In this document: positions 1 to 64,000 of the stretch, one piece after another
Layout: every line of letters starts with the position of its first letter
Numbering within the stretch: position 1 is the stretch's first letter
IMG/VR virus record: IMGVR_UViG_3300025030_000046
Coordinates: 75,240 to 139,239 of that record
Strand: one strand, 5' to 3'
Length of the DNA stretch: 64,000 nucleotides
From: a virus
Program-made: the position numbers and the translations under genes
Notes under the pieces: model-generated
Seen by the model: only the letters and a program-made list of their open reading frames with translations
What the model was told of the DNA's origin: nothing
Database searches by the model: none

Positions 1-151
1 TGCTCCATATCCCTGCTTATATCAATGAAATTTAATACCTTTTCAAACTCTACCGCTTCAAGTTCTTTTACTGCTATTTTCGCCAGTTCTGTATTTGATA
101 CTATCATTTTTATTCGCCTCCATTTATACAATTTTACTCAAAATACGGATT

Positions 152-637
152 TTATTTGTTTATTGAAATATTATAACCTTGTTTTGTTATGTCGGAAATT
201 AATTCTTTAACTTTTACGCTTAAAATTTGCTCAATTGCTCTTTGCATATGATTAATAAAAAATTCTAGTGGATTTTCTGAATTAAATAATCTTTCTTGTG
301 TTAAAGGAAGTTCAAAGTATTCTAACATTCTATCTTTTATTTCATATGAGTATACTATAATTCCGTTAAATTCTCTTTCTTCTCCGTCAAGTTCCCAGCT
401 TATTAACTTATTAATATCATAGTTGTTATTATCACTAAAAAGTATGTCTAATTCGGGATATTTTAAAATCAATCTACTACAATCATTAGTGTTATACAAG
501 AATAAATCTTCTTTAAACAACTTAAAATTTTCATCTTCTACTATTTTATCAATGTAACTGTTAATTTCATCTTCGGAGAATTTCTTTGTACAATGCAATA
601 TATCTCCTATCATTTCAGGTACTAAAAATTTTATCAT
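152..637 (-). CDS. hypothetical phage protein
   Basis: 161-aa ORF with AGGAGG RBS upstream. Confidence 0.7.
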   Translation of the reverse strand: MIKFLVPEMIGDILHCTKKFSEDEINSYIDKIVEDENFKLFKEDLFLYNTNDCSRLILKYPELDILFSDNNNYDINKLISWELDGEEREFNGIIVYSYEIKDRMLEYFELPLTQERLFNSENPLEFFINHMQRAIEQILSVKVKELISDITKQGYNISINK

Positions 638-701
638 TTTTTTTATTCCTCCTTAAATTTTGTCCAAATGCTGATTTTAATTGAATCCCGATATATCCCT
701 G

Positions 702-1304
702 TTATATAAATTCTACAACTTCTTCCATATAATATCCATCTGCAATTAATTCGCCATCATTATAAGTCACTAAGCTGTTATATTGATTTCTAGGCGTTCC
801 GTCACTATTTCTTATATTAATAAGATTATAATATTTTCCGTCAATCCATTTTCCATGCGCTCCACTGTTGCGATCACTTTGGTTTAATGGTATATTCGTT
901 AACTTAATTTCATTCTCTTTTTTCTGTATTCTTTGTATATCTTTTACATCATAACCTTTATTAATTGAGTTAATCCAAACTATTCCACCATCAATTAATT
1001 CTGCTCCTGTTGAAGCTTTACCTGCTTGATAAGCCCTATTTACGGCAGACATTACAAGACCATACTCTCTACCTGTTAAACAATCCACTAATTCTTTACC
1101 AACTAATTTTTTAATGTGCGACATTGTTTCTATGCCTTTGTGACCGTCGAAATTAGCCAATATTCTATCTTCTTTTGTGCCCTTCCTGCTGCTCTTGTTA
1201 TCTGTTATAGGATTATTTGCACAATCTAAACCATAATTTACAAGCGAACACGTTGAGCAATCGTTATTATTTTGTGTACAATATGATTTTTTCATATTCC
1301 GCAC
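702..1304 (-). CDS. hypothetical protein with N-terminal Cys cluster (CTQNNNDCSTCSLVNYGLDC)
   Basis: 200-aa ORF with GAGGTG RBS. Confidence 0.7.
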   Translation of the reverse strand: MRNMKKSYCTQNNNDCSTCSLVNYGLDCANNPITDNKSSRKGTKEDRILANFDGHKGIETMSHIKKLVGKELVDCLTGREYGLVMSAVNRAYQAGKASTGAELIDGGIVWINSINKGYDVKDIQRIQKKENEIKLTNIPLNQSDRNSGAHGKWIDGKYYNLINIRNSDGTPRNQYNSLVTYNDGELIADGYYMEEVVEFI

Positions 1305-1509
1305 CTCTTAATATTATTCGGCACTTATTCCCCACCGTTGGTTCAGGTATGCTCTTTTAATTGTCATACCTAACAATTTTCTGTCATACCTATATAGTAA
1401 TCTGTTATAACTTATTATTCAATATATTTTACTTACTTTACCAGTCTACTATTATTATATACAATTGTCAATAAATTATTACTATTATTTTATATTTTAT
1501 TTTATTGTT

Positions 1510-1776
1510 TTAATATTGCTCTACTAATTGTGCTATATTGATATTTAGTACATCGACAAGTCTTAAAGCTATCTCAAACGCTATAGAGTGTCGTTTTTTA
1601 AACTGTCTATACTCATATAATGTTATTAGCTTTATACCTGCTTTTTCTGCAATTTCTGGAATTTCTAGCCCTGACATATCAATATATTTAACTATATTTT
1701 TTCTGATTATTGTAGGATCAGTGTTATTGTAGTCTGTTATGAGTTGTATTAGTTCCTTTTGGTCTTGTATGCTCAT
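1510..1776 (-). CDS. XRE-family helix-turn-helix regulator
   Basis: EIAEKAGIKLITLYEY and ALRLVDVLNINIAQLV HTH pattern; AAGGAG RBS. Confidence 0.75.
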   Translation of the reverse strand: MSIQDQKELIQLITDYNNTDPTIIRKNIVKYIDMSGLEIPEIAEKAGIKLITLYEYRQFKKRHSIAFEIALRLVDVLNINIAQLVEQY

Positions 1777-1820
1777 TGTATTTTCTCCTTTCCTTGCGGT
1801 ATTTTTGACGGTCTGTTATA

Positions 1821-2054
1821 TTAATATCCTGTTGCAAGTCTGAAGTTCTTTCTTTGTATTATATTCTGTTCGTAATAATAGTCACTTTCTGTTATCTCAT
1901 TAATATCATAATTGTTTTCCCTTGCTTCAATTTCTGCAATTATAGAATCTTTTTCCGATTCTTTACAGTAGTAAAAATCTGCTCCAACACTCCTATTATT
2001 GATTTTTGTATTACATTCTAATTCCATGATCTGATAATATTTATTATTTTCCAT
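1821..2054 (-). CDS. hypothetical protein
   Basis: 77-aa ORF in leftward operon. Confidence 0.6.
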   Translation of the reverse strand: MENNKYYQIMELECNTKINNRSVGADFYYCKESEKDSIIAEIEARENNYDINEITESDYYYEQNIIQRKNFRLATGY

Positions 2055-2058
2055 TTTA

Positions 2059-2523
2059 TCACCATCCTAATTCAATAGTATATCTATTGCCTATTAATAA
2101 ATCCACTGCTTTTTTCTTGCTTCTGTATAGCCTTGCCGTTATACCATTCTTAAACTTTTTATATACTGTTAGTTTATAATGTCCATTTACCACTATTTTT
2201 TGACCTTCTACAATCGTGTTATAAATATCTTCAGTAAATATTGGAACACTTTGTTCTTTTTCAATTTGTCTTTGTATCTTTTCTTTTAGTTGTGGATAAT
2301 CTTTTAATATATTTTCATCAACTATTATATTATTTCTTAATGCTCTTTCTATTTGTTCCTTATGAAAACATTCAAATTCTATTTTGTCGCCTTCTCCATG
2401 ATATGATTGAGTGTTATATTGATTAAATGATTTATAATGATCAATCATAATATCAACCCATTCTTGTTTTGTTACTTCGTGTACTTCTTTCCCGCTCTTT
2501 TCAAATTCATCTAATAATGACAT
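2059..2523 (-). CDS. hypothetical protein
   Basis: 154-aa ORF, GGAGG RBS. Confidence 0.7.
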   Translation of the reverse strand: MSLLDEFEKSGKEVHEVTKQEWVDIMIDHYKSFNQYNTQSYHGEGDKIEFECFHKEQIERALRNNIIVDENILKDYPQLKEKIQRQIEKEQSVPIFTEDIYNTIVEGQKIVVNGHYKLTVYKKFKNGITARLYRSKKKAVDLLIGNRYTIELGW

Positions 2524-2597
2524 TTTTATTCCTCCAATACTTTTATATTTCTGTTATAAATTTAAATTAAATCATGGTTTTATCGTATTCTACCAAG

Positions 2598-2792
2598 TTA
2601 TCTAATAATTTCATTTTTATTAATAATAAAATGATCAACTTCTTCAGGTGTGAAATATTTATTCATTTCATTAATTGCATTGTAAATTTCATCCATTGGT
2701 AAAAATTCATATTCGCTTAATTTGGCTTCTGATTCTTGGTGAGCCTTACTAAGTTTTAAATAGTTTATTAATGCCTTTTCTTTCTCATCCAT
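2598..2792 (-). CDS. hypothetical protein
   Basis: 64-aa ORF, GGAGG RBS. Confidence 0.6.
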   Translation of the reverse strand: MDEKEKALINYLKLSKAHQESEAKLSEYEFLPMDEIYNAINEMNKYFTPEEVDHFIINKNEIIR

Positions 2793-2869
2793 ATTAAAAC
2801 CTCCATGTATTATATTTTGGTTTGTGTTATACCTTAAAATTGGATTTTTATCTTGTTATGCTTGTCTTT

Positions 2870-3064
2870 TTAATACCATTTAGTAAGACTTTCCATATAT
2901 TGTGGCGTATCAATTCTTTTATCAATTTTCCTAATATCTTTATAATTTTCTACAATTTCAAAATCATTAAAGTTTTTTAGTACTATTTGTAAATCTATAT
3001 TGTCAATATGTCTAATTTCAATAACTTTATTTGTGTTAGTATATATAATTGTTGTCATTTTCAA
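2870..3064 (-). CDS. hypothetical protein
   Basis: 64-aa ORF, GGAGGTG RBS. Confidence 0.6.
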   Translation of the reverse strand: MKMTTIIYTNTNKVIEIRHIDNIDLQIVLKNFNDFEIVENYKDIRKIDKRIDTPQYMESLTKWY

Positions 3065-3104
3065 TCCACCTCCTGTTATAGTCTAATATGAAATAGTAGT
3101 TTTA

Positions 3105-3281
3105 TTATGATTTCTTTGTCTCAATACAGTTAAAACAATAAGTTTCTTTTCCTGATTTTATTTTCCATCCTTGTTCTTTCGCCCATTTAATCATTCTTGC
3201 TTTACTTAAATCCATTCCAGTAGTATCTGATAATTGCCGATCACAATTATTGCAGGATATGTCAATCCACTTTTGTATCAT
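3105..3281 (-). CDS. small zinc-finger protein (CNNC...GW...CFNC), 58 aa, absent from ORF track
   Basis: Manual translation MIQKWIDISCNNCDRQ...KEQGWKIKSGKETYCFNCIETKKS; AGGAGG RBS. Confidence 0.65.
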   Translation of the reverse strand: MIQKWIDISCNNCDRQLSDTTGMDLSKARMIKWAKEQGWKIKSGKETYCFNCIETKKS

Positions 3282-3452
3282 TTTTACGCCTCCTATTTAC
3301 TAATAACATTTTGAATACGTTCTTTAATTGTTTTTAACCTATGTTGTTCTGTAAATTCTTCATTATCAATTATATTAATAACGTCTTTTAATTCTCTTTC
3401 TAATTGTTCGATTTTAAAAAGTATTTCATTAATATTTGTCATTTTTTTCCTC

Positions 3453-3758
3453 CTATATATTCATATCTTTTTTAATTACATTATTAAAATGTTTCTTTAA
3501 ATAATTATACATTTTCTTCTGTTCAGCTTTTAGTAAATCAATATCCTTTGTTGTAGCATCTTCTTTTCCAAATCCTTCAGAGTATATATTATTGTTACAA
3601 TTATCGTATATTTCTATATAATTATTAATTACTTCTTCTCCTTCTTCTAATTCGGCGTGATATGTTCCATCACCATGCCACAATATTAATATAACTTGAA
3701 AATCCTGTATTTTCTTAGTTGCCTCAAGTATTCGCTTTTTAATCTCTAAACTTTGCAT
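3453..3758 (-). CDS. hypothetical protein
   Basis: 101-aa ORF, GGAGG RBS. Confidence 0.6.
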   Translation of the reverse strand: MQSLEIKKRILEATKKIQDFQVILILWHGDGTYHAELEEGEEVINNYIEIYDNCNNNIYSEGFGKEDATTKDIDLLKAEQKKMYNYLKKHFNNVIKKDMNI

Positions 3759-3812
3759 ACTCGCCCGCCCTCCTGTATCAAATAACCATTTTAACGTAAT
3801 TATTCTATCATT

Positions 3813-5402
3813 TTAAGCCAACATTAACAACTTTGAAGCCTCTACTATATAATAATCTTTGTTGTTCATTACTTTGTTATATGATTGTTCCCCTTCAAAT
3901 TCATCAACTATTATTCTTTCTTCCTTTGTCATATCTTTATATTTTACATTTCCATAACATGGAGGCAGCCATCCCTTACGTTGTGAACCATACAAATTAA
4001 ACTTCTGTAATAAATCTAAGTTTCTAAATTCAATATGACATGTTCCCTTTTTATAAAACGTCACTAAAAAGTATTTAGTTTCAATTTGTTTTGTTTCCTC
4101 ATAATGTTCTGCAAATTTTAAAGTTTTCATCAAGTCAATATCTTCTGTTAATCCATTATCAAGATAATTAAATACTTTTTCAATGTCTGTTAGTTTATTA
4201 ATAACATTGTAATCCGTTGGCTGATACCTTCCCCATGAATACTGCATATCCCTATAGCCCGATAAAGGAATAATTACTTTTTTGTTTATTTTCCATGCTT
4301 TATTTGTTTTCCATCCGTTATAAAAATGAATATTGTTTGATGTTTCATTATACCAATGATGTTTATTAGAAAATTCCTCAAATAAGTTCATTATAGTTGA
4401 TTCCATACTTTGAATCATGTGTTTATTAAGTTGTATTTTAATAGTGTAAATGTTATATAGTGAAAAATCATAATCGCATAATTCTTTTACTTTATTGAAA
4501 TATTCATTTCTTAAATTAGACGTAAACAAGCCCATAAACTTCTCAGAATCAAACAAAGTTTTCCAATATTTCATTCTAACATTTTTTACATATGAATTAT
4601 GTATTCCAAGTTCTTGATCGTCTTTTGTATTACAAATCATACTTAAAGAAATTCCCTTGAACATTTCAGAATCTAATTTTCGCCATTCTGATATCAATTG
4701 TAATCCTGCTTTTACTTCAAAATTATATTGCTCAACTATTGCCTTGATAAAATCTGAATCTATAATACTATTACTGTTATATGTTGCTTCCTCTCTATAT
4801 TGTTCTTGTTTTTTCAGTTCATCTAATATTATGCTATTATTATTCACCTTTTTAATATTAATCTTTATTAATGCAATTTCTACAGGTGTTGACCGCTCAG
4901 AGTCTATAAAAGAATTATTAATATATTCTATATCTGCATTACACTCTTCTAATTTTCGCTGTAAATCTTTTCTAGTGCTGTTATATGGATTTTTTAAGGT
5001 TTCAGCATTTAATAAGCAAACTATTTGACCGCCATTTTCCTGCATTTTTAGGGCTTTTAGAAGGTGTTTATCTCCATTGCTGAAAGGTGGATTCATTACA
5101 ATTAAATCATATTTTTTGTACGTGTTATATGTCAAAAAATCATTGTGTACTATTCTATAGTTTTTCCCTTGTAAAATGTATTGTAAATTTTGATCAATTT
5201 CTATTGTGTCAATATCCCACTTTACATCCTTATTATAACTACTATGTAAATATTTAAATTTATCCGCTACCCTTTCAACAATATTCCCTTTTCCCGCTGA
5301 TGGCTCAAGAACCGAATTTATTAATCTAAAATCTACTAAAGATAACATTTTAGTTATTAAATTTGCAGGCGTTGGATAAAAATCTTGATTATCTTTAAAC
5401 AT
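3813..5402 (-). CDS. N6-adenine DNA methyltransferase with DUF4942-like C-terminal domain
   Basis: DFYPTP, VLEPSAGKG (motif I), VMNPPF (motif IV), C-terminal YFLVTFYKKGTCHIEF. Confidence 0.85.
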   Translation of the reverse strand: MFKDNQDFYPTPANLITKMLSLVDFRLINSVLEPSAGKGNIVERVADKFKYLHSSYNKDVKWDIDTIEIDQNLQYILQGKNYRIVHNDFLTYNTYKKYDLIVMNPPFSNGDKHLLKALKMQENGGQIVCLLNAETLKNPYNSTRKDLQRKLEECNADIEYINNSFIDSERSTPVEIALIKINIKKVNNNSIILDELKKQEQYREEATYNSNSIIDSDFIKAIVEQYNFEVKAGLQLISEWRKLDSEMFKGISLSMICNTKDDQELGIHNSYVKNVRMKYWKTLFDSEKFMGLFTSNLRNEYFNKVKELCDYDFSLYNIYTIKIQLNKHMIQSMESTIMNLFEEFSNKHHWYNETSNNIHFYNGWKTNKAWKINKKVIIPLSGYRDMQYSWGRYQPTDYNVINKLTDIEKVFNYLDNGLTEDIDLMKTLKFAEHYEETKQIETKYFLVTFYKKGTCHIEFRNLDLLQKFNLYGSQRKGWLPPCYGNVKYKDMTKEERIIVDEFEGEQSYNKVMNNKDYYIVEASKLLMLA

Positions 5403-5491
5403 TTTTTAAACCTCCTGTAGTGGTTTTTTTAGCTTCTGTTATATCTCTTAAAGGTTTTTTATTGCAGAACCTTTATAAACTGCCTGTTATA

Positions 5492-7441
5492 TTAAAATGA
5501 AGGTTTATAAGTATTTACAACTGGCTTAATTCCTTGTGATCCAAAATGATTCAATATATCATCATATTGTTTCTTGTCACAACTTAAATATTTTGTTGTT
5601 GATATTGTCATTCCATTTCTTGATTCTACATCATGTAATACAGTTTCAGGAAGTTCAAGCCATCCGCTATATACTAAAAGCGTACTATAAAAATGATTGT
5701 AATATTGTTTTCGCTTCCCTTGTGGCGTGTAAGTTATTTTTACAGCATTATCGTATTGTGCATATTTTGTATAATTAATTTTATCTAATGTAATTCTATT
5801 TTCTGCAATACTTCCCCAATCTGATATGTAAAATAATGTTAGCTTTTGACCTTGTTGCAAATCTGCATTTTTAAATTGTTCTTGGATTCCGTCAACCTGT
5901 GTTAATAATTTATACATTACAATTTTTAAACTTTCGTTATCTTCTGTTATTTGTTGTATAATTTCTTTTGATAATTTTATATTATATTTTTTTAATTGTT
6001 CTTTCATAAGTTCTTTATATTGTGTCAAGTTGTCAGTATTCCAAGTATTTATAAGGTTATTCTCTGTTATAATATCCACTGAAATATCTGTTAATACTTC
6101 AGCTTTATTTTTATATTCTTGTATTTGTTCGCCTGTTAAACCCTGTTCTGTTATAAATTCTTTTTGAATTGTTACATTGTCAGTTAATCCAACATATCTG
6201 GCGTAAGAATAGCCTTGAGTATCTACAACGAATTTTAATTCATTATTATAATATATTGCTATGCCTGATAAGTTGAATATAACCGTTTTTTGTTCTTCTT
6301 TGGTCATGTTGTGATAGTCTATCATACTATTAATTCGTTTATCATCCGTAAAACATCCGCCGCTATTTTGTAAAAATTCAAAGTCATTCAATAACATATT
6401 TGAAAAATAGTTTAATGCTTGTTGACTTGTAAAATGTATTTCCCTAGTGACTTTTAAATTATTTAAGTAGTAATCACCTTTTAAAACTTCTTCTTGATAT
6501 TGTTCTAGCGTATTATTTTTATTTAAATTCGCCATTTTAACATTAATAACAAAATATTGCTTTTTTTCTTCCAGTTCATTAACTGTTATGCTATTATTAA
6601 TTATTTCAATTTCTTTCTTTTCTTGTTCCGCTCTTATTTTATACTGCTTATTGTCTTCTTCTTGTTGTTTTTGTCTTTCTTGATATTCTAATTCCCTTCT
6701 TTTTTCCTCTTCTTGTGCTTGTGCTTGTAGTTTGTTTCTGAAGTCTGTTATATCATTTTTTATTGATTCGGTTTGTTCGGTTTGATTATATTTATAATCA
6801 ATTGTAACATGTTTATAAAAATGCTTATGGAAATAATCCGTCATTGTGTCCGAGTCATCAAAATTATAACTACTTAATAAATCATTACAATATTGAATTA
6901 TTGCATTTAGTTCTTTGTTGTTTTCTTCTTCGTAATCTCTATATTCAATCGGTCTTAATTCTGGTGAATATTCAAGTTTAGAATTATTATATGGACTTTC
7001 TTTAATTGATACATCAATTTTATTATAATCTGAAGTAATAGAAAATTTAATTTCTTGAAATCTTTCTTTTAAATGTTTTCTAATAATTACAGCCGTTTCT
7101 TTTGTAGAAATTCCAGTGTAATTACTTCCAACATATTTATAATTATATTTTGTTGTGTCTTCCGTTCCTTCTGTAAATCGTACTCTATCCCATAGAGATA
7201 AATTTATTTTTTCTTTCTTTACTACTGGAATTATTGATTCTGTTATTGATTCCGCTTCAATTTTTGAAAACTTTTTCGCCTCTGTTAATGTTCTTTCGTT
7301 CTGTTTTGCATACCAACATTTTTTAAAATTATGCCACCTATAACCAACATTTTTTAAACTATCAATAATATTTTGTATCGGTTTACTATCAAAATATAAT
7401 TCTATTCCTTTCAATTCATCATTTAATACTATATTAGTCAT
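5492..7441 (-). CDS. multidomain protein with LPD29-like (large polyvalent protein-associated) domain
   Basis: N-terminal GIELYFDSKP...GYRWHNFKKCWYAK; IRKHLKERFQEIKFSITS and SYNFDDSDTMTDYF motifs. Confidence 0.65.
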   Translation of the reverse strand: MTNIVLNDELKGIELYFDSKPIQNIIDSLKNVGYRWHNFKKCWYAKQNERTLTEAKKFSKIEAESITESIIPVVKKEKINLSLWDRVRFTEGTEDTTKYNYKYVGSNYTGISTKETAVIIRKHLKERFQEIKFSITSDYNKIDVSIKESPYNNSKLEYSPELRPIEYRDYEEENNKELNAIIQYCNDLLSSYNFDDSDTMTDYFHKHFYKHVTIDYKYNQTEQTESIKNDITDFRNKLQAQAQEEEKRRELEYQERQKQQEEDNKQYKIRAEQEKKEIEIINNSITVNELEEKKQYFVINVKMANLNKNNTLEQYQEEVLKGDYYLNNLKVTREIHFTSQQALNYFSNMLLNDFEFLQNSGGCFTDDKRINSMIDYHNMTKEEQKTVIFNLSGIAIYYNNELKFVVDTQGYSYARYVGLTDNVTIQKEFITEQGLTGEQIQEYKNKAEVLTDISVDIITENNLINTWNTDNLTQYKELMKEQLKKYNIKLSKEIIQQITEDNESLKIVMYKLLTQVDGIQEQFKNADLQQGQKLTLFYISDWGSIAENRITLDKINYTKYAQYDNAVKITYTPQGKRKQYYNHFYSTLLVYSGWLELPETVLHDVESRNGMTISTTKYLSCDKKQYDDILNHFGSQGIKPVVNTYKPSF

Positions 7442-7456
7442 TTCAAACGCCTCCGT

Positions 7457-7645
7457 TTATTTTAAAACATTTCTAATTATTGCAGCCCTTTGCCAAGTTA
7501 GTTTATTTTTCATCCATAAATAGAATGTTATGTAGTCTATTCCTATTTTTTCAGCAACTTGAAACCATGTTAAATTTTTTAGCTTTATTTCTTTTTCAAT
7601 TTCATTATTTGGATACATTTTATTACCTCCTAAAATCCATATCAA
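7457..7645 (-). CDS. small HTH protein (probable start at MYPNN)
   Basis: TWFQVAEKIGIDYITFYLW HTH-like; GGAGG RBS precedes the internal ATG. Confidence 0.6.
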   Translation of the reverse strand: MIWILGGNKMYPNNEIEKEIKLKNLTWFQVAEKIGIDYITFYLWMKNKLTWQRAAIIRNVLK

Positions 7646-7647
7646 AG

Positions 7648-7899
7648 TTATATTTTATTAAAAATTGGATATTTTTGTTCAATTACATTGCTGAGTATTT
7701 TTGAATATTTCGCATTGTGGAAAATTGCTGTGCATACTGTTATAAACCTTGCTTGATTTTCTGAAAATGCATTACCATTGTTTAATTTGTTATCAAATAA
7801 ACTTGATAACCACACTTTATTTGAATCAATTCTTGTATATTTCTCTTTTTTAGGTAGTAATAAATGCCAGTTATTTTTGATTACGTCCGAATAAACCAT
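7648..7899 (-). CDS. hypothetical protein
   Basis: 83-aa ORF with RBS. Confidence 0.55.
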   Translation of the reverse strand: MVYSDVIKNNWHLLLPKKEKYTRIDSNKVWLSSLFDNKLNNGNAFSENQARFITVCTAIFHNAKYSKILSNVIEQKYPIFNKI

Positions 7900-7929
7900 T
7901 TTTTCCCCACTCTCCTTATCTGTTATTTG

Positions 7930-8577
7930 TTATACTGCTAATAATTCATTTAATATTTTTAGATCTGAATTATCCCAATTTAGCTCGATATGGTTTAATA
8001 TATATGGTTTGTATGTTTCAATATTATTCTTAATTGTATCAAGATAACCGCTATTATTTTGTCGTGGGATAATTCTATTTTCATTTATAAAAAACATATC
8101 AAATAAGTTGTAAATAACCGCTATACCATCATTATTATATTTTGTTTGTATTTCTTTTTTAATAGATTCTATTTTATCCCTATATGTTTTTATTTCTTCT
8201 TGTTTTTTGGTTTCTTCTTGTTGCTTTATGCCTCTGTTATAGTAAATCTCAATTGTAGTTGTGTTCATGTTAATAAAAAATTTATCAAGAAATAATTTTT
8301 TCCAATATATGTCGCAAGTTTCGTTATGCAAATAAAATAATATTTTTTCAACATAATTTACTATAGATACATATTCCTTTTTATCATACGCCATATGTAT
8401 ATTATTAGCCTCATATATAATACTATTATTGTCTGTATTTACTATTTTAATATCTGTTATAATGTCATATGTTTCATTTAATGTACTGTTATATTCTGCA
8501 ACTTTTGCAATAATTCTATAATTATATTCCTCATATATCCCTATAAATTTATTATCATGCAATGTTTTAGTAATCAT
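7930..8577 (-). CDS. hypothetical protein
   Basis: 215-aa ORF, AAGGAG RBS. Confidence 0.65.
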   Translation of the reverse strand: MITKTLHDNKFIGIYEEYNYRIIAKVAEYNSTLNETYDIITDIKIVNTDNNSIIYEANNIHMAYDKKEYVSIVNYVEKILFYLHNETCDIYWKKLFLDKFFINMNTTTIEIYYNRGIKQQEETKKQEEIKTYRDKIESIKKEIQTKYNNDGIAVIYNLFDMFFINENRIIPRQNNSGYLDTIKNNIETYKPYILNHIELNWDNSDLKILNELLAV

Positions 8578-9046
8578 ATTGATAAAATCTCCTTTTCATC
8601 AAATTTGTTATACTGCAAAGAATAAATACGACCTGTTATACTATATTATATGTTTTATATTTTGCTTTTATAACTGCCAGAAATTTCTATTTGTTAAATA
8701 TAAACATATAATATTAATTAATATTGATTCTATAAAAATATATGCTATAATATTCTTGAATACTTTTAAAAGCTTTTTGCTTTTTGGCTTGTTATAATTT
8801 ACAGGATTATAGCAAGTTTTTTCTATTAATGCATATATAGTCATTAGTTTTTTATTCTCCTTTCGTTGGTATCTTTTTACGGCTTGTGTGGTTTATTCCT
8901 TGCAATTTTTACGTTCTATGGATTGCATAATTTTATATTTTGCTTTATGCAATCTAACAACATAAAAATGTAATTTTATACACATTCGCCAGACTCAAGT
9001 ATATCAAATCCAGTTTCTACCATAAAATTGCTTCTGCTCTTTAAAA

Positions 9047-9262
9047 TTATTTATTTATTAAAAAAATTGCAGTATCCTTTACTTCAAATTCATAATTAAA
9101 AATTACATTATTCTTATAATTAATAACAAAAGTAGCCATTTTACCATAATAACTTTTTATGGAACTAGCTGGAATTTTATAGCCCTTATTAATTGCAAAT
9201 TGTATCATATTGTCATTAATGCAATTTATGTGTAATTTTTTTGACACCATTAATTCAGTCAT
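9047..9262 (-). CDS. hypothetical protein
   Basis: 71-aa ORF, GGAGG RBS. Confidence 0.6.
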   Translation of the reverse strand: MTELMVSKKLHINCINDNMIQFAINKGYKIPASSIKSYYGKMATFVINYKNNVIFNYEFEVKDTAIFLINK

Positions 9263-9821
9263 TTTTCATTCCTCCAATTATTTAATATAAAATGTCAATT
9301 TGATTATGTATTACTTAACCTTATAACTAATTATAACATAGCTATTTTAATATTGCAATACTAATTTTATATTTTATATCTATAATATTAATATGCAATT
9401 GATTGATATATTATTCATATTAATTCATTTAATACAATGGTATTTGGAGGCTGTGAGAGGCTTATGGTTAGACTTTTATTGTGTTTATAGTTAAGTATGT
9501 ATCTATTGCATATTTATTGATTTATAATAGTGTTTTTAAGGGATAAATTTTACCAGTTATTAATTGTTAACTTTATATTAACTATATATTGATTATATGA
9601 GATTCTTAATATTATAGTCGTTGTATATTAAAGGAATGGAATATTCCAGAATGTGAATGTATTCTAATTATTTAGTTATGATAATATAACTATTATATTT
9701 ATATAAGTATTAGAAAACAGTTGGCAAAAATGATAGTTTAGGCAATAAAGTTATTCGCTGAAGAGTCTTTGAAAGTGTAAAGCTTAATAGCTTGACATAT
9801 AAATTGGCGATTAATTCAGCA

Positions 9822-9835
9822 CGAACATGTGTTTC
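9822..9835. promoter_or_regulatory. putative Firmicute LexA (SOS/Cheo) box
   Basis: CGAACATGTGTTTC matches CGAACRNRYGTTYC; TTGACA at 9792 nearby. Confidence 0.5.
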
Positions 9836-10994
9836 ATATTAATTATATTAATATCGTTATTAATTTTATTAATTTTTAGTTTATATTTATTGATTTATTT
9901 AAGTTGTATATTAATATTGTTAATGTTTGTATTGATTATATTAATAATGGTTATGTTTTCATAACTATATTTTAGGAAGTGTTCATCAAAATTTCCCTTG
10001 TTATGCCGAATTTATCGTTTATCGATATATTACATTATCTTAATATGTTTATGATAATAGCAGATTGAGCATACAAACAATTGCCAATAATTCCCATGTA
10101 TAAATATTCAGCAAATTGCATATACTAATATATTAATAATATCTAAGTTGTTTCAATTCCTCACACAATTCATTCTATTAATACCAATGTTTGCTACAAG
10201 TGTATTTGTAGACAACTTTTAAAAGCCTTGATGCTGTAAGGTGGGCGGGTAGTTTACATCAAAAACACTTTTATTTCCAGCAGATTCCAGCCAAGCACAT
10301 CTCCCCACACACTCAACTCAAATTTCCAATTATATTCCTCCAAAATAATTTTCAAATTATCCTAAAAATAAATTTACCAATTTAAATTTTCAACTAATTC
10401 AATTTATACCCTAAAATCCACCTTTTTTACTCGTAACCTCTATCGATAAAACTCACTCATACCAATACTTACAGCCATTTCAAAATACACTAAAAACGCC
10501 TATTTTATATTTAATCCACCTAAAACCCTACTCCCACACTACCTGAACGATATCACCACATTTTTCATATATTTATCTATTATTGGTGAATTAATTTTAG
10601 CTAAAAATCACCTTCAACCGCTACAGTATCTAAGCTTATATACTTATTTAATAAATTTTTGACGATAGGCAAAAAAATGCCCACACTATAATCTATTTCT
10701 AAATTATAATATGGGCTTGGATTTGGATTGGGAGGTTTATTATTTTGTGGAGAATTAAATTAGCAAATATTTAATAATAAAAAATAACCTACAAATTTCC
10801 AATAAGTAGGCTAAGATTTGCAACAGTTTTTGGTGATTTAATTTTATATTTTATGTCTAAAATACTATTCTTCTCTATATAATTTTTCTTTTAAGGGGTA
10901 CATACCTCAAACCCTTGGTATCACTAGGTTTGATTTTCGATTTAGAACATCCGATGTGCTAAACTTTATTTTTAGCCATTTATAACTATAGTTT

Positions 10995-20989: not shown

Positions 20990-22126
20990 TTGGCAAGTAC
21001 AAAGAATAAAAAAGCAAGTACAGAAATATTAAGAAATTCTTGTACTTGTTGTGGAGCAAACAACTCAAAAGATTTTTATAAAAGTTTTAATCCAATTCAA
21101 AAACAAACTCAGCAATTATCAGTTTGTAAGTCATGTGTTGAGATTGAATTCCAAAAATATTTGGGTAAATATCAAGATGGTAAACTTGCTATGTATTATT
21201 TATGTAGAAAATTTGATATCTTTTTTTGTGTAAATGCATATGAAGGGGCGGTAAATAACTCAGCAACTACTGGATGGACAATTATTCAATCATACTTTAA
21301 ACAAATTAATTCTTTTAGAAATGAAGATTATGTAAGTAAGAACGGATATTTAATTACTTTTGATGAAAGTTTTGATTTTCTTGACAGAGTTTTATTGGAA
21401 AATTCAAATGATAATGAAATTAAAAGCACTAAAAAAGAAAAAACTCCAATTAATTTTTCAGATTCAGATAAACAAAATCAAAATGATGTAATTAGATTAT
21501 TAAAATATGATCCATTTATTGATGAAAGCTATGAGATAAAAGGATTCTTATATAATAAGCTGATCGATTTTCTTGATGAAAACACACTGAATGATAGTTT
21601 TAAACTTCCTATAGTAATTGAAATAGTCAAAGGATTTGGTCAAGCTGAAAAAATAAACAAAGCCTTGTCACAGATAGATATAACTAATGATATGACAAAA
21701 ATAAAAGATATAAAAATTTTATCTGATACAAGAAATGATATTTTAAGAGTTACTTTAACAATGGCTAAAGATAATGGAATATCAGAAAATTATAGTAACA
21801 ATAAATCAAAAGGTGCTGGAACATTGTCTGGTATCATTAAAGACTTACAAGAAAAGGGAATACGTGATGCAGAAGTGAATTTATATGATATAGAAACTTG
21901 TTCGGGCATGAAACAGGTTGCTGATATTAGTAATAAAAGTATTATTCAACAATTAATGCTCAATGAAAATGACTATGTAGATATGATAAAAGATCAAAAA
22001 CAGTTAATTCAAGATTTAGATGATAAATCAATTAAATTAGAAGAAGATAACAGATTATTAAAATTAAAACTAAAGGGTTTAGAATCATACTTAAAAGATA
22101 ATAAAATTCTAAGGGACGAGGTATAG
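20990..22126 (+). CDS. zinc-finger protein upstream of terL, possible small terminase (YonG-like)
   Basis: CTCC...CKSC; position immediately before terL. Confidence 0.6.
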   Translation: MASTKNKKASTEILRNSCTCCGANNSKDFYKSFNPIQKQTQQLSVCKSCVEIEFQKYLGKYQDGKLAMYYLCRKFDIFFCVNAYEGAVNNSATTGWTIIQSYFKQINSFRNEDYVSKNGYLITFDESFDFLDRVLLENSNDNEIKSTKKEKTPINFSDSDKQNQNDVIRLLKYDPFIDESYEIKGFLYNKLIDFLDENTLNDSFKLPIVIEIVKGFGQAEKINKALSQIDITNDMTKIKDIKILSDTRNDILRVTLTMAKDNGISENYSNNKSKGAGTLSGIIKDLQEKGIRDAEVNLYDIETCSGMKQVADISNKSIIQQLMLNENDYVDMIKDQKQLIQDLDDKSIKLEEDNRLLKLKLKGLESYLKDNKILRDEV

Positions 22127-22129
22127 TCT

Positions 22130-24004
22130 ATGGAATTTTATTTAAAGCAATCAGATGTCGAAATATCGCAAAGGAGATTAGAAGGATATTTGAAACTTGC
22201 TGAATTAGTTCAGTGGGGAAGAATGCATCCTACTAGATTCTGTGAAAAAGTATTTGGCATTGAATTTTTAGATAACCAAAAATATGCTTTCATGATGTCT
22301 TGGACTACACCTTTTAATGTATGGTGTCAAAGTAGAAATAGTGGAAAATCTACACTACTTGCCCCATTTACGATGGCTAAGACATTATTAATACCAAATT
22401 TTGAAGCATATATAATAAGTGGCACTGGAAGCCAAGCACAAGAAACTTTTCTAAAGATTGAAAAAATTGCAAAAAAAGAAATTGCATCTTTTGCTGGATT
22501 GACAGACGTATTCTTTAACGAAACCGTAAAAAGTTCAGCTAATAGAGATGGATTTACACACAACCCAGCGTCATTTAAATACCACCTATATAATAATAGC
22601 GTAGCATACTCACTGAATGGTAACATAGATGGAATAAGAGGTAAAAGAGCAAACTTAATCGCTTTTGATGAGGCTGGATTTATACCTCATGATTTATTTG
22701 TTGCTGCTATGCCATTTATTACACAAGATAGTAATTTTAAATTAGGTGGAAAAGTAGATATAACAACATTACCAAAAGAGTTTCCAAATCAAGTTATTAT
22801 GGCAAGTTCAGCATCAAGTACGGATACATATTTTTGGGAGAGATATAAAGAATACTCAAAAAAAATGTTTTTAGGTGATAAGAAATATTTTTGTATAGAT
22901 GTAAATGCGGAAATTGTTCTAAATCCTACATTTAATGGTAGAGCTTACCCTCCGCTTGTTAGAAAAGAAGTAATTGACAATGCGATGAAAGATAATAAAG
23001 AAAAAGGACTCAGAGAACATTATAATATATTCTCTACAGAAGGTGGAGAAAATCAAGCAATTAAACGTGCGATAATAATAAGGAATAGTGAAATCAGAGT
23101 ACCTTTGCTTGCTAACGATGGTGGTAAAAAGTTTGCAATAGCATATGATCCTGCTAGAAGCTTTGACAACGCAATAAGTATGGTGGGCGAAATATATTTA
23201 GATGAAAACATAGGATACAAGATGAGAATCTGTAGTGGAGTTAGTTTTGTTGATATAGCTAAAAAGAAAAAAACACCAATGAGAACACCCGAACAGGTCG
23301 AATTTGTAAAACAATCACTTCTTGATTATAACGGTAATAATGCTGCTGATTATGAAAATATAGAAGCACTTTTGATAGACGCTGGAGCTGGCGGAGGCGG
23401 TCATATTATTGCTGATTATTTTATGGAGGAATGGATAGACACAAAAGGACTTAAGCACAAGGGTTTAATTGATAAAATAGAATGTGTTGATTATGTCTCT
23501 AAGTTTCCAAATGCAGTAGATAAATTAAAATTAATGAATCCAAAAAAATATAAAGTTGAGATGTATGATGCTTTGGTTGAAATGCTTGGGCTTGACTTAA
23601 TTTCATTTACGGATGAATACGATATGAAGGGTTATTTGAATATATTTGAAAACTCAGAAGTTGAATATAGTGATGAAAAAAATAATAAGAAAAAAGAAAT
23701 TCAAGTAAATACAAAAACACATAAACTATCATTTGATGAAGAATTAGCCTTAAAAAATATCGATTTATCAAAAGAAGAATTAGTTAATATTTTTAGATAT
23801 GATGGTAAAAGCGGTGGAAGACAATATGATTTAGCTCCTGATAAAAAAACTAAAATGCATGACGATAGAGCCTATTGTTTAGCTATGCTCGCTTGGTATC
23901 TACAACAATTAAGAAGAAAAAATATAACTCATAAAAAAAATGATGCCAATATAGACATCTCAAAACTATTTAATTTCCGTCAACCTCAAATACGCAAGCG
24001 CTAA
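22130..24004 (+). CDS. terL: terminase large subunit
   Basis: SRNSGKS Walker A, FDEAG Walker B, YDPARSFD and HDDRAY nuclease motifs. Confidence 0.92.
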   Translation: MEFYLKQSDVEISQRRLEGYLKLAELVQWGRMHPTRFCEKVFGIEFLDNQKYAFMMSWTTPFNVWCQSRNSGKSTLLAPFTMAKTLLIPNFEAYIISGTGSQAQETFLKIEKIAKKEIASFAGLTDVFFNETVKSSANRDGFTHNPASFKYHLYNNSVAYSLNGNIDGIRGKRANLIAFDEAGFIPHDLFVAAMPFITQDSNFKLGGKVDITTLPKEFPNQVIMASSASSTDTYFWERYKEYSKKMFLGDKKYFCIDVNAEIVLNPTFNGRAYPPLVRKEVIDNAMKDNKEKGLREHYNIFSTEGGENQAIKRAIIIRNSEIRVPLLANDGGKKFAIAYDPARSFDNAISMVGEIYLDENIGYKMRICSGVSFVDIAKKKKTPMRTPEQVEFVKQSLLDYNGNNAADYENIEALLIDAGAGGGGHIIADYFMEEWIDTKGLKHKGLIDKIECVDYVSKFPNAVDKLKLMNPKKYKVEMYDALVEMLGLDLISFTDEYDMKGYLNIFENSEVEYSDEKNNKKKEIQVNTKTHKLSFDEELALKNIDLSKEELVNIFRYDGKSGGRQYDLAPDKKTKMHDDRAYCLAMLAWYLQQLRRKNITHKKNDANIDISKLFNFRQPQIRKR

Positions 24005-24037
24005 TAATGTAAAATATAAAATAAAGGTGGTGAAACA

Positions 24038-25552
24038 TTGAGTGAAGTAAAAGAAACAACAAAGATATTAACTCAAGCAGAAAAAGATAATGTGCAGTTT
24101 CAAAAATTATTGCAATTCGCAAATTTAGCTAAATATTTAAAGAAAGATTTAAATAGTACTCAACAAGTTCAATATACTTTTCATAAAAATTTCAATAAAG
24201 ATGAAGTTATGAAGTGGCAAGCGAATCCTCAAAAATATGAAAAACAACTTCGCAATCTTTCAAGATTTTTATATGATACATCAAGTCATTATAAACGCTT
24301 GGTTCAATATTTTGCGACAATGTTAACTTTTGATTATTATATAGAGCCTTACGGAATGACTGACTTTGAACCTACTAAAGAATCAATTTTAAAAGTTCAA
24401 AAGAAATATATAAGCATAGTAAATTTATTAGAAGTAATGAATTTAAAGCATGAGTTTTTAAAGGTGTGTGAAAGAGCATGGATAGACGATGTTTGCTATT
24501 TTTATGAGTATAATATGTCAGATTCATATTTTTTAATGAATTTAAATCCAGACTATTGTCAAATTAGCGGAATAGAGGATGGGTCATTGACATTTAGCTA
24601 TGACTTTTCATTTTTCACTACATATCCTAAAGAATTGGATAAATATGCAGAAGAATTTAAAACAAAATATGAATTATATAAAAGTGATAATAAAAAATAT
24701 AAATGGCAGGAAATAGACCCTTCTAAAAGTTTATGTATTAAAGTTGCCGAAAATGTTGATTATCCGATTCCTCCATTTGCAGGATTAGCTGAAGAAGTAT
24801 GGGCGTTAGAGGATTATAAATCTTTAAAATTATCAAAAACTGAAATGGAAAATTATTTATTATTAATAGCAAAGATTCCATATTTAAAGGAGTCAGGAGT
24901 TGCTAATAATTTTGCTTTAGAAATAAATAAAGCAATAGAATATTTTGATCTTATGATGGGTAGTCTTCCCGACCAGTGTGGTGGATTACTTTCGCCCTTT
25001 GAGAGCGTAGAGGCAGTTAAGGTTGATAAAAACGATAAAGATAATGATAAAGTTAGCGAAGCTCAAAAATCATTATATGATGCAGCAGGGGTATCCTCAT
25101 CATTATTTAATAGTGACGGGTCAGCTGCCACTGTATCTAAAAGTATTTTGGTTGATGAAAATGTTGTGTTTAAGGTGTTGCGTCAACTAGAACGCTGGAT
25201 TAATAAGAGACTTAAAGATGAAAACAAAGTTATTAAATTTAAAGTGCAGTTTATCGATATTACTAGATTTAATCAAAATGATTACATTAAAAATTTAAAA
25301 GAAGCTGCTACATTGGGACTTCCAGTAAAACTAAAATATAATTCGGCAATTGGGCAATCTCCGAGTTCCGCAATACATATGGAATTTTTAGAAAATTCGG
25401 TATTGGGCATTTCAGAAAAATGGATTCCATTACAATCTAGTCATACAACTAGTGGAGATGGCGGAAGACCTACGGTTGATGAAGGTAAATTATCCGAATC
25501 TGGAGCGAAAACAAAGGAAAATGACTCAAATAACAAAGAGGCGAGAAATTAA
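24038..25552 (+). CDS. portal protein
   Basis: 504 aa after terL; YPIPPF and PLQSSHTTSG...GGRP typical of SPbeta-like portals. Confidence 0.8.
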   Translation: MSEVKETTKILTQAEKDNVQFQKLLQFANLAKYLKKDLNSTQQVQYTFHKNFNKDEVMKWQANPQKYEKQLRNLSRFLYDTSSHYKRLVQYFATMLTFDYYIEPYGMTDFEPTKESILKVQKKYISIVNLLEVMNLKHEFLKVCERAWIDDVCYFYEYNMSDSYFLMNLNPDYCQISGIEDGSLTFSYDFSFFTTYPKELDKYAEEFKTKYELYKSDNKKYKWQEIDPSKSLCIKVAENVDYPIPPFAGLAEEVWALEDYKSLKLSKTEMENYLLLIAKIPYLKESGVANNFALEINKAIEYFDLMMGSLPDQCGGLLSPFESVEAVKVDKNDKDNDKVSEAQKSLYDAAGVSSSLFNSDGSAATVSKSILVDENVVFKVLRQLERWINKRLKDENKVIKFKVQFIDITRFNQNDYIKNLKEAATLGLPVKLKYNSAIGQSPSSAIHMEFLENSVLGISEKWIPLQSSHTTSGDGGRPTVDEGKLSESGAKTKENDSNNKEARN

Positions 25553-25580
25553 ATCAAATAACTCAAAGGAGGTGTCTTAA

Positions 25581-25766
25581 TTGGCATCTTTTATTTATTG
25601 TATGGACGAAAAAACAAAAAACGAACTCATTTCTAAGGGTTATAAATTTATAAAACAGGAATCCATACAAAATAAATCTGCTTGGATTTTTGAATATAAA
25701 CCAGAATTACAATTTGATGTAAATGATAAAACAAAATATTTTACATCTAATACTATGCGTTTTTAA
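25581..25766 (+). CDS. small hypothetical head-region protein
   Basis: GGAGGTG RBS. Confidence 0.65.
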   Translation: MASFIYCMDEKTKNELISKGYKFIKQESIQNKSAWIFEYKPELQFDVNDKTKYFTSNTMRF

Positions 25767-25778
25767 GGAGGTGAAATC

Positions 25779-27341
25779 TTGAGTGAAATAAAACAATTAA
25801 GATGTAAAGCAATTTTTGATTCTAATATAGAAAAAATAAACCCTCTTTTTTCAAAAGTAAAAATTAGAATAGCATATACGGGAACTAATAGAAATAATTC
25901 TTATATTTCTAAAGAGTCTTTTGAAAAGGCACTTCCCACAATTTATAACTGTCCAATAATAGGTGAGTTTATAGAGACTGTTGAAGATTGGGGTTCTCAT
26001 GGTGGCAAAATTGAAATCAGTGATAAAGGAATAAAGTATATTCAAACAACTAAGCCATATGGAGTTATAAATGAGACCTCAGAAATAACTTGGGAAGATG
26101 TTGTTGAAGAAGATGGAGCTATTAATACATATCTTTGCGCTACTGGATATTTGTGGACGGGCAGATATGAAGAATTAGATTCTGTGCTAAAAAACTCAAA
26201 AAGCCAATCAATGGAAATTGAAATTTCTAATGGCGATTTTAAAGATATTAATAATCAACAAGTATATGCCATAGAAGACTTTGTTTTTAGTGCTTTTTGT
26301 ATATTAGGAGATAGTGTTGAGCCTTGTTTTGAAAGTTCTACAGTAACTTCTTATAATTTTAATAAAGATGATTTTAAAGCAGAATTTAATAAAATGCTCG
26401 AAGAATTAAAGCAATTTTCATTACAAAGTCAAGCGTCGTCTTCTGACGTTGATGATATAAAATTTAATAAAGAAGGAGGTAAACATATAGTGGATGAAAA
26501 ATTAGAATTAATTGCCAAATATAATCTAACTGTTGAACAGTTAAATTTCAACATAGAAGAAATTGAGCTTGAAGAGTTAGAGGTAAAATTACAAGAGTTT
26601 TCAACAAATAATGATGAAGATTTAAAAGGAGATAACTCAGTTATTGAATTTTCTGCTACATATCGTCAAAAACGAGAAGCATTATCTAACGCATTAGATC
26701 CAAAAATTGAAAAAGATGCAGATGGCAATATAATATACGAAGAGTATATGTGGATTGAAGACTTCGACGATGAATTTGCTTATGTAGAAAAAAGTATTTG
26801 GACTGCCGATAATCACGAACGTAAATATGGAAGATTTTCATATACATTTGATGAGTCTGCACTAACAGCAACAATTACATCCGAATTTGAAGAAATGGTT
26901 CTTACTTGGTTAACTCTAGAAGAAAATCAGAAGCTTCAAGACGAGAGAAATACAGTTTCGGCTGAATTTGAAAAACTTAAAGTTGAATTTAATGAATATA
27001 AAAACAAATATTCAACACCTAATGAAGAAGTTGAAACTCTCAAACAATTCCAAAGTGATAAACTCGCAGAAGAGCGAAAAGAATCTGAAGACGCACTATT
27101 TGCACAGTTTGAACAGCTTAGTGGAGTTGAAGAGTTTGAAGAGTTAAAGAAAAAAGCATCTGAATTCAGCATAGAGCAACTTGAAAAAGAAGTTGCTTTT
27201 ATTATGGTAAAAAACAATGCAATCTTTAAATTTTCAGTAAAACCAGCTACAAAGAATAAAGTAAAAATCGAGTTCACAAAAACAGAAGTTCAAATTGATG
27301 AACGAGATGAACTATTCAACAAATATTTAAAGAAAGAATAA
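25779..27341 (+). CDS. prohead protease fused to acidic scaffold region
   Basis: NRNNSYI, QSMEI, FCILG...PCF protease motifs; acidic coiled-coil C terminus; internal RBS before GTG 26490. Confidence 0.75.
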   Translation: MSEIKQLRCKAIFDSNIEKINPLFSKVKIRIAYTGTNRNNSYISKESFEKALPTIYNCPIIGEFIETVEDWGSHGGKIEISDKGIKYIQTTKPYGVINETSEITWEDVVEEDGAINTYLCATGYLWTGRYEELDSVLKNSKSQSMEIEISNGDFKDINNQQVYAIEDFVFSAFCILGDSVEPCFESSTVTSYNFNKDDFKAEFNKMLEELKQFSLQSQASSSDVDDIKFNKEGGKHIVDEKLELIAKYNLTVEQLNFNIEEIELEELEVKLQEFSTNNDEDLKGDNSVIEFSATYRQKREALSNALDPKIEKDADGNIIYEEYMWIEDFDDEFAYVEKSIWTADNHERKYGRFSYTFDESALTATITSEFEEMVLTWLTLEENQKLQDERNTVSAEFEKLKVEFNEYKNKYSTPNEEVETLKQFQSDKLAEERKESEDALFAQFEQLSGVEEFEELKKKASEFSIEQLEKEVAFIMVKNNAIFKFSVKPATKNKVKIEFTKTEVQIDERDELFNKYLKKE

Positions 27342-27356
27342 GGAGGAATTTTAATT

Positions 27357-27881
27357 ATGGCAAATTACGGAGTAATCAGAATGGATTCAGTTCCAGAGAA
27401 AATTAGAAGTGCTAAACATTTAGTTGGTAGCACAGAAACAGCTATAGAAAATGGCAATATCGTTCAGGTGGATGTATTAATAAGCACAGCAAACCGTGAG
27501 CTATTTAAGGCTATTGTACCAACAGCTATTACAAATCTAAATGTAGGTGTGGTTTGTACACCAGAAGTTATTTATGATGAAGCTTTAAAATCAACAGGAG
27601 CATTAACTAAGTTTATAAATCCTGCTGGAAAACCTATAACTGTAGCTATGCCAGAAGTTGGAAAGTTTTTATCAATTTCTGATGAGTGTATCACAGTAAT
27701 TAATGATGATGACGACCTTCCTGCTGTTGGAAGTTTTGTTACAGTAACTCAAGGTTCAACAAAATGGACAGAAAAAGCTTCTCTAGGTGGTACTGAAACA
27801 CTTGCAGGTAAAATAGTTGCAAGAGAGCTTTACAAGAAAGACACTTATCTCAACACAGTAGAAATAGTAGTAGGATATTAA
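27357..27881 (+). CDS. head decoration/capsid-associated protein
   Basis: Between protease and major capsid; IENGNIV motif. Confidence 0.6.
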   Translation: MANYGVIRMDSVPEKIRSAKHLVGSTETAIENGNIVQVDVLISTANRELFKAIVPTAITNLNVGVVCTPEVIYDEALKSTGALTKFINPAGKPITVAMPEVGKFLSISDECITVINDDDDLPAVGSFVTVTQGSTKWTEKASLGGTETLAGKIVARELYKKDTYLNTVEIVVGY

Positions 27882-27912
27882 TAAACTAAAACATAAAAGG
27901 AGGATAATAATA

Positions 27913-28911
27913 ATGAGTGAAAGAATAGAGCTAATTAAATTAGCTAAAGAAACATATAAAAATAGATTTTCGCATGACAAATTTTCTAAGAATGATGCTA
28001 ATGATGTATTGAGAAACAAATTTATTGAACTCAATGGCGGTTCTAGTAAATTGGATTTCAAGGCACTTCGTAGAAATGGTGCGGAGATGTTTGAAATCAT
28101 AGAAGAGATTCTTGAAAACACAGTTATCGAAGGACTTCCAGAAGATAGTTTCTTCTCTAAGTTTGTAGAGTATAAGAACGTTGCATTGGGAGATCAGAAT
28201 AGTTTTTATGTACCTGATAACACAATGTTAGTAGTTTCTGAAATTGCTGATGGCACTACTTCACTAAGAAGACAGAGAATGGACGTAGGTTCTAACGTAA
28301 GCATTACTACTTCATGGAAGGGAATCAAGATTTATGAACATCTTTCAAGATTGCTTTCTGGCAGAGTAGACTTCAACGAAATGCTTACGGCACTTGAAAA
28401 GGCATTCAAATTGAAAGTTAATGACGATGTATGTAGTGCGTTTGTTGGTTCTTTCGCAAGTCTTCCATCAGGCTTTACAACATCAGGTTCTTTCGATGAA
28501 GATTCAATGATTGATATAATTGAGCATATTGAAGCTGCTACTGGTAAAACAGCTATGCTTGCAGGTACTATGAAAGCACTGAGAAAAGTTTCTACTGCAA
28601 TAGTTTCCGATACTGCAAAAGAAGATGTTTACAAAATGGGATACTTTGGTTCATTCAACGGTACTCCTATGATGAGAATTAAGCAAGCTCATACAGTTGG
28701 TACATACACATTTAAATTATCTGAAAATGATATTTATATTGTAACGACTGACGAGAAACCTGTTAAGTTCGTAACAGAAGGTGAAGCAAGAGTTCTTTCT
28801 GGCGACGCTATGTCTAACGCTGATATGACACAAGATTATTTCTTCGCTAATCAGTACGGCACAGGTGTTGTAATTACTGACCTTTATGGCAAGTATGAGA
28901 TATCTGCATAA
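27913..28911 (+). CDS. major capsid protein
   Basis: 332 aa, strong RBS, highly-expressed codon usage, downstream terminator, position. Confidence 0.8.
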   Translation: MSERIELIKLAKETYKNRFSHDKFSKNDANDVLRNKFIELNGGSSKLDFKALRRNGAEMFEIIEEILENTVIEGLPEDSFFSKFVEYKNVALGDQNSFYVPDNTMLVVSEIADGTTSLRRQRMDVGSNVSITTSWKGIKIYEHLSRLLSGRVDFNEMLTALEKAFKLKVNDDVCSAFVGSFASLPSGFTTSGSFDEDSMIDIIEHIEAATGKTAMLAGTMKALRKVSTAIVSDTAKEDVYKMGYFGSFNGTPMMRIKQAHTVGTYTFKLSENDIYIVTTDEKPVKFVTEGEARVLSGDAMSNADMTQDYFFANQYGTGVVITDLYGKYEISA

Positions 28912-28931
28912 ATAATATAAAATATAAAACT

Positions 28932-28961
28932 AGGGAGAGTGAAATATCTCTCCTTATTTTT
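28932..28961 (+). terminator. rho-independent terminator after capsid gene
   Basis: AGGGAGA-loop-TCTCCTT followed by T tract. Confidence 0.7.
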
Positions 28962-28983
28962 ATTGAATTAAAGGAGAAATAAT

Positions 28984-29607
28984 ATGGCTAAACGTGGAAA
29001 TCCAAATTTAAATAAAGTAAAAGCAACTGAAATTGTTGAAGAAATTAGCCCTATCATAAATGAAACAATTAAAGAGCAAGAAGTTAAACCAAAACAGGAA
29101 ATCACGCCTATGTGGAAACCTGACTTAAATCGTATGATTTATATTAAAAATATATCTAGGGGTAAACTAATATATAAAAGTAAGCGACAAATTGGCTATA
29201 CTGTAGAATGGGCAAAAAAAGGCGATAAAAATTATCTTGAACTTGGTGAATTCATAAATCTTAAAAATTCTGATAGAAGATTTGTAACAGAACCTTGGAT
29301 TAGAATAATTGAGGATGATGAAATTGAAATACTGAAATATGCAAATATTCTTCAGTACTATAAAGAGATACTTGGCATTGATAATGTAGCCGATATATTA
29401 CGCCTTGATTTCGATTCTTTTAAAAAGAAGTTTGATAATTTACCAGAAGGATATAAAAATGCCGTAATTGAACAAGCTGCTGATATGATTAGGAATGGTG
29501 AGCTTGATTCAATTAAGATAAAAAATTACATAGAAAAAACTATGGGAATCGAACTAGATATACTGACAAAGGTAAGTAGTAAAAATAATTCAATAGAAAT
29601 AAAGTAA
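28984..29607 (+). CDS. head-region hypothetical protein (YonA-like)
   Basis: Position after capsid; RBS. Confidence 0.6.
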   Translation: MAKRGNPNLNKVKATEIVEEISPIINETIKEQEVKPKQEITPMWKPDLNRMIYIKNISRGKLIYKSKRQIGYTVEWAKKGDKNYLELGEFINLKNSDRRFVTEPWIRIIEDDEIEILKYANILQYYKEILGIDNVADILRLDFDSFKKKFDNLPEGYKNAVIEQAADMIRNGELDSIKIKNYIEKTMGIELDILTKVSSKNNSIEIK

Positions 29608-29620
29608 GGGAGTTGATGAT

Positions 29621-30043
29621 ATGGCTACGCCTTACTCTGAAATAGATAATATGTTCTTGAGTGATATATCTGATGATACATTCTTGGATTATATAGATGC
29701 AGACAGAGATGAAATTCTTGACAATCTACGAAAAAAATCTGTAACAAGATTCAAAGCTTGTAAAAAGGATTTATATAATAAAGATGATATTTTGGGACAA
29801 TTTAATGATACTTTAACTGATGAAGAAAAGTTAATTATAGCTACAATTATGAGAAAATATTGGCTTAATGATAAGATTTATAATCTTGACTTAATTAAAC
29901 AAAGAATGTCATCTAAAGACTGGAAACTAACATCCCAAGCTGAGCATTTGTTACGGTTAACGGTTTTAAATCAGGAATTAGATAAAGAGATTAGTAGAAT
30001 GATTGTTGATTATACCGTTTATGCATTTAAGGTTGGTGATTAA
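29621..30043 (+). CDS. head-tail adaptor
   Basis: MATPYSEI...FL...D N terminus, SQAEHL motif, position. Confidence 0.6.
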   Translation: MATPYSEIDNMFLSDISDDTFLDYIDADRDEILDNLRKKSVTRFKACKKDLYNKDDILGQFNDTLTDEEKLIIATIMRKYWLNDKIYNLDLIKQRMSSKDWKLTSQAEHLLRLTVLNQELDKEISRMIVDYTVYAFKVGD

Positions 30044-30364
30044 ATGATACAAACTAATTATTCTGTAATTCCAGATGATTTATTCGTTAATTATCTTAAT
30101 TTCTTAAAAGGGCAATTATATAAAAGTCTTTGTTTAAAAGAAGAAAGTAGTGATACTTTAATTAGTTTTTTAGAATCACTTAATCGTGAACTCATAGGCA
30201 ATAAGGAATTAATTGCTTTTTTAAAAAATGATGCAAGGTTTATTAGTTTATTGAATAAAGTTCAATTTTTGATTTCAGAATCGGATGCAACTCATGAAGT
30301 GTTTAAAAAAGAGATATTTTCTTGCATATCTATAGTCAAAAAACTAGAAGAAAAATATATATAA
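30044..30364 (+). CDS. hypothetical neck-region protein
   Basis: Directly adjoining ORF in the structural operon. Confidence 0.6.
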   Translation: MIQTNYSVIPDDLFVNYLNFLKGQLYKSLCLKEESSDTLISFLESLNRELIGNKELIAFLKNDARFISLLNKVQFLISESDATHEVFKKEIFSCISIVKKLEEKYI

Positions 30365-30400
30365 TTATTTTATGTTTAAAATATAAAAGGAGGTATCCAA

Positions 30401-30913
30401 ATGGTATATCGCGATTTAAGCTTACAGAGGAAATGGCACGATGATGTATCACCAATAAATCCATACAAAGCTAGTAAAAACTTTGGTGCTGGTGCTGATG
30501 GTACAGTGCATGTTTATTATAGCCAAATTGGCACAGAAGGAAATGACTATTCAATAGAAGTAGTTACACAAGACGGTGCTAATAAAGAAATGAGCGTTGC
30601 ATTAGCTGATAATAAATTAACTGTAACATTAGGGAAAGATGCTTTAGAAGATATTTCAGTCACTAGTAATACTGCAAAATTAATAGCTGAAGCTATTGAT
30701 GCATTACCCGAATTTGAAGCAGAATATACTGGAACTGGGGCAACTGCTTATGTAACTCCATTTTCAGAGGTAGCATTTAGCGGTGGAAGCTATGGTACAC
30801 CTTGCCCAACGGCAGATGTTCTTGTGTTTGTAAGCCCATATTATTACTGGTGTGATCAAGCTGGAAGTAAAAACACTGTATCATGGAAAAGGTTTACTCC
30901 TGCTACTTATTAA
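30401..30913 (+). CDS. putative virion structural protein
   Basis: 170 aa, AGGAGG RBS, beta-rich. Confidence 0.6.
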   Translation: MVYRDLSLQRKWHDDVSPINPYKASKNFGAGADGTVHVYYSQIGTEGNDYSIEVVTQDGANKEMSVALADNKLTVTLGKDALEDISVTSNTAKLIAEAIDALPEFEAEYTGTGATAYVTPFSEVAFSGGSYGTPCPTADVLVFVSPYYYWCDQAGSKNTVSWKRFTPATY

Positions 30914-30924
30914 ATTAAATATAA

Positions 30925-31920
30925 TTGTTAGGAGGGTGGACTGTGGCGAGATGGGATTTGTATGAACAAAAACTGAGAATTGATGGAAATACATTGAGAG
31001 ATAGACAAATAAACTTATCTAAAAAAGCTATTGAAGATTCATTTTTAAGCAGTCCATCTTATAAACAAGGCACTATCAATGATAATGATACTTTAGTTGA
31101 TGTATGGTTAGTAAATGATATTTCATCTAAAAACATAGATGACAGTTCTAAAAGTTTAATTATGATCGATGGTAGTTTAAATGTTGGAGATATATTTAAT
31201 TGCGAAAATATTAAATGGATTGTAACTAAAGTTGAGCCATATGAAGAAATATACATAAAGGCAAGAGTTGACAAAATCAATAACATTCTTAAATTCTATA
31301 AAAACCACATTTTATTTCAAGTTCCTTGCATTGTTAATAAGGGCGATATGAATATGGATGAAGCTAAGTTTATATCAATTGCCGCAGATGAGTATATTAT
31401 GGTTTGTCCTAATAACTCTGATAGCTTAAATATTGATTTGAATACTAGGTTTATATTAACTGGTAGTGCTTATAAGGTGCTTGGTATTGATAATATCAGT
31501 AATGTTGGGTTGCTAAATATTAGGATTAAGGAAGACGTTGTAATTGAAGATGATAATTTAACTTTGGGCATCGCCAATTATTACAGTAGTCAGATTATCA
31601 TTGATACAAGTACTGAAGATATTACAATTAGTCCACTAAGCACTACATTAAGAGTTGGTAAAAGCGTAACTTATGCAGCAAGGTTTACTGATGGTGGTAT
31701 TGAAAATAACTTAATTCATTTTAATTGGGAAATAACCAATGTTGATAGAAGTGATGATATTTATGCGGAAGCCATGCCTAATCATTCTAACAATACTTGT
31801 GTAATTACAGCCAAAAATTCTTATTCTGCAATTGGTAAAATCATAAATATAAAAATTTCGTTAGTTGAAAATCCAACTAGATTTATTGTAAAACAATTTA
31901 ATATAACGAGTTTGGTATAG
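30925..31920 (+). CDS. head closure/neck protein with C-terminal Ig-like domain
   Basis: Position; ITISPLSTTLRVGKSVTY Ig-like segment. Confidence 0.55.
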   Translation: MLGGWTVARWDLYEQKLRIDGNTLRDRQINLSKKAIEDSFLSSPSYKQGTINDNDTLVDVWLVNDISSKNIDDSSKSLIMIDGSLNVGDIFNCENIKWIVTKVEPYEEIYIKARVDKINNILKFYKNHILFQVPCIVNKGDMNMDEAKFISIAADEYIMVCPNNSDSLNIDLNTRFILTGSAYKVLGIDNISNVGLLNIRIKEDVVIEDDNLTLGIANYYSSQIIIDTSTEDITISPLSTTLRVGKSVTYAARFTDGGIENNLIHFNWEITNVDRSDDIYAEAMPNHSNNTCVITAKNSYSAIGKIINIKISLVENPTRFIVKQFNITSLV

Positions 31921-31930
31921 GGAGGCAAAA

Positions 31931-32401
31931 ATGAGATTAAAAGAATTATCTGATTATAAAAATAAAATTATCTCTAAAATTATTGATAATGAAAACTTAG
32001 TAAAAGCATTATCTAATAATACAGAGGATTTTTTAGACCAGCCTCTTATATCTGATGTAACAAGCATTATATATAAAAATGTTTTTCCATATAAATATAT
32101 ACCTTCGGCACAAGAAACAGCAAGTTCATATATCACAATGGCGTTTACAAATTTTTCACCGCAAAACAGAGAATTCAAAGTCGGAAATATCTATTTCTAT
32201 ATAATATGCCACAATAATTTATTAAAAACTAATTATGGCTGTCTTAGGTATGATTACATAGTTAACCTTATAGATGAAATATTTAATGACACTGGAAATA
32301 TAAGTATTGGGGATTTTAAATTTGATTCTATGAGTGACTTTCAGGTAGATAGTAATCATATAGGATGTTGGATTTGCTATGAAGCAAGGAGTTTTAACTA
32401 A
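31931..32401 (+). CDS. tail terminator/completion protein
   Basis: Position; VFPYKYIP and LRYDYI motifs. Confidence 0.55.
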   Translation: MRLKELSDYKNKIISKIIDNENLVKALSNNTEDFLDQPLISDVTSIIYKNVFPYKYIPSAQETASSYITMAFTNFSPQNREFKVGNIYFYIICHNNLLKTNYGCLRYDYIVNLIDEIFNDTGNISIGDFKFDSMSDFQVDSNHIGCWICYEARSFN

Positions 32402-32409
32402 TTTATAAT

Positions 32410-33093
32410 ATGGAAAAACTTAGATTATTAGCAAATCTACCTGTTTATGTTGATAAAATCCCTATATATTCTCCTACTCTTAAAAGCATTGCAGAAATAG
32501 GTAAAAAAGAATATTCGTTTTTTTTATCTAGCTGTATCATCACCAAAGATATATTAGTAGATAAAGATATGTTTCACGACATAAGTGATTTTGAAATATT
32601 AACTCATATGTGCCTTAAAAGTAATTTGTATCCAACATTTATTAATTCTTTATTTTATTTCACCAAGTTAGAATTTAGCATGGCAGAACTTAATAGTAAA
32701 GAGCTAGTTTTTATGTGCGATGACATTGAATTAAATAAAACTAATTATCACTCATTTATCGAAAATATAAAATATGTTAATAGATTAGAAGTTCAAGAAA
32801 CTAAAGAAATGGACGAATTTGATAGGCGTTGTGCAGAAGCAGAGAAAAAGATTCAAGAACATGCTGGTAAAGATGATCAGCCAGAGCTAGAAGATTTAAT
32901 TTCCGCTGTAGCTAATATGGATGGAAATGGTCTTAATATAATGAACATTTGGGGTCTAAATATCTATCAATTCTATGAACAATTACAAAGAGGTCAATTG
33001 AAAGAACAATATAGATTGGCTATGAAACAATTGTTAGCTGGAGCAAAACCAGAAGAAATAACAGTTGAATCATATTTCAAAACAATTAAATAA
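32410..33093 (+). CDS. hypothetical tail-region protein (YomV-like)
   Basis: IYSPTLKSI and IWGLNIYQFY motifs; position. Confidence 0.55.
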   Translation: MEKLRLLANLPVYVDKIPIYSPTLKSIAEIGKKEYSFFLSSCIITKDILVDKDMFHDISDFEILTHMCLKSNLYPTFINSLFYFTKLEFSMAELNSKELVFMCDDIELNKTNYHSFIENIKYVNRLEVQETKEMDEFDRRCAEAEKKIQEHAGKDDQPELEDLISAVANMDGNGLNIMNIWGLNIYQFYEQLQRGQLKEQYRLAMKQLLAGAKPEEITVESYFKTIK

Positions 33094-33117
33094 AATATAA
33101 AACAGGAGGTATTTAAC

Positions 33118-33906
33118 ATGGCACTCGGACAAAAACAGATCTGGGCTAAAGTTCTTGATTTTACAATTCAAGATTATACTACTAAGGCTGTTGTAGCACA
33201 GGTAAAATACGCCACAGATGCTAGTATATCTGAAGCGTATGAAAAACTAGAAATAAAAGGTGGAAGTGATAATCAGATTCAATATACAAATTATCATTCA
33301 CCAACAGCTAAGTTTTCTGCAAAATTACCATTGATAGATGACAATATAGTTGCAGCTAAAACAGGTGCTTCCAATGTAGTTGGAGCGCAGACAAATGCTT
33401 TTGATGACACTTTTACTGTAGATGCAACGGCTGGAACAATTACCTTACCAGTTACGGGCATTGTAAGTGGTACATTGAAAGTTTACAATGTTGATATTGA
33501 TGATAATCTAGGTACAGAAGTAACTGCGGTAGCTTCAGCACCAACATTGGAACAGTATTCTATTACTGGAAGTGTTCTTACTTTTAATACTGGTAAAAAG
33601 GGTACTAGAATGTTAGTTATTTGTGACTATACAACTGGAGCTACTGCTAGTGGAGTTAAAATGATAAGTGGTAAACTTCCAAAGCTTATTAGAATCACAG
33701 CTAAAACTAAAGTTGAAGATAAGTCTGGTAATATTGCTATTAAAACTATAATCATAGAAAAGGCTAAACCCGATCCAAATTTTGAATTCGCAACTAGCAC
33801 ATCTGCCGCAAGTTTGGCATTTGATTGTGAAGTATTTGGTTACACAAACGATGATGGAGATGATCAATTCTTCAATCTAGTAACAGACCCAGAACTTGAC
33901 GTATAA
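33118..33906 (+). CDS. major tail tube protein
   Basis: 262 aa, beta-rich, strong RBS, position. Confidence 0.65.
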   Translation: MALGQKQIWAKVLDFTIQDYTTKAVVAQVKYATDASISEAYEKLEIKGGSDNQIQYTNYHSPTAKFSAKLPLIDDNIVAAKTGASNVVGAQTNAFDDTFTVDATAGTITLPVTGIVSGTLKVYNVDIDDNLGTEVTAVASAPTLEQYSITGSVLTFNTGKKGTRMLVICDYTTGATASGVKMISGKLPKLIRITAKTKVEDKSGNIAIKTIIIEKAKPDPNFEFATSTSAASLAFDCEVFGYTNDDGDDQFFNLVTDPELDV

Positions 33907-33917
33907 GAGGTGATATT

Positions 33918-34109
33918 ATGACAAAATTTCTTGTTTATTGTCATCCAGCAGTTCCGAGTATAGGTATTAAAACTAATACGTGGTACTCGTTAGAAGAGTT
34001 GCAATTAAAGTATAGCTTAGAGCATATTAAGTGCTTTTTTCACCCTGCTAACTTCGGTTGGGAAGAACTTGAACCTGAAACAAAACCAATAGTAAAAACA
34101 TCAAAATAA
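33918..34109 (+). CDS. hypothetical protein
   Basis: GAGGTG RBS. Confidence 0.55.
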   Translation: MTKFLVYCHPAVPSIGIKTNTWYSLEELQLKYSLEHIKCFFHPANFGWEELEPETKPIVKTSK

Positions 34110-34353
34110 TCTAAAATATAAAATAGGGAAGTGTATAAAAATGATTACTTCCCTATTTTTAATTCTTATAAAATAATCTACGAATACAACGAGATTTCTT
34201 CTCGTTTCTATAAAATTCAAAACAATTTTAAATATTAATCAAACGAAGATTTTATCAAATTTTCAAGTTTTCAACACCTACAGCCACAAGGCTTTCGATT
34301 TTTTAACAAATTCAAAAACATAAACAAAAATATAAATAAAGGAGGTAATTAAA

Positions 34354-35247
34354 TTGAATCAATATCAAGAGTATAAAGGTCAAATATTAGGAGCAACAGA
34401 AGAAGGTTTTACAAGACAATTAAAATGTGGCGACGATGGAGTTTTACAGACTTCTATATCATCTGGAAACAACCTAATAGGTGCAACAATGACTCATGGA
34501 GACGTTCCTATGGTGTTAGTTGATACAACAAGAGAAACACCAATAGGATCAGTATTAGGTGCAAACGCAGTTTATATATCTCCTGTCGTAGATAGACCAG
34601 AACAATCAATACCCGATGGATATATGAGAATATGGGCATTATCAGATCAATCAGGAACATTGTATCTTGAAGAAAGTAATCAAAGTAGCTCTGGTTGGAC
34701 AACAACTGCTACCGTGGTTGTATCTGCTGGAGTGTCTAATATAATGACATGGACAAAACTAACCAAACGATATTCAAGGTGTAGATATGTAAATGGTGCT
34801 ACTCCACAAGCAAGTTTTATAATGCTACACTACATGCTTGGTGTTGGCGTTACTCCAATTAGAGTTGAAGATGGAGACATAGTAACGATAGGTACAAAGA
34901 ATGACACAGCAGTAATTGACCCTACAGCATCGGGTTCGGTGAATGCTAACTTAAAAGGTATAATGAAATCCATACAAGGAAGTGCAATAAACTCTTGTGG
35001 AATAGTAAATGTTACTACAGCAGGAACAAGGGTGCAATTACCAAATATTCCATGCAGAGAAGTTACTATAATTGCTAAGAGATTAACTACTGGATATATA
35101 TATGCAGGTAATAATGCGGTTTCTGCTGCAAGTTATGGAGTAGAGCTTGCAGCAAAAGAGAGTTTCACATTTGCTGTAGCTAATGCCAATCAGGTATATA
35201 TTGATGCTTCTGTAAGTGGGGAGGGGATTTCTTATGTCGCAATCTAG
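34354..35247 (+). CDS. putative virion appendage protein (beta-sandwich domains)
   Basis: 297 aa, AGGAGG RBS, two jelly-roll-like segments. Confidence 0.6.
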   Translation: MNQYQEYKGQILGATEEGFTRQLKCGDDGVLQTSISSGNNLIGATMTHGDVPMVLVDTTRETPIGSVLGANAVYISPVVDRPEQSIPDGYMRIWALSDQSGTLYLEESNQSSSGWTTTATVVVSAGVSNIMTWTKLTKRYSRCRYVNGATPQASFIMLHYMLGVGVTPIRVEDGDIVTIGTKNDTAVIDPTASGSVNANLKGIMKSIQGSAINSCGIVNVTTAGTRVQLPNIPCREVTIIAKRLTTGYIYAGNNAVSAASYGVELAAKESFTFAVANANQVYIDASVSGEGISYVAI

Positions 35248-36478
35248 ATATGATGCAAGCGGAAGTACTAAGACATTATTGGCTGATATTGCGAATAAGA
35301 TACTACCGTCGAATTATGTTATTCGAGACGGAATATTATTAGAAGATTTCTCGGTTATTAGTGGATGGACAGATTCTAGCAAGTTGTCATTAGACACCTC
35401 TATTGCACCATTTGGAAATGCATCTACTAAGTTTACAGAAACAACAGCAGGAGCAACGACAAGTATAGATAAAACTGTAAACTGGAATATAAAAAACTGT
35501 GAATCCATAGGAATTTGGTTTACTTGCGATACTGCAAATTTAAATACTCTTAGAATATATGTAAGTTCTATGGCAAATTTATCAAAATATTACACATTGT
35601 TATTTAATTCTGTGACTGGATATCCTTTTAAAACAGGATTAAATTACTTGAAAATACCAAGGACTGCATTTACTAACTCTGGTTCAGATAATTTTATAAA
35701 CACAATGGTAAAAATTAGATTCAATGTGGAATCAAAAGCAGGACAAAATGCAATTGTTAACTTTCATAAAATTGAATATAATCAAAAGTCTGTTCCAAGT
35801 GTAATGTTTAGCTTTGACGATGGGGAAAACACTGTATATAATAATATCTTTGAATATATGAGAGACAGGGGAGTAAAAGCGTCGGTAAATATTGTATCTG
35901 ACCTTATTGGTCAAGTTGGAAGATTTACAACTGTAATGTTAGACGATATGTATGACGCAGGGTGGGACATATGCCCTCATGCTAAAACGGCAGCGGATTA
36001 TAACGTTATAACAAACGAGCAAGTAATAGTAGATGCCACAACTGTAAGAGACTACATTTTGGGAAGAGGATATGTAAGAGGAGCGTATCATTGGGCATAC
36101 CCAAACGGCAGCGCCAATGATGCAGTAATAGCTACATTGCAAGGCTTAGGTGTTTTAACTGGAAGAGTATACAGCGCCCCAGGCTACATTTCGACTCCTA
36201 CCGATAACATGATGAAGCTTTTCTGCCAGCGAATGGAATCTGCTACCACAGGAGCTGGAATGATTGCAATGGTTAAGAATTGCATTAACTATGGCGGTAT
36301 GAGCGTAGAGTTTGCTGGTCATAGCGTTGTAACCTCTGTCCCATCAGGATTGCAAATACTAGACACTGAATTAAAAACTTTTATTGATTGGTTAGTTGCC
36401 AACAAGATAAATGTCGTAACAAAATCAGAATGGTATAACCAAAATGTTAACCCTAGATTTTTGGCGGCAAAAAGATAG
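35234..36478 (+). CDS. polysaccharide deacetylase (NodB-like) domain virion protein
   Basis: FSFDDG, GWDICPH, AYPNG motifs; ATG 35234 follows GAGGGG. Confidence 0.8.
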   Translation: MSQSRYDASGSTKTLLADIANKILPSNYVIRDGILLEDFSVISGWTDSSKLSLDTSIAPFGNASTKFTETTAGATTSIDKTVNWNIKNCESIGIWFTCDTANLNTLRIYVSSMANLSKYYTLLFNSVTGYPFKTGLNYLKIPRTAFTNSGSDNFINTMVKIRFNVESKAGQNAIVNFHKIEYNQKSVPSVMFSFDDGENTVYNNIFEYMRDRGVKASVNIVSDLIGQVGRFTTVMLDDMYDAGWDICPHAKTAADYNVITNEQVIVDATTVRDYILGRGYVRGAYHWAYPNGSANDAVIATLQGLGVLTGRVYSAPGYISTPTDNMMKLFCQRMESATTGAGMIAMVKNCINYGGMSVEFAGHSVVTSVPSGLQILDTELKTFIDWLVANKINVVTKSEWYNQNVNPRFLAAKR

Positions 36479-36588
36479 TTAGTACTCAATAGGACTAAAT
36501 TATTCACTAAACTAAAATATAAAATAGTTGTAATTCAATAACAAGCATGATACATTAAGAGTAATAATACATATTTACTTTTAGGGAG

Positions 36589-37581
36589 GTGTTGTGTTTG
36601 TTATTAAATCAAACAAATACAGAGATTATACTTACATTAGCAAATCATATTTGTTCGGAATTTCATGAAGTAAATCAAGAAAAACTAATTATGATTCTTT
36701 CTGATTATGATATCCAAGAAAAAATTACAGACGACGGTAAAGACCTTCAAGATAAAATCAAAATGTATCTGTCGGCTAAAAAATTAGAAGGACTAAGCAA
36801 AGAAACTTTGAGAGGTTATAAATTCGAACTTGGTAGATTTTGCAATGAAATTAAAAAGCCAGTTGAAGATATTATAACTTCGGATATAAGATTTTATCTT
36901 AGTTTATCAAGTGAATTGAAACTAAGCACACTAAGTTCAAAATTATCCACGCTTAAAAGTTTCTTTGTTTGGCTAACGGATAACGAAATTATACCCAAAG
37001 ATATAACTAGACAAATTAAGCCCCCTAAAAAAGAGAAAAGATTGGTTAAGGCTTTAAATATCGAAGAATTAGAGTTGCTGAGAGAATCTTGTGTAACTCT
37101 AAGAGAAAGAGCATTAGTTGAATTATTTTATGCCACTGGATGTAGGCTTTCTGAAATTGTTCAATTGAACCGTAGTAGTATAGACTTTTCTGATCAATCA
37201 GTTAAAGTTATTGGCAAAGGTAATAAGGAGAGAATTGTATATTTTGGATTTAAAGCTATTTACCACCTTAAAAAATATTTGATGTCCAGATTAGATCAAG
37301 ATCCTGCTCTATTTGTAACTGAGCGCAAACCATATAGACGAATGAAAAATCGGGCGATACAAAAACAATTTACAAAGATAGCGGAAAGAACTGGATTAGA
37401 TAAGAATATTCACCCACATATTATGAGACATACGCTGGCAACCCTATTGCTTAATAATGGAGCTGATATAGTTACTGTGCAAAATATTTTGGGACATGAG
37501 AATCCTGCAACTACTCAGATATATGCACAACTCACAGAACGGCGGAAGCATGAACAATATAAAAAATTCTTGGTTCAATGA
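36589..37581 (+). CDS. XerC/D-like tyrosine recombinase with intact catalytic set
   Basis: TGCRLSE, GKGNK, HPHIMRH, LGH, TTQIY. Confidence 0.92.
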   Translation: MLCLLLNQTNTEIILTLANHICSEFHEVNQEKLIMILSDYDIQEKITDDGKDLQDKIKMYLSAKKLEGLSKETLRGYKFELGRFCNEIKKPVEDIITSDIRFYLSLSSELKLSTLSSKLSTLKSFFVWLTDNEIIPKDITRQIKPPKKEKRLVKALNIEELELLRESCVTLRERALVELFYATGCRLSEIVQLNRSSIDFSDQSVKVIGKGNKERIVYFGFKAIYHLKKYLMSRLDQDPALFVTERKPYRRMKNRAIQKQFTKIAERTGLDKNIHPHIMRHTLATLLLNNGADIVTVQNILGHENPATTQIYAQLTERRKHEQYKKFLVQ

Positions 37582-37619
37582 AGTAAAATATAAAACAAAT
37601 AGAATAAAAGGAGAAATAT

Positions 37620-38168
37620 ATGAAAATATTTGAACAAATTAAACCTATAGAAATAAATTTTCAAGATGAAAAAATATTAATCAATCAAAATATAAAATTA
37701 CTTGATAAGCGAGTATTTGTAGATTTATGCGTTGATAATTATTTTATTAAAGATGAAGTTACTGGTGAAATAATTAGTACTTCTGATTTTGATAAAGACA
37801 CTACTTATTTTTATTGCATAATCAAGTATATGACTAATATGGAAATTCCAGACGATATGATACTGTCCGATCTTTATGACAATATCGTTGGCAGCGGATT
37901 GTATAATTTAATTTACGATGCGATACCTTATAACATAAAAAGTGACATTAATCGTAAAATCGAGGATTCTATTGATGATATTAAATATAAAATAGAAGAA
38001 AAAAATAGTATCAAAAATATAATAGTTGACGCTATTCAAGCTTTAATTTCAAAGATTCCTTCAGAAAAAGAACTTCAGAAAATTATAAAGAAAGCTAAGA
38101 AAGAATTCGAGAGCTTTGACCCAAATAAAATGCAAGCAGTTCAGGAAATGTTAAAGGTTGTAAAATAA
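37620..38168 (+). CDS. hypothetical protein, possible tail assembly chaperone
   Basis: 182 aa, AAGGAG RBS. Confidence 0.55.
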   Translation: MKIFEQIKPIEINFQDEKILINQNIKLLDKRVFVDLCVDNYFIKDEVTGEIISTSDFDKDTTYFYCIIKYMTNMEIPDDMILSDLYDNIVGSGLYNLIYDAIPYNIKSDINRKIEDSIDDIKYKIEEKNSIKNIIVDAIQALISKIPSEKELQKIIKKAKKEFESFDPNKMQAVQEMLKVVK

Positions 38169-38198
38169 TATTAAATTAAAACATATAGGAGGAATAAT

Positions 38199-38474
38199 AT
38201 GCCAGCATATTTCGGCTCGACCAACATTTTAACTTCTACCGCCAATCAGGAAATAATTCAGCAACATAAACCGTCAGGATGGACTATTACAATAGAAGCT
38301 TATAAATTTGAATTTAAAAGTTTGCAAGATTGCCATATTAAAATCAATGACGGTGCTTCAATATTTTTTGAAGCAGGATATGAATTTATAGTTGATATAT
38401 CAGATATATCAGTATATAAGTTTGTGATTGTTGAATCTGGAATACAATATAAGTATTTTGGTACTTATAGATAG
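38199..38474 (+). CDS. small beta-rich virion protein
   Basis: AGGAGG RBS. Confidence 0.55.
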   Translation: MPAYFGSTNILTSTANQEIIQQHKPSGWTITIEAYKFEFKSLQDCHIKINDGASIFFEAGYEFIVDISDISVYKFVIVESGIQYKYFGTYR

Positions 38475-38484
38475 GAGTGATAAA

Positions 38485-39915
38485 ATGAGAAAACAGGGAT
38501 TTTTTCAAGGAGATGCAAAAAACGATTATACAAATAAAGATTATGTTGATTCACAAGTTAATGTAGTTGCTTCTAGTATCAGCAATGTAAATACACAAGT
38601 GACAAGTCACAGTGCGCAATTGGCGGAAATTGCGTTTAACGTAAAACTTTTTGGGGCTAAAGGAGACGGTACAACTGACGATACAGCCGCTTTGCAAACA
38701 GCTATTAGCGCCGTAAAAACTGCTGGTGGGGGAACATTGTTATTCCCAAAAGGTACATACCTAATTAGTAATCAGTTATCTATATCATCTGTTACCCATA
38801 TGCATTGTATTGGCGCAAAAGATGGAAGTTCAATCATAAAACGACCTTCTGGTGCGGGGAATAATTTATTGGTAATTGATGGTTCAAACAAAGTAACAGT
38901 TGAAGGATTATATTTCTTGGGAACTGGTGATGTTGCATCAGATTTAGGCAACCTTCCACGAGGTATTATATTATCAAACTCCAATGATATTCGAATTATA
39001 GACAACTGGTTTTCTGACTTAGCAGGATTCGGAATCGAAATGGGCAACTCAAGTTATAACGTTCAGGTCAGAGGAAATACTCTTTGGAATATAGGCAATT
39101 CGTTAGCCCAAGATGGTGCGGGTGACGGTCATGCTATTTCGATGGCTTATTACTTGACGGATGGAACTACATCTATTATTGAACGTGTAGTGATAACCAA
39201 TAATTTAATACATGACTGCCGAGTTCGTGGAATTGAGGTTTGGACGAGTACTGGCGGTTCAGTAAAAGATGTTGTTATTTCTAATAATATAATAAAAAAT
39301 ACATCAAGAACTGGTATTGCAGTATTTCATGATGGAACTGGAACTATCAACAATATACTAATAGAAGGAAATTCTTTGGATTCGTGCGGTAATGCTAACT
39401 GTAATGGCTCAATTGAAATTTTAGGTGCAAATACAAGAGATGTTGTTATCAAAGGTAATTCTATCAAGAGTTCGGGTTCTGGGGGAATTGACTTAGATAG
39501 TTCCACTAAAGCAATTTTAATATCAGAAAATGTGATTAACTATGCAAGCTGGCGTGGGGTTTGTATACGTAGTACAACTTCATTAATTTCGGTTTTGGGT
39601 AATGTAATTCGAAATTGCGGCAATGAAGGTATTATTGTTGCTGCATCAAATTGTTTAATCAAAGGTAATATTTGCTTGGATAATGGTGTAGCTATAGCTA
39701 ATAATTACAATGGTATAAATATTGATGGTGGTATTAACTGCGTAGCAGAAGGTAATTTGTGTAAAAATGTAGATAGTGCTGGTAATCAACATTATGGCAT
39801 GCGTTTAGCTGGTAGTGGACATATTTGCGTAAATAATAATTGCGTAGGAAACTACACAGGAGCTATTACTGATGTTTCAACAAGCTCTACGTTAGCTAAC
39901 AATATTACTACATAA
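38485..39915 (+). CDS. pectate-lyase-like right-handed beta-helix (depolymerase/appendage) protein
   Basis: FNVKLFGAKGDGTTDDTAALQTAI...LFPKGTY followed by parallel beta-helix repeats; ATG 38485 follows AGGAG. Confidence 0.85.
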   Translation: MRKQGFFQGDAKNDYTNKDYVDSQVNVVASSISNVNTQVTSHSAQLAEIAFNVKLFGAKGDGTTDDTAALQTAISAVKTAGGGTLLFPKGTYLISNQLSISSVTHMHCIGAKDGSSIIKRPSGAGNNLLVIDGSNKVTVEGLYFLGTGDVASDLGNLPRGIILSNSNDIRIIDNWFSDLAGFGIEMGNSSYNVQVRGNTLWNIGNSLAQDGAGDGHAISMAYYLTDGTTSIIERVVITNNLIHDCRVRGIEVWTSTGGSVKDVVISNNIIKNTSRTGIAVFHDGTGTINNILIEGNSLDSCGNANCNGSIEILGANTRDVVIKGNSIKSSGSGGIDLDSSTKAILISENVINYASWRGVCIRSTTSLISVLGNVIRNCGNEGIIVAASNCLIKGNICLDNGVAIANNYNGINIDGGINCVAEGNLCKNVDSAGNQHYGMRLAGSGHICVNNNCVGNYTGAITDVSTSSTLANNITT

Positions 39916-39946
39916 TAGGACAAATATATACGTGGAAGTAGATAAA

Positions 39947-40102
39947 ATGATAAAGATATTAATAAGATGGACGATGTTTAAATTTACAAAAAAATTAACT
40001 GTTGATATATCCCAGCCACGAAGTTGTTTTCAATGTCTTCAATATCTTAATAGGGAATTTAATTGTGGAGATTGCTCGTTGCAGAAATATAATTCGCAAT
40101 AG
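39947..40102 (+). CDS. small Cys-motif cassette ORF (51 aa)
   Basis: Manual translation ...CFQC...CGDC...NSQ*; the stop codon lies inside a repeat site. Confidence 0.45.
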   Translation: MIKILIRWTMFKFTKKLTVDISQPRSCFQCLQYLNREFNCGDCSLQKYNSQ

Positions 40103-40171
40103 GACAAAAGTATGTACTAGTGTGTATTAATAAATATTAGTATACAATGATAAAATATGTTATAATTATTT

Positions 40172-40325
40172 TAGTAGGAAAATACGGTCAGCTGGTTTGT
40201 TAGGTAGTGCGCATATAAAGCAAACGAACTGATATGTACGTGATGTAGCTCAGTTGGTAGAGCGGGAGCCGCACGGGAGCCGCAAGCTCTGTGTCGTTGG
40301 TTCAAGTCCGACCTTCACCCTACTA
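40172..40325 (+). ncRNA. tRNA-like RNA (D arm and T arm intact, anticodon arm aberrant) inside a larger closing stem
   Basis: TAGCTCAGTTGGTAGAGC D arm; GTTGGTTCAAGTCCGAC T arm; 11-nt tandem duplication; TAGTAGG/CCTACTA end pairing; extended -10 at 40158-40166. Confidence 0.6.
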
Positions 40326-40390
40326 CAAATATACACTAATGTGACAAAAGTCATAAAATGTAATATAATTACCTGTAGGGGGTGGTTATA

Positions 40391-40555
40391 TTGGCTGTTA
40401 AAAGGCAAAACATAACGCTTGACCCTGAAGTGTTCGAAAAGTTTTGTACTATTGCAGGACGTAAGGGCATTAAGATCTCAACGTGGGTTAATCTAAAAAT
40501 GAAAGAGTTTATTGAGGAAGAGGAATCGAAAGTAACCAAGAAGGGGCACTCGTAA
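40391..40555 (+). CDS. ribbon-helix-helix (CopG-like) protein, 54 aa
   Basis: MAVKRQNITLDPEVFEKF...KISTWVN; GGGGGTG RBS; hairpin terminator overlaps the stop. Confidence 0.6.
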   Translation: MAVKRQNITLDPEVFEKFCTIAGRKGIKISTWVNLKMKEFIEEEESKVTKKGHS

Positions 40556-40581
40556 TGAGTGCTCTTTCTAAAAATAGCTAA

Positions 40582-40836
40582 ATGGAGGCTATAACAATGC
40601 ATGACCATAGATTTAAAGGGCAAAGAAAAGATACGGGAGAATGGGTTCGTGGAGAGTTAATAACATCAAATTGTCAAATTTTTATTAAAACATCACCGAT
40701 TATTGACACACAAATATCATGCAATGACGGAATGATGATTTCGGTTTTTGTATATGAAGTAATATGGGATACTGTAGAACCATATATTAAACCCGAAGAA
40801 GAAATCAAAAAATCAGGAGGGTGTTACGTAGCTTAA
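40582..40836 (+). CDS. YopX-like N-terminal domain protein
   Basis: HRFKGQRKDTGEWVRGEL and EVIWDTV motifs. Confidence 0.55.
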   Translation: MEAITMHDHRFKGQRKDTGEWVRGELITSNCQIFIKTSPIIDTQISCNDGMMISVFVYEVIWDTVEPYIKPEEEIKKSGGCYVA

Positions 40837-40926
40837 TACGCAATATACTAATCCATACTAATCTCTACAAGTCACTATTAATGCGACTTTGTGGATATGT
40901 AAGATAAACGGACTAAATTATTCACC

Positions 40927-40954
40927 AAGGGCTTACAATTGTAGGCTCTTTTTT
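40927..40954 (+). terminator. rho-independent terminator
   Basis: AAGGGCTTAC-AATT-GTAGGCTCTT plus T tract. Confidence 0.7.
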
Positions 40955-41050
40955 ATATTTAATGAAATGTCTGTTTTATGGAAATTCTGTAATTTGAAAC
41001 CCTTTGGAGAGTAAGGTTACAATTTTTACAATTTTGAAAGTGGTGATAAA

Positions 41051-41527
41051 ATGCCAGAATTTAAAAGTATTGCTGATTTAAATATATATCTTAAAAAGCA
41101 AATAATAGATGTGCTTAATAAGGAAGTTGCAACAGCAGTAAAGGACGAAATAGTAATGGCTGTAGACGATGTTGTATATGGTGCAGGAGATCCTAAAGAA
41201 TATATAAGGCGTGGATTATCCCCATCCTCAAATGGGCTAGGTGGTAAATCACAAATGCATCACACAGTAACTACGGATGGAACTTTAACAGTTACTGATA
41301 ATGCTGATTTTAACCATGATTTTGCAAATAACCATGATGGGTATGGATCAGTTGATTTATCTAAAAGTTTAACTGAAAATATTGAATATGGATATGGAAG
41401 CAAATCATTATGGTACAACAAGCCAAGACCATTTATAGCAAAAGCTAAAGAGAATCTTAAAAGTAATAAATACCACATAGAGAGAATGCGTGAAGGGCTA
41501 ATGGCTAGGGGAATTAAGGTTATTTAA
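41051..41527 (+). CDS. HK97 gp10-like tail completion/neck protein
   Basis: IEYG...KPRPFI motif. Confidence 0.6.
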   Translation: MPEFKSIADLNIYLKKQIIDVLNKEVATAVKDEIVMAVDDVVYGAGDPKEYIRRGLSPSSNGLGGKSQMHHTVTTDGTLTVTDNADFNHDFANNHDGYGSVDLSKSLTENIEYGYGSKSLWYNKPRPFIAKAKENLKSNKYHIERMREGLMARGIKVI

Positions 41528-41672
41528 ATAAAATTGTGCTTTGATTACCTTAATTAGTGGTTGAATAAACCATCAGTAACCTTAATTAGAATAGACCCCA
41601 AAAAGAGGTCTATTCCTGTTTTCGGAAATTATTAAATTTATATAGATATAAAATATAAAAGGCGGTGGGAAA

Positions 41673-42704
41673 ATGGGTCGTTCTACAGTTTATAATAATA
41701 TATGTACTCCTGAACTATATAATCAAGTTTGCCAAGATAATAAAGACTTGTTGGATGAATTTGTTGAGTACTTAAAAAGTACGGATAAATCGCCAAAAAC
41801 TATTGATAGCTATATTGGAGATATTAAAATTTGTTTTATTTGGAATCTACAGAGCAATAAAAATAAAGAATTTACCGATTTTAATAAACGAGATATTATG
41901 AAATATCAAAACTATTTAATGAATGAGCTAAATGTTGGCTCTAGCAGAGTTAGAAGATTGAAAGCTTCCATTAGTAGTATGTCTAATTTTATTGAATCTG
42001 TTCTAGATGAGGATTTTCCAAAATTCAAAAATATAGTAAACAAAATTCCTGCTCCGATTAAGCAAACGGTAAGGTTAAAAACTGTGATAACCGAAGAACA
42101 ATTGCAGAGTTTATTCGATTACTTAATAGAAAATAAGAAATATCAGCAAGCTTGTGTTTTAGCATTAGCAGTTGCTTCTGGAGCAAGAAAATCTGAGCTT
42201 CTAAGATTTAAAGTAAGTTATTTTAAAGATGAATATATTAAGTATGGAGCATTATATAAAACTCCAGAACTAGTAAAAACAAAAGGTAGGAGTTCAAAAG
42301 GCAAGCTTATCTATAAGTGGACGTTAGTAAGCAAATTTAAACCTTATTTTGACTTATGGATGGAAGAGCGTGAAAAATTAGGAATAGATTCTGATGAATT
42401 ATTTATGGTGACAAGAAAAGGCGTTTTAAAGTCTATGGATATTACAACATTAGATAGTTGGGCAATAACATTCTCTAAAATACTAGAGGTAGATTTTTAT
42501 TGGCATTCATTGCGACACTTCTTCACTACATCTCTTTGTAAAGCAAACATCCCTGCTGAAATTATAAAAGATATTGTTGGATGGGAATCTGTGACAATGA
42601 TAGCGACTTACAATGATACGGAAGTTGATGAAGAAATAGGTAAGTATTTTGACGAAAATGGTGTTAAGGAAGTTGAAAAGAAAAGCTTAACTGATTTAAA
42701 ATAA
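41673..42704 (+). CDS. tyrosine recombinase (SPbeta YomM-like position before tape measure)
   Basis: SGARKSE, KGR, HSLRH, VGW, IATY. Confidence 0.88.
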   Translation: MGRSTVYNNICTPELYNQVCQDNKDLLDEFVEYLKSTDKSPKTIDSYIGDIKICFIWNLQSNKNKEFTDFNKRDIMKYQNYLMNELNVGSSRVRRLKASISSMSNFIESVLDEDFPKFKNIVNKIPAPIKQTVRLKTVITEEQLQSLFDYLIENKKYQQACVLALAVASGARKSELLRFKVSYFKDEYIKYGALYKTPELVKTKGRSSKGKLIYKWTLVSKFKPYFDLWMEEREKLGIDSDELFMVTRKGVLKSMDITTLDSWAITFSKILEVDFYWHSLRHFFTTSLCKANIPAEIIKDIVGWESVTMIATYNDTEVDEEIGKYFDENGVKEVEKKSLTDLK

Positions 42705-42846
42705 AACCCTTATTTTAACCAAAATCTAGCCTTAGAGCCTCAACAGTTCTAGGGCTTTATAATCTTCATTTTTGAGTTCATGTGATGTGAATTGAAAAGT
42801 GGAGATTATTTTTTTATGAAAATTTATTGAAAGGAGAGTGAATTAA

Positions 42847-45800
42847 ATGGCAGACAATCTCGATATAATTATTAATGCGAAACTAAATACAACTCAAACA
42901 ACTCAAACCGCCAGAAAACAAATAAAGCAAGTTGAAGCAGAAATAAATAAAACCCCAATGCAGCTACGTATTGAGTCAAGTACTGGAGTATTAAAAGCGC
43001 AAGCGGTTCAAGCTACTAAAGAATATAAAGCAATGTATTCAAACATTATTCGTGAACATGAAGGAATGCAAAAAGCAATATCTAAAACAGAATCTAACAC
43101 CAGAAATAGAATCCAACAAATAGAAAAAACACAATCTTCTGCTCAGAATAAAAACCTAGAACAACAATATGAGCAAAAACAAAAACTAATTCGCTTAGAG
43201 TTGGAGCAACAAGCCACAGCACAAAAAAGACTTGAAACTTTAAGATTGGAAGCTCAGGAATATATAAAGATAACTGCTGAAAAACTTAAAGGGTTATCTA
43301 CTAAATATAGTTATGGTAATCAATCCACATCTCAACAAATGCAAAAAGAATTAAATAATGGTATGCTTAATTTTAAGTCTATTGACAGTATCCCTGCAAA
43401 ATTACAGGTCTGGAAACAACAGATATCACAAATAGAAAATGAATTGAAAGCTAGCCATCAAAAAAATATAAACTTACTGAATGAGCAGATTGCAAAAGAG
43501 CAACAATCTGCGAGTAAGAAATTAACCAATGCTAAACTAATAGAGCAAGCACAGGGTAAGCAGGCTAATTTAATTGATGAGGGAATAAGATTAAGAAGGC
43601 TCGAAGGCGAACAACAGTCCTCATTATTGAGAAATCAAATGCAACAACAACAAGCAGAGAGACAAAGAACTTTTGAATTAGGACGTCAGATTGCTTTGTT
43701 TAAAGAACAAAAAGCTATCCAAATGCAAAATTTACAATCAACATATGGTAGCTCTTACAATAGTCCCAACGTAAGATCTCAGGTTTCGGGAGTTCAAAGC
43801 AGTATAGCAAACTTAAATGCGGGCAACTTTCATGAACAATCTGAACGGATAAATACTGATATAGGTCATATTCGTGCTAATTTAAACGAAGCGAGAGCTG
43901 CATCTAATAGTTTTGCAAATGACTTATTCCATAATGCCTATAAAATGTTACAGTGGGCTGCTGTTGGAACTGCTATATTCGGTACATGGAGGGCATTACA
44001 AGATGGTGTTCAATATATAACACAATTAGACACTGCACTTAACGAAATTAGAATAGTAACTGGAAAAACTCAATTAGAGGTAGAAAAACTTGCATCTAGC
44101 TATAATAATTTAGCAAAAGAAATGAGTGTAACTACAACAGAAATTGCTTCGACAGCCGTTAGTTTATACAGACAGGGTTTGTCGGAAGATAACATAAATG
44201 AACGTATGCAAGCAATTATAAAATATGCTAAGATATCGGGAATAAGCTTAAAAGAAGCTGATACTATTATTACAGCAAGTGCAAATGGAACGAAGGCGAG
44301 CGTTAATGAAATAATAGATGTATTTAGTTATTTAGGAGATGCTACGGCGACTGGAGCCGATGAGATAGGAAAAGCATTTCAAAGAAGTGCATCTGTAGCC
44401 TCTATAGCAGGAGTTGATTATAAAAAATTAGCATCTTATATTGCGGTAGTGTCTAGTACTACGAGAGTATCTGCTGAAACTATTGGTAATTCCATGCGAA
44501 GTTTGATGATACGATACCAAGCTATTAAAGAAAATGGATTTAACGCCGAAGATGCAACAAATATCAATCAAGTGACAAAAGCATTGGAGGACGTTAGTAA
44601 ACAAACAGGGTTTTCTATTAGTGCTATTGATAAAAGTAGCGGTATGCTTAGAAATTATACAGATGTACTTGATGATTTATCTAAAGTTTGGGATGATCTT
44701 AATCCTAAACAAAAAGCATATTTACAAACTGCGTTAGCGGGAAATTATCAGGGAGATAAATTCGCTGCCCTGATGGAGAACTACACGAGATCTATTGCAT
44801 TGTATGAGGGGTCATTAGTTTCAGCAGGAACGGCACAGGAAAAATTTAATATTTGGCAAGAAGGAACTCAGTCAAAACTCGATGGATTAAAAGCAGTATG
44901 GGAAGGCTTGACAAAGGCAGTATTAAATTCAGGGTTTTTTAAAGCAGTTATCAGTGGAGTAACAGGTATATTAGATGGTTTAAGCACATTGACTGGTCAA
45001 CTTTCATTGGCAGTATTTTCATTTACATTGCTTACAATAGCGGCTAAAGCATTCACAACTCAAATAACCGCTGCTTCTTTAGCAATTAAAGGATTTGTTG
45101 CTTCTGTACCAGTAATAGGTTGGATTGCTTTGGCTATTTCAGCTTTAATACCAGTAGTTCTTGGTTTCGCTAGTGCATCTAAACGGGCTAGAGAAGAGCA
45201 AGAGAAATTAAGTAAACAAACACTTGAAGAAGTTCAAACAAGTGTAAATAAATTAAATATAGATGAACAAAAAAGACGAAAATTAGATGAGTTAGTTAAG
45301 TCTTATGACGATTTAAAGAAAAGTTCTAAAGGGACTAAAGAAGAAGAAGATACGCTACATAGTTTACAAGTTAAAATGGTAGCATTGTATCCTAATCTTG
45401 CGGATGGAATTGATAGTGTTGGAGATGCCTATACTAATAATATCGAAAAAATAAGGAATTTCACTAAAGAACAAAAGAGTGCATATATTCAAGGGCTAGA
45501 TCAACAAAAACAGATTTTAGGCTTTAAGATGTCTGACTTTAAAATACAAGAATCTTCCTTGATACAGAAAAAAGCAACTATGCTACCAACCAAAAATAAA
45601 ATTTTAGACAGTTATGGTAATTTAAACAAGACTAGTTTTTCGGAAAATGAATTAAAAGATGTGGCTTTAGCATTAGGGTATAAAAGTGATTTCTGGAGTA
45701 CTGCCGATAGTAAGCTAATAAAGGAGCTTGGCGGAGATTATAATATTAAGACTATTAAAATGCAAGGTTATGGTAACGATCAAAAAACTTTAAACAAAGA

Positions 45801-48153
45801 TGCTATAAAAAGATTGGGAGATATTGCATATAATAAATATAGCGAAGTAGATAAGCAGTTGATAGATGTCCAAGGTCAAATTGAACAATTTAATAATCTT
45901 GATACAACTATTAAAGAATTACAAAATCCCAAAGCAAAAGCTAATAATAATGACAATATACCTAAAATCAATAATATTTATAATCAAGAAACCCTAAAAC
46001 AGTTACTTGATGCAGATAAAATTTCTTTATCAACATATGTATCTCAATTAGAAAAAATTAAAAAAGATAAATTTGGAAGTTTTATAGGTAAAGATGTTAA
46101 AGCATTAAATGCAATGCTATTAGATCCAAAAACTAAAGAAGAAACTGAGAAATATTTATCTTTAATGCAAGATATTAATGGTGCTAACAATAAAGATAAA
46201 AAAGGCTCCTCGACTGGTCAATCTTTTGATGAAAAATATGTTAAAGAATATAACGCAGAAGTTGACAAATCTGTAAACAAAATTAAGCATCTCACAAATG
46301 AATTAGATGTATTAAACGCATCAACATCTAATTACAGAGAAAAACATAAAAAAGTTAACGAAATTCTTGATGAACAGAAAAACAAACTTGAGAAAATACA
46401 TCTAGCATCCGAAAAGTTAAAAGGTAAAAAATCAGACTTAGAATCACAAATGATTGGTATAGGAATCAATCCAAACTGGTCAGAATCAAAAAAGAATAAC
46501 ATATTTGATTCTTGGGACAAAAACACAGATAAGAGAAAATTATTTAATGAACTGTATAAAGATTGGCAAGAAACAAGTAACGGAATTATACAGAATGATG
46601 ATGCTTATTTTAGTACAGTTAAAGAAATATTCGCTAACAGAAAACAACTAGTAGATAATCAAGTTAAACAAGTCGAGGATTATCAGTCTAAACGTATTGC
46701 TAAAAATGAACTTCTTTTAAAACAATCTCAAGGGCACCAATCATTATTGAAAGAAGGAACTCCAGAATACAGTAAAGAAATAGACGTACAAGTTAATCTG
46801 CATAAAGAAAAACAAAAAATATTAGAAGACGAAGCAGAAAGACTTAAAAAGATATTAGCAACAAACAAAAATTTAACCGAAGAAGACCGTAATCAAATTC
46901 AACAGAAAATTGATGCTAGGTCTAGTGGCTGGTGGGACGAAGAACAAAATATAAGTTCATTGATAAAAAAACGTCAGGAAGATGAGCTTAAATACGTAGA
47001 AGATGCTCAAAACGCAATGATGGATATCCGTAGAAAAGCTGGCGAAGAAGAAAAGAGAATCTTAGAAAAAGATCTAAAAACATATACGGACAACATAGAT
47101 AAAAAAATAAAAGCTCTTGATGATTTAATTGATAAAGAAAACTATGATACTAGTATTCAAAATCAAGACAAAGATATAAACAAAAAGCAAGCAGAAATAG
47201 ATGCTTTAGCTCTCGATAATTCTGCTGAAGGATTAGCACGAAAAGCTCAATTAGAAATGGATTTAGCTGATTTAAAATCTAAAAAAGATGATGATATACG
47301 CAAGCATAGTCAAGACGAAGAAAAAAAGACGTTGCAGAATTTAAAAGACGTAGAAAGTAAAAAAGTTGAAGAGAAAAAATCTGCAATTGATGAACAATTA
47401 AGCGATGCTAAATTATTTAATACCGTTCAATTAGAATTAACTAACTCAACAGTAGATCAGATAATTGACGAGTATGAAAAAATGGCAAAAGCAGTTGGTG
47501 GAAATTATGACACCATGATAGAAAAGGCTAAGTTTTTCAATACGATTTCAGCAGCTAAAAAAGTCGTTAACGATGAGTCGTCTGCATACCACAACCCTAC
47601 TGACATTACAAAGGATTATAATGAAGCCTCTGGAAAAGATGTAAACGGAAAATTAATTGATAAAATAATTAGCTTAAAAGAACAGTACGAAAAAGCAACT
47701 ACTGCATCTCAGCGTACCTCAATACGTGGAGAAGCTGATTCTATCAGAACTCAATTGCCTTCCGATGTAGCACAAAGGACTAGCGAATTAAATACTGAAG
47801 AGCTAAAAAAATATAAAGAAGACATTAAAAATAGAGTATACAAAAATGGCGGGCTAGTTGACTTTACTGGCGCAGCATGGCTAGACGGTAGCAAAAGCAA
47901 TCCAGAATATGTATTAAAGTCTATGGATTTTACAAATTTACTTAAAATAGTGGATATCACAAAAACTATAATGCCTATGATTAATACTAATATGCCTAAT
48001 TTAGCAAGTAATAATTCCAATAAAAATGTAACAGTCCAATCTACTGTAAATATTAATGGAATCCCATCAGAAAGCGTAGATGGATTACTTAAACGTATAA
48101 AATCCGAAGTTTGGACTGACATGTGGAGAAAATTAGCTATAGAAGGAAAGTAA
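42847..48153 (+). CDS. tail tape measure protein (TP901-like core)
   Basis: 1768 aa, helical; LDTALNEIRIVT...YRQG core; hydrophobic segment. Confidence 0.9.
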   Translation: MADNLDIIINAKLNTTQTTQTARKQIKQVEAEINKTPMQLRIESSTGVLKAQAVQATKEYKAMYSNIIREHEGMQKAISKTESNTRNRIQQIEKTQSSAQNKNLEQQYEQKQKLIRLELEQQATAQKRLETLRLEAQEYIKITAEKLKGLSTKYSYGNQSTSQQMQKELNNGMLNFKSIDSIPAKLQVWKQQISQIENELKASHQKNINLLNEQIAKEQQSASKKLTNAKLIEQAQGKQANLIDEGIRLRRLEGEQQSSLLRNQMQQQQAERQRTFELGRQIALFKEQKAIQMQNLQSTYGSSYNSPNVRSQVSGVQSSIANLNAGNFHEQSERINTDIGHIRANLNEARAASNSFANDLFHNAYKMLQWAAVGTAIFGTWRALQDGVQYITQLDTALNEIRIVTGKTQLEVEKLASSYNNLAKEMSVTTTEIASTAVSLYRQGLSEDNINERMQAIIKYAKISGISLKEADTIITASANGTKASVNEIIDVFSYLGDATATGADEIGKAFQRSASVASIAGVDYKKLASYIAVVSSTTRVSAETIGNSMRSLMIRYQAIKENGFNAEDATNINQVTKALEDVSKQTGFSISAIDKSSGMLRNYTDVLDDLSKVWDDLNPKQKAYLQTALAGNYQGDKFAALMENYTRSIALYEGSLVSAGTAQEKFNIWQEGTQSKLDGLKAVWEGLTKAVLNSGFFKAVISGVTGILDGLSTLTGQLSLAVFSFTLLTIAAKAFTTQITAASLAIKGFVASVPVIGWIALAISALIPVVLGFASASKRAREEQEKLSKQTLEEVQTSVNKLNIDEQKRRKLDELVKSYDDLKKSSKGTKEEEDTLHSLQVKMVALYPNLADGIDSVGDAYTNNIEKIRNFTKEQKSAYIQGLDQQKQILGFKMSDFKIQESSLIQKKATMLPTKNKILDSYGNLNKTSFSENELKDVALALGYKSDFWSTADSKLIKELGGDYNIKTIKMQGYGNDQKTLNKDAIKRLGDIAYNKYSEVDKQLIDVQGQIEQFNNLDTTIKELQNPKAKANNNDNIPKINNIYNQETLKQLLDADKISLSTYVSQLEKIKKDKFGSFIGKDVKALNAMLLDPKTKEETEKYLSLMQDINGANNKDKKGSSTGQSFDEKYVKEYNAEVDKSVNKIKHLTNELDVLNASTSNYREKHKKVNEILDEQKNKLEKIHLASEKLKGKKSDLESQMIGIGINPNWSESKKNNIFDSWDKNTDKRKLFNELYKDWQETSNGIIQNDDAYFSTVKEIFANRKQLVDNQVKQVEDYQSKRIAKNELLLKQSQGHQSLLKEGTPEYSKEIDVQVNLHKEKQKILEDEAERLKKILATNKNLTEEDRNQIQQKIDARSSGWWDEEQNISSLIKKRQEDELKYVEDAQNAMMDIRRKAGEEEKRILEKDLKTYTDNIDKKIKALDDLIDKENYDTSIQNQDKDINKKQAEIDALALDNSAEGLARKAQLEMDLADLKSKKDDDIRKHSQDEEKKTLQNLKDVESKKVEEKKSAIDEQLSDAKLFNTVQLELTNSTVDQIIDEYEKMAKAVGGNYDTMIEKAKFFNTISAAKKVVNDESSAYHNPTDITKDYNEASGKDVNGKLIDKIISLKEQYEKATTASQRTSIRGEADSIRTQLPSDVAQRTSELNTEELKKYKEDIKNRVYKNGGLVDFTGAAWLDGSKSNPEYVLKSMDFTNLLKIVDITKTIMPMINTNMPNLASNNSNKNVTVQSTVNINGIPSESVDGLLKRIKSEVWTDMWRKLAIEGK

Positions 48154-48193
48154 TTTATATAGCCCGTCTATTAATTTAGGTGGGTTATTCCCT

Positions 48194-49033
48194 TTGAAAA
48201 CAATAAATTTTACATATAAAAATAAAATAAGGAGGTGTATACAAATGTATCAAACAACTCTTTTTACTTTTGCTGACATCACAAGTGAGTCCATGGGAGT
48301 AACATTCTGTAGATATATAGATCAATCCATAAAAGATATATTTGTTTCTGGCAGAGATATCGTATCTGAAACTATCCAAAACAACAATAAATATCAAAAC
48401 TATCTCTATAAAATAAACAAAACCCCACACACATTCAAAATCGAATTATACCACGAAAACTTAGATAATGACAAGCAACGTGAAATTGCTAGATGGTTTT
48501 TCGATCAGCAAGATTATAAACCATTTATTCCTACAGATACAAACCGAGTTTATTATATATTAGTAACTGGCGAGCCAGAATTTACTACTAACGGAACATG
48601 TGGAATTATATCTTTTGATGTAACTACTCAAGATAGTTTTTCTTATAGCAATTGGTACACTCAAGTTTATGATCTTTCAACTAGCATTACAACTCAAGCA
48701 ATAACTATTGAAAATTTAGGAGATATAGAAATTTACCCATATATAAAATTAAAGGTGATAGAAAGTAATAGCACAATAACATTAACCAATTCAACAAACG
48801 CTGGAAAATTTATATCTTTCGGAACAAATTCCAGCAACCCATTAGTAGCAAATGAAAATATTGAAATAAATACTGATTCAGAAATTATATCAACTGACCA
48901 GTTAGGACTGTATAGATATAGTAATTTATTAAGTGGTTCTGAATTTTTTGGTTTAGTAAGAGGAAATAACAACATCAACGTGTCTGGAAAAGCTATTATT
49001 ACAATGTATTATCAGTACAAATATTTAATTTAA
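48194..49033 (+). CDS. distal tail protein (Dit); probable start at MYQTT (48245)
   Basis: Follows tape measure; IENLGD and LVRGNNNI motifs; AGGAGGTG RBS before the internal ATG. Confidence 0.75.
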   Translation: MKTINFTYKNKIRRCIQMYQTTLFTFADITSESMGVTFCRYIDQSIKDIFVSGRDIVSETIQNNNKYQNYLYKINKTPHTFKIELYHENLDNDKQREIARWFFDQQDYKPFIPTDTNRVYYILVTGEPEFTTNGTCGIISFDVTTQDSFSYSNWYTQVYDLSTSITTQAITIENLGDIEIYPYIKLKVIESNSTITLTNSTNAGKFISFGTNSSNPLVANENIEINTDSEIISTDQLGLYRYSNLLSGSEFFGLVRGNNNINVSGKAIITMYYQYKYLI

Positions 49034-49047
49034 GGAGGTGTTAACTT

Positions 49048-51156
49048 TTGGATAATATAAAAATAACCCTACATAAGCGTGACCGCACAATGGTCTATAA
49101 TCTTTATGACATAATTAATCCAGTATACATCGAAGTTTATGGAGGAATTAACACTCTTGATTTTAGCATTCCTTATACTTGCCCTGATTTTTTAACTCAT
49201 GAAATGATAGACAATCCAGCGATTAGTTTAATTAAACCTTTTTATTTAGTAAAATTTAACGATGAGTGGTTTATTATAGATAAAGTTGATAAGATATCGG
49301 ACGATAAAAGTGTTCTTAATATAAAAACTCATTCGTTAGGATATGAACTAAAAAATAAAAATATAAGAGGATTTAAAACTGGAATTGTTGATAATCCTGT
49401 AAAAAATTTAACAGACACAATGAATTTAATATTGGTTAATACAAACTGGTCGGTAGACCACGTAGATGTTTCTCTCGATTTACTATATAGAGCCATTGAA
49501 ATATCTGATAAATCAGTATTGGATGCAATAATTAATGATGTGTGTATTAAGTGGGATTGTGTCCCTAAGTTTTCGACAGAAACCAGAAAGATGTCATTCG
49601 TTAATTATAAAACAGATGGTTTGGATTTAGGATTATATATATCTGAAAATAAGTACCTAAAGAACATACAATTTGAAATGGAAGAAGATTCAATTTGCAC
49701 CAAGCTTAAAATATTCGGGAAAAACAACATTAGCATAAACCAAGTGAATCCAAGTGGTCAAAATTACATTAGTGATTTCAGTTATTTCAAGCAAGATGGA
49801 TATATGACTTCGGGATTAAAAACAGCTCTTGAAAATTATGAAACAGCTATAAGTAATAATCAAACAACTTTTCAGAATTATGTATCTCAGAAAACAACTT
49901 TGCAAACTCAGCTCTCAGATAAAGAACATGAACTAGATGTTTATATAACAGATTCAACATTGGGACTTAATGCAATACAGCAAGCTAAAGATATTGCAAT
50001 AAGTAATGGTCAAGATATAAATGCTACTCAAACTACAATTGAGAATGGAATATTACAATCAGCAACTTTAAACACCGCGGTGTTGAGTACTAATACATTG
50101 AGTGATAGAGATGATTATTATAACGGTTGTAGTATAACTATTACTTCTGGAGCTGGCGTAGGTCAAACTAAGACTATTACTGATTATGTTGCAAGTAGTA
50201 AGACTATAATCGTGAATAGTAATTGGTCGACAATACCTAATAATACTTCAATGTACAATATAACCAATTCTTCTATTTTAGCTGAAGAAACTAGAAGACA
50301 GAATGTGGTTAATACAATCCAAGATGAGGTAGATTATATAGCTTTGCAAATTAGTGATATTGATGATGATATTTCAACACTTAGAAACTCTATAGATATT
50401 TCAACTTACTTAACTTCAGACCAATTAGAGGAATTGAATGATTGGACTATTGAAAAGGTTTATACAGATACCGCTATTACAGAACAAGGTGATTCACTAG
50501 ATGTTTTGCAGCAATTATTGACTGAAGCTCAAAAGCAATTATCATTACAAAACCAACCAAGATTTAATGCTACCGTTGATGTAGTTGATTTTTGTCAGGC
50601 AGTAAATGTTGATATTTCAGAAAAAGATAGATTAAAAATTGGTAGCATAGTAATGGTAAGACATTCAAAATTGAATATAGATTTAGTTTGTAAGATTATA
50701 GAGATTGAGCGTGATTATTTTAATTATAAAATTACAATAAAAATTGCTAATGAGAAAAGTATTAAGAATGGATTTACTCTTATAAAAGATATCTTGAAAA
50801 ATGTTTCTACTACTAGTGCTTTTTTATCTTTGAATTCTGATTTGTGGTCTAATGGTGGATCTGCAAATGATTTGATATCAGGTTTCTTGAATAATAGCAT
50901 GGATGCCACTAAACAAATGATAACTGCTGGAGTAAATAATGAAGTTCAGATTAATAATAGGGGAATAACTATTGTTGATCCTACTGAACCTCAATATGTG
51001 CAGCGGTTCGTATGTGGCTCTTGGGGTCTCAGCGAGGATTTTGGAAACTCATTCTCCATCGGAGCAAGCAAAGGGGTCATTCACGGAGAAATCATCAGTG
51101 GCAAAATTTACCTAAAATCCAAAGGCAAGTTTTCATCCGTTAAATATAAAATATAA
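49048..51156 (+). CDS. tail endopeptidase/Tal (N-terminal part of a split tail-tip protein)
   Basis: Prophage tail endopeptidase-like region, INQVNPSGQNYISDFSYF, coiled coil; ends abruptly in AT-rich repeats. Confidence 0.8.
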   Translation: MDNIKITLHKRDRTMVYNLYDIINPVYIEVYGGINTLDFSIPYTCPDFLTHEMIDNPAISLIKPFYLVKFNDEWFIIDKVDKISDDKSVLNIKTHSLGYELKNKNIRGFKTGIVDNPVKNLTDTMNLILVNTNWSVDHVDVSLDLLYRAIEISDKSVLDAIINDVCIKWDCVPKFSTETRKMSFVNYKTDGLDLGLYISENKYLKNIQFEMEEDSICTKLKIFGKNNISINQVNPSGQNYISDFSYFKQDGYMTSGLKTALENYETAISNNQTTFQNYVSQKTTLQTQLSDKEHELDVYITDSTLGLNAIQQAKDIAISNGQDINATQTTIENGILQSATLNTAVLSTNTLSDRDDYYNGCSITITSGAGVGQTKTITDYVASSKTIIVNSNWSTIPNNTSMYNITNSSILAEETRRQNVVNTIQDEVDYIALQISDIDDDISTLRNSIDISTYLTSDQLEELNDWTIEKVYTDTAITEQGDSLDVLQQLLTEAQKQLSLQNQPRFNATVDVVDFCQAVNVDISEKDRLKIGSIVMVRHSKLNIDLVCKIIEIERDYFNYKITIKIANEKSIKNGFTLIKDILKNVSTTSAFLSLNSDLWSNGGSANDLISGFLNNSMDATKQMITAGVNNEVQINNRGITIVDPTEPQYVQRFVCGSWGLSEDFGNSFSIGASKGVIHGEIISGKIYLKSKGKFSSVKYKI

Positions 51157-51249
51157 AATATAAAATTTCGCAAAGATAGACTGAGCTTAATTGCCTCAAT
51201 TGATAAGAGTGGATTTCATATCAACATTTATTAATATCATTAATATTTT

Positions 51250-51364
51250 CTCTTGACATGTATTAGTTTTATTGATAATATCAATATATAAAGAAATTTT
51301 ATATTGGTTAATTTTATGGTATAATTAAACAAAAAATGTTGATGAGGGATTTTAATGGCGGTAA
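51250..51364 (+). repeat. 115-bp near-identical direct repeat, copy 1 (copy 2 at 55883-55997): promoter, RBS and first codons of HTH gene
   Basis: One mismatch by eye. Confidence 0.9.
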
Positions 51365-51564
51365 AGAATAGACTAAAAGAAATATTATATAACAGAGGTA
51401 TAAAGCAAACTTGGTTAGCGGAACAAGTTAATATAACTCCGACAACATTAGGAAATATATTACACAATAGATATAACACCTCTTTGGAAGTAGCTCTTAA
51501 ACTAGCGTTTGTATTAAATTTAAAAGTTGAAGATATCTTTGAGTTGAGCGACAACATAAAATGA
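51355..51564 (+). CDS. XRE/Cro HTH regulator
   Basis: KQTWLAEQVNITPTTL and SLEVALKLA motifs. Confidence 0.85.
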   Translation: MAVKNRLKEILYNRGIKQTWLAEQVNITPTTLGNILHNRYNTSLEVALKLAFVLNLKVEDIFELSDNIK

Positions 51565-51586
51565 TGTATATTTTTTATAAAATATG

Positions 51587-51615
51587 TTGACACGCAACAT
51601 ATACTTCTATATAAT
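51587..51615 (+). promoter_or_regulatory. sigmaA promoter overlapped by palindrome ATGTTG-N5-CAACAT
   Basis: TTGACA-17-TATAAT. Confidence 0.7.
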
Positions 51616-51677
51616 CATATTGCGAGGTAAATTATGGTTTTAATTTAATCTCAAAATAATGTATAGGAGGTCTTGTA

Positions 51678-51989
51678 ATGTCTAGAGAAATAAAAGAAAT
51701 AAGTATTAATGAGTTTGAGAATGAATTTAAAACATCAGAAGGTAAGACAGTTAGTATAGACGTAAGGGGAAGTATAAGCTTTTTGAAGATAGTCAATGAT
51801 TTTGATATTTGGCAGGATGAAAATAAAATTGCTTTATGTGATTGTAATGACGAAAGTGAAGTTGGTATTCAGAAGCAAGACATTGTTTGCATTGTTCAAG
51901 ATGAAAGAATATCAAGTATTAAAACAGCCAACATATTCCTGAGAAATGGATTAGAAATAAATTTGCAGGAGGACGTAGATAATGAATAA
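51678..51989 (+). CDS. hypothetical protein, paralog of 56334..56642
   Basis: Obvious similarity KEISINEFENEF / KEITINELENDF and shared NGLEINLQ. Confidence 0.75.
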   Translation: MSREIKEISINEFENEFKTSEGKTVSIDVRGSISFLKIVNDFDIWQDENKIALCDCNDESEVGIQKQDIVCIVQDERISSIKTANIFLRNGLEINLQEDVDNE

Positions 51990-52782
51990 TTTAATATTAT
52001 TTAAAAGCGAAAAGTTCGAAAATACAACTTGTGATTTTTGGAGCAATAATAATGATGATATTTTTATGAGTATTATACAATTAGCAGAAGTATTAGGTTA
52101 TTCTAGTAAGAGTGGTATTGAAAACATCTTAAACAGAAATGAATATTTGAAGAATAATGAATTTTCAAGTACCCACAAATTGAATGTAGTTGAAGGTAAT
52201 CGTGAAGTATCAAGGAAAACAAGAGTTTTCACTGAAGATGGCATATATGAAGTAACTCTTCTAGCCAAAACAGAAAAAGCAAAGCAGTTTAGAAAATGGG
52301 TAAGAGATGTACTAAAAGGATTAAGAAAAGGTGAATTAAAATTAACTCAACAATTCAATTTACCAATTACCTATAAAGAAGCATTAGTTCAGTTACTTAC
52401 TACAATTGAGAAAAATGAAAAATTAGAGGAGCAAAATAAAGTACTTATTCCCAAAGCTGAAGGGTATGATATACTAATTGACGCTCATAATTTTCAAAAC
52501 TTTGGTGAGGTGGCTAAGTGCTTCGGGATCGGACGCAATTCATTATATTCTTTATTAAGAAGGGAAAAAATTCTCATGAATAACAATGTTCCATATCAGA
52601 AGTACTTAAATAATGATTATTTCTTAGTAAAGGAGGTTAGCATACTTCGTGGACAATATTATTTTAATGGCACTCAAACCTTCATCAAGCCAAAAGGATT
52701 AGATTTTTTGAAGAATTTGCTAAAAGAAAAAGGCTTCTGCGTCAACAGTTTAGCCCTCAACAAAAACAATGTAGCTATATAG
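51982..52782 (+). CDS. antirepressor: BRO-N plus KilA-C (ANT) domains
   Basis: FTEDGIYEV...KAKQFRKWV; LPITYKEAL; VAKCFGIGRN...PYQKY. Confidence 0.85.
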   Translation: MNNLILFKSEKFENTTCDFWSNNNDDIFMSIIQLAEVLGYSSKSGIENILNRNEYLKNNEFSSTHKLNVVEGNREVSRKTRVFTEDGIYEVTLLAKTEKAKQFRKWVRDVLKGLRKGELKLTQQFNLPITYKEALVQLLTTIEKNEKLEEQNKVLIPKAEGYDILIDAHNFQNFGEVAKCFGIGRNSLYSLLRREKILMNNNVPYQKYLNNDYFLVKEVSILRGQYYFNGTQTFIKPKGLDFLKNLLKEKGFCVNSLALNKNNVAI

Positions 52783-52805
52783 TAATATATATTTAAAAAT
52801 ATTTC

Positions 52806-52833
52806 AAGACCTTTTTATTTAAAGGTCTTTTTT
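52806..52833 (+). terminator. rho-independent terminator
   Basis: AAGACCTTT-loop-AAAGGTCTT plus T tract. Confidence 0.75.
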
Positions 52834-52864
52834 ATTATAATAAAATTTAAAGGAGGTGAGCTAA

Positions 52865-54598
52865 TTGAGTTTATATGTTTACAATTACACAAAAAACTTT
52901 GCTATTATCGGGGCTGACACAAGATTATGTGGGTTAAAAGATAATTCATATTATAAAATTCACGACAATGCTTGTAAGATTATTAACAAACACAATAAAG
53001 TATTCACTTTTGGTGGAGATTATTTTGCTACAAATATTCTTATTGACTTAATTAATAAATCCGATTATGACTATGCTGAATTATATAATATCTGTAATCA
53101 GTTAGATAACGAATACAATATTGACAAAGATATCTATTTTATAGAATTGACATGGGTTGCTTATGAAAATAATAGTTATGTTTTATATAATATTGCCACA
53201 TATAATAAATATAAAATAATTAGAAGTATTCCAGAAGATAACTATATGTCTAATTTCTTTGGTGGTATTGAAACAGAAAAAGCGATTGATTATTATAACA
53301 AAAATATTAATAATTTAAACCTTATAGATTTATACAAGGATATTTACAATTTTTGCTCAAATGAATATATTGGTGGAGATTTAATATTATATATACTCAA
53401 AGATGGTAAGTCTATTAAAACATACAAATATAATATTTCAGAAAAATGCTATAAAATAGTAGGAAATTCTGGAAAATTCAATAAAATTGAAATGTATAAT
53501 CCTACTACGAATTTACTTGATGTAGAGGTGGGTAACTATATTGGGCAGGATGGTTTAAGTAAGAGAGGTATAAAGATCAGTAATGGTTCATTTGAAATTT
53601 CTAAAGCTGCTGGAATTAGCAACGGCATAGAATTAAATCCTACTAATGGTTTAACTATAACTAGGAGTGACAATAAATTTAGGGGAACATTTAATGCAAC
53701 TGATTTAAACTTTGAAACTAGCTCAGATAATGGAAATACGTGGTCGAAAAGGTTCTACTATGATTCTACGGCTCAAAAACTTGTTGTCAATGGAATAATA
53801 GATGCTCAAGATTTCAAAATAAATGGAACAAGTATTTTGGGTGATAATAAGATATTATCTAATTATATAGAAACTTTAGTAGTAGGTAGTAATGTAATTA
53901 TGGGTGCAAACGCAACAATATCGTGGTCACAAATAACTAGTAAACCTACTATTCCAACATTGCCGAGCTATATTACTTCTACAAAAATTACATCTACCAC
54001 CATCGAAAGTCCAAGTATTACTGGTGGTACTATTACTGGAGGGAGTATAACATCTAATTCTACAATAAATGTGACAACTGATTTGAGGGTTGGTGATAAT
54101 ATTTATGTTGGAAATGAAAATACCCTCTTAGAAAAAAGCCTAGTATTCTACAATGGTGGTAACATGACTGGAATAGGGCTTGTTAGTAATGGCGATTTTC
54201 GTGTGGATGGTGATAAGAATCTTGCTTTAACGGCTTACGAAGGGAGTGTTCAGATGACTGCTATGGGATCCACTGGGAGTGTATATGTAACTGCATCTCA
54301 AAATATGGATATTTATGCTGTTGGAGATATATTATTGAGTTCTAATTCTTATTGTCATATTGATGGGAATTTAAAACATACGGGTTCAGATATAGGTTTT
54401 TTTGGTAAAGCTCCCACATTTCAACAAACCGCTGAGTTATTAGGGGATAAGCTTACAACTGAATCAGCAGACCTCACTTATGGTAGCACTGAGGTTTCTA
54501 TGTTAACTCACTTAAAGTCTGATGTAGGAAATTTGTATAATAAAGTTAATGGTATATTAAATAAATTAGCAGAATATGGGTTATTTAGCGTTAGTTAG
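52865..54598 (+). CDS. N-terminal proteasome-beta/HslV-like Ntn-hydrolase domain fused to tail-spike C-terminal part
   Basis: After Met removal S1, D17, R19, then K37 and GG motifs; residues beyond ~195 are beta-rich tail-spike sequence. Confidence 0.65.
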   Translation: MSLYVYNYTKNFAIIGADTRLCGLKDNSYYKIHDNACKIINKHNKVFTFGGDYFATNILIDLINKSDYDYAELYNICNQLDNEYNIDKDIYFIELTWVAYENNSYVLYNIATYNKYKIIRSIPEDNYMSNFFGGIETEKAIDYYNKNINNLNLIDLYKDIYNFCSNEYIGGDLILYILKDGKSIKTYKYNISEKCYKIVGNSGKFNKIEMYNPTTNLLDVEVGNYIGQDGLSKRGIKISNGSFEISKAAGISNGIELNPTNGLTITRSDNKFRGTFNATDLNFETSSDNGNTWSKRFYYDSTAQKLVVNGIIDAQDFKINGTSILGDNKILSNYIETLVVGSNVIMGANATISWSQITSKPTIPTLPSYITSTKITSTTIESPSITGGTITGGSITSNSTINVTTDLRVGDNIYVGNENTLLEKSLVFYNGGNMTGIGLVSNGDFRVDGDKNLALTAYEGSVQMTAMGSTGSVYVTASQNMDIYAVGDILLSSNSYCHIDGNLKHTGSDIGFFGKAPTFQQTAELLGDKLTTESADLTYGSTEVSMLTHLKSDVGNLYNKVNGILNKLAEYGLFSVS

Positions 54599-54625
54599 AA
54601 AGGGATATTTTATAAAATATCCCTT
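54599..54625. terminator. bidirectional hairpin between convergent genes
   Basis: AAAGGGATATTT-TATA-AAATATCCCTT. Confidence 0.65.
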
Positions 54626-55323
54626 CATTTTAGTAATGGTAAAATATTTTGAATATAATAATCATATGGAATGTAGCGTCCATCACTTTTTTGATCAATG
54701 TATTGTATATTATCTAACAATAAACTTCCCTTTCGAAGTTCATGCATTTTACTAAAAGATTTAGATATAACATTTGCTGATATGTTTTTATCTTTCAATG
54801 TTTTATATTCTGCTGCAATTTGTACTAAATCAACTTTACGTAGACTCATATTATTTTCTCTTATTTCTATATCATAACGACAGACATCTTTTTCATTATA
54901 TTTTTCTGATATAAACGAAATAGGGATATATTGGTCGTTGTCAATATAGACTATTGGCAATCCGTCAGAAGTTTTAGGAACATTCTTATGATACTTTTGT
55001 TCTTGAGGGCTAAGAGATTTAATATCTATTTCTACTACTTCAGCTTTTGCTTCTTCATATACGCCTTGAGTTACTGTAGTTATCTCTATTTGATTATCAA
55101 CTTGATTAAATACTACTTTACTGCCTAACGCTTTTCCAACATCAGCTAATTTTAAATAAGTGTAATCATCTATGTTGTATGCCTCAACATTTGCCTTTGT
55201 TCCATTGATAAGTACAGGATATGAATTTAATTTAATGTTTAATTCATTAGCAGCGAATACAGCTCCCGAGAATAGCGTTGTCCCAGTTAAAACCCCTAAG
55301 ATAAATTGTTTGTATTTATTCAT
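54625..55323 (-). CDS. secreted protein with copper-amine-oxidase-N-like (stalk) domain
   Basis: Signal peptide MNKYKQFILGVLTG...VFA; NIDDYTYLKLADVGKALG motif. Confidence 0.7.
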   Translation of the reverse strand: MNKYKQFILGVLTGTTLFSGAVFAANELNIKLNSYPVLINGTKANVEAYNIDDYTYLKLADVGKALGSKVVFNQVDNQIEITTVTQGVYEEAKAEVVEIDIKSLSPQEQKYHKNVPKTSDGLPIVYIDNDQYIPISFISEKYNEKDVCRYDIEIRENNMSLRKVDLVQIAAEYKTLKDKNISANVISKSFSKMHELRKGSLLLDNIQYIDQKSDGRYIPYDYYIQNILPLLK

Positions 55324-55556
55324 TATAATTCCTCCAAAATTGTATAGTTGTAGTTTAACCTACTATAATTATACTATACTTCTTTTGGAGGAATTTGTAA
55401 ACATATAGAACTAAAATATAATAAGAAAGGAAGTGGTAGTATGGAAGACAATAAAAATGTAGTTGCCCAAAATAATGAGCAACTTTCTGCAAATACAATA
55501 AGCGGAATTTTAGATATTACAGTTATGCAACAAATACAAATAGCATTAAAATAAAG

Positions 55557-55754
55557 TTATTTTAATGTGCCCGTATGTAATAGCATTATTCCGCATTTTT
55601 TACATCCTAGTAAATTTACTGGTAATCCCGATGTTGGATTGAACGAAGGTGGGTTTGAGTTGGTGTTAACCGTAGTTATAACATAAGATGTCGTTCCTTC
55701 TGGTGCATTAACTTTCGCTAATTCTTCTGTTTTACACATTGGACATGTAGCCAT
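55557..55754 (-). CDS. small zinc-ribbon protein
   Basis: CPMC...CKKCG; AGGAGG RBS. Confidence 0.65.
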   Translation of the reverse strand: MATCPMCKTEELAKVNAPEGTTSYVITTVNTNSNPPSFNPTSGLPVNLLGCKKCGIMLLHTGTLK

Positions 55755-55882
55755 TATTCTACCTCCTTTTAATTTATTTCCTTAATTATACAACAACAAA
55801 ATATTAATTTCTACAATTGTTTACAGTTTTAGGTAATATATGTGACATATTTTATTAGTATTATCAGTTTTATTAATATTTA

Positions 55883-55997
55883 CTCTTGACATATATTAGT
55901 TTTATTGATAATATCAATATATAAAGAAATTTTATATTGGTTAATTTTATGGTATAATTAAACAAAAAATGTTGATGAGGGATTTTAATGGCGGTAA
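55883..55997 (+). repeat. 115-bp direct repeat, copy 2
   Basis: Matches 51250-51364. Confidence 0.9.
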
Positions 55998-56215
55998 TAA
56001 TAATTAAGATGAAGATAAATGAAAAAATAGAAGCGTATAGAAGTGACACAGGTACTACTCGGAGTTGGGTAGCTAAACAAATGGGAATGTCTATACAGAG
56101 ATTAAATCAAATAGTCAATGGAAATAATATTACTTTAAAATTATTGATTAAATTTGCAACCTTTCTGCGTTGCGAAGTATCTGACTTATATGAATACAAT
56201 GTAACTAATTATTGA
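55988..56215 (+). CDS. XRE/Cro HTH regulator
   Basis: RSWVAKQMGMSIQRLNQI...FLRCEVSDL. Confidence 0.8.
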   Translation: MAVIIIKMKINEKIEAYRSDTGTTRSWVAKQMGMSIQRLNQIVNGNNITLKLLIKFATFLRCEVSDLYEYNVTNY

Positions 56216-56249
56216 AACAAAAACATTTCAATTATTTCAACCATATATA

Positions 56250-56278
56250 TTGACATTTTTTGAAACCTTTCGTATACT
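56250..56278 (+). promoter_or_regulatory. sigmaA promoter
   Basis: TTGACA-17-TATACT. Confidence 0.65.
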
Positions 56279-56333
56279 ATTAATGCAAGGTAGATTTTAC
56301 CTTATGCAAAATAATATATAGGAGGGTTTTATT

Positions 56334-56642
56334 GTGAGTAAAGTAAAAGAAATAACTATCAATGAGTTAGAAAATGATTTCATCAAATTAGAAGGCAAAT
56401 CAGTTTGTGTAGACATTAAAGGAGATATAAACTTCTTACAAGTAATAACTGGCTTTAATGTATGGCAGGATGAAAACAATATCACATTTTTTGATAATAA
56501 TAACGAAAGTGATTTCAATATCAAAAAATCAGCCATAACCTGTATTGTTCAAGATGACAGAATATCCGATTTTAAAGATACTCATATATTCCTGAAGAAT
56601 GGATTGGAAATCAATTTACAGGGGGACGTTGATCATGAATAA
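56334..56642 (+). CDS. hypothetical protein, paralog of 51678..51989
   Basis: Sequence similarity; GGAGG RBS. Confidence 0.75.
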   Translation: MSKVKEITINELENDFIKLEGKSVCVDIKGDINFLQVITGFNVWQDENNITFFDNNNESDFNIKKSAITCIVQDDRISDFKDTHIFLKNGLEINLQGDVDHE

Positions 56643-57453
56643 TTTATCTGTAGTCCAAATTAATAATCAAGATGTCAACATTAAGGAATACAATAACACC
56701 AGAGTTGTAACTTTTGAAGATATCGATATGCTTCATCGAAGACCAGAAGGAATATCTTATAGAAATTTTTGTAATCATAAAAAGCACTTTGTTGAAGGTA
56801 TAGATTATTTTAATTTCAAAGGTAATAATGGACGCAAAGCCTTGGCACAGGCTAACTTAGTAAATTTTACAAAGTTGAACAATAGTCCAAACTTCTCATT
56901 TTACTTAATCACTGAATCAGGATATTTAATGTTAGTAAAAAGTTTACAAGATGATTTAGCATGGGAAGTACAAAGACAATTAGTGAATGTATATTTTAAA
57001 GCAAAACAAATTCAGCAACCACAATATAATTTACCGACTACCTACAAAGAAGCACTAATACAATTACTTACAGTAGTCGAGGAGAAAGAAAAGATTGAAG
57101 AACAAAACAAAGTGCTTCTTCCCAAAGCTGAAGGATATGATGATTTTTTAAGTGCTAAGAATGCTCAAACAATGAACGAGTGTGCTAAAGTATTAAAAAT
57201 TGGACGCAATAAGCTATTTAGATTTTTACGGCAAAACGACATCTTAATGTCTGACAATTTACCGTATCAAAGATTTTGTGATAGTGAATATTTTACGGTT
57301 AGAGAAATTCATTTTATTAGAGGAAATTATGAGTACAATGGTTGTCAGTGCTTGGTTACAGCTAAAGGATTAGAGTTTATGCTAAAATTACTAAAAGAAA
57401 AAGGCTTCTGCGTCAACAGTTTAGCCCTTTCGAAAAACAATATAGCCATATAA
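56635..57453 (+). CDS. antirepressor: ORF6N plus KilA-C (ANT) domains
   Basis: RVVTFEDIDMLH...ITESGYLMLVKSLQDDLAWEVQRQLV; C terminus paralogous to 51982..52782. Confidence 0.85.
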   Translation: MNNLSVVQINNQDVNIKEYNNTRVVTFEDIDMLHRRPEGISYRNFCNHKKHFVEGIDYFNFKGNNGRKALAQANLVNFTKLNNSPNFSFYLITESGYLMLVKSLQDDLAWEVQRQLVNVYFKAKQIQQPQYNLPTTYKEALIQLLTVVEEKEKIEEQNKVLLPKAEGYDDFLSAKNAQTMNECAKVLKIGRNKLFRFLRQNDILMSDNLPYQRFCDSEYFTVREIHFIRGNYEYNGCQCLVTAKGLEFMLKLLKEKGFCVNSLALSKNNIAI

Positions 57454-57497
57454 TAACATATAACCAAAAATATTTCAAGAATTTTTTCGGTATCCTA

Positions 57498-57615
57498 TTG
57501 TAATTTAATTACAGTTTGATATAATAACAGCAGGTTAAGAACGCAACAAAATAAAAGGACGAGGTTTTACCCTCATCCCGCAGGTCAAGAACGCTTGTGC
57601 AGGGCGTTCTTTATC
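57498..57615 (+). ncRNA. putative type I antitoxin RNA with promoter and terminator, antisense to the 3' end of a small toxin ORF
   Basis: TTGTAA-16-TATAAT with TG extension; hairpin AAGAACGC...GCGTTCTTT at 57587-57612. Confidence 0.55.
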
Positions 57616-57689
57616 TTTATGTATTTCTCTACTATACATTCGGCATAGTAGATGATACACAAGACAGTTGTAACAACTATCATAATCAT
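57585..57689 (-). CDS. putative type I toxin (34-aa hydrophobic peptide with basic tail)
   Basis: MIMIVVTTVLCIIYYAECIVEKYIKIKNALHKRS; AGAGGT RBS. Confidence 0.55.
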   Translation of the reverse strand: MIMIVVTTVLCIIYYAECIVEKYIKIKNALHKRS

Positions 57690-57899
57690 TACCTCTCTTT
57701 TCTCTTGTATTAGGCACGAAGCCCATCACCAAAGACTTTCCCAATACGTTTGAATTAAGATGCACTTTTACAACCCGCTTGCATTATTTTACAACATTAT
57801 ACAAATAATTACAAGATGCATTTTCCAATAAACCCCACCCAGCAACAATATCCCTATTTACATAATTGAAAATATTTTACATTTTATCTTGAATAAGTC

Positions 57900-57927
57900 T
57901 TGACATGCTACTTTGCCATGGTATAAT
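57900..57927 (+). promoter_or_regulatory. sigmaA promoter of the type III TA operon
   Basis: TTGACA-16-TATAAT with TG extension. Confidence 0.75.
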
Positions 57928-57954
57928 TAAATTGTAGACAGAATAAAATATCTT

Positions 57955-58065
57955 ATGTAGTTCAAATAATTGTCGGGACTATGTATCGACATAAACAAAA
58001 GGCATAGGTTCAAATAATTTCCGCAACCTAGAAAGCGGCTAATAAAAGACTAGGGTTCAAATAAT
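57955..58065 (+). ncRNA. cptI: type III antitoxin RNA (CptI-like), ~2.3 repeats of 47-48 nt
   Basis: GTTCAAATAAT at 57960, 58008 and 58055; each full unit forms an H-type pseudoknot. Confidence 0.8.
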
Positions 58066-58091
58066 AGCTCTACTGTGAAGTAGAGCTATTT
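58063..58091 (+). terminator. terminator between antitoxin repeats and toxin
   Basis: AATAGCTCTAC-TGTGAA-GTAGAGCTATT. Confidence 0.8.
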
Positions 58092-58109
58092 ACGTACATA
58101 GGGAGAAGA

Positions 58110-58640
58110 ATGAATTCAGGATACTTTTACTTTATTCATGATGATTACTATAATAAATTTGAAGGTATGGGATTATTAGAAAACAAAGAAATAGTTAATG
58201 GGAAGCTTCATGGTAGACCTTGCTATTATGCTTTTAAAGAAGATAATTCAGATATATATTGGATGATTCCCGTTTCATCAAAGATTGACAAATATAAACG
58301 AGAATACGAAAAAGCAATTAGTAAGTATAAAATATGTGATGGAATTAGTTTTGGATATATTCTTGGTGAGAAAACAGCATTTTTAATACAAAATATGTGT
58401 CCAGTAACCGATCAATACATAACCAATGTTTATATTGATAAAAATACATCTAACCCTATAACTATTCCTCAAAAATTAAAATCAGAGTTAAATTCTAAAA
58501 TAAGAAAAACCATAAGGTTATATCGCAAGGGTATTAGAATAGTGTTGTCTATGGCTTTAGAAATAGAAAAAATATTATTAGATGAAATTATATTAGAACA
58601 AACGGCAGCCACTTCAGAGCCAAATAGCACTGTAGATTAA
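58110..58640 (+). CDS. cptN: type III toxin-antitoxin endoribonuclease, CptN family
   Basis: FYFIHDDYY, RPCYY, IYWMIPVSSKIDKY, AFLIQNMCPV; upstream repeat and terminator architecture. Confidence 0.85.
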   Translation: MNSGYFYFIHDDYYNKFEGMGLLENKEIVNGKLHGRPCYYAFKEDNSDIYWMIPVSSKIDKYKREYEKAISKYKICDGISFGYILGEKTAFLIQNMCPVTDQYITNVYIDKNTSNPITIPQKLKSELNSKIRKTIRLYRKGIRIVLSMALEIEKILLDEIILEQTAATSEPNSTVD

Positions 58641-58809
58641 ATGTCTTTTCAATAAAACTTTCATTTCAAACAGTCGAGGTGGAGACTTTAAGCCCATTCT
58701 CATTGGTCGGGATAAAGACCTAAAATTCATTCCCATATAGTTTAGCCCAAAACCTCCCACAATCCTCCAAAATATGTTATAATGTGAGAAAACGTGAGGA
58801 GGGTGAGAG

Positions 58810-59670
58810 ATGAGTATAGATAAAAAAAGATTACTTGAATTGATTACTCAGGATAAAGTGCTTAAATATAATAATAAACAAAGAGTTTTACCAAATACGA
58901 GTACAAGTGATGATGAATTTGTCAGTTCTCAATTAAACGATACTCTTGGACAATCAAAAAATTCAATAAGTAATTATACTTTGGAAAAAACAATACCTTT
59001 CGTATTATGGAATGATTCATGGAATAATTATGGTGTATTTGGATTAAAATCAAATGAAAAGAAACAATATTGGAGATATTCAGGCGGACAAATAGTGCAT
59101 GTTGATTTTGGATGTGGAAATATAAAAACAGAACTGTCATTTCCACATCCTGCAATTATTTTATATAACTTTGCACAAACAGCGATTGTGATTCCAATAA
59201 CTACTGATGACAAAAAAACAGCGTTTGACGATGAAATAGAGAACGTTATAATTAAGGTTAAAAGTAAAGAAAATTCAATCCCAAATGATTCAATAATTAA
59301 CATTCACCAATTAAAAGCAATACATAAAGAAAGAATTATAAATAAATTAAAGTATAATGTTAAAAAATATATAGTTGATGATCAAGAAATTAAAAGGTTG
59401 AACAGCAGAATAGATATAGAATCTTTCAAAACAAATATGAGTCTATGGGAATGCATTCAACTAAAATATGCGCTTATGTTTAATAGAACATTATATGATG
59501 AAAAAATTAAATTATTTAAAGAACATAGCCATCTGATTCAGCATATAAATGATATAGAAGGAATGTTGGTTAACCTTGAAAAAAATAATTCAGACTACAT
59601 TAATGAAATTAGGCTAAAAATTGAAGAAATCAAAAAAATAGCATTGACTTCTGAAATGAAAAGAGTATAA
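58810..59670 (+). CDS. PemK/MazF-fold endoribonuclease-like protein with N- and C-terminal extensions
   Basis: GQIVHVDFG...ELSFPHPAIIL...IVIPITT...QLKAIHKERI. Confidence 0.7.
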   Translation: MSIDKKRLLELITQDKVLKYNNKQRVLPNTSTSDDEFVSSQLNDTLGQSKNSISNYTLEKTIPFVLWNDSWNNYGVFGLKSNEKKQYWRYSGGQIVHVDFGCGNIKTELSFPHPAIILYNFAQTAIVIPITTDDKKTAFDDEIENVIIKVKSKENSIPNDSIINIHQLKAIHKERIINKLKYNVKKYIVDDQEIKRLNSRIDIESFKTNMSLWECIQLKYALMFNRTLYDEKIKLFKEHSHLIQHINDIEGMLVNLEKNNSDYINEIRLKIEEIKKIALTSEMKRV

Positions 59671-59947
59671 TAATAAATAGATGAATAATTATTATACAAA
59701 TTGGATATGGATATATTGTCAGCCCAATAGGGTGAGACATCAAATTTATTCACCGAAAGGTGAGAAGCCCATGTGTTTACATGGGCTTCATTTATCTTAT
59801 AATAAATATGCAAGGGATTGAGGAGCAAAGCAGTGATGCTCGCAAATTATTGGATTATAATTTGAGTAAAGGTCATATTGAACTTATGGTTCATACCTGA
59901 ACTTTTGAAGCTACCTAACTAACCCTTAATTTATAAGAATATTATTT

Positions 59948-59975
59948 AAAAGACTTCCTAATCGGAGGTCTTTTT
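59948..59975 (+). terminator. rho-independent terminator
   Basis: AAAAGACTTCC-TAATC-GGAGGTCTTTT. Confidence 0.75.
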
Positions 59976-59998
59976 ATTTTGCAGGAAAGGAGAATTTT

Positions 59999-60151
59999 AT
60001 GGAATTTAAATATACTCAGGAACAAATTCAGAACATATTAGATTTATTAAACATAATTGAAATTAAAGGAATTGGTAATATGAATGGTATCTTAGGTATA
60101 GTTCAGATAATTAATACTCCTATTAAGAACGAAGATATAAAAGAATCTTAA
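59999..60151 (+). CDS. small tail-region protein (50 aa)
   Basis: MEFKYTQEQIQNILDLLN...; AAGGAG RBS. Confidence 0.55.
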   Translation: MEFKYTQEQIQNILDLLNIIEIKGIGNMNGILGIVQIINTPIKNEDIKES

Positions 60152-60218
60152 AAATTAACTAGAAATGTAAGAGAGGTAAATATGCCTCTCTTTTTTATTA
60201 TCAAAAAGGAGGTTTCAT

Positions 60219-63200
60219 ATGTCATATTTACCTAATAATAGAGAATTTAGAGATCCAACAGTGTTTGATGTTAGAGATTTTGCTGTACAAAGAATAGATA
60301 TAAACAAGAAAATAATAAATAACCGAATCCCTTTAGAGGAAAAACCAGATTTTATACATCACGTTCAGATAAGTGGGTATACAGAAATATTTGACGCCAG
60401 CACACCTACGGCGACTCAATTTAAATGTGATTATACTAACGATTATCTGACTTTTAATCCAATTAAAGAAGGAACGGTAATACCTACTATTAGTTATTGG
60501 GGGCTTGGGAATATACTCGTTAGCGCAGATAAAATATATGTGCATAATGATAATCCTAATGCTGTTGATACATTGCAAGATATAATTGATGAAGGCAATA
60601 CTGCTATAATTAATCTTGGTCAAATAAATACGGCAATTGATAATGCAAATATAGCAACAGAAAATGCTAATACTGCTGCTACAAATACAAACAATGTCGC
60701 TACATCTTTTAATAGCGCAGAAACATCACGAGTAGAAGCAGAAAATTCCAGAGTCAACACAGAAAGTTCTAGAGTAACTACTGAGAATACTAGAGTATCA
60801 CACGAAGCTACAAGAGTCACAGACGAAACGAATAGAGAAACAAATGAAACCACAAGACAAAGCCAAGAAAGCGCAAGAGTAACGGCTGAAGGAACTAGAG
60901 GAACTAATGAAACTTCCAGAATATCTGCGGAAAGTGATAGAGTTACGTCTGAAACTGCCAGAGGTGCTAACGAAACTACGAGACAAACACAAGAATCGGC
61001 AAGACAGGTTGCTATTAGTAAATTAGAAGCCAAAGGTGATTATTCAGCAGGCACTCAATACTATAAAAATAACATGGTTAAATATTCTGACGGCTGTGGG
61101 TATGTGTGTATATTAGACTCTTTGGGTAACGCACCTACTAATCTTATTTATTGGAAAAAAATTGTTGAAAAAGGTACAGATGGAGCAGGTGGAGATGTAT
61201 TTTTAAATAGTGAGCAGACATTAACTAACAAGACAATGAGTGGTGTCAATAATATATTTTCTAATATATCACCCGACAGTATAGTTCAAGATGCTAATAA
61301 TAGATTTGTAAACGATAGTGAAAAAATAACATGGAATGAAAAAATTGATTCATCATCGCTCACAAAATCAAACGTAGGCTTATCAAACGTAGACAACTAT
61401 ACAACAGCCACACAATCTGAAGCAGAATCCGCAACATCAAATACAACATTCATGACTCCCCTACGCACAAAGCAACAAATAGAAAGCGCCACAATAAACA
61501 CAATTTCACCAACACTAGGAGCTAACACAGTAATTCATTCTGGCAGCAGTCCAGTATATCCTAAGATAGCATTAACTGGTATGGATGAAATCAATATACT
61601 TGGTAAAGATGGTGATTGTGAAAATGTGAGTAAGTTTGCTGGAGTAAGTGCAACATTAGCGTTGGATTCAACAAACAAACAATTTGGCGTAAATTCAGTT
61701 CAGGTTACTGGTACTTCGAGTGTTTTCGCTGTGCAAACCACATCGATATACCCTGTCGATGCAACTAAATACTATATGGTGTCTGGATATATTAAAAATG
61801 TAAGTGTTTTAACCTCTATAAACTTATTGGCATTAAAAGGTTCAACTGGAGCGCAAATAGGAGCTGGTTCAACCTCTTCTGTTGATACAACTAAATTTAT
61901 AAGAGTAGCTAAATTACTTCAACCATCCGACTTAACTGGCGAAACAGGAATCTATGCTGATTTTTATGCTACAAGTACATCTACTGGGCATAAGTTTAAT
62001 ATTGACGGTATGCAAATAACACAAATTACATCTGCTGATTATAGTTCTGGAGTATCAGCCTGTCTTGCAAAATACCCATACGTTGAATCCTACGCAACAT
62101 TACAAAATCCAATGTTTGAGAATCGCAGAGATAACATAGTTATTAATGGAAATGGAGAATTAGGATCTGGATATTATCAAAAAACACATTCGGACGTATT
62201 TATAGATTGGGATGCTACAGAACAGGCGTTCAAAATTTCTTCTTCTGGTGCTAATTTATACAATCGCTTTATATACCAAACATTTAAAGTGAAGCAGAAT
62301 ACAAATTATACAGTATCGTGTAGAGCAAAAAATGGGAATATAAAATTATATGGATTTGATGTGTTTGATAGTACACAAACAGTTTCGTTGGGTTCTAATA
62401 CGGTAGTATCTCATTCAGATTATTTAACGTTAGACCAATTAATATTTAATTCTGGAGTATATAATGACATTGTTGTTAGATTTTATCCATTTTCTACTAC
62501 ATTAGCGCCTTATAGTTATGTAAAAGAGATTAGTTTAATTGAAGGTACAGCAGCACCATCCGCATACAAACCATGTGACTTAAAACGCTTCGTAGTAGAA
62601 GGACAGTTCACAAAATATGATACGTTGACAATAGAGAATGGTCAGATTGGTGGATTGTTGTGGTGGAAACATAAGACGTTATATGGCAAGGATTATGATT
62701 GGCAGTATTTAAATGATATGACTGGATTTAAAGTTATTAAACTTCCTGCATATACTATGGGGAACATAAAAACAGGGGGAAATGATGGAACTGCTTCATG
62801 TTGTGTAAAATACGATAGCAAAGTGATTAAAAATGATTGGACTTCTACAATTGCAGATACTTTCTTTTTATGGGGAAGCGATGATACTAGTAGAAGTACT
62901 ACTATTTGCGTTACTGACACCGACACAGGATGGGGAGAAACTTCTCCAGTTCCGAACGCAGATGAAGTAAAAGCGTTTATGAATGGCTGGAAGGCTACTG
63001 CAAATGATGGTACACGCTACACAGCATGGGTATCAGTAGTTGATGGAACAACAGTGCCAACAGCACAAACGATTAACTTTGTAAAAGCTAATATTGCTAC
63101 AAACTACGATGGCTACAGGCTACACTACAAACTCACCAATCCAGAGCCAATTACAGACGCAAATGTACACGTTCATGGTGATATATGGGCTATTGAAAAA

Positions 63201-63935
63201 GGTGATAATTATATTGCGGTTGATAGTGGTATTGTGTTGGGAGAAGTTGCTAATCCTGTTGTGTATGGTGCTATGACTAGAATTAACAATAGTTATTTTG
63301 GCACAGGAAACTCATCTTTCTTGAAAAACAAGGCACAAGAAATTTATAGAATTTACAAGAATAATGTGCAAGATATATCTTGGGGCATATATAACACTGG
63401 TTCAGATTCATATTTTAATGGGTTGGCTTGTGCCGACAATGCAAACGTTAATGTTGACACCAATGCAACCTACACATTAGACTATACAATATTAAATACG
63501 TTACATGCAAAATCATTTAATACTTTAATGCTATCATATGCATCAGGACTTATCGAAACGGTTAATGGACATTCTTCTATATTAGAACAAAAGCAAGATA
63601 AAAATAGTGCTTTAACTGATACAATTGATAAAGCTATATATGAAGATAAAATTTCATATTTTTCTATGTGGAGGGTAGGAAATACAACAAATGGTTATAT
63701 AGATGTATACTTTTCTTTTATCTCAGCGAAAAGAAATATACCAAAAGTAACTATTAAAACTTATTCTTTTTTTATTAATGGAAATATAGATAGTACCTTT
63801 ATTTTAGATAGTTTAGTAATTAAAACAGATATGTCGGTGCTTACTTTTAAAACTACAAATACAACTACGATAAGTAATCTTAAAACTTATGGAATTACTT
63901 CATCTGTTAGAGCAGTATTTGAGTGTAGTAATTGA
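60219..63935 (+). CDS. tail fibre/receptor-binding protein with ExxR heptad stalk and carbohydrate-binding modules
   Basis: 14 heptads (AETSRVE, AENSRVN...) at ~60718-61011; CBM-like segments. Confidence 0.8.
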   Translation: MSYLPNNREFRDPTVFDVRDFAVQRIDINKKIINNRIPLEEKPDFIHHVQISGYTEIFDASTPTATQFKCDYTNDYLTFNPIKEGTVIPTISYWGLGNILVSADKIYVHNDNPNAVDTLQDIIDEGNTAIINLGQINTAIDNANIATENANTAATNTNNVATSFNSAETSRVEAENSRVNTESSRVTTENTRVSHEATRVTDETNRETNETTRQSQESARVTAEGTRGTNETSRISAESDRVTSETARGANETTRQTQESARQVAISKLEAKGDYSAGTQYYKNNMVKYSDGCGYVCILDSLGNAPTNLIYWKKIVEKGTDGAGGDVFLNSEQTLTNKTMSGVNNIFSNISPDSIVQDANNRFVNDSEKITWNEKIDSSSLTKSNVGLSNVDNYTTATQSEAESATSNTTFMTPLRTKQQIESATINTISPTLGANTVIHSGSSPVYPKIALTGMDEINILGKDGDCENVSKFAGVSATLALDSTNKQFGVNSVQVTGTSSVFAVQTTSIYPVDATKYYMVSGYIKNVSVLTSINLLALKGSTGAQIGAGSTSSVDTTKFIRVAKLLQPSDLTGETGIYADFYATSTSTGHKFNIDGMQITQITSADYSSGVSACLAKYPYVESYATLQNPMFENRRDNIVINGNGELGSGYYQKTHSDVFIDWDATEQAFKISSSGANLYNRFIYQTFKVKQNTNYTVSCRAKNGNIKLYGFDVFDSTQTVSLGSNTVVSHSDYLTLDQLIFNSGVYNDIVVRFYPFSTTLAPYSYVKEISLIEGTAAPSAYKPCDLKRFVVEGQFTKYDTLTIENGQIGGLLWWKHKTLYGKDYDWQYLNDMTGFKVIKLPAYTMGNIKTGGNDGTASCCVKYDSKVIKNDWTSTIADTFFLWGSDDTSRSTTICVTDTDTGWGETSPVPNADEVKAFMNGWKATANDGTRYTAWVSVVDGTTVPTAQTINFVKANIATNYDGYRLHYKLTNPEPITDANVHVHGDIWAIEKGDNYIAVDSGIVLGEVANPVVYGAMTRINNSYFGTGNSSFLKNKAQEIYRIYKNNVQDISWGIYNTGSDSYFNGLACADNANVNVDTNATYTLDYTILNTLHAKSFNTLMLSYASGLIETVNGHSSILEQKQDKNSALTDTIDKAIYEDKISYFSMWRVGNTTNGYIDVYFSFISAKRNIPKVTIKTYSFFINGNIDSTFILDSLVIKTDMSVLTFKTTNTTTISNLKTYGITSSVRAVFECSN

Positions 63936-63957
63936 ATAATTTAAGATTAATATAATC

Positions 63958-63985
63958 AAAGAGCCTAGATTTCTAGGCTCTTTTT
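63958..63985 (+). terminator. rho-independent terminator
   Basis: AAAGAGCCTAG-ATTT-CTAGGCTCTTT. Confidence 0.8.
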
Positions 63986-64000
63986 ATTTGTCCAATGGAG

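Follow-up and report, generated by a model that had tools for sequence, protein, structure and literature searches.

Background

Integrons, with the integrase IntI, an attI site and attC cassettes, place a tyrosine recombinase next to same-direction cassette arrays. Xer recombination at dif-type sites, which have 11-bp arms, serves dimer resolution, and the pdif modules of Acinetobacter plasmids use the host XerC/XerD and alternate in orientation. Modular tail fibres with exchangeable domains were reportedly treated by Tetart et al. in 1998. The Rin shufflon of Bifidobacterium prophages (Mavrich et al. 2018, PMC6109161) is outlined as a phage XerD-like tyrosine recombinase lacking the arm-binding domain, beside a receptor-binding gene, with 11-bp rix crossover sites and inversion among silent cassettes of the same genome. 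In the modular tailspikes and tail fibres of PMC10408124, motifs of 20–95 bp are thought to act by homologous recombination, and the available part of that account associates no recombinase with them. Flexible "metagenomic islands" (PMC7468147) are described in near-identical environmental phage genomes, with pectate-lyase-type host-recognition genes among the flexible genes.

Comparison with described systems

The locus considered here lies in a window of 64,000 nt, positions 75,240 to 139,239 of the 139,239-base IMG/VR record IMGVR_UViG_3300025030_000046, which is from a large, uncultured, SPbeta-related phage. The chances are about even that it is a hypervariable, recombinase-associated tailspike cassette locus with two slots for surface-polysaccharide enzymes. 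The original prediction, made from the sequence, had likened it to an integron or shufflon. As in integrons, a tyrosine recombinase (int1) stands beside unrelated same-direction cassettes, within a short conserved core the joints keep to a single nucleotide, and cassettes occupy different positions in different arrays. Unlike in integrons, each array opens with a cassette joined in frame to a leader, the arrays lie on both sides of a platform, and one or more cassettes carry a sigma-70-like promoter of their own. Membership proper failed: int1 was rejected as an integron integrase (105 bits against a cut-off of 265), and neither folded attC-like sites nor inversions were found at the locus.

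With Rin (PMC6109161), as outlined there, the locus shares constant N-terminal and variable C-terminal coding parts, short repeated boundary sites with few copies in the rest of the genome, and an XerD-like or Xer-type recombinase by a receptor-binding gene. Rin works by inversion, whereas here all sites are direct, the genome holds no gene pieces on the minus strand and no silent spare cassettes, and the variation is between genomes, which disposes of the shufflon; there are also two expressed slots, with small non-fibre cargo travelling along. The tailspikes of PMC10408124, as summarized there, likewise combine a constant anchor with a catalytic or binding domain that is exchanged, and have short conserved stretches on either side, one doubling as a terminator, but the constant joint parts here measure 8–16 bp, and the two genes have a recombinase between them. 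The islands of PMC7468147 are similar in their core of at least 99% identity and their unrelated or strongly diverged variants, several coexisting per sample; the available part of that work is a population-level description without defined joint sites or a dedicated enzyme. Xer/dif and pdif have in common with the locus an Xer-type recombinase, a 6-bp spacer in short core sites (compare the dyad of site 3), a site directly upstream of the recombinase gene and modules bounded by such sites, but neither swaps protein domains in frame.

Genes of the locus

Each slot has a short constant leader, ending in LLA (slot 1) or QLA (slot 2) and read in frame into an exchangeable enzyme domain, and ends in the 16-mer GGACTAAATTATTCAC; each can hold further small cassettes. 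The 2.1-kb platform between the slots comprises the 16-mer, int1, two small genes and leader 2 (Table 1). The slot-2 gene matches tail spike phrog_2234 (1.6e-31).

Table 1. Features of the cassette locus, in window coordinates
Feature	Position	Strand	Remarks
Structural gene	34354..35247	+	297 aa, phrog_16458, function unknown; 3' end overlaps slot-1 gene start
Slot-1 gene	35234..36478	+	17-aa leader MSQSRYDASGSTKTLLA and polysaccharide deacetylase-bearing region; Polysacc_deac_1, E 8.9e-13
Site 1	35273..35293	+	In-frame 5' junction (LLA/D); window/variant identity ends after 35286 (TTGGCTGA)
Site 2 (c1)	36484..36510	+	CTCAATA and 16-mer GGACTAAATTATTCAC (36492-36507); left edge of near-invariant platform
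Genome-wide intergenic motif copy	36503..36527	+	TTCAATAAA-CTAAAATATAAAATAG type; directly right of 16-mer, upstream of int1
int1, Xer-type tyrosine recombinase	36589..37581	+	Phage_integrase 3e-40; XerA-type family 229.9 bits, cut-off 220
Two platform genes	37620..38474	+	182 aa and 91 aa, function unknown; 99.8% conserved between haplotypes
Slot-2 gene	38485..39915	+	46-aa fibre-like leader (...SHSAQLA) and right-handed beta-helix/pectate-lyase-like tailspike domain
Site 3	38614..38634	+	In-frame 5' junction (QLA/E); perfect 7-6-7 dyad CGCAATT-GGCGGA-AATTGCG
Site 4	39910..39927	+	CATAATA, then GGACAAATAT; holds beta-helix gene stop; whole segment absent from variant
Cys-rich mini-ORF cassette	39947..40102	+	51 aa; unit 39918-40101; missing from variant
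Site 5	40094..40117	+	CGCAATA, then GGACAAAAGTATGTAC; left edge of cargo block
tRNA-like element	40239..40320	+	Rfam tRNA 40.7 bits, gathering score 29
Site 6	40334..40369	+	Overlaps sigma-70-like promoter (GTGACA-17-TATAAT) ahead of RHH-like gene
RHH-looking gene	40382..40555	+	57 aa; 84% DNA identity in variant
84-aa ORF	40582..40836	+	Variant has unrelated 72-aa Cys-rich ORF at same place
Site 7 (CGCAATATACTAAT)	40838..40852	+	On conserved side of breakpoint at 40833
Site 8 (c2)	40902..40928	+	Second 16-mer copy (40910-40925)
Terminator-like hairpin and T-run	40927..40950	+	Closes locus

Four small cargo units had been proposed. The Cys mini-ORF is present between sites. The tRNA-like unit scores above the Rfam gathering threshold, but ARAGORN calls no tRNA at 40239-40320; it carries an 11-nt tandem duplication at the expected anticodon loop, and a natural variant of the locus has a 119-aa Cys-rich ORF there. 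Both ORFs of the supposed RHH and YopX-like pair are there, but neither belongs to a Pfam or NCBIfam family that would confirm those labels; homologues of the RHH-looking gene adjoin int1 homologues in 4 of 63 related loci. The short hairpin folds no better than shuffles.

Boundary sites

All eight predicted sites are present, at or within a few bases of 35273, 36484, 38614, 39910, 40094, 40334, 40838 and 40902. The 16-mer said to end both blocks occurs at 36492 and 40910 only, in the window and in the whole record, and the stop codons of 38485..39915 (TAA, 39913-15) and 39947..40102 (TAG, 40100-02) do fall inside sites 4 and 5. The local dyad at site 5 folds better than shuffles (z -3.2).

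The sites are not the single related family that had been supposed. The 5' sites (TTGGCKGA) and 3' sites (GGACWA...) have only GG...A in common, so 5' x 3' excision of single enzyme cassettes is unlikely. Sites 6 and 7, both on the conserved side of breakpoints, look like a promoter and plain conserved spacer respectively, not crossover sites.

Comparison with a natural variant

Comparison of orthologous loci, proposed as a test in the original prediction, was made with L098, a natural variant on a metagenome contig and the sole variant haplotype recovered. The natural strains have the same backbone and platform, different enzyme domains and differently placed cargo. Their joints coincide to the nucleotide, the 5' ones following TTGGCKGA and the 3' ones preceding GGAC. 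The virion enzyme domains are swapped in frame behind the short leaders exactly at sites 1 and 3, as anticipated. Leader 1 of the variant (its nucleotides 1-126, equivalent to 35161-35286, 1 mismatch) is followed by 1344 nt of unrelated DNA, and the platform (36489-38627) by 1095 nt. Both new ORFs (463 aa and 412 aa) are in frame and specify BNR/Asp-box propellers, a BNR/Sortilin-type one in slot 1 (Sortilin-Vps10 48.8 bits, cut-off 33) and a second BNR-type one in place of the beta-helix.

Small cargo units were gained, lost and relocated at or beside the other sites, which bears out the sites as real boundaries between modules. In the window the cargo block, which runs from site 5 to site 8, comes after slot 2; the variant has it after slot 1, before the recombinase. 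Both forms coexist in one sample (run X3) with one common platform unitig; window-form-specific contigs have depths of 20.5 and 22.1, variant joints 26-31 and the platform contig 54-59. Since one platform contig with one SNP set serves both, the forms differ only by cassettes. The gene at 34354..35247 is likewise backbone in both haplotypes, served by one X3 contig (34300-35236, depth 56). The same joints are present in a second study, X5.

There are about 10 window/variant breakpoints. Five are inside sites 1, 2, 3, 5 and 8, and two precede a site, by 5 nt at site 7 and by 10 nt (40324) at site 6. At site 1 an X5 contig diverges after 35286 too; at site 3 variant identity ends at 38624-38627 and X3 contigs split at 38595-38624. 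GGAC is in every case the point where similarity starts again (sites 2, 5 and 8): variant identity begins there at site 2, where an X3 contig overlap node begins at 36492, and similarity returns at 40102 at site 5; at site 8 two different left contexts abut GGAC in the variant and an X5 contig changes exactly at 40910. Variation at positions unrelated to the sites had been named as what would tell against the prediction; it is absent for 7 of the 10 breakpoints, but the other three (40179, 40574 and 40981) lie at no listed site and count against int1 as the swapping enzyme.

Chance tests from the window alone are weak evidence for the sites. AATAGGAC has 4 matches against 2.02 expected (4 being reached in 14 of 100 shuffles), the 16-mer with up to 3 mismatches has 3 against 1.46 (17/100) and ATTGGCKGA has 2 against 0.77 (19/100); 32 GGAC-anchored words match the full 16-mer at 10 or more of 16 positions against 46 expected, the likeness of sites 4 and 5 to it being not above shuffles. 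Each count alone would suit chance resemblances of short AT-rich words without a role. That explanation is nevertheless very improbable, because the comparison with the variant, which already contradicts it, places five of about 10 independent breakpoints inside sites covering about 2.5% of the stretch, two of them within genes and in frame; rough arithmetic gives about 1e-6, less extreme if both sets favour gene ends.

Proposed recombination at the locus

The best explanation, to which we give roughly an even chance, is a two-slot locus served by int1, with site-specific 3' joints and leader-based 5' swaps. The 3' joints (enzyme end or cargo against GGAC) would be made by int1 at core sites of the form CRYAATA-GGACWA-arm. 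The two gene orders may represent two ways of opening and reinserting one ring of platform, enzyme and cargo, or alternatively unequal exchange between the 16-mer copies. In-frame 5' swaps could come from exchange between co-infecting genomes inside their identical leaders, by a homologous route or a site-specific one between like sites, and with spacers that differ between the 5' and 3' sites a cassette would not simply be deleted. The locus looks like a built-in means of changing phage targets, in which receptor-degrading domains, and with them host range, would be exchanged without touching virion assembly.

A less probable but serious alternative is ordinary modular exchange, in which homologous recombination in the long identical stretches on either side (backbone, platform, terminator) exchanges the whole slot contents of a "flexible island" in an otherwise stable phage genome, the motifs being mere ends of a conserved leader for virion attachment, of promoters and of the terminator. 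The flanks, 99-100% identical over hundreds to thousands of bases, would be enough for such an exchange. The available text of PMC7468147 describes natural phage populations in which gene variants coexist on a near-identical core, and that of PMC10408124 proposes the conserved motifs that surround tailspike receptor-binding domains as hotspots of recombination. A 57% homologue retains LA[DE] even though its leader has diverged together with the domain, so this motif can reflect a protein-level constraint. Site 6 is promoter-like, and of two sub-cassette swaps one stops immediately past a promoter -10 box and the other immediately past a hairpin, a pattern of ordinary phage mosaicism. Against this, moving the cargo between slots needs a joint whose partners share only GGAC(A)A, and seven unrelated left contexts (the ends of the deacetylase, beta-helix, Cys-ORF, window cargo, variant enzyme-X, enzyme-Y and variant cargo) reach GGAC at the same nucleotide. 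Furthermore, identity steps from about 90% at the cargo end (shared cargo is 84-90% identical) to 99.8% in the platform (6 mismatches in 2139 over 36489-38627, two at the very edges) exactly on the 16-mer, not inside the 2.1-kb homologous platform. The GGAC motif is also confined to the locus: AATAGGAC[AT]AA occurs 3 times in the 139-kb record with both strands searched, always on the + strand and within 3.6 kb here.

Several other observations count against site-specific recombination by int1. Neither a circle, a deletion product nor a rare joint was seen among the assembled contigs, which drop rare forms. The likeness among the left arms is loose (they match CGCAATA at 3 to 7 of 7 positions), leader 2 is found in only 2 proteins among 5.8 billion, and the 16-mer overlaps the left part of an intergenic motif with 30 copies in 139 kb (up to 2 mismatches), strand-consistent with genes. 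In the same genome a different short dyad, with no assigned recombinase, marks gene-swap points and also the right end of the locus, where a copy at 40962-40979 comes after the terminator-like hairpin and variant identity stops.

An integrase gene opens the segment between the two exact copies of the 16-nt direct repeat (19 nt if 1 mismatch is allowed), which could be attL and attR of a single 4.4-kb integrative island (36492-40925: int1, tailspike and cargo) inserted between the deacetylase gene and its terminator. The terminator right of the second copy would suit the deacetylase gene end, and the variant joint upstream of int1, composed of the left flank of window site 8, the 16-mer and the right flank of window site 2, has the structure that an excised ring would give. 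Such an island is unlikely: the 16-mer-bounded segment of the variant is the platform and one enzyme only, with the cargo outside, so that one fixed island misfits both forms; the empty site (deacetylase, 16-mer, terminator) was found in no contig examined; and the in-frame swaps at sites 1 and 3 are left unexplained. Neither a circle, a deletion product nor a rare joint was seen among the assembled contigs, which drop rare forms.

The recombinase

The intact Xer-like recombinase expected between the two blocks was borne out by family score and by catalytic residues (R, K, H-x-x-R, H and Y, aligned to XerD 1a0p); it sits on the near-invariant platform. Its Xer type, which uses short simple core sites, would fit a role in the swaps, as would the homologues found within tail-fibre modules of other phages. 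In phages that yielded no such sites, homologues are also located between the tail-fibre and the lysis genes, as ordinary exchange would have it, with int1 doing something else, e.g. multimer resolution, or forming an unrelated self-contained module as in Clostridia phages. Upstream of 22 homologues with at least 50% identity no conserved GGAC site was seen, any GGAC occurring in 7 of the 22, with no common context. The true start of int1 may be a few codons downstream of 36589. The phage also encodes a large serine recombinase, which we take to serve lysogeny, parallel to SprA of SPbeta.

Gene content and setting of the locus

The locus belongs with those in which phage receptor-binding proteins are diversified in association with a recombinase. 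Its place is in the late region of a 139,239-base record (29% G+C, CheckV completeness 75%) of which the window is the final 64 kb. Upstream are head and tail genes followed by a conserved structural gene; downstream are an HK97-gp10-like gene, a second tyrosine recombinase (int2) and a 1768 amino acid tape-measure-like gene. As originally predicted, slot 1 consists of a 17-residue leader (ending LLA) and a Polysacc_deac_1-bearing region, and slot 2 of a 46-residue fibre-like leader (ending QLA) and a beta-helix tailspike domain. The 2.1-kb segment between the slots, here called the platform, carries a 16-mer (GGACTAAATTATTCAC), the recombinase gene int1, two small genes and leader 2; the small genes from site 5 to site 8 are referred to as cargo. 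All eight predicted sites were found (Table).

The int1 product is indeed an intact Xer-like recombinase. Of the families it matches the XerA type best, with 229.9 bits (cut-off 220), its R-K-H-R-H-Y residues all align with XerD (1a0p), and it possesses Pfam Phage_integrase and SAM-like N-terminal domains, that is, the core-binding and catalytic domains of the Xer type with no arm-binding domain. The NCBIfam integron integrase models gave 105 bits (cut-off 265) and 69.9 bits (cut-off 435). Three tyrosine recombinases and one large serine recombinase are present in the 139 kb of the record. The serine enzyme is presumably the lysogeny integrase of this phage, by analogy with SPbeta, which would leave int1 without an obvious housekeeping job.

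The labels RHH and YopX-like, given earlier to two of the small genes, found no family support in profile searches. The supposed tRNA-like unit is recognized by Rfam (40.7 bits), and its D and T arms are well formed, but ARAGORN does not accept it; an 11-nt tandem duplication (GGGAGCCGCA[C/A] twice) occupies the anticodon-loop position. A stable fold was discarded, the whole element folding no better than shuffles. The element sits behind a TATAAT-type box, and a protein gene takes its place in the variant described below. Nor does the 91 amino acid platform protein duplicate the terminal part of the structural protein encoded upstream (E 4.2).

Features of the locus, of the variant contig L098 (reverse complement, v = 6329 minus L098 position) and of related contigs; window positions unless a contig is named
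Feature	Position	Strand	Identity or score	Remarks
Third tyrosine recombinase	~13168-13668	-	27.3 bits	Just above Pfam cut-off
Large serine recombinase	G000 (whole record):C1:5598-6047	-		601-aa open frame
Conserved structural gene	34354-35247			297 aa
Sites 1-8	35273, 36484, 38614, 39910, 40094, 40334, 40838, 40902	+		All direct
16-mer copies	36492, 40910			Within sites 2 and 8
int1	36589-37581			Xer type
tRNA-like element	40239-40320		40.7 bits	
int2	41673-42704			
L098, left flank	v1-126 = 35161-35286		1 mismatch	
L098, next 1344 nt			Unrelated	ORF keeps leader MSQSRYDASGSTKTLLA, in frame into 463-aa BNR/Sortilin-type propeller
L098, similarity back	Exactly at GGACAAAAGT (site 5)		~85%	119-aa Cys-rich ORF in place of tRNA-like unit
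L098, site 6 promoter and RHH-like gene			84%	Then 72-aa ORF in place of 84-aa ORF
L098, site 7 to site 8 spacer			90%	
L098, platform	36489-38627		6 mismatches in 2139, two at extreme edges	Joined at 16-mer
L098, 1095 nt after ...SHSAQLA			Unrelated	In frame; second Asp-box propeller; TAG stop within ACTAGGACAACATTATTCACC
L098, terminator region (end)	40910-40981		97%	
int1 homolog, L083 (Terrisporobacter phage TPELB_ph1)	5932-6927		44-58% (all three)	Between tail-fibre/tailspike and holin/endolysin genes (all three); second, larger integrase as well
int1 homolog, L027	8001-8876			RHH-like gene just upstream; ParA-like gene close by
int1 homolog, L030	7708-8918			RHH-like gene just upstream
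int2 island, L017	13309-16188			Just downstream of conserved structural gene
int2 island, L009	11657-17506			Just downstream of conserved structural gene

Comparison with a natural variant

A metagenome scan with the repeat motif gave nine matches, one of which was a related contig with other slot contents (L098). The other eight were treated as chance, seven having no BLAST similarity to the window and L100 having only a 37-nt match overlapping the pattern. The comparison was made with this one recovered variant. Its contig might conceivably be a chimera formed over the 2.1-kb platform that both forms share, though depths agree with its phasing.

Leader 1 is joined to a deacetylase in the window and to a BNR propeller in L098, at LLA|D/E, and leader 2 to a beta-helix and a BNR propeller, respectively, at QLA|E/D. 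The exchange of both enzyme domains thus keeps the reading frame and falls precisely on sites 1 and 3. The original observation is confirmed, and its interpretation is supported in part. All 3' joints immediately precede GGAC, and seven left contexts in the window and L098 abut GGAC at the same base. The cargo block belongs to slot 2 in the window and to slot 1 in L098; the two forms differ by replacement and relocation, without inversion. The joints 35286-40089 and 38624-40910 were rejected as direct joints, as 1344 and 1095 nt of other DNA lie between their sides in L098.

The expectation that variation would fall exactly at the sites holds for the in-frame swaps, but three of the ten breakpoints lie at no listed site. 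The latter favour the main alternative, which we take seriously while thinking it somewhat improbable, namely that ordinary homologous recombination in the flanks swaps whole slot contents, as the long identical flanks permit. An excerpt of PMC10408124 likewise proposes conserved motifs around tailspike domains as recombination hotspots.

A deacetylase-bearing protein of 412 amino acids encoded on a 26.7-kb contig (P0004; 57% identity) starts MGIQTTYNWGKTNADLADMSNKL. The leader and LAD motif thus also occur in a phage further removed, where leader and domain have changed in step, LA[DE] being retained.

Population contigs

Logan contigs of four sequencing runs (X1, X3, X4 and X5) were aligned to positions 34300-42800, uncovered parts in X4 and X5 being left out of the evidence. 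X1, the probable source, contained the window form only. X3, another sample of the same study, contained window-form contigs at depths of 20.5 (deacetylase) and 22.1 (beta-helix to RHH) and contigs with variant joints at depths of 26-31. The X3 backbone (depth 56) and platform (depth 54-59) were single contigs with SNPs at full depth, and therefore both forms share one backbone and one platform allele there. The X3 contig graph branches at 36492-36521 (16-mer) and 38595-38624 (site 3). X5, from a different study, yielded pieces of both forms, one contig diverging after 35286 and another starting to match at 40910. Coexisting host-recognition gene variants on a stable core are a trait of natural phage populations according to a portion of PMC7468147, which is in keeping with homologous recombination. 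Since the data are assembled contigs, rare joints such as rings or deletions are neither visible nor excluded. Contig joints from 36528-30 to 37576 were rejected as an int1 deletion, being other copies of a genome-wide intergenic motif (side 22, one contig matched twice).

Sequence and folding of the sites

The 16-mer occurs exactly twice. Taken on their own, AATAGGAC (4 observed, 2.0 expected), the 16-mer with up to three mismatches (3 and 1.5) and ATTGGCKGA (2 and 0.8) are unremarkable; AATAGGAC[AT]AA has only three occurrences in 139 kb, all within this locus. Sites 4 and 5 were rejected as diverged copies of the 16-mer, their resemblance to the whole 16-mer not exceeding that of shuffles. 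We consider it very improbable that the sites as a set are a chance resemblance.

Compared with a dif-like layout of two inverted arms around a 6-8-bp spacer, site 3 is a perfect 7-6-7 dyad, and the remaining sites retain no more than a loosely matching left arm (CRYAATA) plus GG..A. The 3' (GGAC) sites and the 5' in-frame sites have only GG..A in common, and the 5' joints were treated separately; these may just mark the end of the virion-anchor peptide, exchange taking place in the identical leaders. Attempts to find attC-like hairpins were negative for five of seven single-strand DNA folds, which were no better than shuffles (the site 7-8 region on both strands, and sites 1, 3 and 4); at sites 2 (z -2.1) and 5 (z -3.2) the fold is a short local dyad with 5-7 pairs. 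Positions 35000-41000 contain no minus-strand ORF of more than 91 amino acids, and none of the inverted repeat pairs corresponds to the sites. Two further features are in line with homologous recombination. Site 6 is a sigma-70-like promoter (11/12), and on its right side (40981) the locus ends at a different, genome-wide 18-bp dyad, a copy of which (42701) also starts the right side of a joint that skips int2.

Relatives of the locus and of int1

Megablast of positions 33000-43000 against phage GenBank records gave no match. In viral contigs the upstream gene has relatives at 10 loci (44-64%), in other gene orders and without int1, and the HK97-gp10-like gene has one; nothing related to the deacetylase, the beta-helix, the 91 amino acid gene or leader-1 DNA turned up there, and 11 matches to the 16-mer alone were all unrelated by context. 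The leader-2 19-mer gave three matches, all unrelated, and genome contigs contained no relative of the 182 amino acid platform gene.

Homologs of int1 were found at 63 loci (31-67% best-segment identity). In other phages they are placed between tail-fibre and lysis genes (examples in the Table), and this tail-module position is recurrent. Neither the GGAC motif nor any common site was found near them, another point in favour of homologous recombination.

A single 4.4-kb integrative island has the required direct repeat, as islands with att repeats do, but the locus is not one fixed bounded element and the contigs examined contained no empty site (uninterrupted locus). This reading is rated as unlikely because the L098 cargo lies outside the repeat-bounded segment.

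Possible mechanism

We infer that int1 may be the maker of the joints. It is the natural candidate for site-specific recombination at them, a proposition that we hold to be evenly balanced, since it is of intact Xer type, lies between the slots, is probably not needed for lysogeny and belongs to a family using short core sites. Circular permutation of a single ring (platform, enzyme, cargo) accounts for the two gene orders; equivalently, unequal exchange between the 16-mer copies would produce them; the L098 joint upstream of int1 is the one expected of such a ring. Plain homologous recombination is hard to fit because seven unrelated left contexts meet one GGAC base, because the cargo changed slots with left-edge partners sharing only GGAC(A)A, and because identity rises from ~90% to 99.8% at the 16-mer itself instead of somewhere within the long homologous platform.

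More tentatively, and with some doubt, int1 might be a recombinase dedicated to the cassettes of a "tailspike integron" carried by the phage, with docking sites, closing sites and directional exchange. The two in-frame leader sites would dock enzyme-domain cassettes, each closed by a GGAC-core site, and the dissimilar 5' and 3' spacers would lead to directional exchange between co-infecting genomes with no loss of the cassette, a natural recombinase-mediated cassette exchange. Behind the enzymes, int1 would also gather RNAs and small regulatory genes, and related Xer-type recombinases wedged in the tail modules of numerous Clostridia-type phages would have the same role.

Relation to described systems

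The likeness to an integron that had been proposed extends to the array logic, unrelated cassettes in the same direction being joined at a fixed core base, but not to the recombinase family (int1 is not an IntI) or to attC folding. Similarly, the locus resembles a shufflon in having a constant N-terminal part with alternative C-terminal parts at an in-frame site, but has no inverted sites or invertible segments. It is a modular receptor-binding protein locus, with deacetylase or BNR domains behind leader 1 and beta-helix or BNR domains behind leader 2. The closest described system, going by a part of PMC6109161, is the Rin shufflon of bifidobacterial prophages, in which a XerD-like recombinase lies beside a receptor-binding gene having constant N-terminal and variable C-terminal parts and 11-bp sites. 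Rin, in the same part of that source, inverts stored cassettes, whereas here nothing is inverted and nothing stored. Distinctive of the present locus are that genomes exchange cassettes by way of direct repeats, that two slots are expressed, that the leaders are read in frame and that small cargo hitch-hikes. A full-text literature search returned no recombinase-associated tail-fibre or tailspike cassette exchange among the matches listed (titles and abstracts), which does not prove absence.

Surface-degrading enzymes set the host range of phages on capsulated or biofilm-forming bacteria, and the precise movement of domains between phages is an old open question, usually answered by "recombination at conserved motifs". 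The question becomes testable here since the joints are 8-16 bp, a candidate enzyme lies between them, and two natural forms occur on an identical backbone in one sample. Should the recombinase prove responsible, nature would here have a device for exchanging cassettes in frame, useful as a model for retargeting phages, and a role could be assigned to the unexplained Xer-type recombinases that many Firmicutes phages carry in their tail modules. Otherwise this is still a clean case of a flexible dual-tailspike island, with breakpoints known to the base.

The int2 region and a genome-wide motif

Members of the int2 family occur in SPbeta-type Bacillus phages at ~30% identity, a few kb upstream of yomI. 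Int2 may itself be a presence/absence module, since in an X3 contig of high abundance (depth 67.9) the matched segments stop at 41668 and restart at 42700, skipping exactly the int2 ORF. Beyond 40981, L098 only weakly resembles the window. In two relatives (L017 and L009) an int2 homolog lies within islands which suggest a separate mobile island at this spot; both contain antirepressor-like and GIY-YIG-like genes, and L017 also a D5/primase-helicase-like 475 amino acid gene, names read from the translations alone. Another X3 contig (depth 39.8) matches the first half of the 182 amino acid platform gene to 37798, with a 3-nt deletion at 37758, and resumes at 41637, upstream of int2; as far as these matched segments show, it may represent yet another arrangement, the third and a more distant one.

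The motif (A)TTCAATAAA-CTAAAATATAAAATAG is present in 30 copies in the whole record (up to two mismatches), window examples being at 14463, 33090, 34111 and 36512. The minus-strand copies, 20 in total, are confined to the left of record position 88178 and the plus-strand copies, 10 in total, to the right of 89702, in agreement with gene direction. The copies directly precede ribosome-binding sites or TTGACA/TATAAT pairs, and one comes immediately after the first 16-mer.

Follow-up and report, generated by a model that had tools for sequence, protein, structure and literature searches.

Gene content and colinearity of the split tail-tip gene

The window, by which we mean the whole 64,000-nt stretch of viral DNA that was analyzed (IMGVR_UViG_3300025030_000046:75240-139239), encodes, in 5' to 3' order, a tape measure protein (42847-48153), a Dit protein (48194-49033) and an ORF at 49048-51156, here termed Tal-N, whose product ends in GKIYLKSKGKFSSVKYKI directly before the stop codon. 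Tal-N is a Tal (tail-tip) protein by its YOMG_N domain (PF24049, E 3.9e-14 in the Pfam scan) and by its position after the tape measure and Dit; it also matched phrog_6211 ('minor tail protein') with an E of 3.1e-114, covering only positions 16-631 of the 1168 in that profile. A gap of 1708 nt separates its stop from a second ORF, 52865-54598, which encodes 577 aa from a TTG start with a GGAGGTG ribosome-binding site ahead of it, and whose beginning is AT-rich (GC 0.22-0.25 vs 0.27-0.36 on either side). The Tal ORF, HTH gene, small ORF, antirepressor, terminator and ORF 52865 were all recovered where a sequence-only reading of this DNA had placed them. The features of the locus are as follows.

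49048-51156, plus strand: Tal-N, N-terminal half of the tail-tip protein, 702 aa (PF24049, phrog_6211, homologue alignment)
51109-51144, plus strand: junction strand copy 1, Tal-N residues 688-699, YLKSKGKFSSVK (aligned to P0005 residues 598-609, 3/12 identical)
51157-51217, plus strand: shared segment after the Tal-N stop, left border of the replaced region (alignment with L003)
51228-52829, plus strand: secondary cargo cassette, including a promoter repeat (Pfam and PHROG matches)
51355-51564, plus strand: HTH gene (Pfam/PHROG)
51678-51989, plus strand: small ORF within the cargo cassette
51982-52782, plus strand: Bro-N/KilAC antirepressor gene (Pfam/PHROG)
52806-52829, plus strand: terminator-like hairpin ending the cassette (hairpin prediction)
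52847-52864, plus strand: remnant of an endonuclease 3' end, ribosome-binding site GGAGGTG plus TAA (alignment to the L003 endonuclease ORF end)
52865-53452, plus strand: proteasome-beta-like Ser-Ntn domain, residues 1-196, with Ser2 as putative N-terminal nucleophile (AF2 model, Foldseek, VIA-align, family profile)
53456-53491, plus strand: junction strand copy 2, residues 198-209 of ORF 52865-54598, IVGNSGKFNKIE (aligned to P0005 residues 598-609, 9/12 identical)
53456-54598, plus strand: Tal-C, C-terminal (distal, fibre-like) half of the tail-tip protein (alignment to P0005)
54600-54625, plus strand: terminator-like hairpin 3' of the fibre gene (hairpin prediction)

Tal-N matched residues 4-609 of the uninterrupted Tal protein P0005, and residues 198-534 of ORF 52865-54598 matched its residues 598-936 with 38% identity. 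Indeed, uninterrupted Tal homologues of 916-954 aa align with both Tal-N and residues 198-577 of the second ORF, and Tal-C is homologous to the C-terminal parts of many Tal proteins of 870-994 aa that contain PF24049 and PF06605. A close split/unsplit pair was also found: over its residues 210-536, the Ntn-fibre protein P0010 shares 88% identity with residues 609-935 of a 1100-aa Tal at locus L029 that is uninterrupted, and the similarity has a sharp boundary. These alignments confirm that Tal-N and Tal-C (residues 198-577 of ORF 52865-54598) correspond, in colinear order, to the two halves of a single Tal protein, and they bear out the earlier suggestion that an insertion had split an essential virion gene. 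Both halves are thus homologous to C-terminally extended Tal proteins without a break (PF24049/PF06605, phrog_6211; closest 38-49% identity). Unlike the window's protein, these are single polypeptides of 870-2219 aa and lack an Ntn domain or endonuclease gene.

The two halves from the window, and likewise those from L003, overlap by 12 residues on P0004, P0005 and P0019. The loose motif that had been noticed at the two junctions therefore reflects real homology, as both copies align to the same 12 residues of these three proteins. The L021 halves overlap by 7 residues on P0023. Besides the window, L003, L021 and Perkons also have two copies of the junction strand. Behind the Ntn domain, copy 2 of the strand lies in a hinge that is predicted to be flexible, residues 197-203 having pLDDT <50 in a model of residues 1-260. 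Pfam scans of both Tal halves found no intein/Hint families.

Tal-N of L003 is 90% identical to that of the window and ends at the identical residue. Pairwise comparison with L003 gave a dN/dS of 0.078 for Tal-N and 0.061 for its last 30 aa (17 nucleotide changes, 3 amino-acid changes); the value for the Ntn domain was 0.056. These ratios show purifying selection on both the Ntn domain and Tal-N.

A proteasome-like Ser-Ntn domain at the start of the distal half

The AF2 model of the Ntn domain has a pLDDT of 95.2 and a pTM of 0.90. Its top Foldseek matches in the PDB were 20S beta subunits (E 1.3e-8, TM 0.66), and VIA-align gave a Z of 19.4 against 20S beta, with an rmsd of 2.6 over 174 residues, compared to 18.0 for Anbu, 14.6 for HslV and 12.0 for connectase (139 residues aligned). 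In these superpositions, mature residue 1 of beta5i, HslV, Anbu and connectase aligns to model residue 2. Model helices 53-65 and 70-84 occupy the H1/H2 position. The domain is therefore predicted to have the alpha-beta-beta-alpha sandwich fold of a beta subunit with helices H1-H4. The family profile also matched proteasome beta-6 (8adn_L, E 3e-5), with D, K and G in corresponding columns. PF00227 was matched by only 2 of 81 relatives, and weakly (best E 0.0011); at gathering score, the window protein had no Pfam match at all.

Among these 81 relatives, which are 21-35% identical to the query, S2, K38, G51 and G170 are invariant (81/81), and D18, G134, E167 and G171 are kept in at least 90%. 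The catalytic set of proteasome-like Ntn proteins has been named as Asp17, Lys33 and Gly47 (PMC8665760), to which D18, K38 and G51 appear equivalent. The domain is N-terminal in every one of 85 matching representative clusters and is never internal. Of 90 family sequences, 82 start M-S or L-S and the remaining 8 look truncated or wrongly started; in all 14 split loci, codon 2 is AGT or AGC, behind start codons as varied as ATG, TTG, ATT, ATC and CTG. The serine is thus the probable nucleophile and mature residue 1, exposed by putative Met removal. Model, structural match, profile and catalytic set agree with the sequence-only reading that this is a proteasome-like Ser-Ntn domain, and the S1...D17...K37 spacing it gave in post-Met numbering was correct, the residues being conserved across the family. 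In 'Group 2' members of the family, the point of fusion is ~70 residues deeper in the Tal extension, and the junction strand is missing.

That reading had also likened the domain to connectase. As in connectase, described by Fuchs et al. 2021 (PMC7980362), the fold is proteasome-like Ntn and the loss of Met would free a Ser/Thr at the N-terminus. Connectase is, however, not the nearest relative (Z 12 vs 18-19 for 20S beta and Anbu). It is described as lacking helices H1/H2 and having a specific two-helix insertion (PMC8665760), whereas our model retains H1/H2, and the KDPGA connectase motif was absent from the Tal-N tail and the post-domain linker. Both findings speak against membership in the connectase family (DUF2121). 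Moreover, archaeal connectase is free-standing, whereas the Ntn domain is found in phages, fused to presumed cargo. The family was probably catalogued as 'FC4' (Firmicute cluster 4; representative WP_076223917.1) by Fuchs, Alva and Lupas 2021 (PMC8665760), a match by description only: Firmicutes, with a phage-tail-like C-terminus. The survey's description of FC4 gives no model, function or genomic context and makes no mention of a split Tal, a junction or an endonuclease.

The endonuclease slot and its replacement in the window

The Ntn domain recurs at the identical Tal position in 14 loci, a recurrence that the sequence-only reading had proposed to survey, and the junction strand is duplicated in the compared cases. 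Of these 14 split loci, 13 have a homing endonuclease gene of the Vsr/DUF559 type between the Tal halves, its stop 0-19 nt ahead of the Ntn start codon; the window is the exception. PHROG homing-endonuclease families matched the gap gene in 10/10 metagenome loci as well as in L003, Perkons and L021, and Pfam assigned the gap endonucleases DUF7487 and MTES_1575/DUF559. No such gene adjoins Tal in the 5 uninterrupted-Tal loci. Among 49 homology matches, the junction segment was found solely behind an Ntn domain or within an uninterrupted Tal; a relative split at the junction yet lacking the Ntn domain, which would have spoken against the earlier proposal, was not among them. The Ntn domain is not tied to the Tal split, because at 14 further loci with an Ntn-fibre gene (L008, L009, L022-L028, L043-L047) neither Tal-N nor a gap-type endonuclease is nearby. 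Several of these non-split loci resemble degraded prophages.

In the relatives L003-L005, a homing endonuclease gene occupies the slot that holds the HTH/antirepressor cassette in the window. The window and L003 agree beyond the Tal-N stop, up to about column 118 of their alignment, and then diverge; at the other border, the match to the 3' end of the L003 endonuclease ORF is limited to the ~18 nt that precede the start codon. The ribosome-binding site and the stop-then-start layout of this remnant recur in relatives. A diverged second copy of the cassette lies at 55861-57487 and is 72-96% identical in blocks. These alignments show the cassette to be a secondary replacement of the endonuclease gene, specific to the window's phage. 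The split is thus not there for the regulatory cargo that the sequence-only reading saw it accommodate; what normally fills the gap is a homing endonuclease gene.

A colinear split with an endonuclease in the gap defines a 'fractured gene' as known from split inteins, here therefore with a proteasome-like domain in place of the intein halves. Dassa et al. 2009 (PMC2677866) described fractured genes in which, likewise, two adjacent ORFs make up a conserved phage gene and match its uninterrupted homologues in colinear order. Between the parts is a free-standing gene for a Vsr-related endonuclease, the 3' end of which overlaps and supplies the start region of the downstream part, and some loci later lost the endonuclease. 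The window corresponds to this 'endonuclease lost' stage. Unlike the split-intein cases described there, the window has no Hint halves: the C-terminal part starts with a ~195-aa proteasome-like Ntn domain, the N-terminal part ends with only a 12-18-aa duplicated strand, and the host gene codes for a tail protein of the virion instead of an enzyme of DNA metabolism. An endonuclease insertion also splits an essential gene in nrdA/mobE of Aeromonas phage Aeh1 (Crona et al. 2010, PMC3045599), where insertion-created sequences, the mobile-element-derived tails, assemble the two NrdA polypeptides without RNA or protein splicing. Those tails are short additions, whereas the addition here is an entire folded domain, enzyme-like and with its catalytic set conserved.

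Possible roles of the Ntn domain

We lean toward the view that the locus is a fractured Tal gene whose distal half is joined back to the tail tip by the Ntn domain. An ancestral Tal of ~950-1100 aa would have been broken at a conserved site, which corresponds to about residue 600-610 in homologues without a break, by an element with two parts: a free-standing Vsr/DUF559-type homing endonuclease gene and, beginning 0-19 nt past its stop codon, a ~195-aa Ser-Ntn domain fused in frame to the downstream Tal half. Two polypeptides would result, Tal-N, ending just past a short beta-strand, and Ntn-Tal-C, which repeats that strand directly behind the Ntn domain. In the window, the endonuclease gene has been swapped for the HTH/small-ORF/antirepressor cassette, leaving ~18 nt of its 3' end. 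The Ntn domain would require a free N-terminal Ser, exposed through Met removal, which would explain why the distal half must start a new polypeptide. The docking role of the domain, covalent or not, is inferred, and any covalent chemistry even more so. The favored mechanism is catalysis-dependent capture, in which Ser2 would attack the C-terminal tail of a tip protein, either Tal-N or a different one. The acyl group would finish on the Ser amino group, giving a Tal-N-Ntn-Tal-C chain from which the domain is not excised. For connectase, a stable amide link between the enzyme N-terminus and the N-terminal fragment of the substrate has been described as the first half-reaction (PMC7980362).

Several observations count against re-attachment. 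The Tal-N tails of the compared split loci end in KYKI, IIKL, IINF, NACI and QRME, with no obvious conserved scissile motif in common. Group 2 members lack the junction strand, and the 14 further loci have an Ntn-fibre gene outside the split. The nearest folds are proteolytic beta subunits, not connectase. The window's fibre ORF lies behind a terminator-like hairpin and is no longer coupled to an upstream gene, so that its expression is putative. Proteasome-like subunits are, in addition, reported to be inactive when isolated from their assembly (PMC8665760).

A rather unlikely alternative is that the domain is a virion-borne hydrolase (peptidase or amidase) whose target is the host envelope or, while the phage assembles or infects, one of the phage's own proteins, with the Tal halves held together otherwise, for example by the duplicated beta-strand. 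Lytic domains are frequent in Tal proteins of Gram-positive phages, which would suit this role, as would the invariant catalytic set, the resemblance to proteolytic subunits and the presence of the domain in fibre genes outside the split-Tal context. However, fibres usually dock to the tail through their N-terminus and usually carry enzymes distally, whereas the Ntn domain is N-terminal and in 14 loci coincides precisely with the site of the break. Apart from it, the C-half offers no candidate docking module, as the sequence is homologous to Tal again immediately behind the short hinge. The reported inactivity of isolated subunits (PMC8665760) argues against a hydrolase as well.

We consider it improbable that these are ordinary modular tail genes, with an Ntn-like domain that is no longer an enzyme and serves only as a structural adaptor, and with an endonuclease gene that merely sits in a convenient intergenic gap. 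Tail fibre modules are commonly shuffled, and further copies of the gap endonuclease family occur elsewhere in the same phages (L031, L032, L038, L040). A mere adaptor would nevertheless not be expected to keep Ser2 and Lys38 invariant, and Asp18 in at least 90%, across relatives so divergent, to be never internal or to retain its Ser codon even after rare start codons; nor does a convenient gap fit an endonuclease in the same slot of 13/14 split loci vs 0/5 uninterrupted ones.

Very improbable is full trans-splicing, the strongest form of what the sequence-only reading proposed, in which the domain would transpeptidate via the motif duplicated in both halves and excise itself, leaving a scarless Tal of ~1080 aa as a split intein would: the strand duplication, the possibly accessible flexible hinge, the fractured-gene layout with homing endonuclease known for split inteins (PMC2677866) and the recombination by connectase of two proteins with the same motif (PMC7980362) are in its favor, but the second motif is in cis, without the free amino group required by the connectase ping-pong scheme (PMC7980362), the strand copies differ strongly (3/12 vs 9/12 identical to P0005), neither a conserved cleavage motif across the compared loci nor a junction strand in Group 2 was found, and connectase is a distant structural match whose signature features are absent.

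The main new result is that a homing endonuclease gene usually fills the gap between the Tal halves. It is possible, and we suggest this only tentatively, that the endonuclease and the Ser-Ntn domain together constitute a new class of gene-healing mobile element, which breaks Tal and whose Ntn Ser covalently rejoins the products by connectase-like acyl transfer. If so, this would be a split-intein-like function on an unrelated fold, and a naturally occurring protein ligase with its cargo fused to it.

Two halves of one tail-tip gene

The window makes up the right-hand 64 kb of an IMG/VR virus record 139 kb long. It is low in GC and contains a tail module in which the gene for the tail-tip protein (Tal) is broken in two.

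Genes of the tail module around the break
42847-48153: tape measure, first gene of the tail module as listed
48194-49033: Dit (PF22768, phrog_33)
49048-51156: Tal-N ORF, 702 aa (PF24049 YOMG_N, phrog_6211)
52865-54598: fibre ORF, 577 aa, downstream of 1.7 kb of cargo; residues 1-196 form a proteasome-beta-like Ser N-terminal-nucleophile (Ntn) domain, followed by the C-terminal Tal half (Tal-C)

The first sign that the ORF at 49048-51156 is half a gene was its match to the phrog_6211 profile, which covers positions 16-631 only of 1168. A protein search with the 577-aa fibre ORF gave 49 matches, many of them proteins of 870-994 aa with the Tal domains PF24049 and PF06605. Aligned to three uninterrupted Tal proteins (P0004, P0005, and P0019), Tal-N and Tal-C are colinear halves of a broken tail-tip gene, as the sequence-only reading had proposed. 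Specifically, residues 4-609 of P0005 (954 aa) correspond to Tal-N and residues 598-936 to fibre residues 198-534, and the same 12-residue overlap was found on P0004 and P0019, both for the window and for the related locus L003. Because the halves overlap in this way, the loose motif noticed earlier at the two junctions proves real: it is a single short Tal strand present in two copies. The fibre copy is identical to P0005 at 9/12 residues and the copy at the Tal-N end at 3/12. A recent target-site duplication was rejected, since the two copies have just G-K-F in common (3/12 residues).

A close split/unsplit pair displays the same boundary. Residues 210-536 of P0010, an Ntn-fibre protein, share 88% identity with residues 609-935 of the uninterrupted 1100-aa Tal of locus L029, and the similarity ends sharply at the junction. 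Among the 49 fibre-ORF matches the junction segment never starts a protein alone; it either follows an Ntn domain or is embedded, near residue 600, in an uninterrupted Tal. An intron was also considered and rejected, as Rfam returned no group I/II intron or other family in window positions 48000-58000 or in six related loci. In tblastn searches, the whole fibre ORF had no match among 50,697 phage records, P0080 likewise had none, and the sole match of P0121 was Psychrobacillus phage Perkons.

A homing endonuclease between the halves

In three related loci (L003-L005), whose Tal-N is 90% identical to that of the window and has the identical end residue, the gap is occupied by a 389-aa ORF matching homing-endonuclease PHROGs (phrog_559 at 1.3e-90, phrog_9084), and the helix-turn-helix (HTH)/antirepressor cassette lies downstream of the fibre gene. 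Phage Perkons has the order ORF187 ("tail protein"), ORF186 (265 aa, homing-endonuclease-like) and ORF185 ("tail fiber", starting with the Ntn domain), and a Bacilli prophage (L021) has Tal-N, a short DUF559 remnant and an Ntn-fibre gene in that order. A metagenome scan added 11 loci. The order Tal-N, endonuclease, Ntn-fibre holds in 10/10 of those with upstream sequence; the eleventh, L035, starts within the endonuclease ORF. Each of the ten ORFs in the gap matches phrog_12131 "homing endonuclease" (E 2.4e-14 to 4e-51), and their Pfam matches, DUF7487 and MTES_1575/DUF559, correspond to a PD-(D/E)xK Vsr-like nuclease module. The independent identification of the endonuclease rests on these PHROG and Pfam matches, because our endonuclease HMM was built from the tallied ORFs themselves.

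The Ntn domain recurs at the Tal break in 14 split loci, a point for which the sequence-only reading had proposed a survey. The gap holds the endonuclease in 13 of the 14, and none of five loci with an uninterrupted Tal has an endonuclease adjoining it. The sequence-only reading had supposed that the split lets cargo genes sit inside an essential gene; with an endonuclease as the usual occupant, such cargo is not the purpose of the split, and the window cassette is a secondary replacement. Window and L003 agree for about 60 nt beyond the stop of Tal-N, and again in the roughly 18 nt that precede the fibre start (ribosome-binding site plus TAA); judged from these shared borders, the cassette replaced everything between them in the window. 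This 1.7 kb past Tal-N comprises an HTH gene, a small ORF, a Bro-N/KilAC antirepressor and a terminator-like hairpin. Its promoter region is 96% identical to that of a second copy and the remaining blocks 72-79%, with the antirepressor N-terminal domains swapped (Bro-N in copy 1, ORF6N in copy 2); L003-L005 have the downstream copy only.

Cargo and neighbouring genes in the window
41673-42704: tyrosine-recombinase ORF (Phage_integrase, E 1.4e-14)
51228-52816: HTH/small ORF/antirepressor cassette, copy 1
54625-55323, minus strand: copper amine oxidase N-terminal-like ORF, 232 aa (PF07833, E 1.9e-6)
55861-57487: cassette copy 2, diverged from copy 1 and 4.6 kb downstream
58110-58640: ToxN-like ORF (PF13958, E 9.5e-4, below the Pfam cut-off)
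58810-59670: ORF with a PemK/MazF-like domain, 286 aa, adjoining the ToxN-like ORF
60219-63935: virion-structural ORF, 1238 aa (phrog_13022, phrog_23208)

The last of these matches virion-structural PHROGs, so that about 5.6 kb of cargo separates it from the first part of the tail module. The amine oxidase-like ORF lies directly 3' of the fibre gene on the strand opposite to the tail genes, and the ToxN-like and PemK/MazF-like ORFs lie in the interval that separates the fibre gene from the next virion gene. Two copies of a 25-nt direct repeat (57994-58065) come ahead of the ToxN-like ORF; TRF detected no tandem array upstream of this ORF. The integrase ORF occupies an unusual place, immediately upstream of the tape-measure gene.

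At the split loci the Ntn ORF starts 0-19 nt past the endonuclease stop, with a GGAGGTG site inside the endonuclease 3' end. Its start codon is ATG, TTG, ATT, ATC or CTG, and the following codon is invariably AGT or AGC; in 8 of the 14 loci (L021, L032, L036-L039, L041, and L042) the start is ATT, ATC or CTG, with the Ser codon always next. These rare starts followed by Ser suggest re-initiation coupled to the endonuclease ORF. The Tal-gap endonuclease of L038 is spread over two reading frames, a probable sign of decay. Extra copies of the endonuclease family are present in L031 (17061-18056), L032 (3519-4649), L038 (11641-12323), and L040 (11778-12914), which makes these genomes rich in homing endonucleases.

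A proteasome-like domain at the head of the fibre

When residues 1-200 were searched with phmmer against 1.84 billion representatives, 85 clusters matched (E up to 1e-3), every one of them at the protein N-terminus. The start is M-S or L-S in 82 of 90 sequences; the other eight are apparently truncated or were started too far upstream, with M-S-L-C inside the sequence. The 81 aligned members, one close relative excepted, share 21-35% identity with the query; in this alignment S2, K38, G51, and G170 never vary, and D18, Y108, G134, E167, and G171 are each kept by at least 90%. Pfam and PHROGs contain no family for the domain, PF00227 being touched weakly by two of the 81 members, and the one phmmer match of the fibre ORF in PDB sequences was due to chance (E 0.95). 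The profile of the 81-member alignment matches the proteasome beta subunit 8adn_L (E 3e-5, positions 5-190).

The AF2 model of the domain is confident (pLDDT 95.2, pTM 0.90), and its top Foldseek matches are all 20S beta subunits. An exhaustive structural comparison gave Z scores of 19.4-16 for beta subunits, 18.0 for Anbu, 14.6 for HslV, 14.0 for BPH, and 12.0 for connectase, the archaeal proteasome-like ligase. Thus, the proteasome-like Ntn fold proposed from sequence was borne out, and its likeness is to beta subunits, not to connectase (Z 19.4 vs 12.0). Residue 2 of the model superposes on residue 1 of the mature enzymes. The first helix pair is retained, unlike in connectase as described in excerpts of PMC8665760. 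The top hits of a BFVD fold search were stand-alone phage proteasome-like proteins, with no annotated fibre fusion among them. By description, the family is probably FC4 (Firmicute cluster 4) of PMC8665760, for which the excerpts give neither model, function nor context; the family's cluster member lists include no accession tying it to FC4.

The domain also occurs away from the break, and a match was found in 8/401 sampled Bacilli-class genomes. In fourteen further loci an Ntn-fibre gene occurs with neither Tal-N nor a member of this endonuclease family, several of them beside replication or regulatory genes or within partial prophages, and in a "group 2" subfamily the fusion point of the domain is shifted about 70 residues deeper into the Tal extension, without the junction strand. 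More than a patch for the Tal break, the domain thus generally heads certain tail fibres at their N-terminus. L045 and L046 (10001-11107) encode an Ntn-headed protein of 215-368 aa, a few small genes past terminase-sized and portal-like genes and not in a tail module.

In the comparison of window and L003, the Ntn domain has a dN/dS of 0.056, Tal-N one of 0.078, and the 30 residues at the Tal-N end one of 0.061. Selection has therefore preserved the domain, the two Tal halves and the duplicated tail. Across loci the domain is often better conserved than its flanks: identities between L032 and L040 are 31% (Tal-N), 38% (endonuclease), 59% (Ntn), and 27% (Tal-C), and between L038 and L039 50% (Tal-N), 94% (Ntn), and 85% (Tal-C). 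This pattern fits either strong constraint or cassette movement.

Proposed re-attachment of the halves and its precedents

An Ntn enzyme requires its nucleophile as residue 1. A fibre with an Ntn domain must therefore begin a new polypeptide, which would explain the lack of internal copies. At its N-terminal place the domain occupies the normal tail-docking site of a fibre, exactly where the broken Tal needs reconnecting, and it is the sole docking module of the C-half; we lean towards a role in re-attachment, covalent or not. Covalent joining of the halves is a tentative possibility. The simplest chemistry with a precedent would be the first half-reaction of connectase, in which, according to excerpts of PMC7980362, the N-terminal residue of the enzyme attacks a substrate peptide bond and the N-terminal substrate fragment becomes amide-linked to the enzyme's amino group; the analogous reaction here would leave Tal-N fused to Ntn-Tal-C. 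A complex prediction of Tal-N residues 590-702 with fibre residues 1-240 gave no answer (score 0.01, mark 0.32) and weighs neither way on binding.

The strict conservation of Ser2, Asp18, and Lys38 argues for chemistry beyond shape. Such chemistry could also belong to a tail-tip hydrolase acting on another target, a reading that we consider rather doubtful, the domain standing precisely at the Tal break in 14 loci; its presence at the head of fibres in 14 others would favour this reading. A purely structural adaptor is improbable, given the conservation of these three residues. Full intein-like excision is very improbable. In a monomer model of residues 1-260 the one feature of note is low confidence at residues 197-203, and the model has no bearing on docking.

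To our knowledge, fractured genes have two healing routes so far, split inteins or short interaction tails. The present locus is a third arrangement, with a proteasome-like Ntn domain at the break beside a homing endonuclease, found at 14 loci, under purifying selection and in an essential virion gene. Like the fractured genes in excerpts of PMC2677866, it has a phage gene in two parts, a Vsr-related free-standing endonuclease between them, a downstream start supplied by the endonuclease 3' end, and occasional later loss of the endonuclease; unlike them, it has no intein halves, and its healing device would be the proteasome-like domain and the duplicated strand. In Aeh1 nrdA/mobE, as excerpted from PMC3045599, the split protein is reassembled by insertion-derived sequences, with no splicing. 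We found no published description of a split Tal with Ntn domain and endonuclease: the literature searched yielded nothing earlier beyond the FC4 sentence in the excerpts of PMC8665760, and a term search of the Perkons paper (PMC13245101) showed no mention of the Perkons ORFs concerned.

Even as a mere adaptor or tail-tip peptidase, the domain is an unannotated one, without a Pfam match, that heads many phage tail fibres. If covalent joining is true, the locus would hold a new natural protein-ligation system, categorically new and of engineering interest like inteins, sortase, and connectase; a proteasome-like family so far without a function would gain its first, and a route for mobile nucleases into structural phage genes would come to light.
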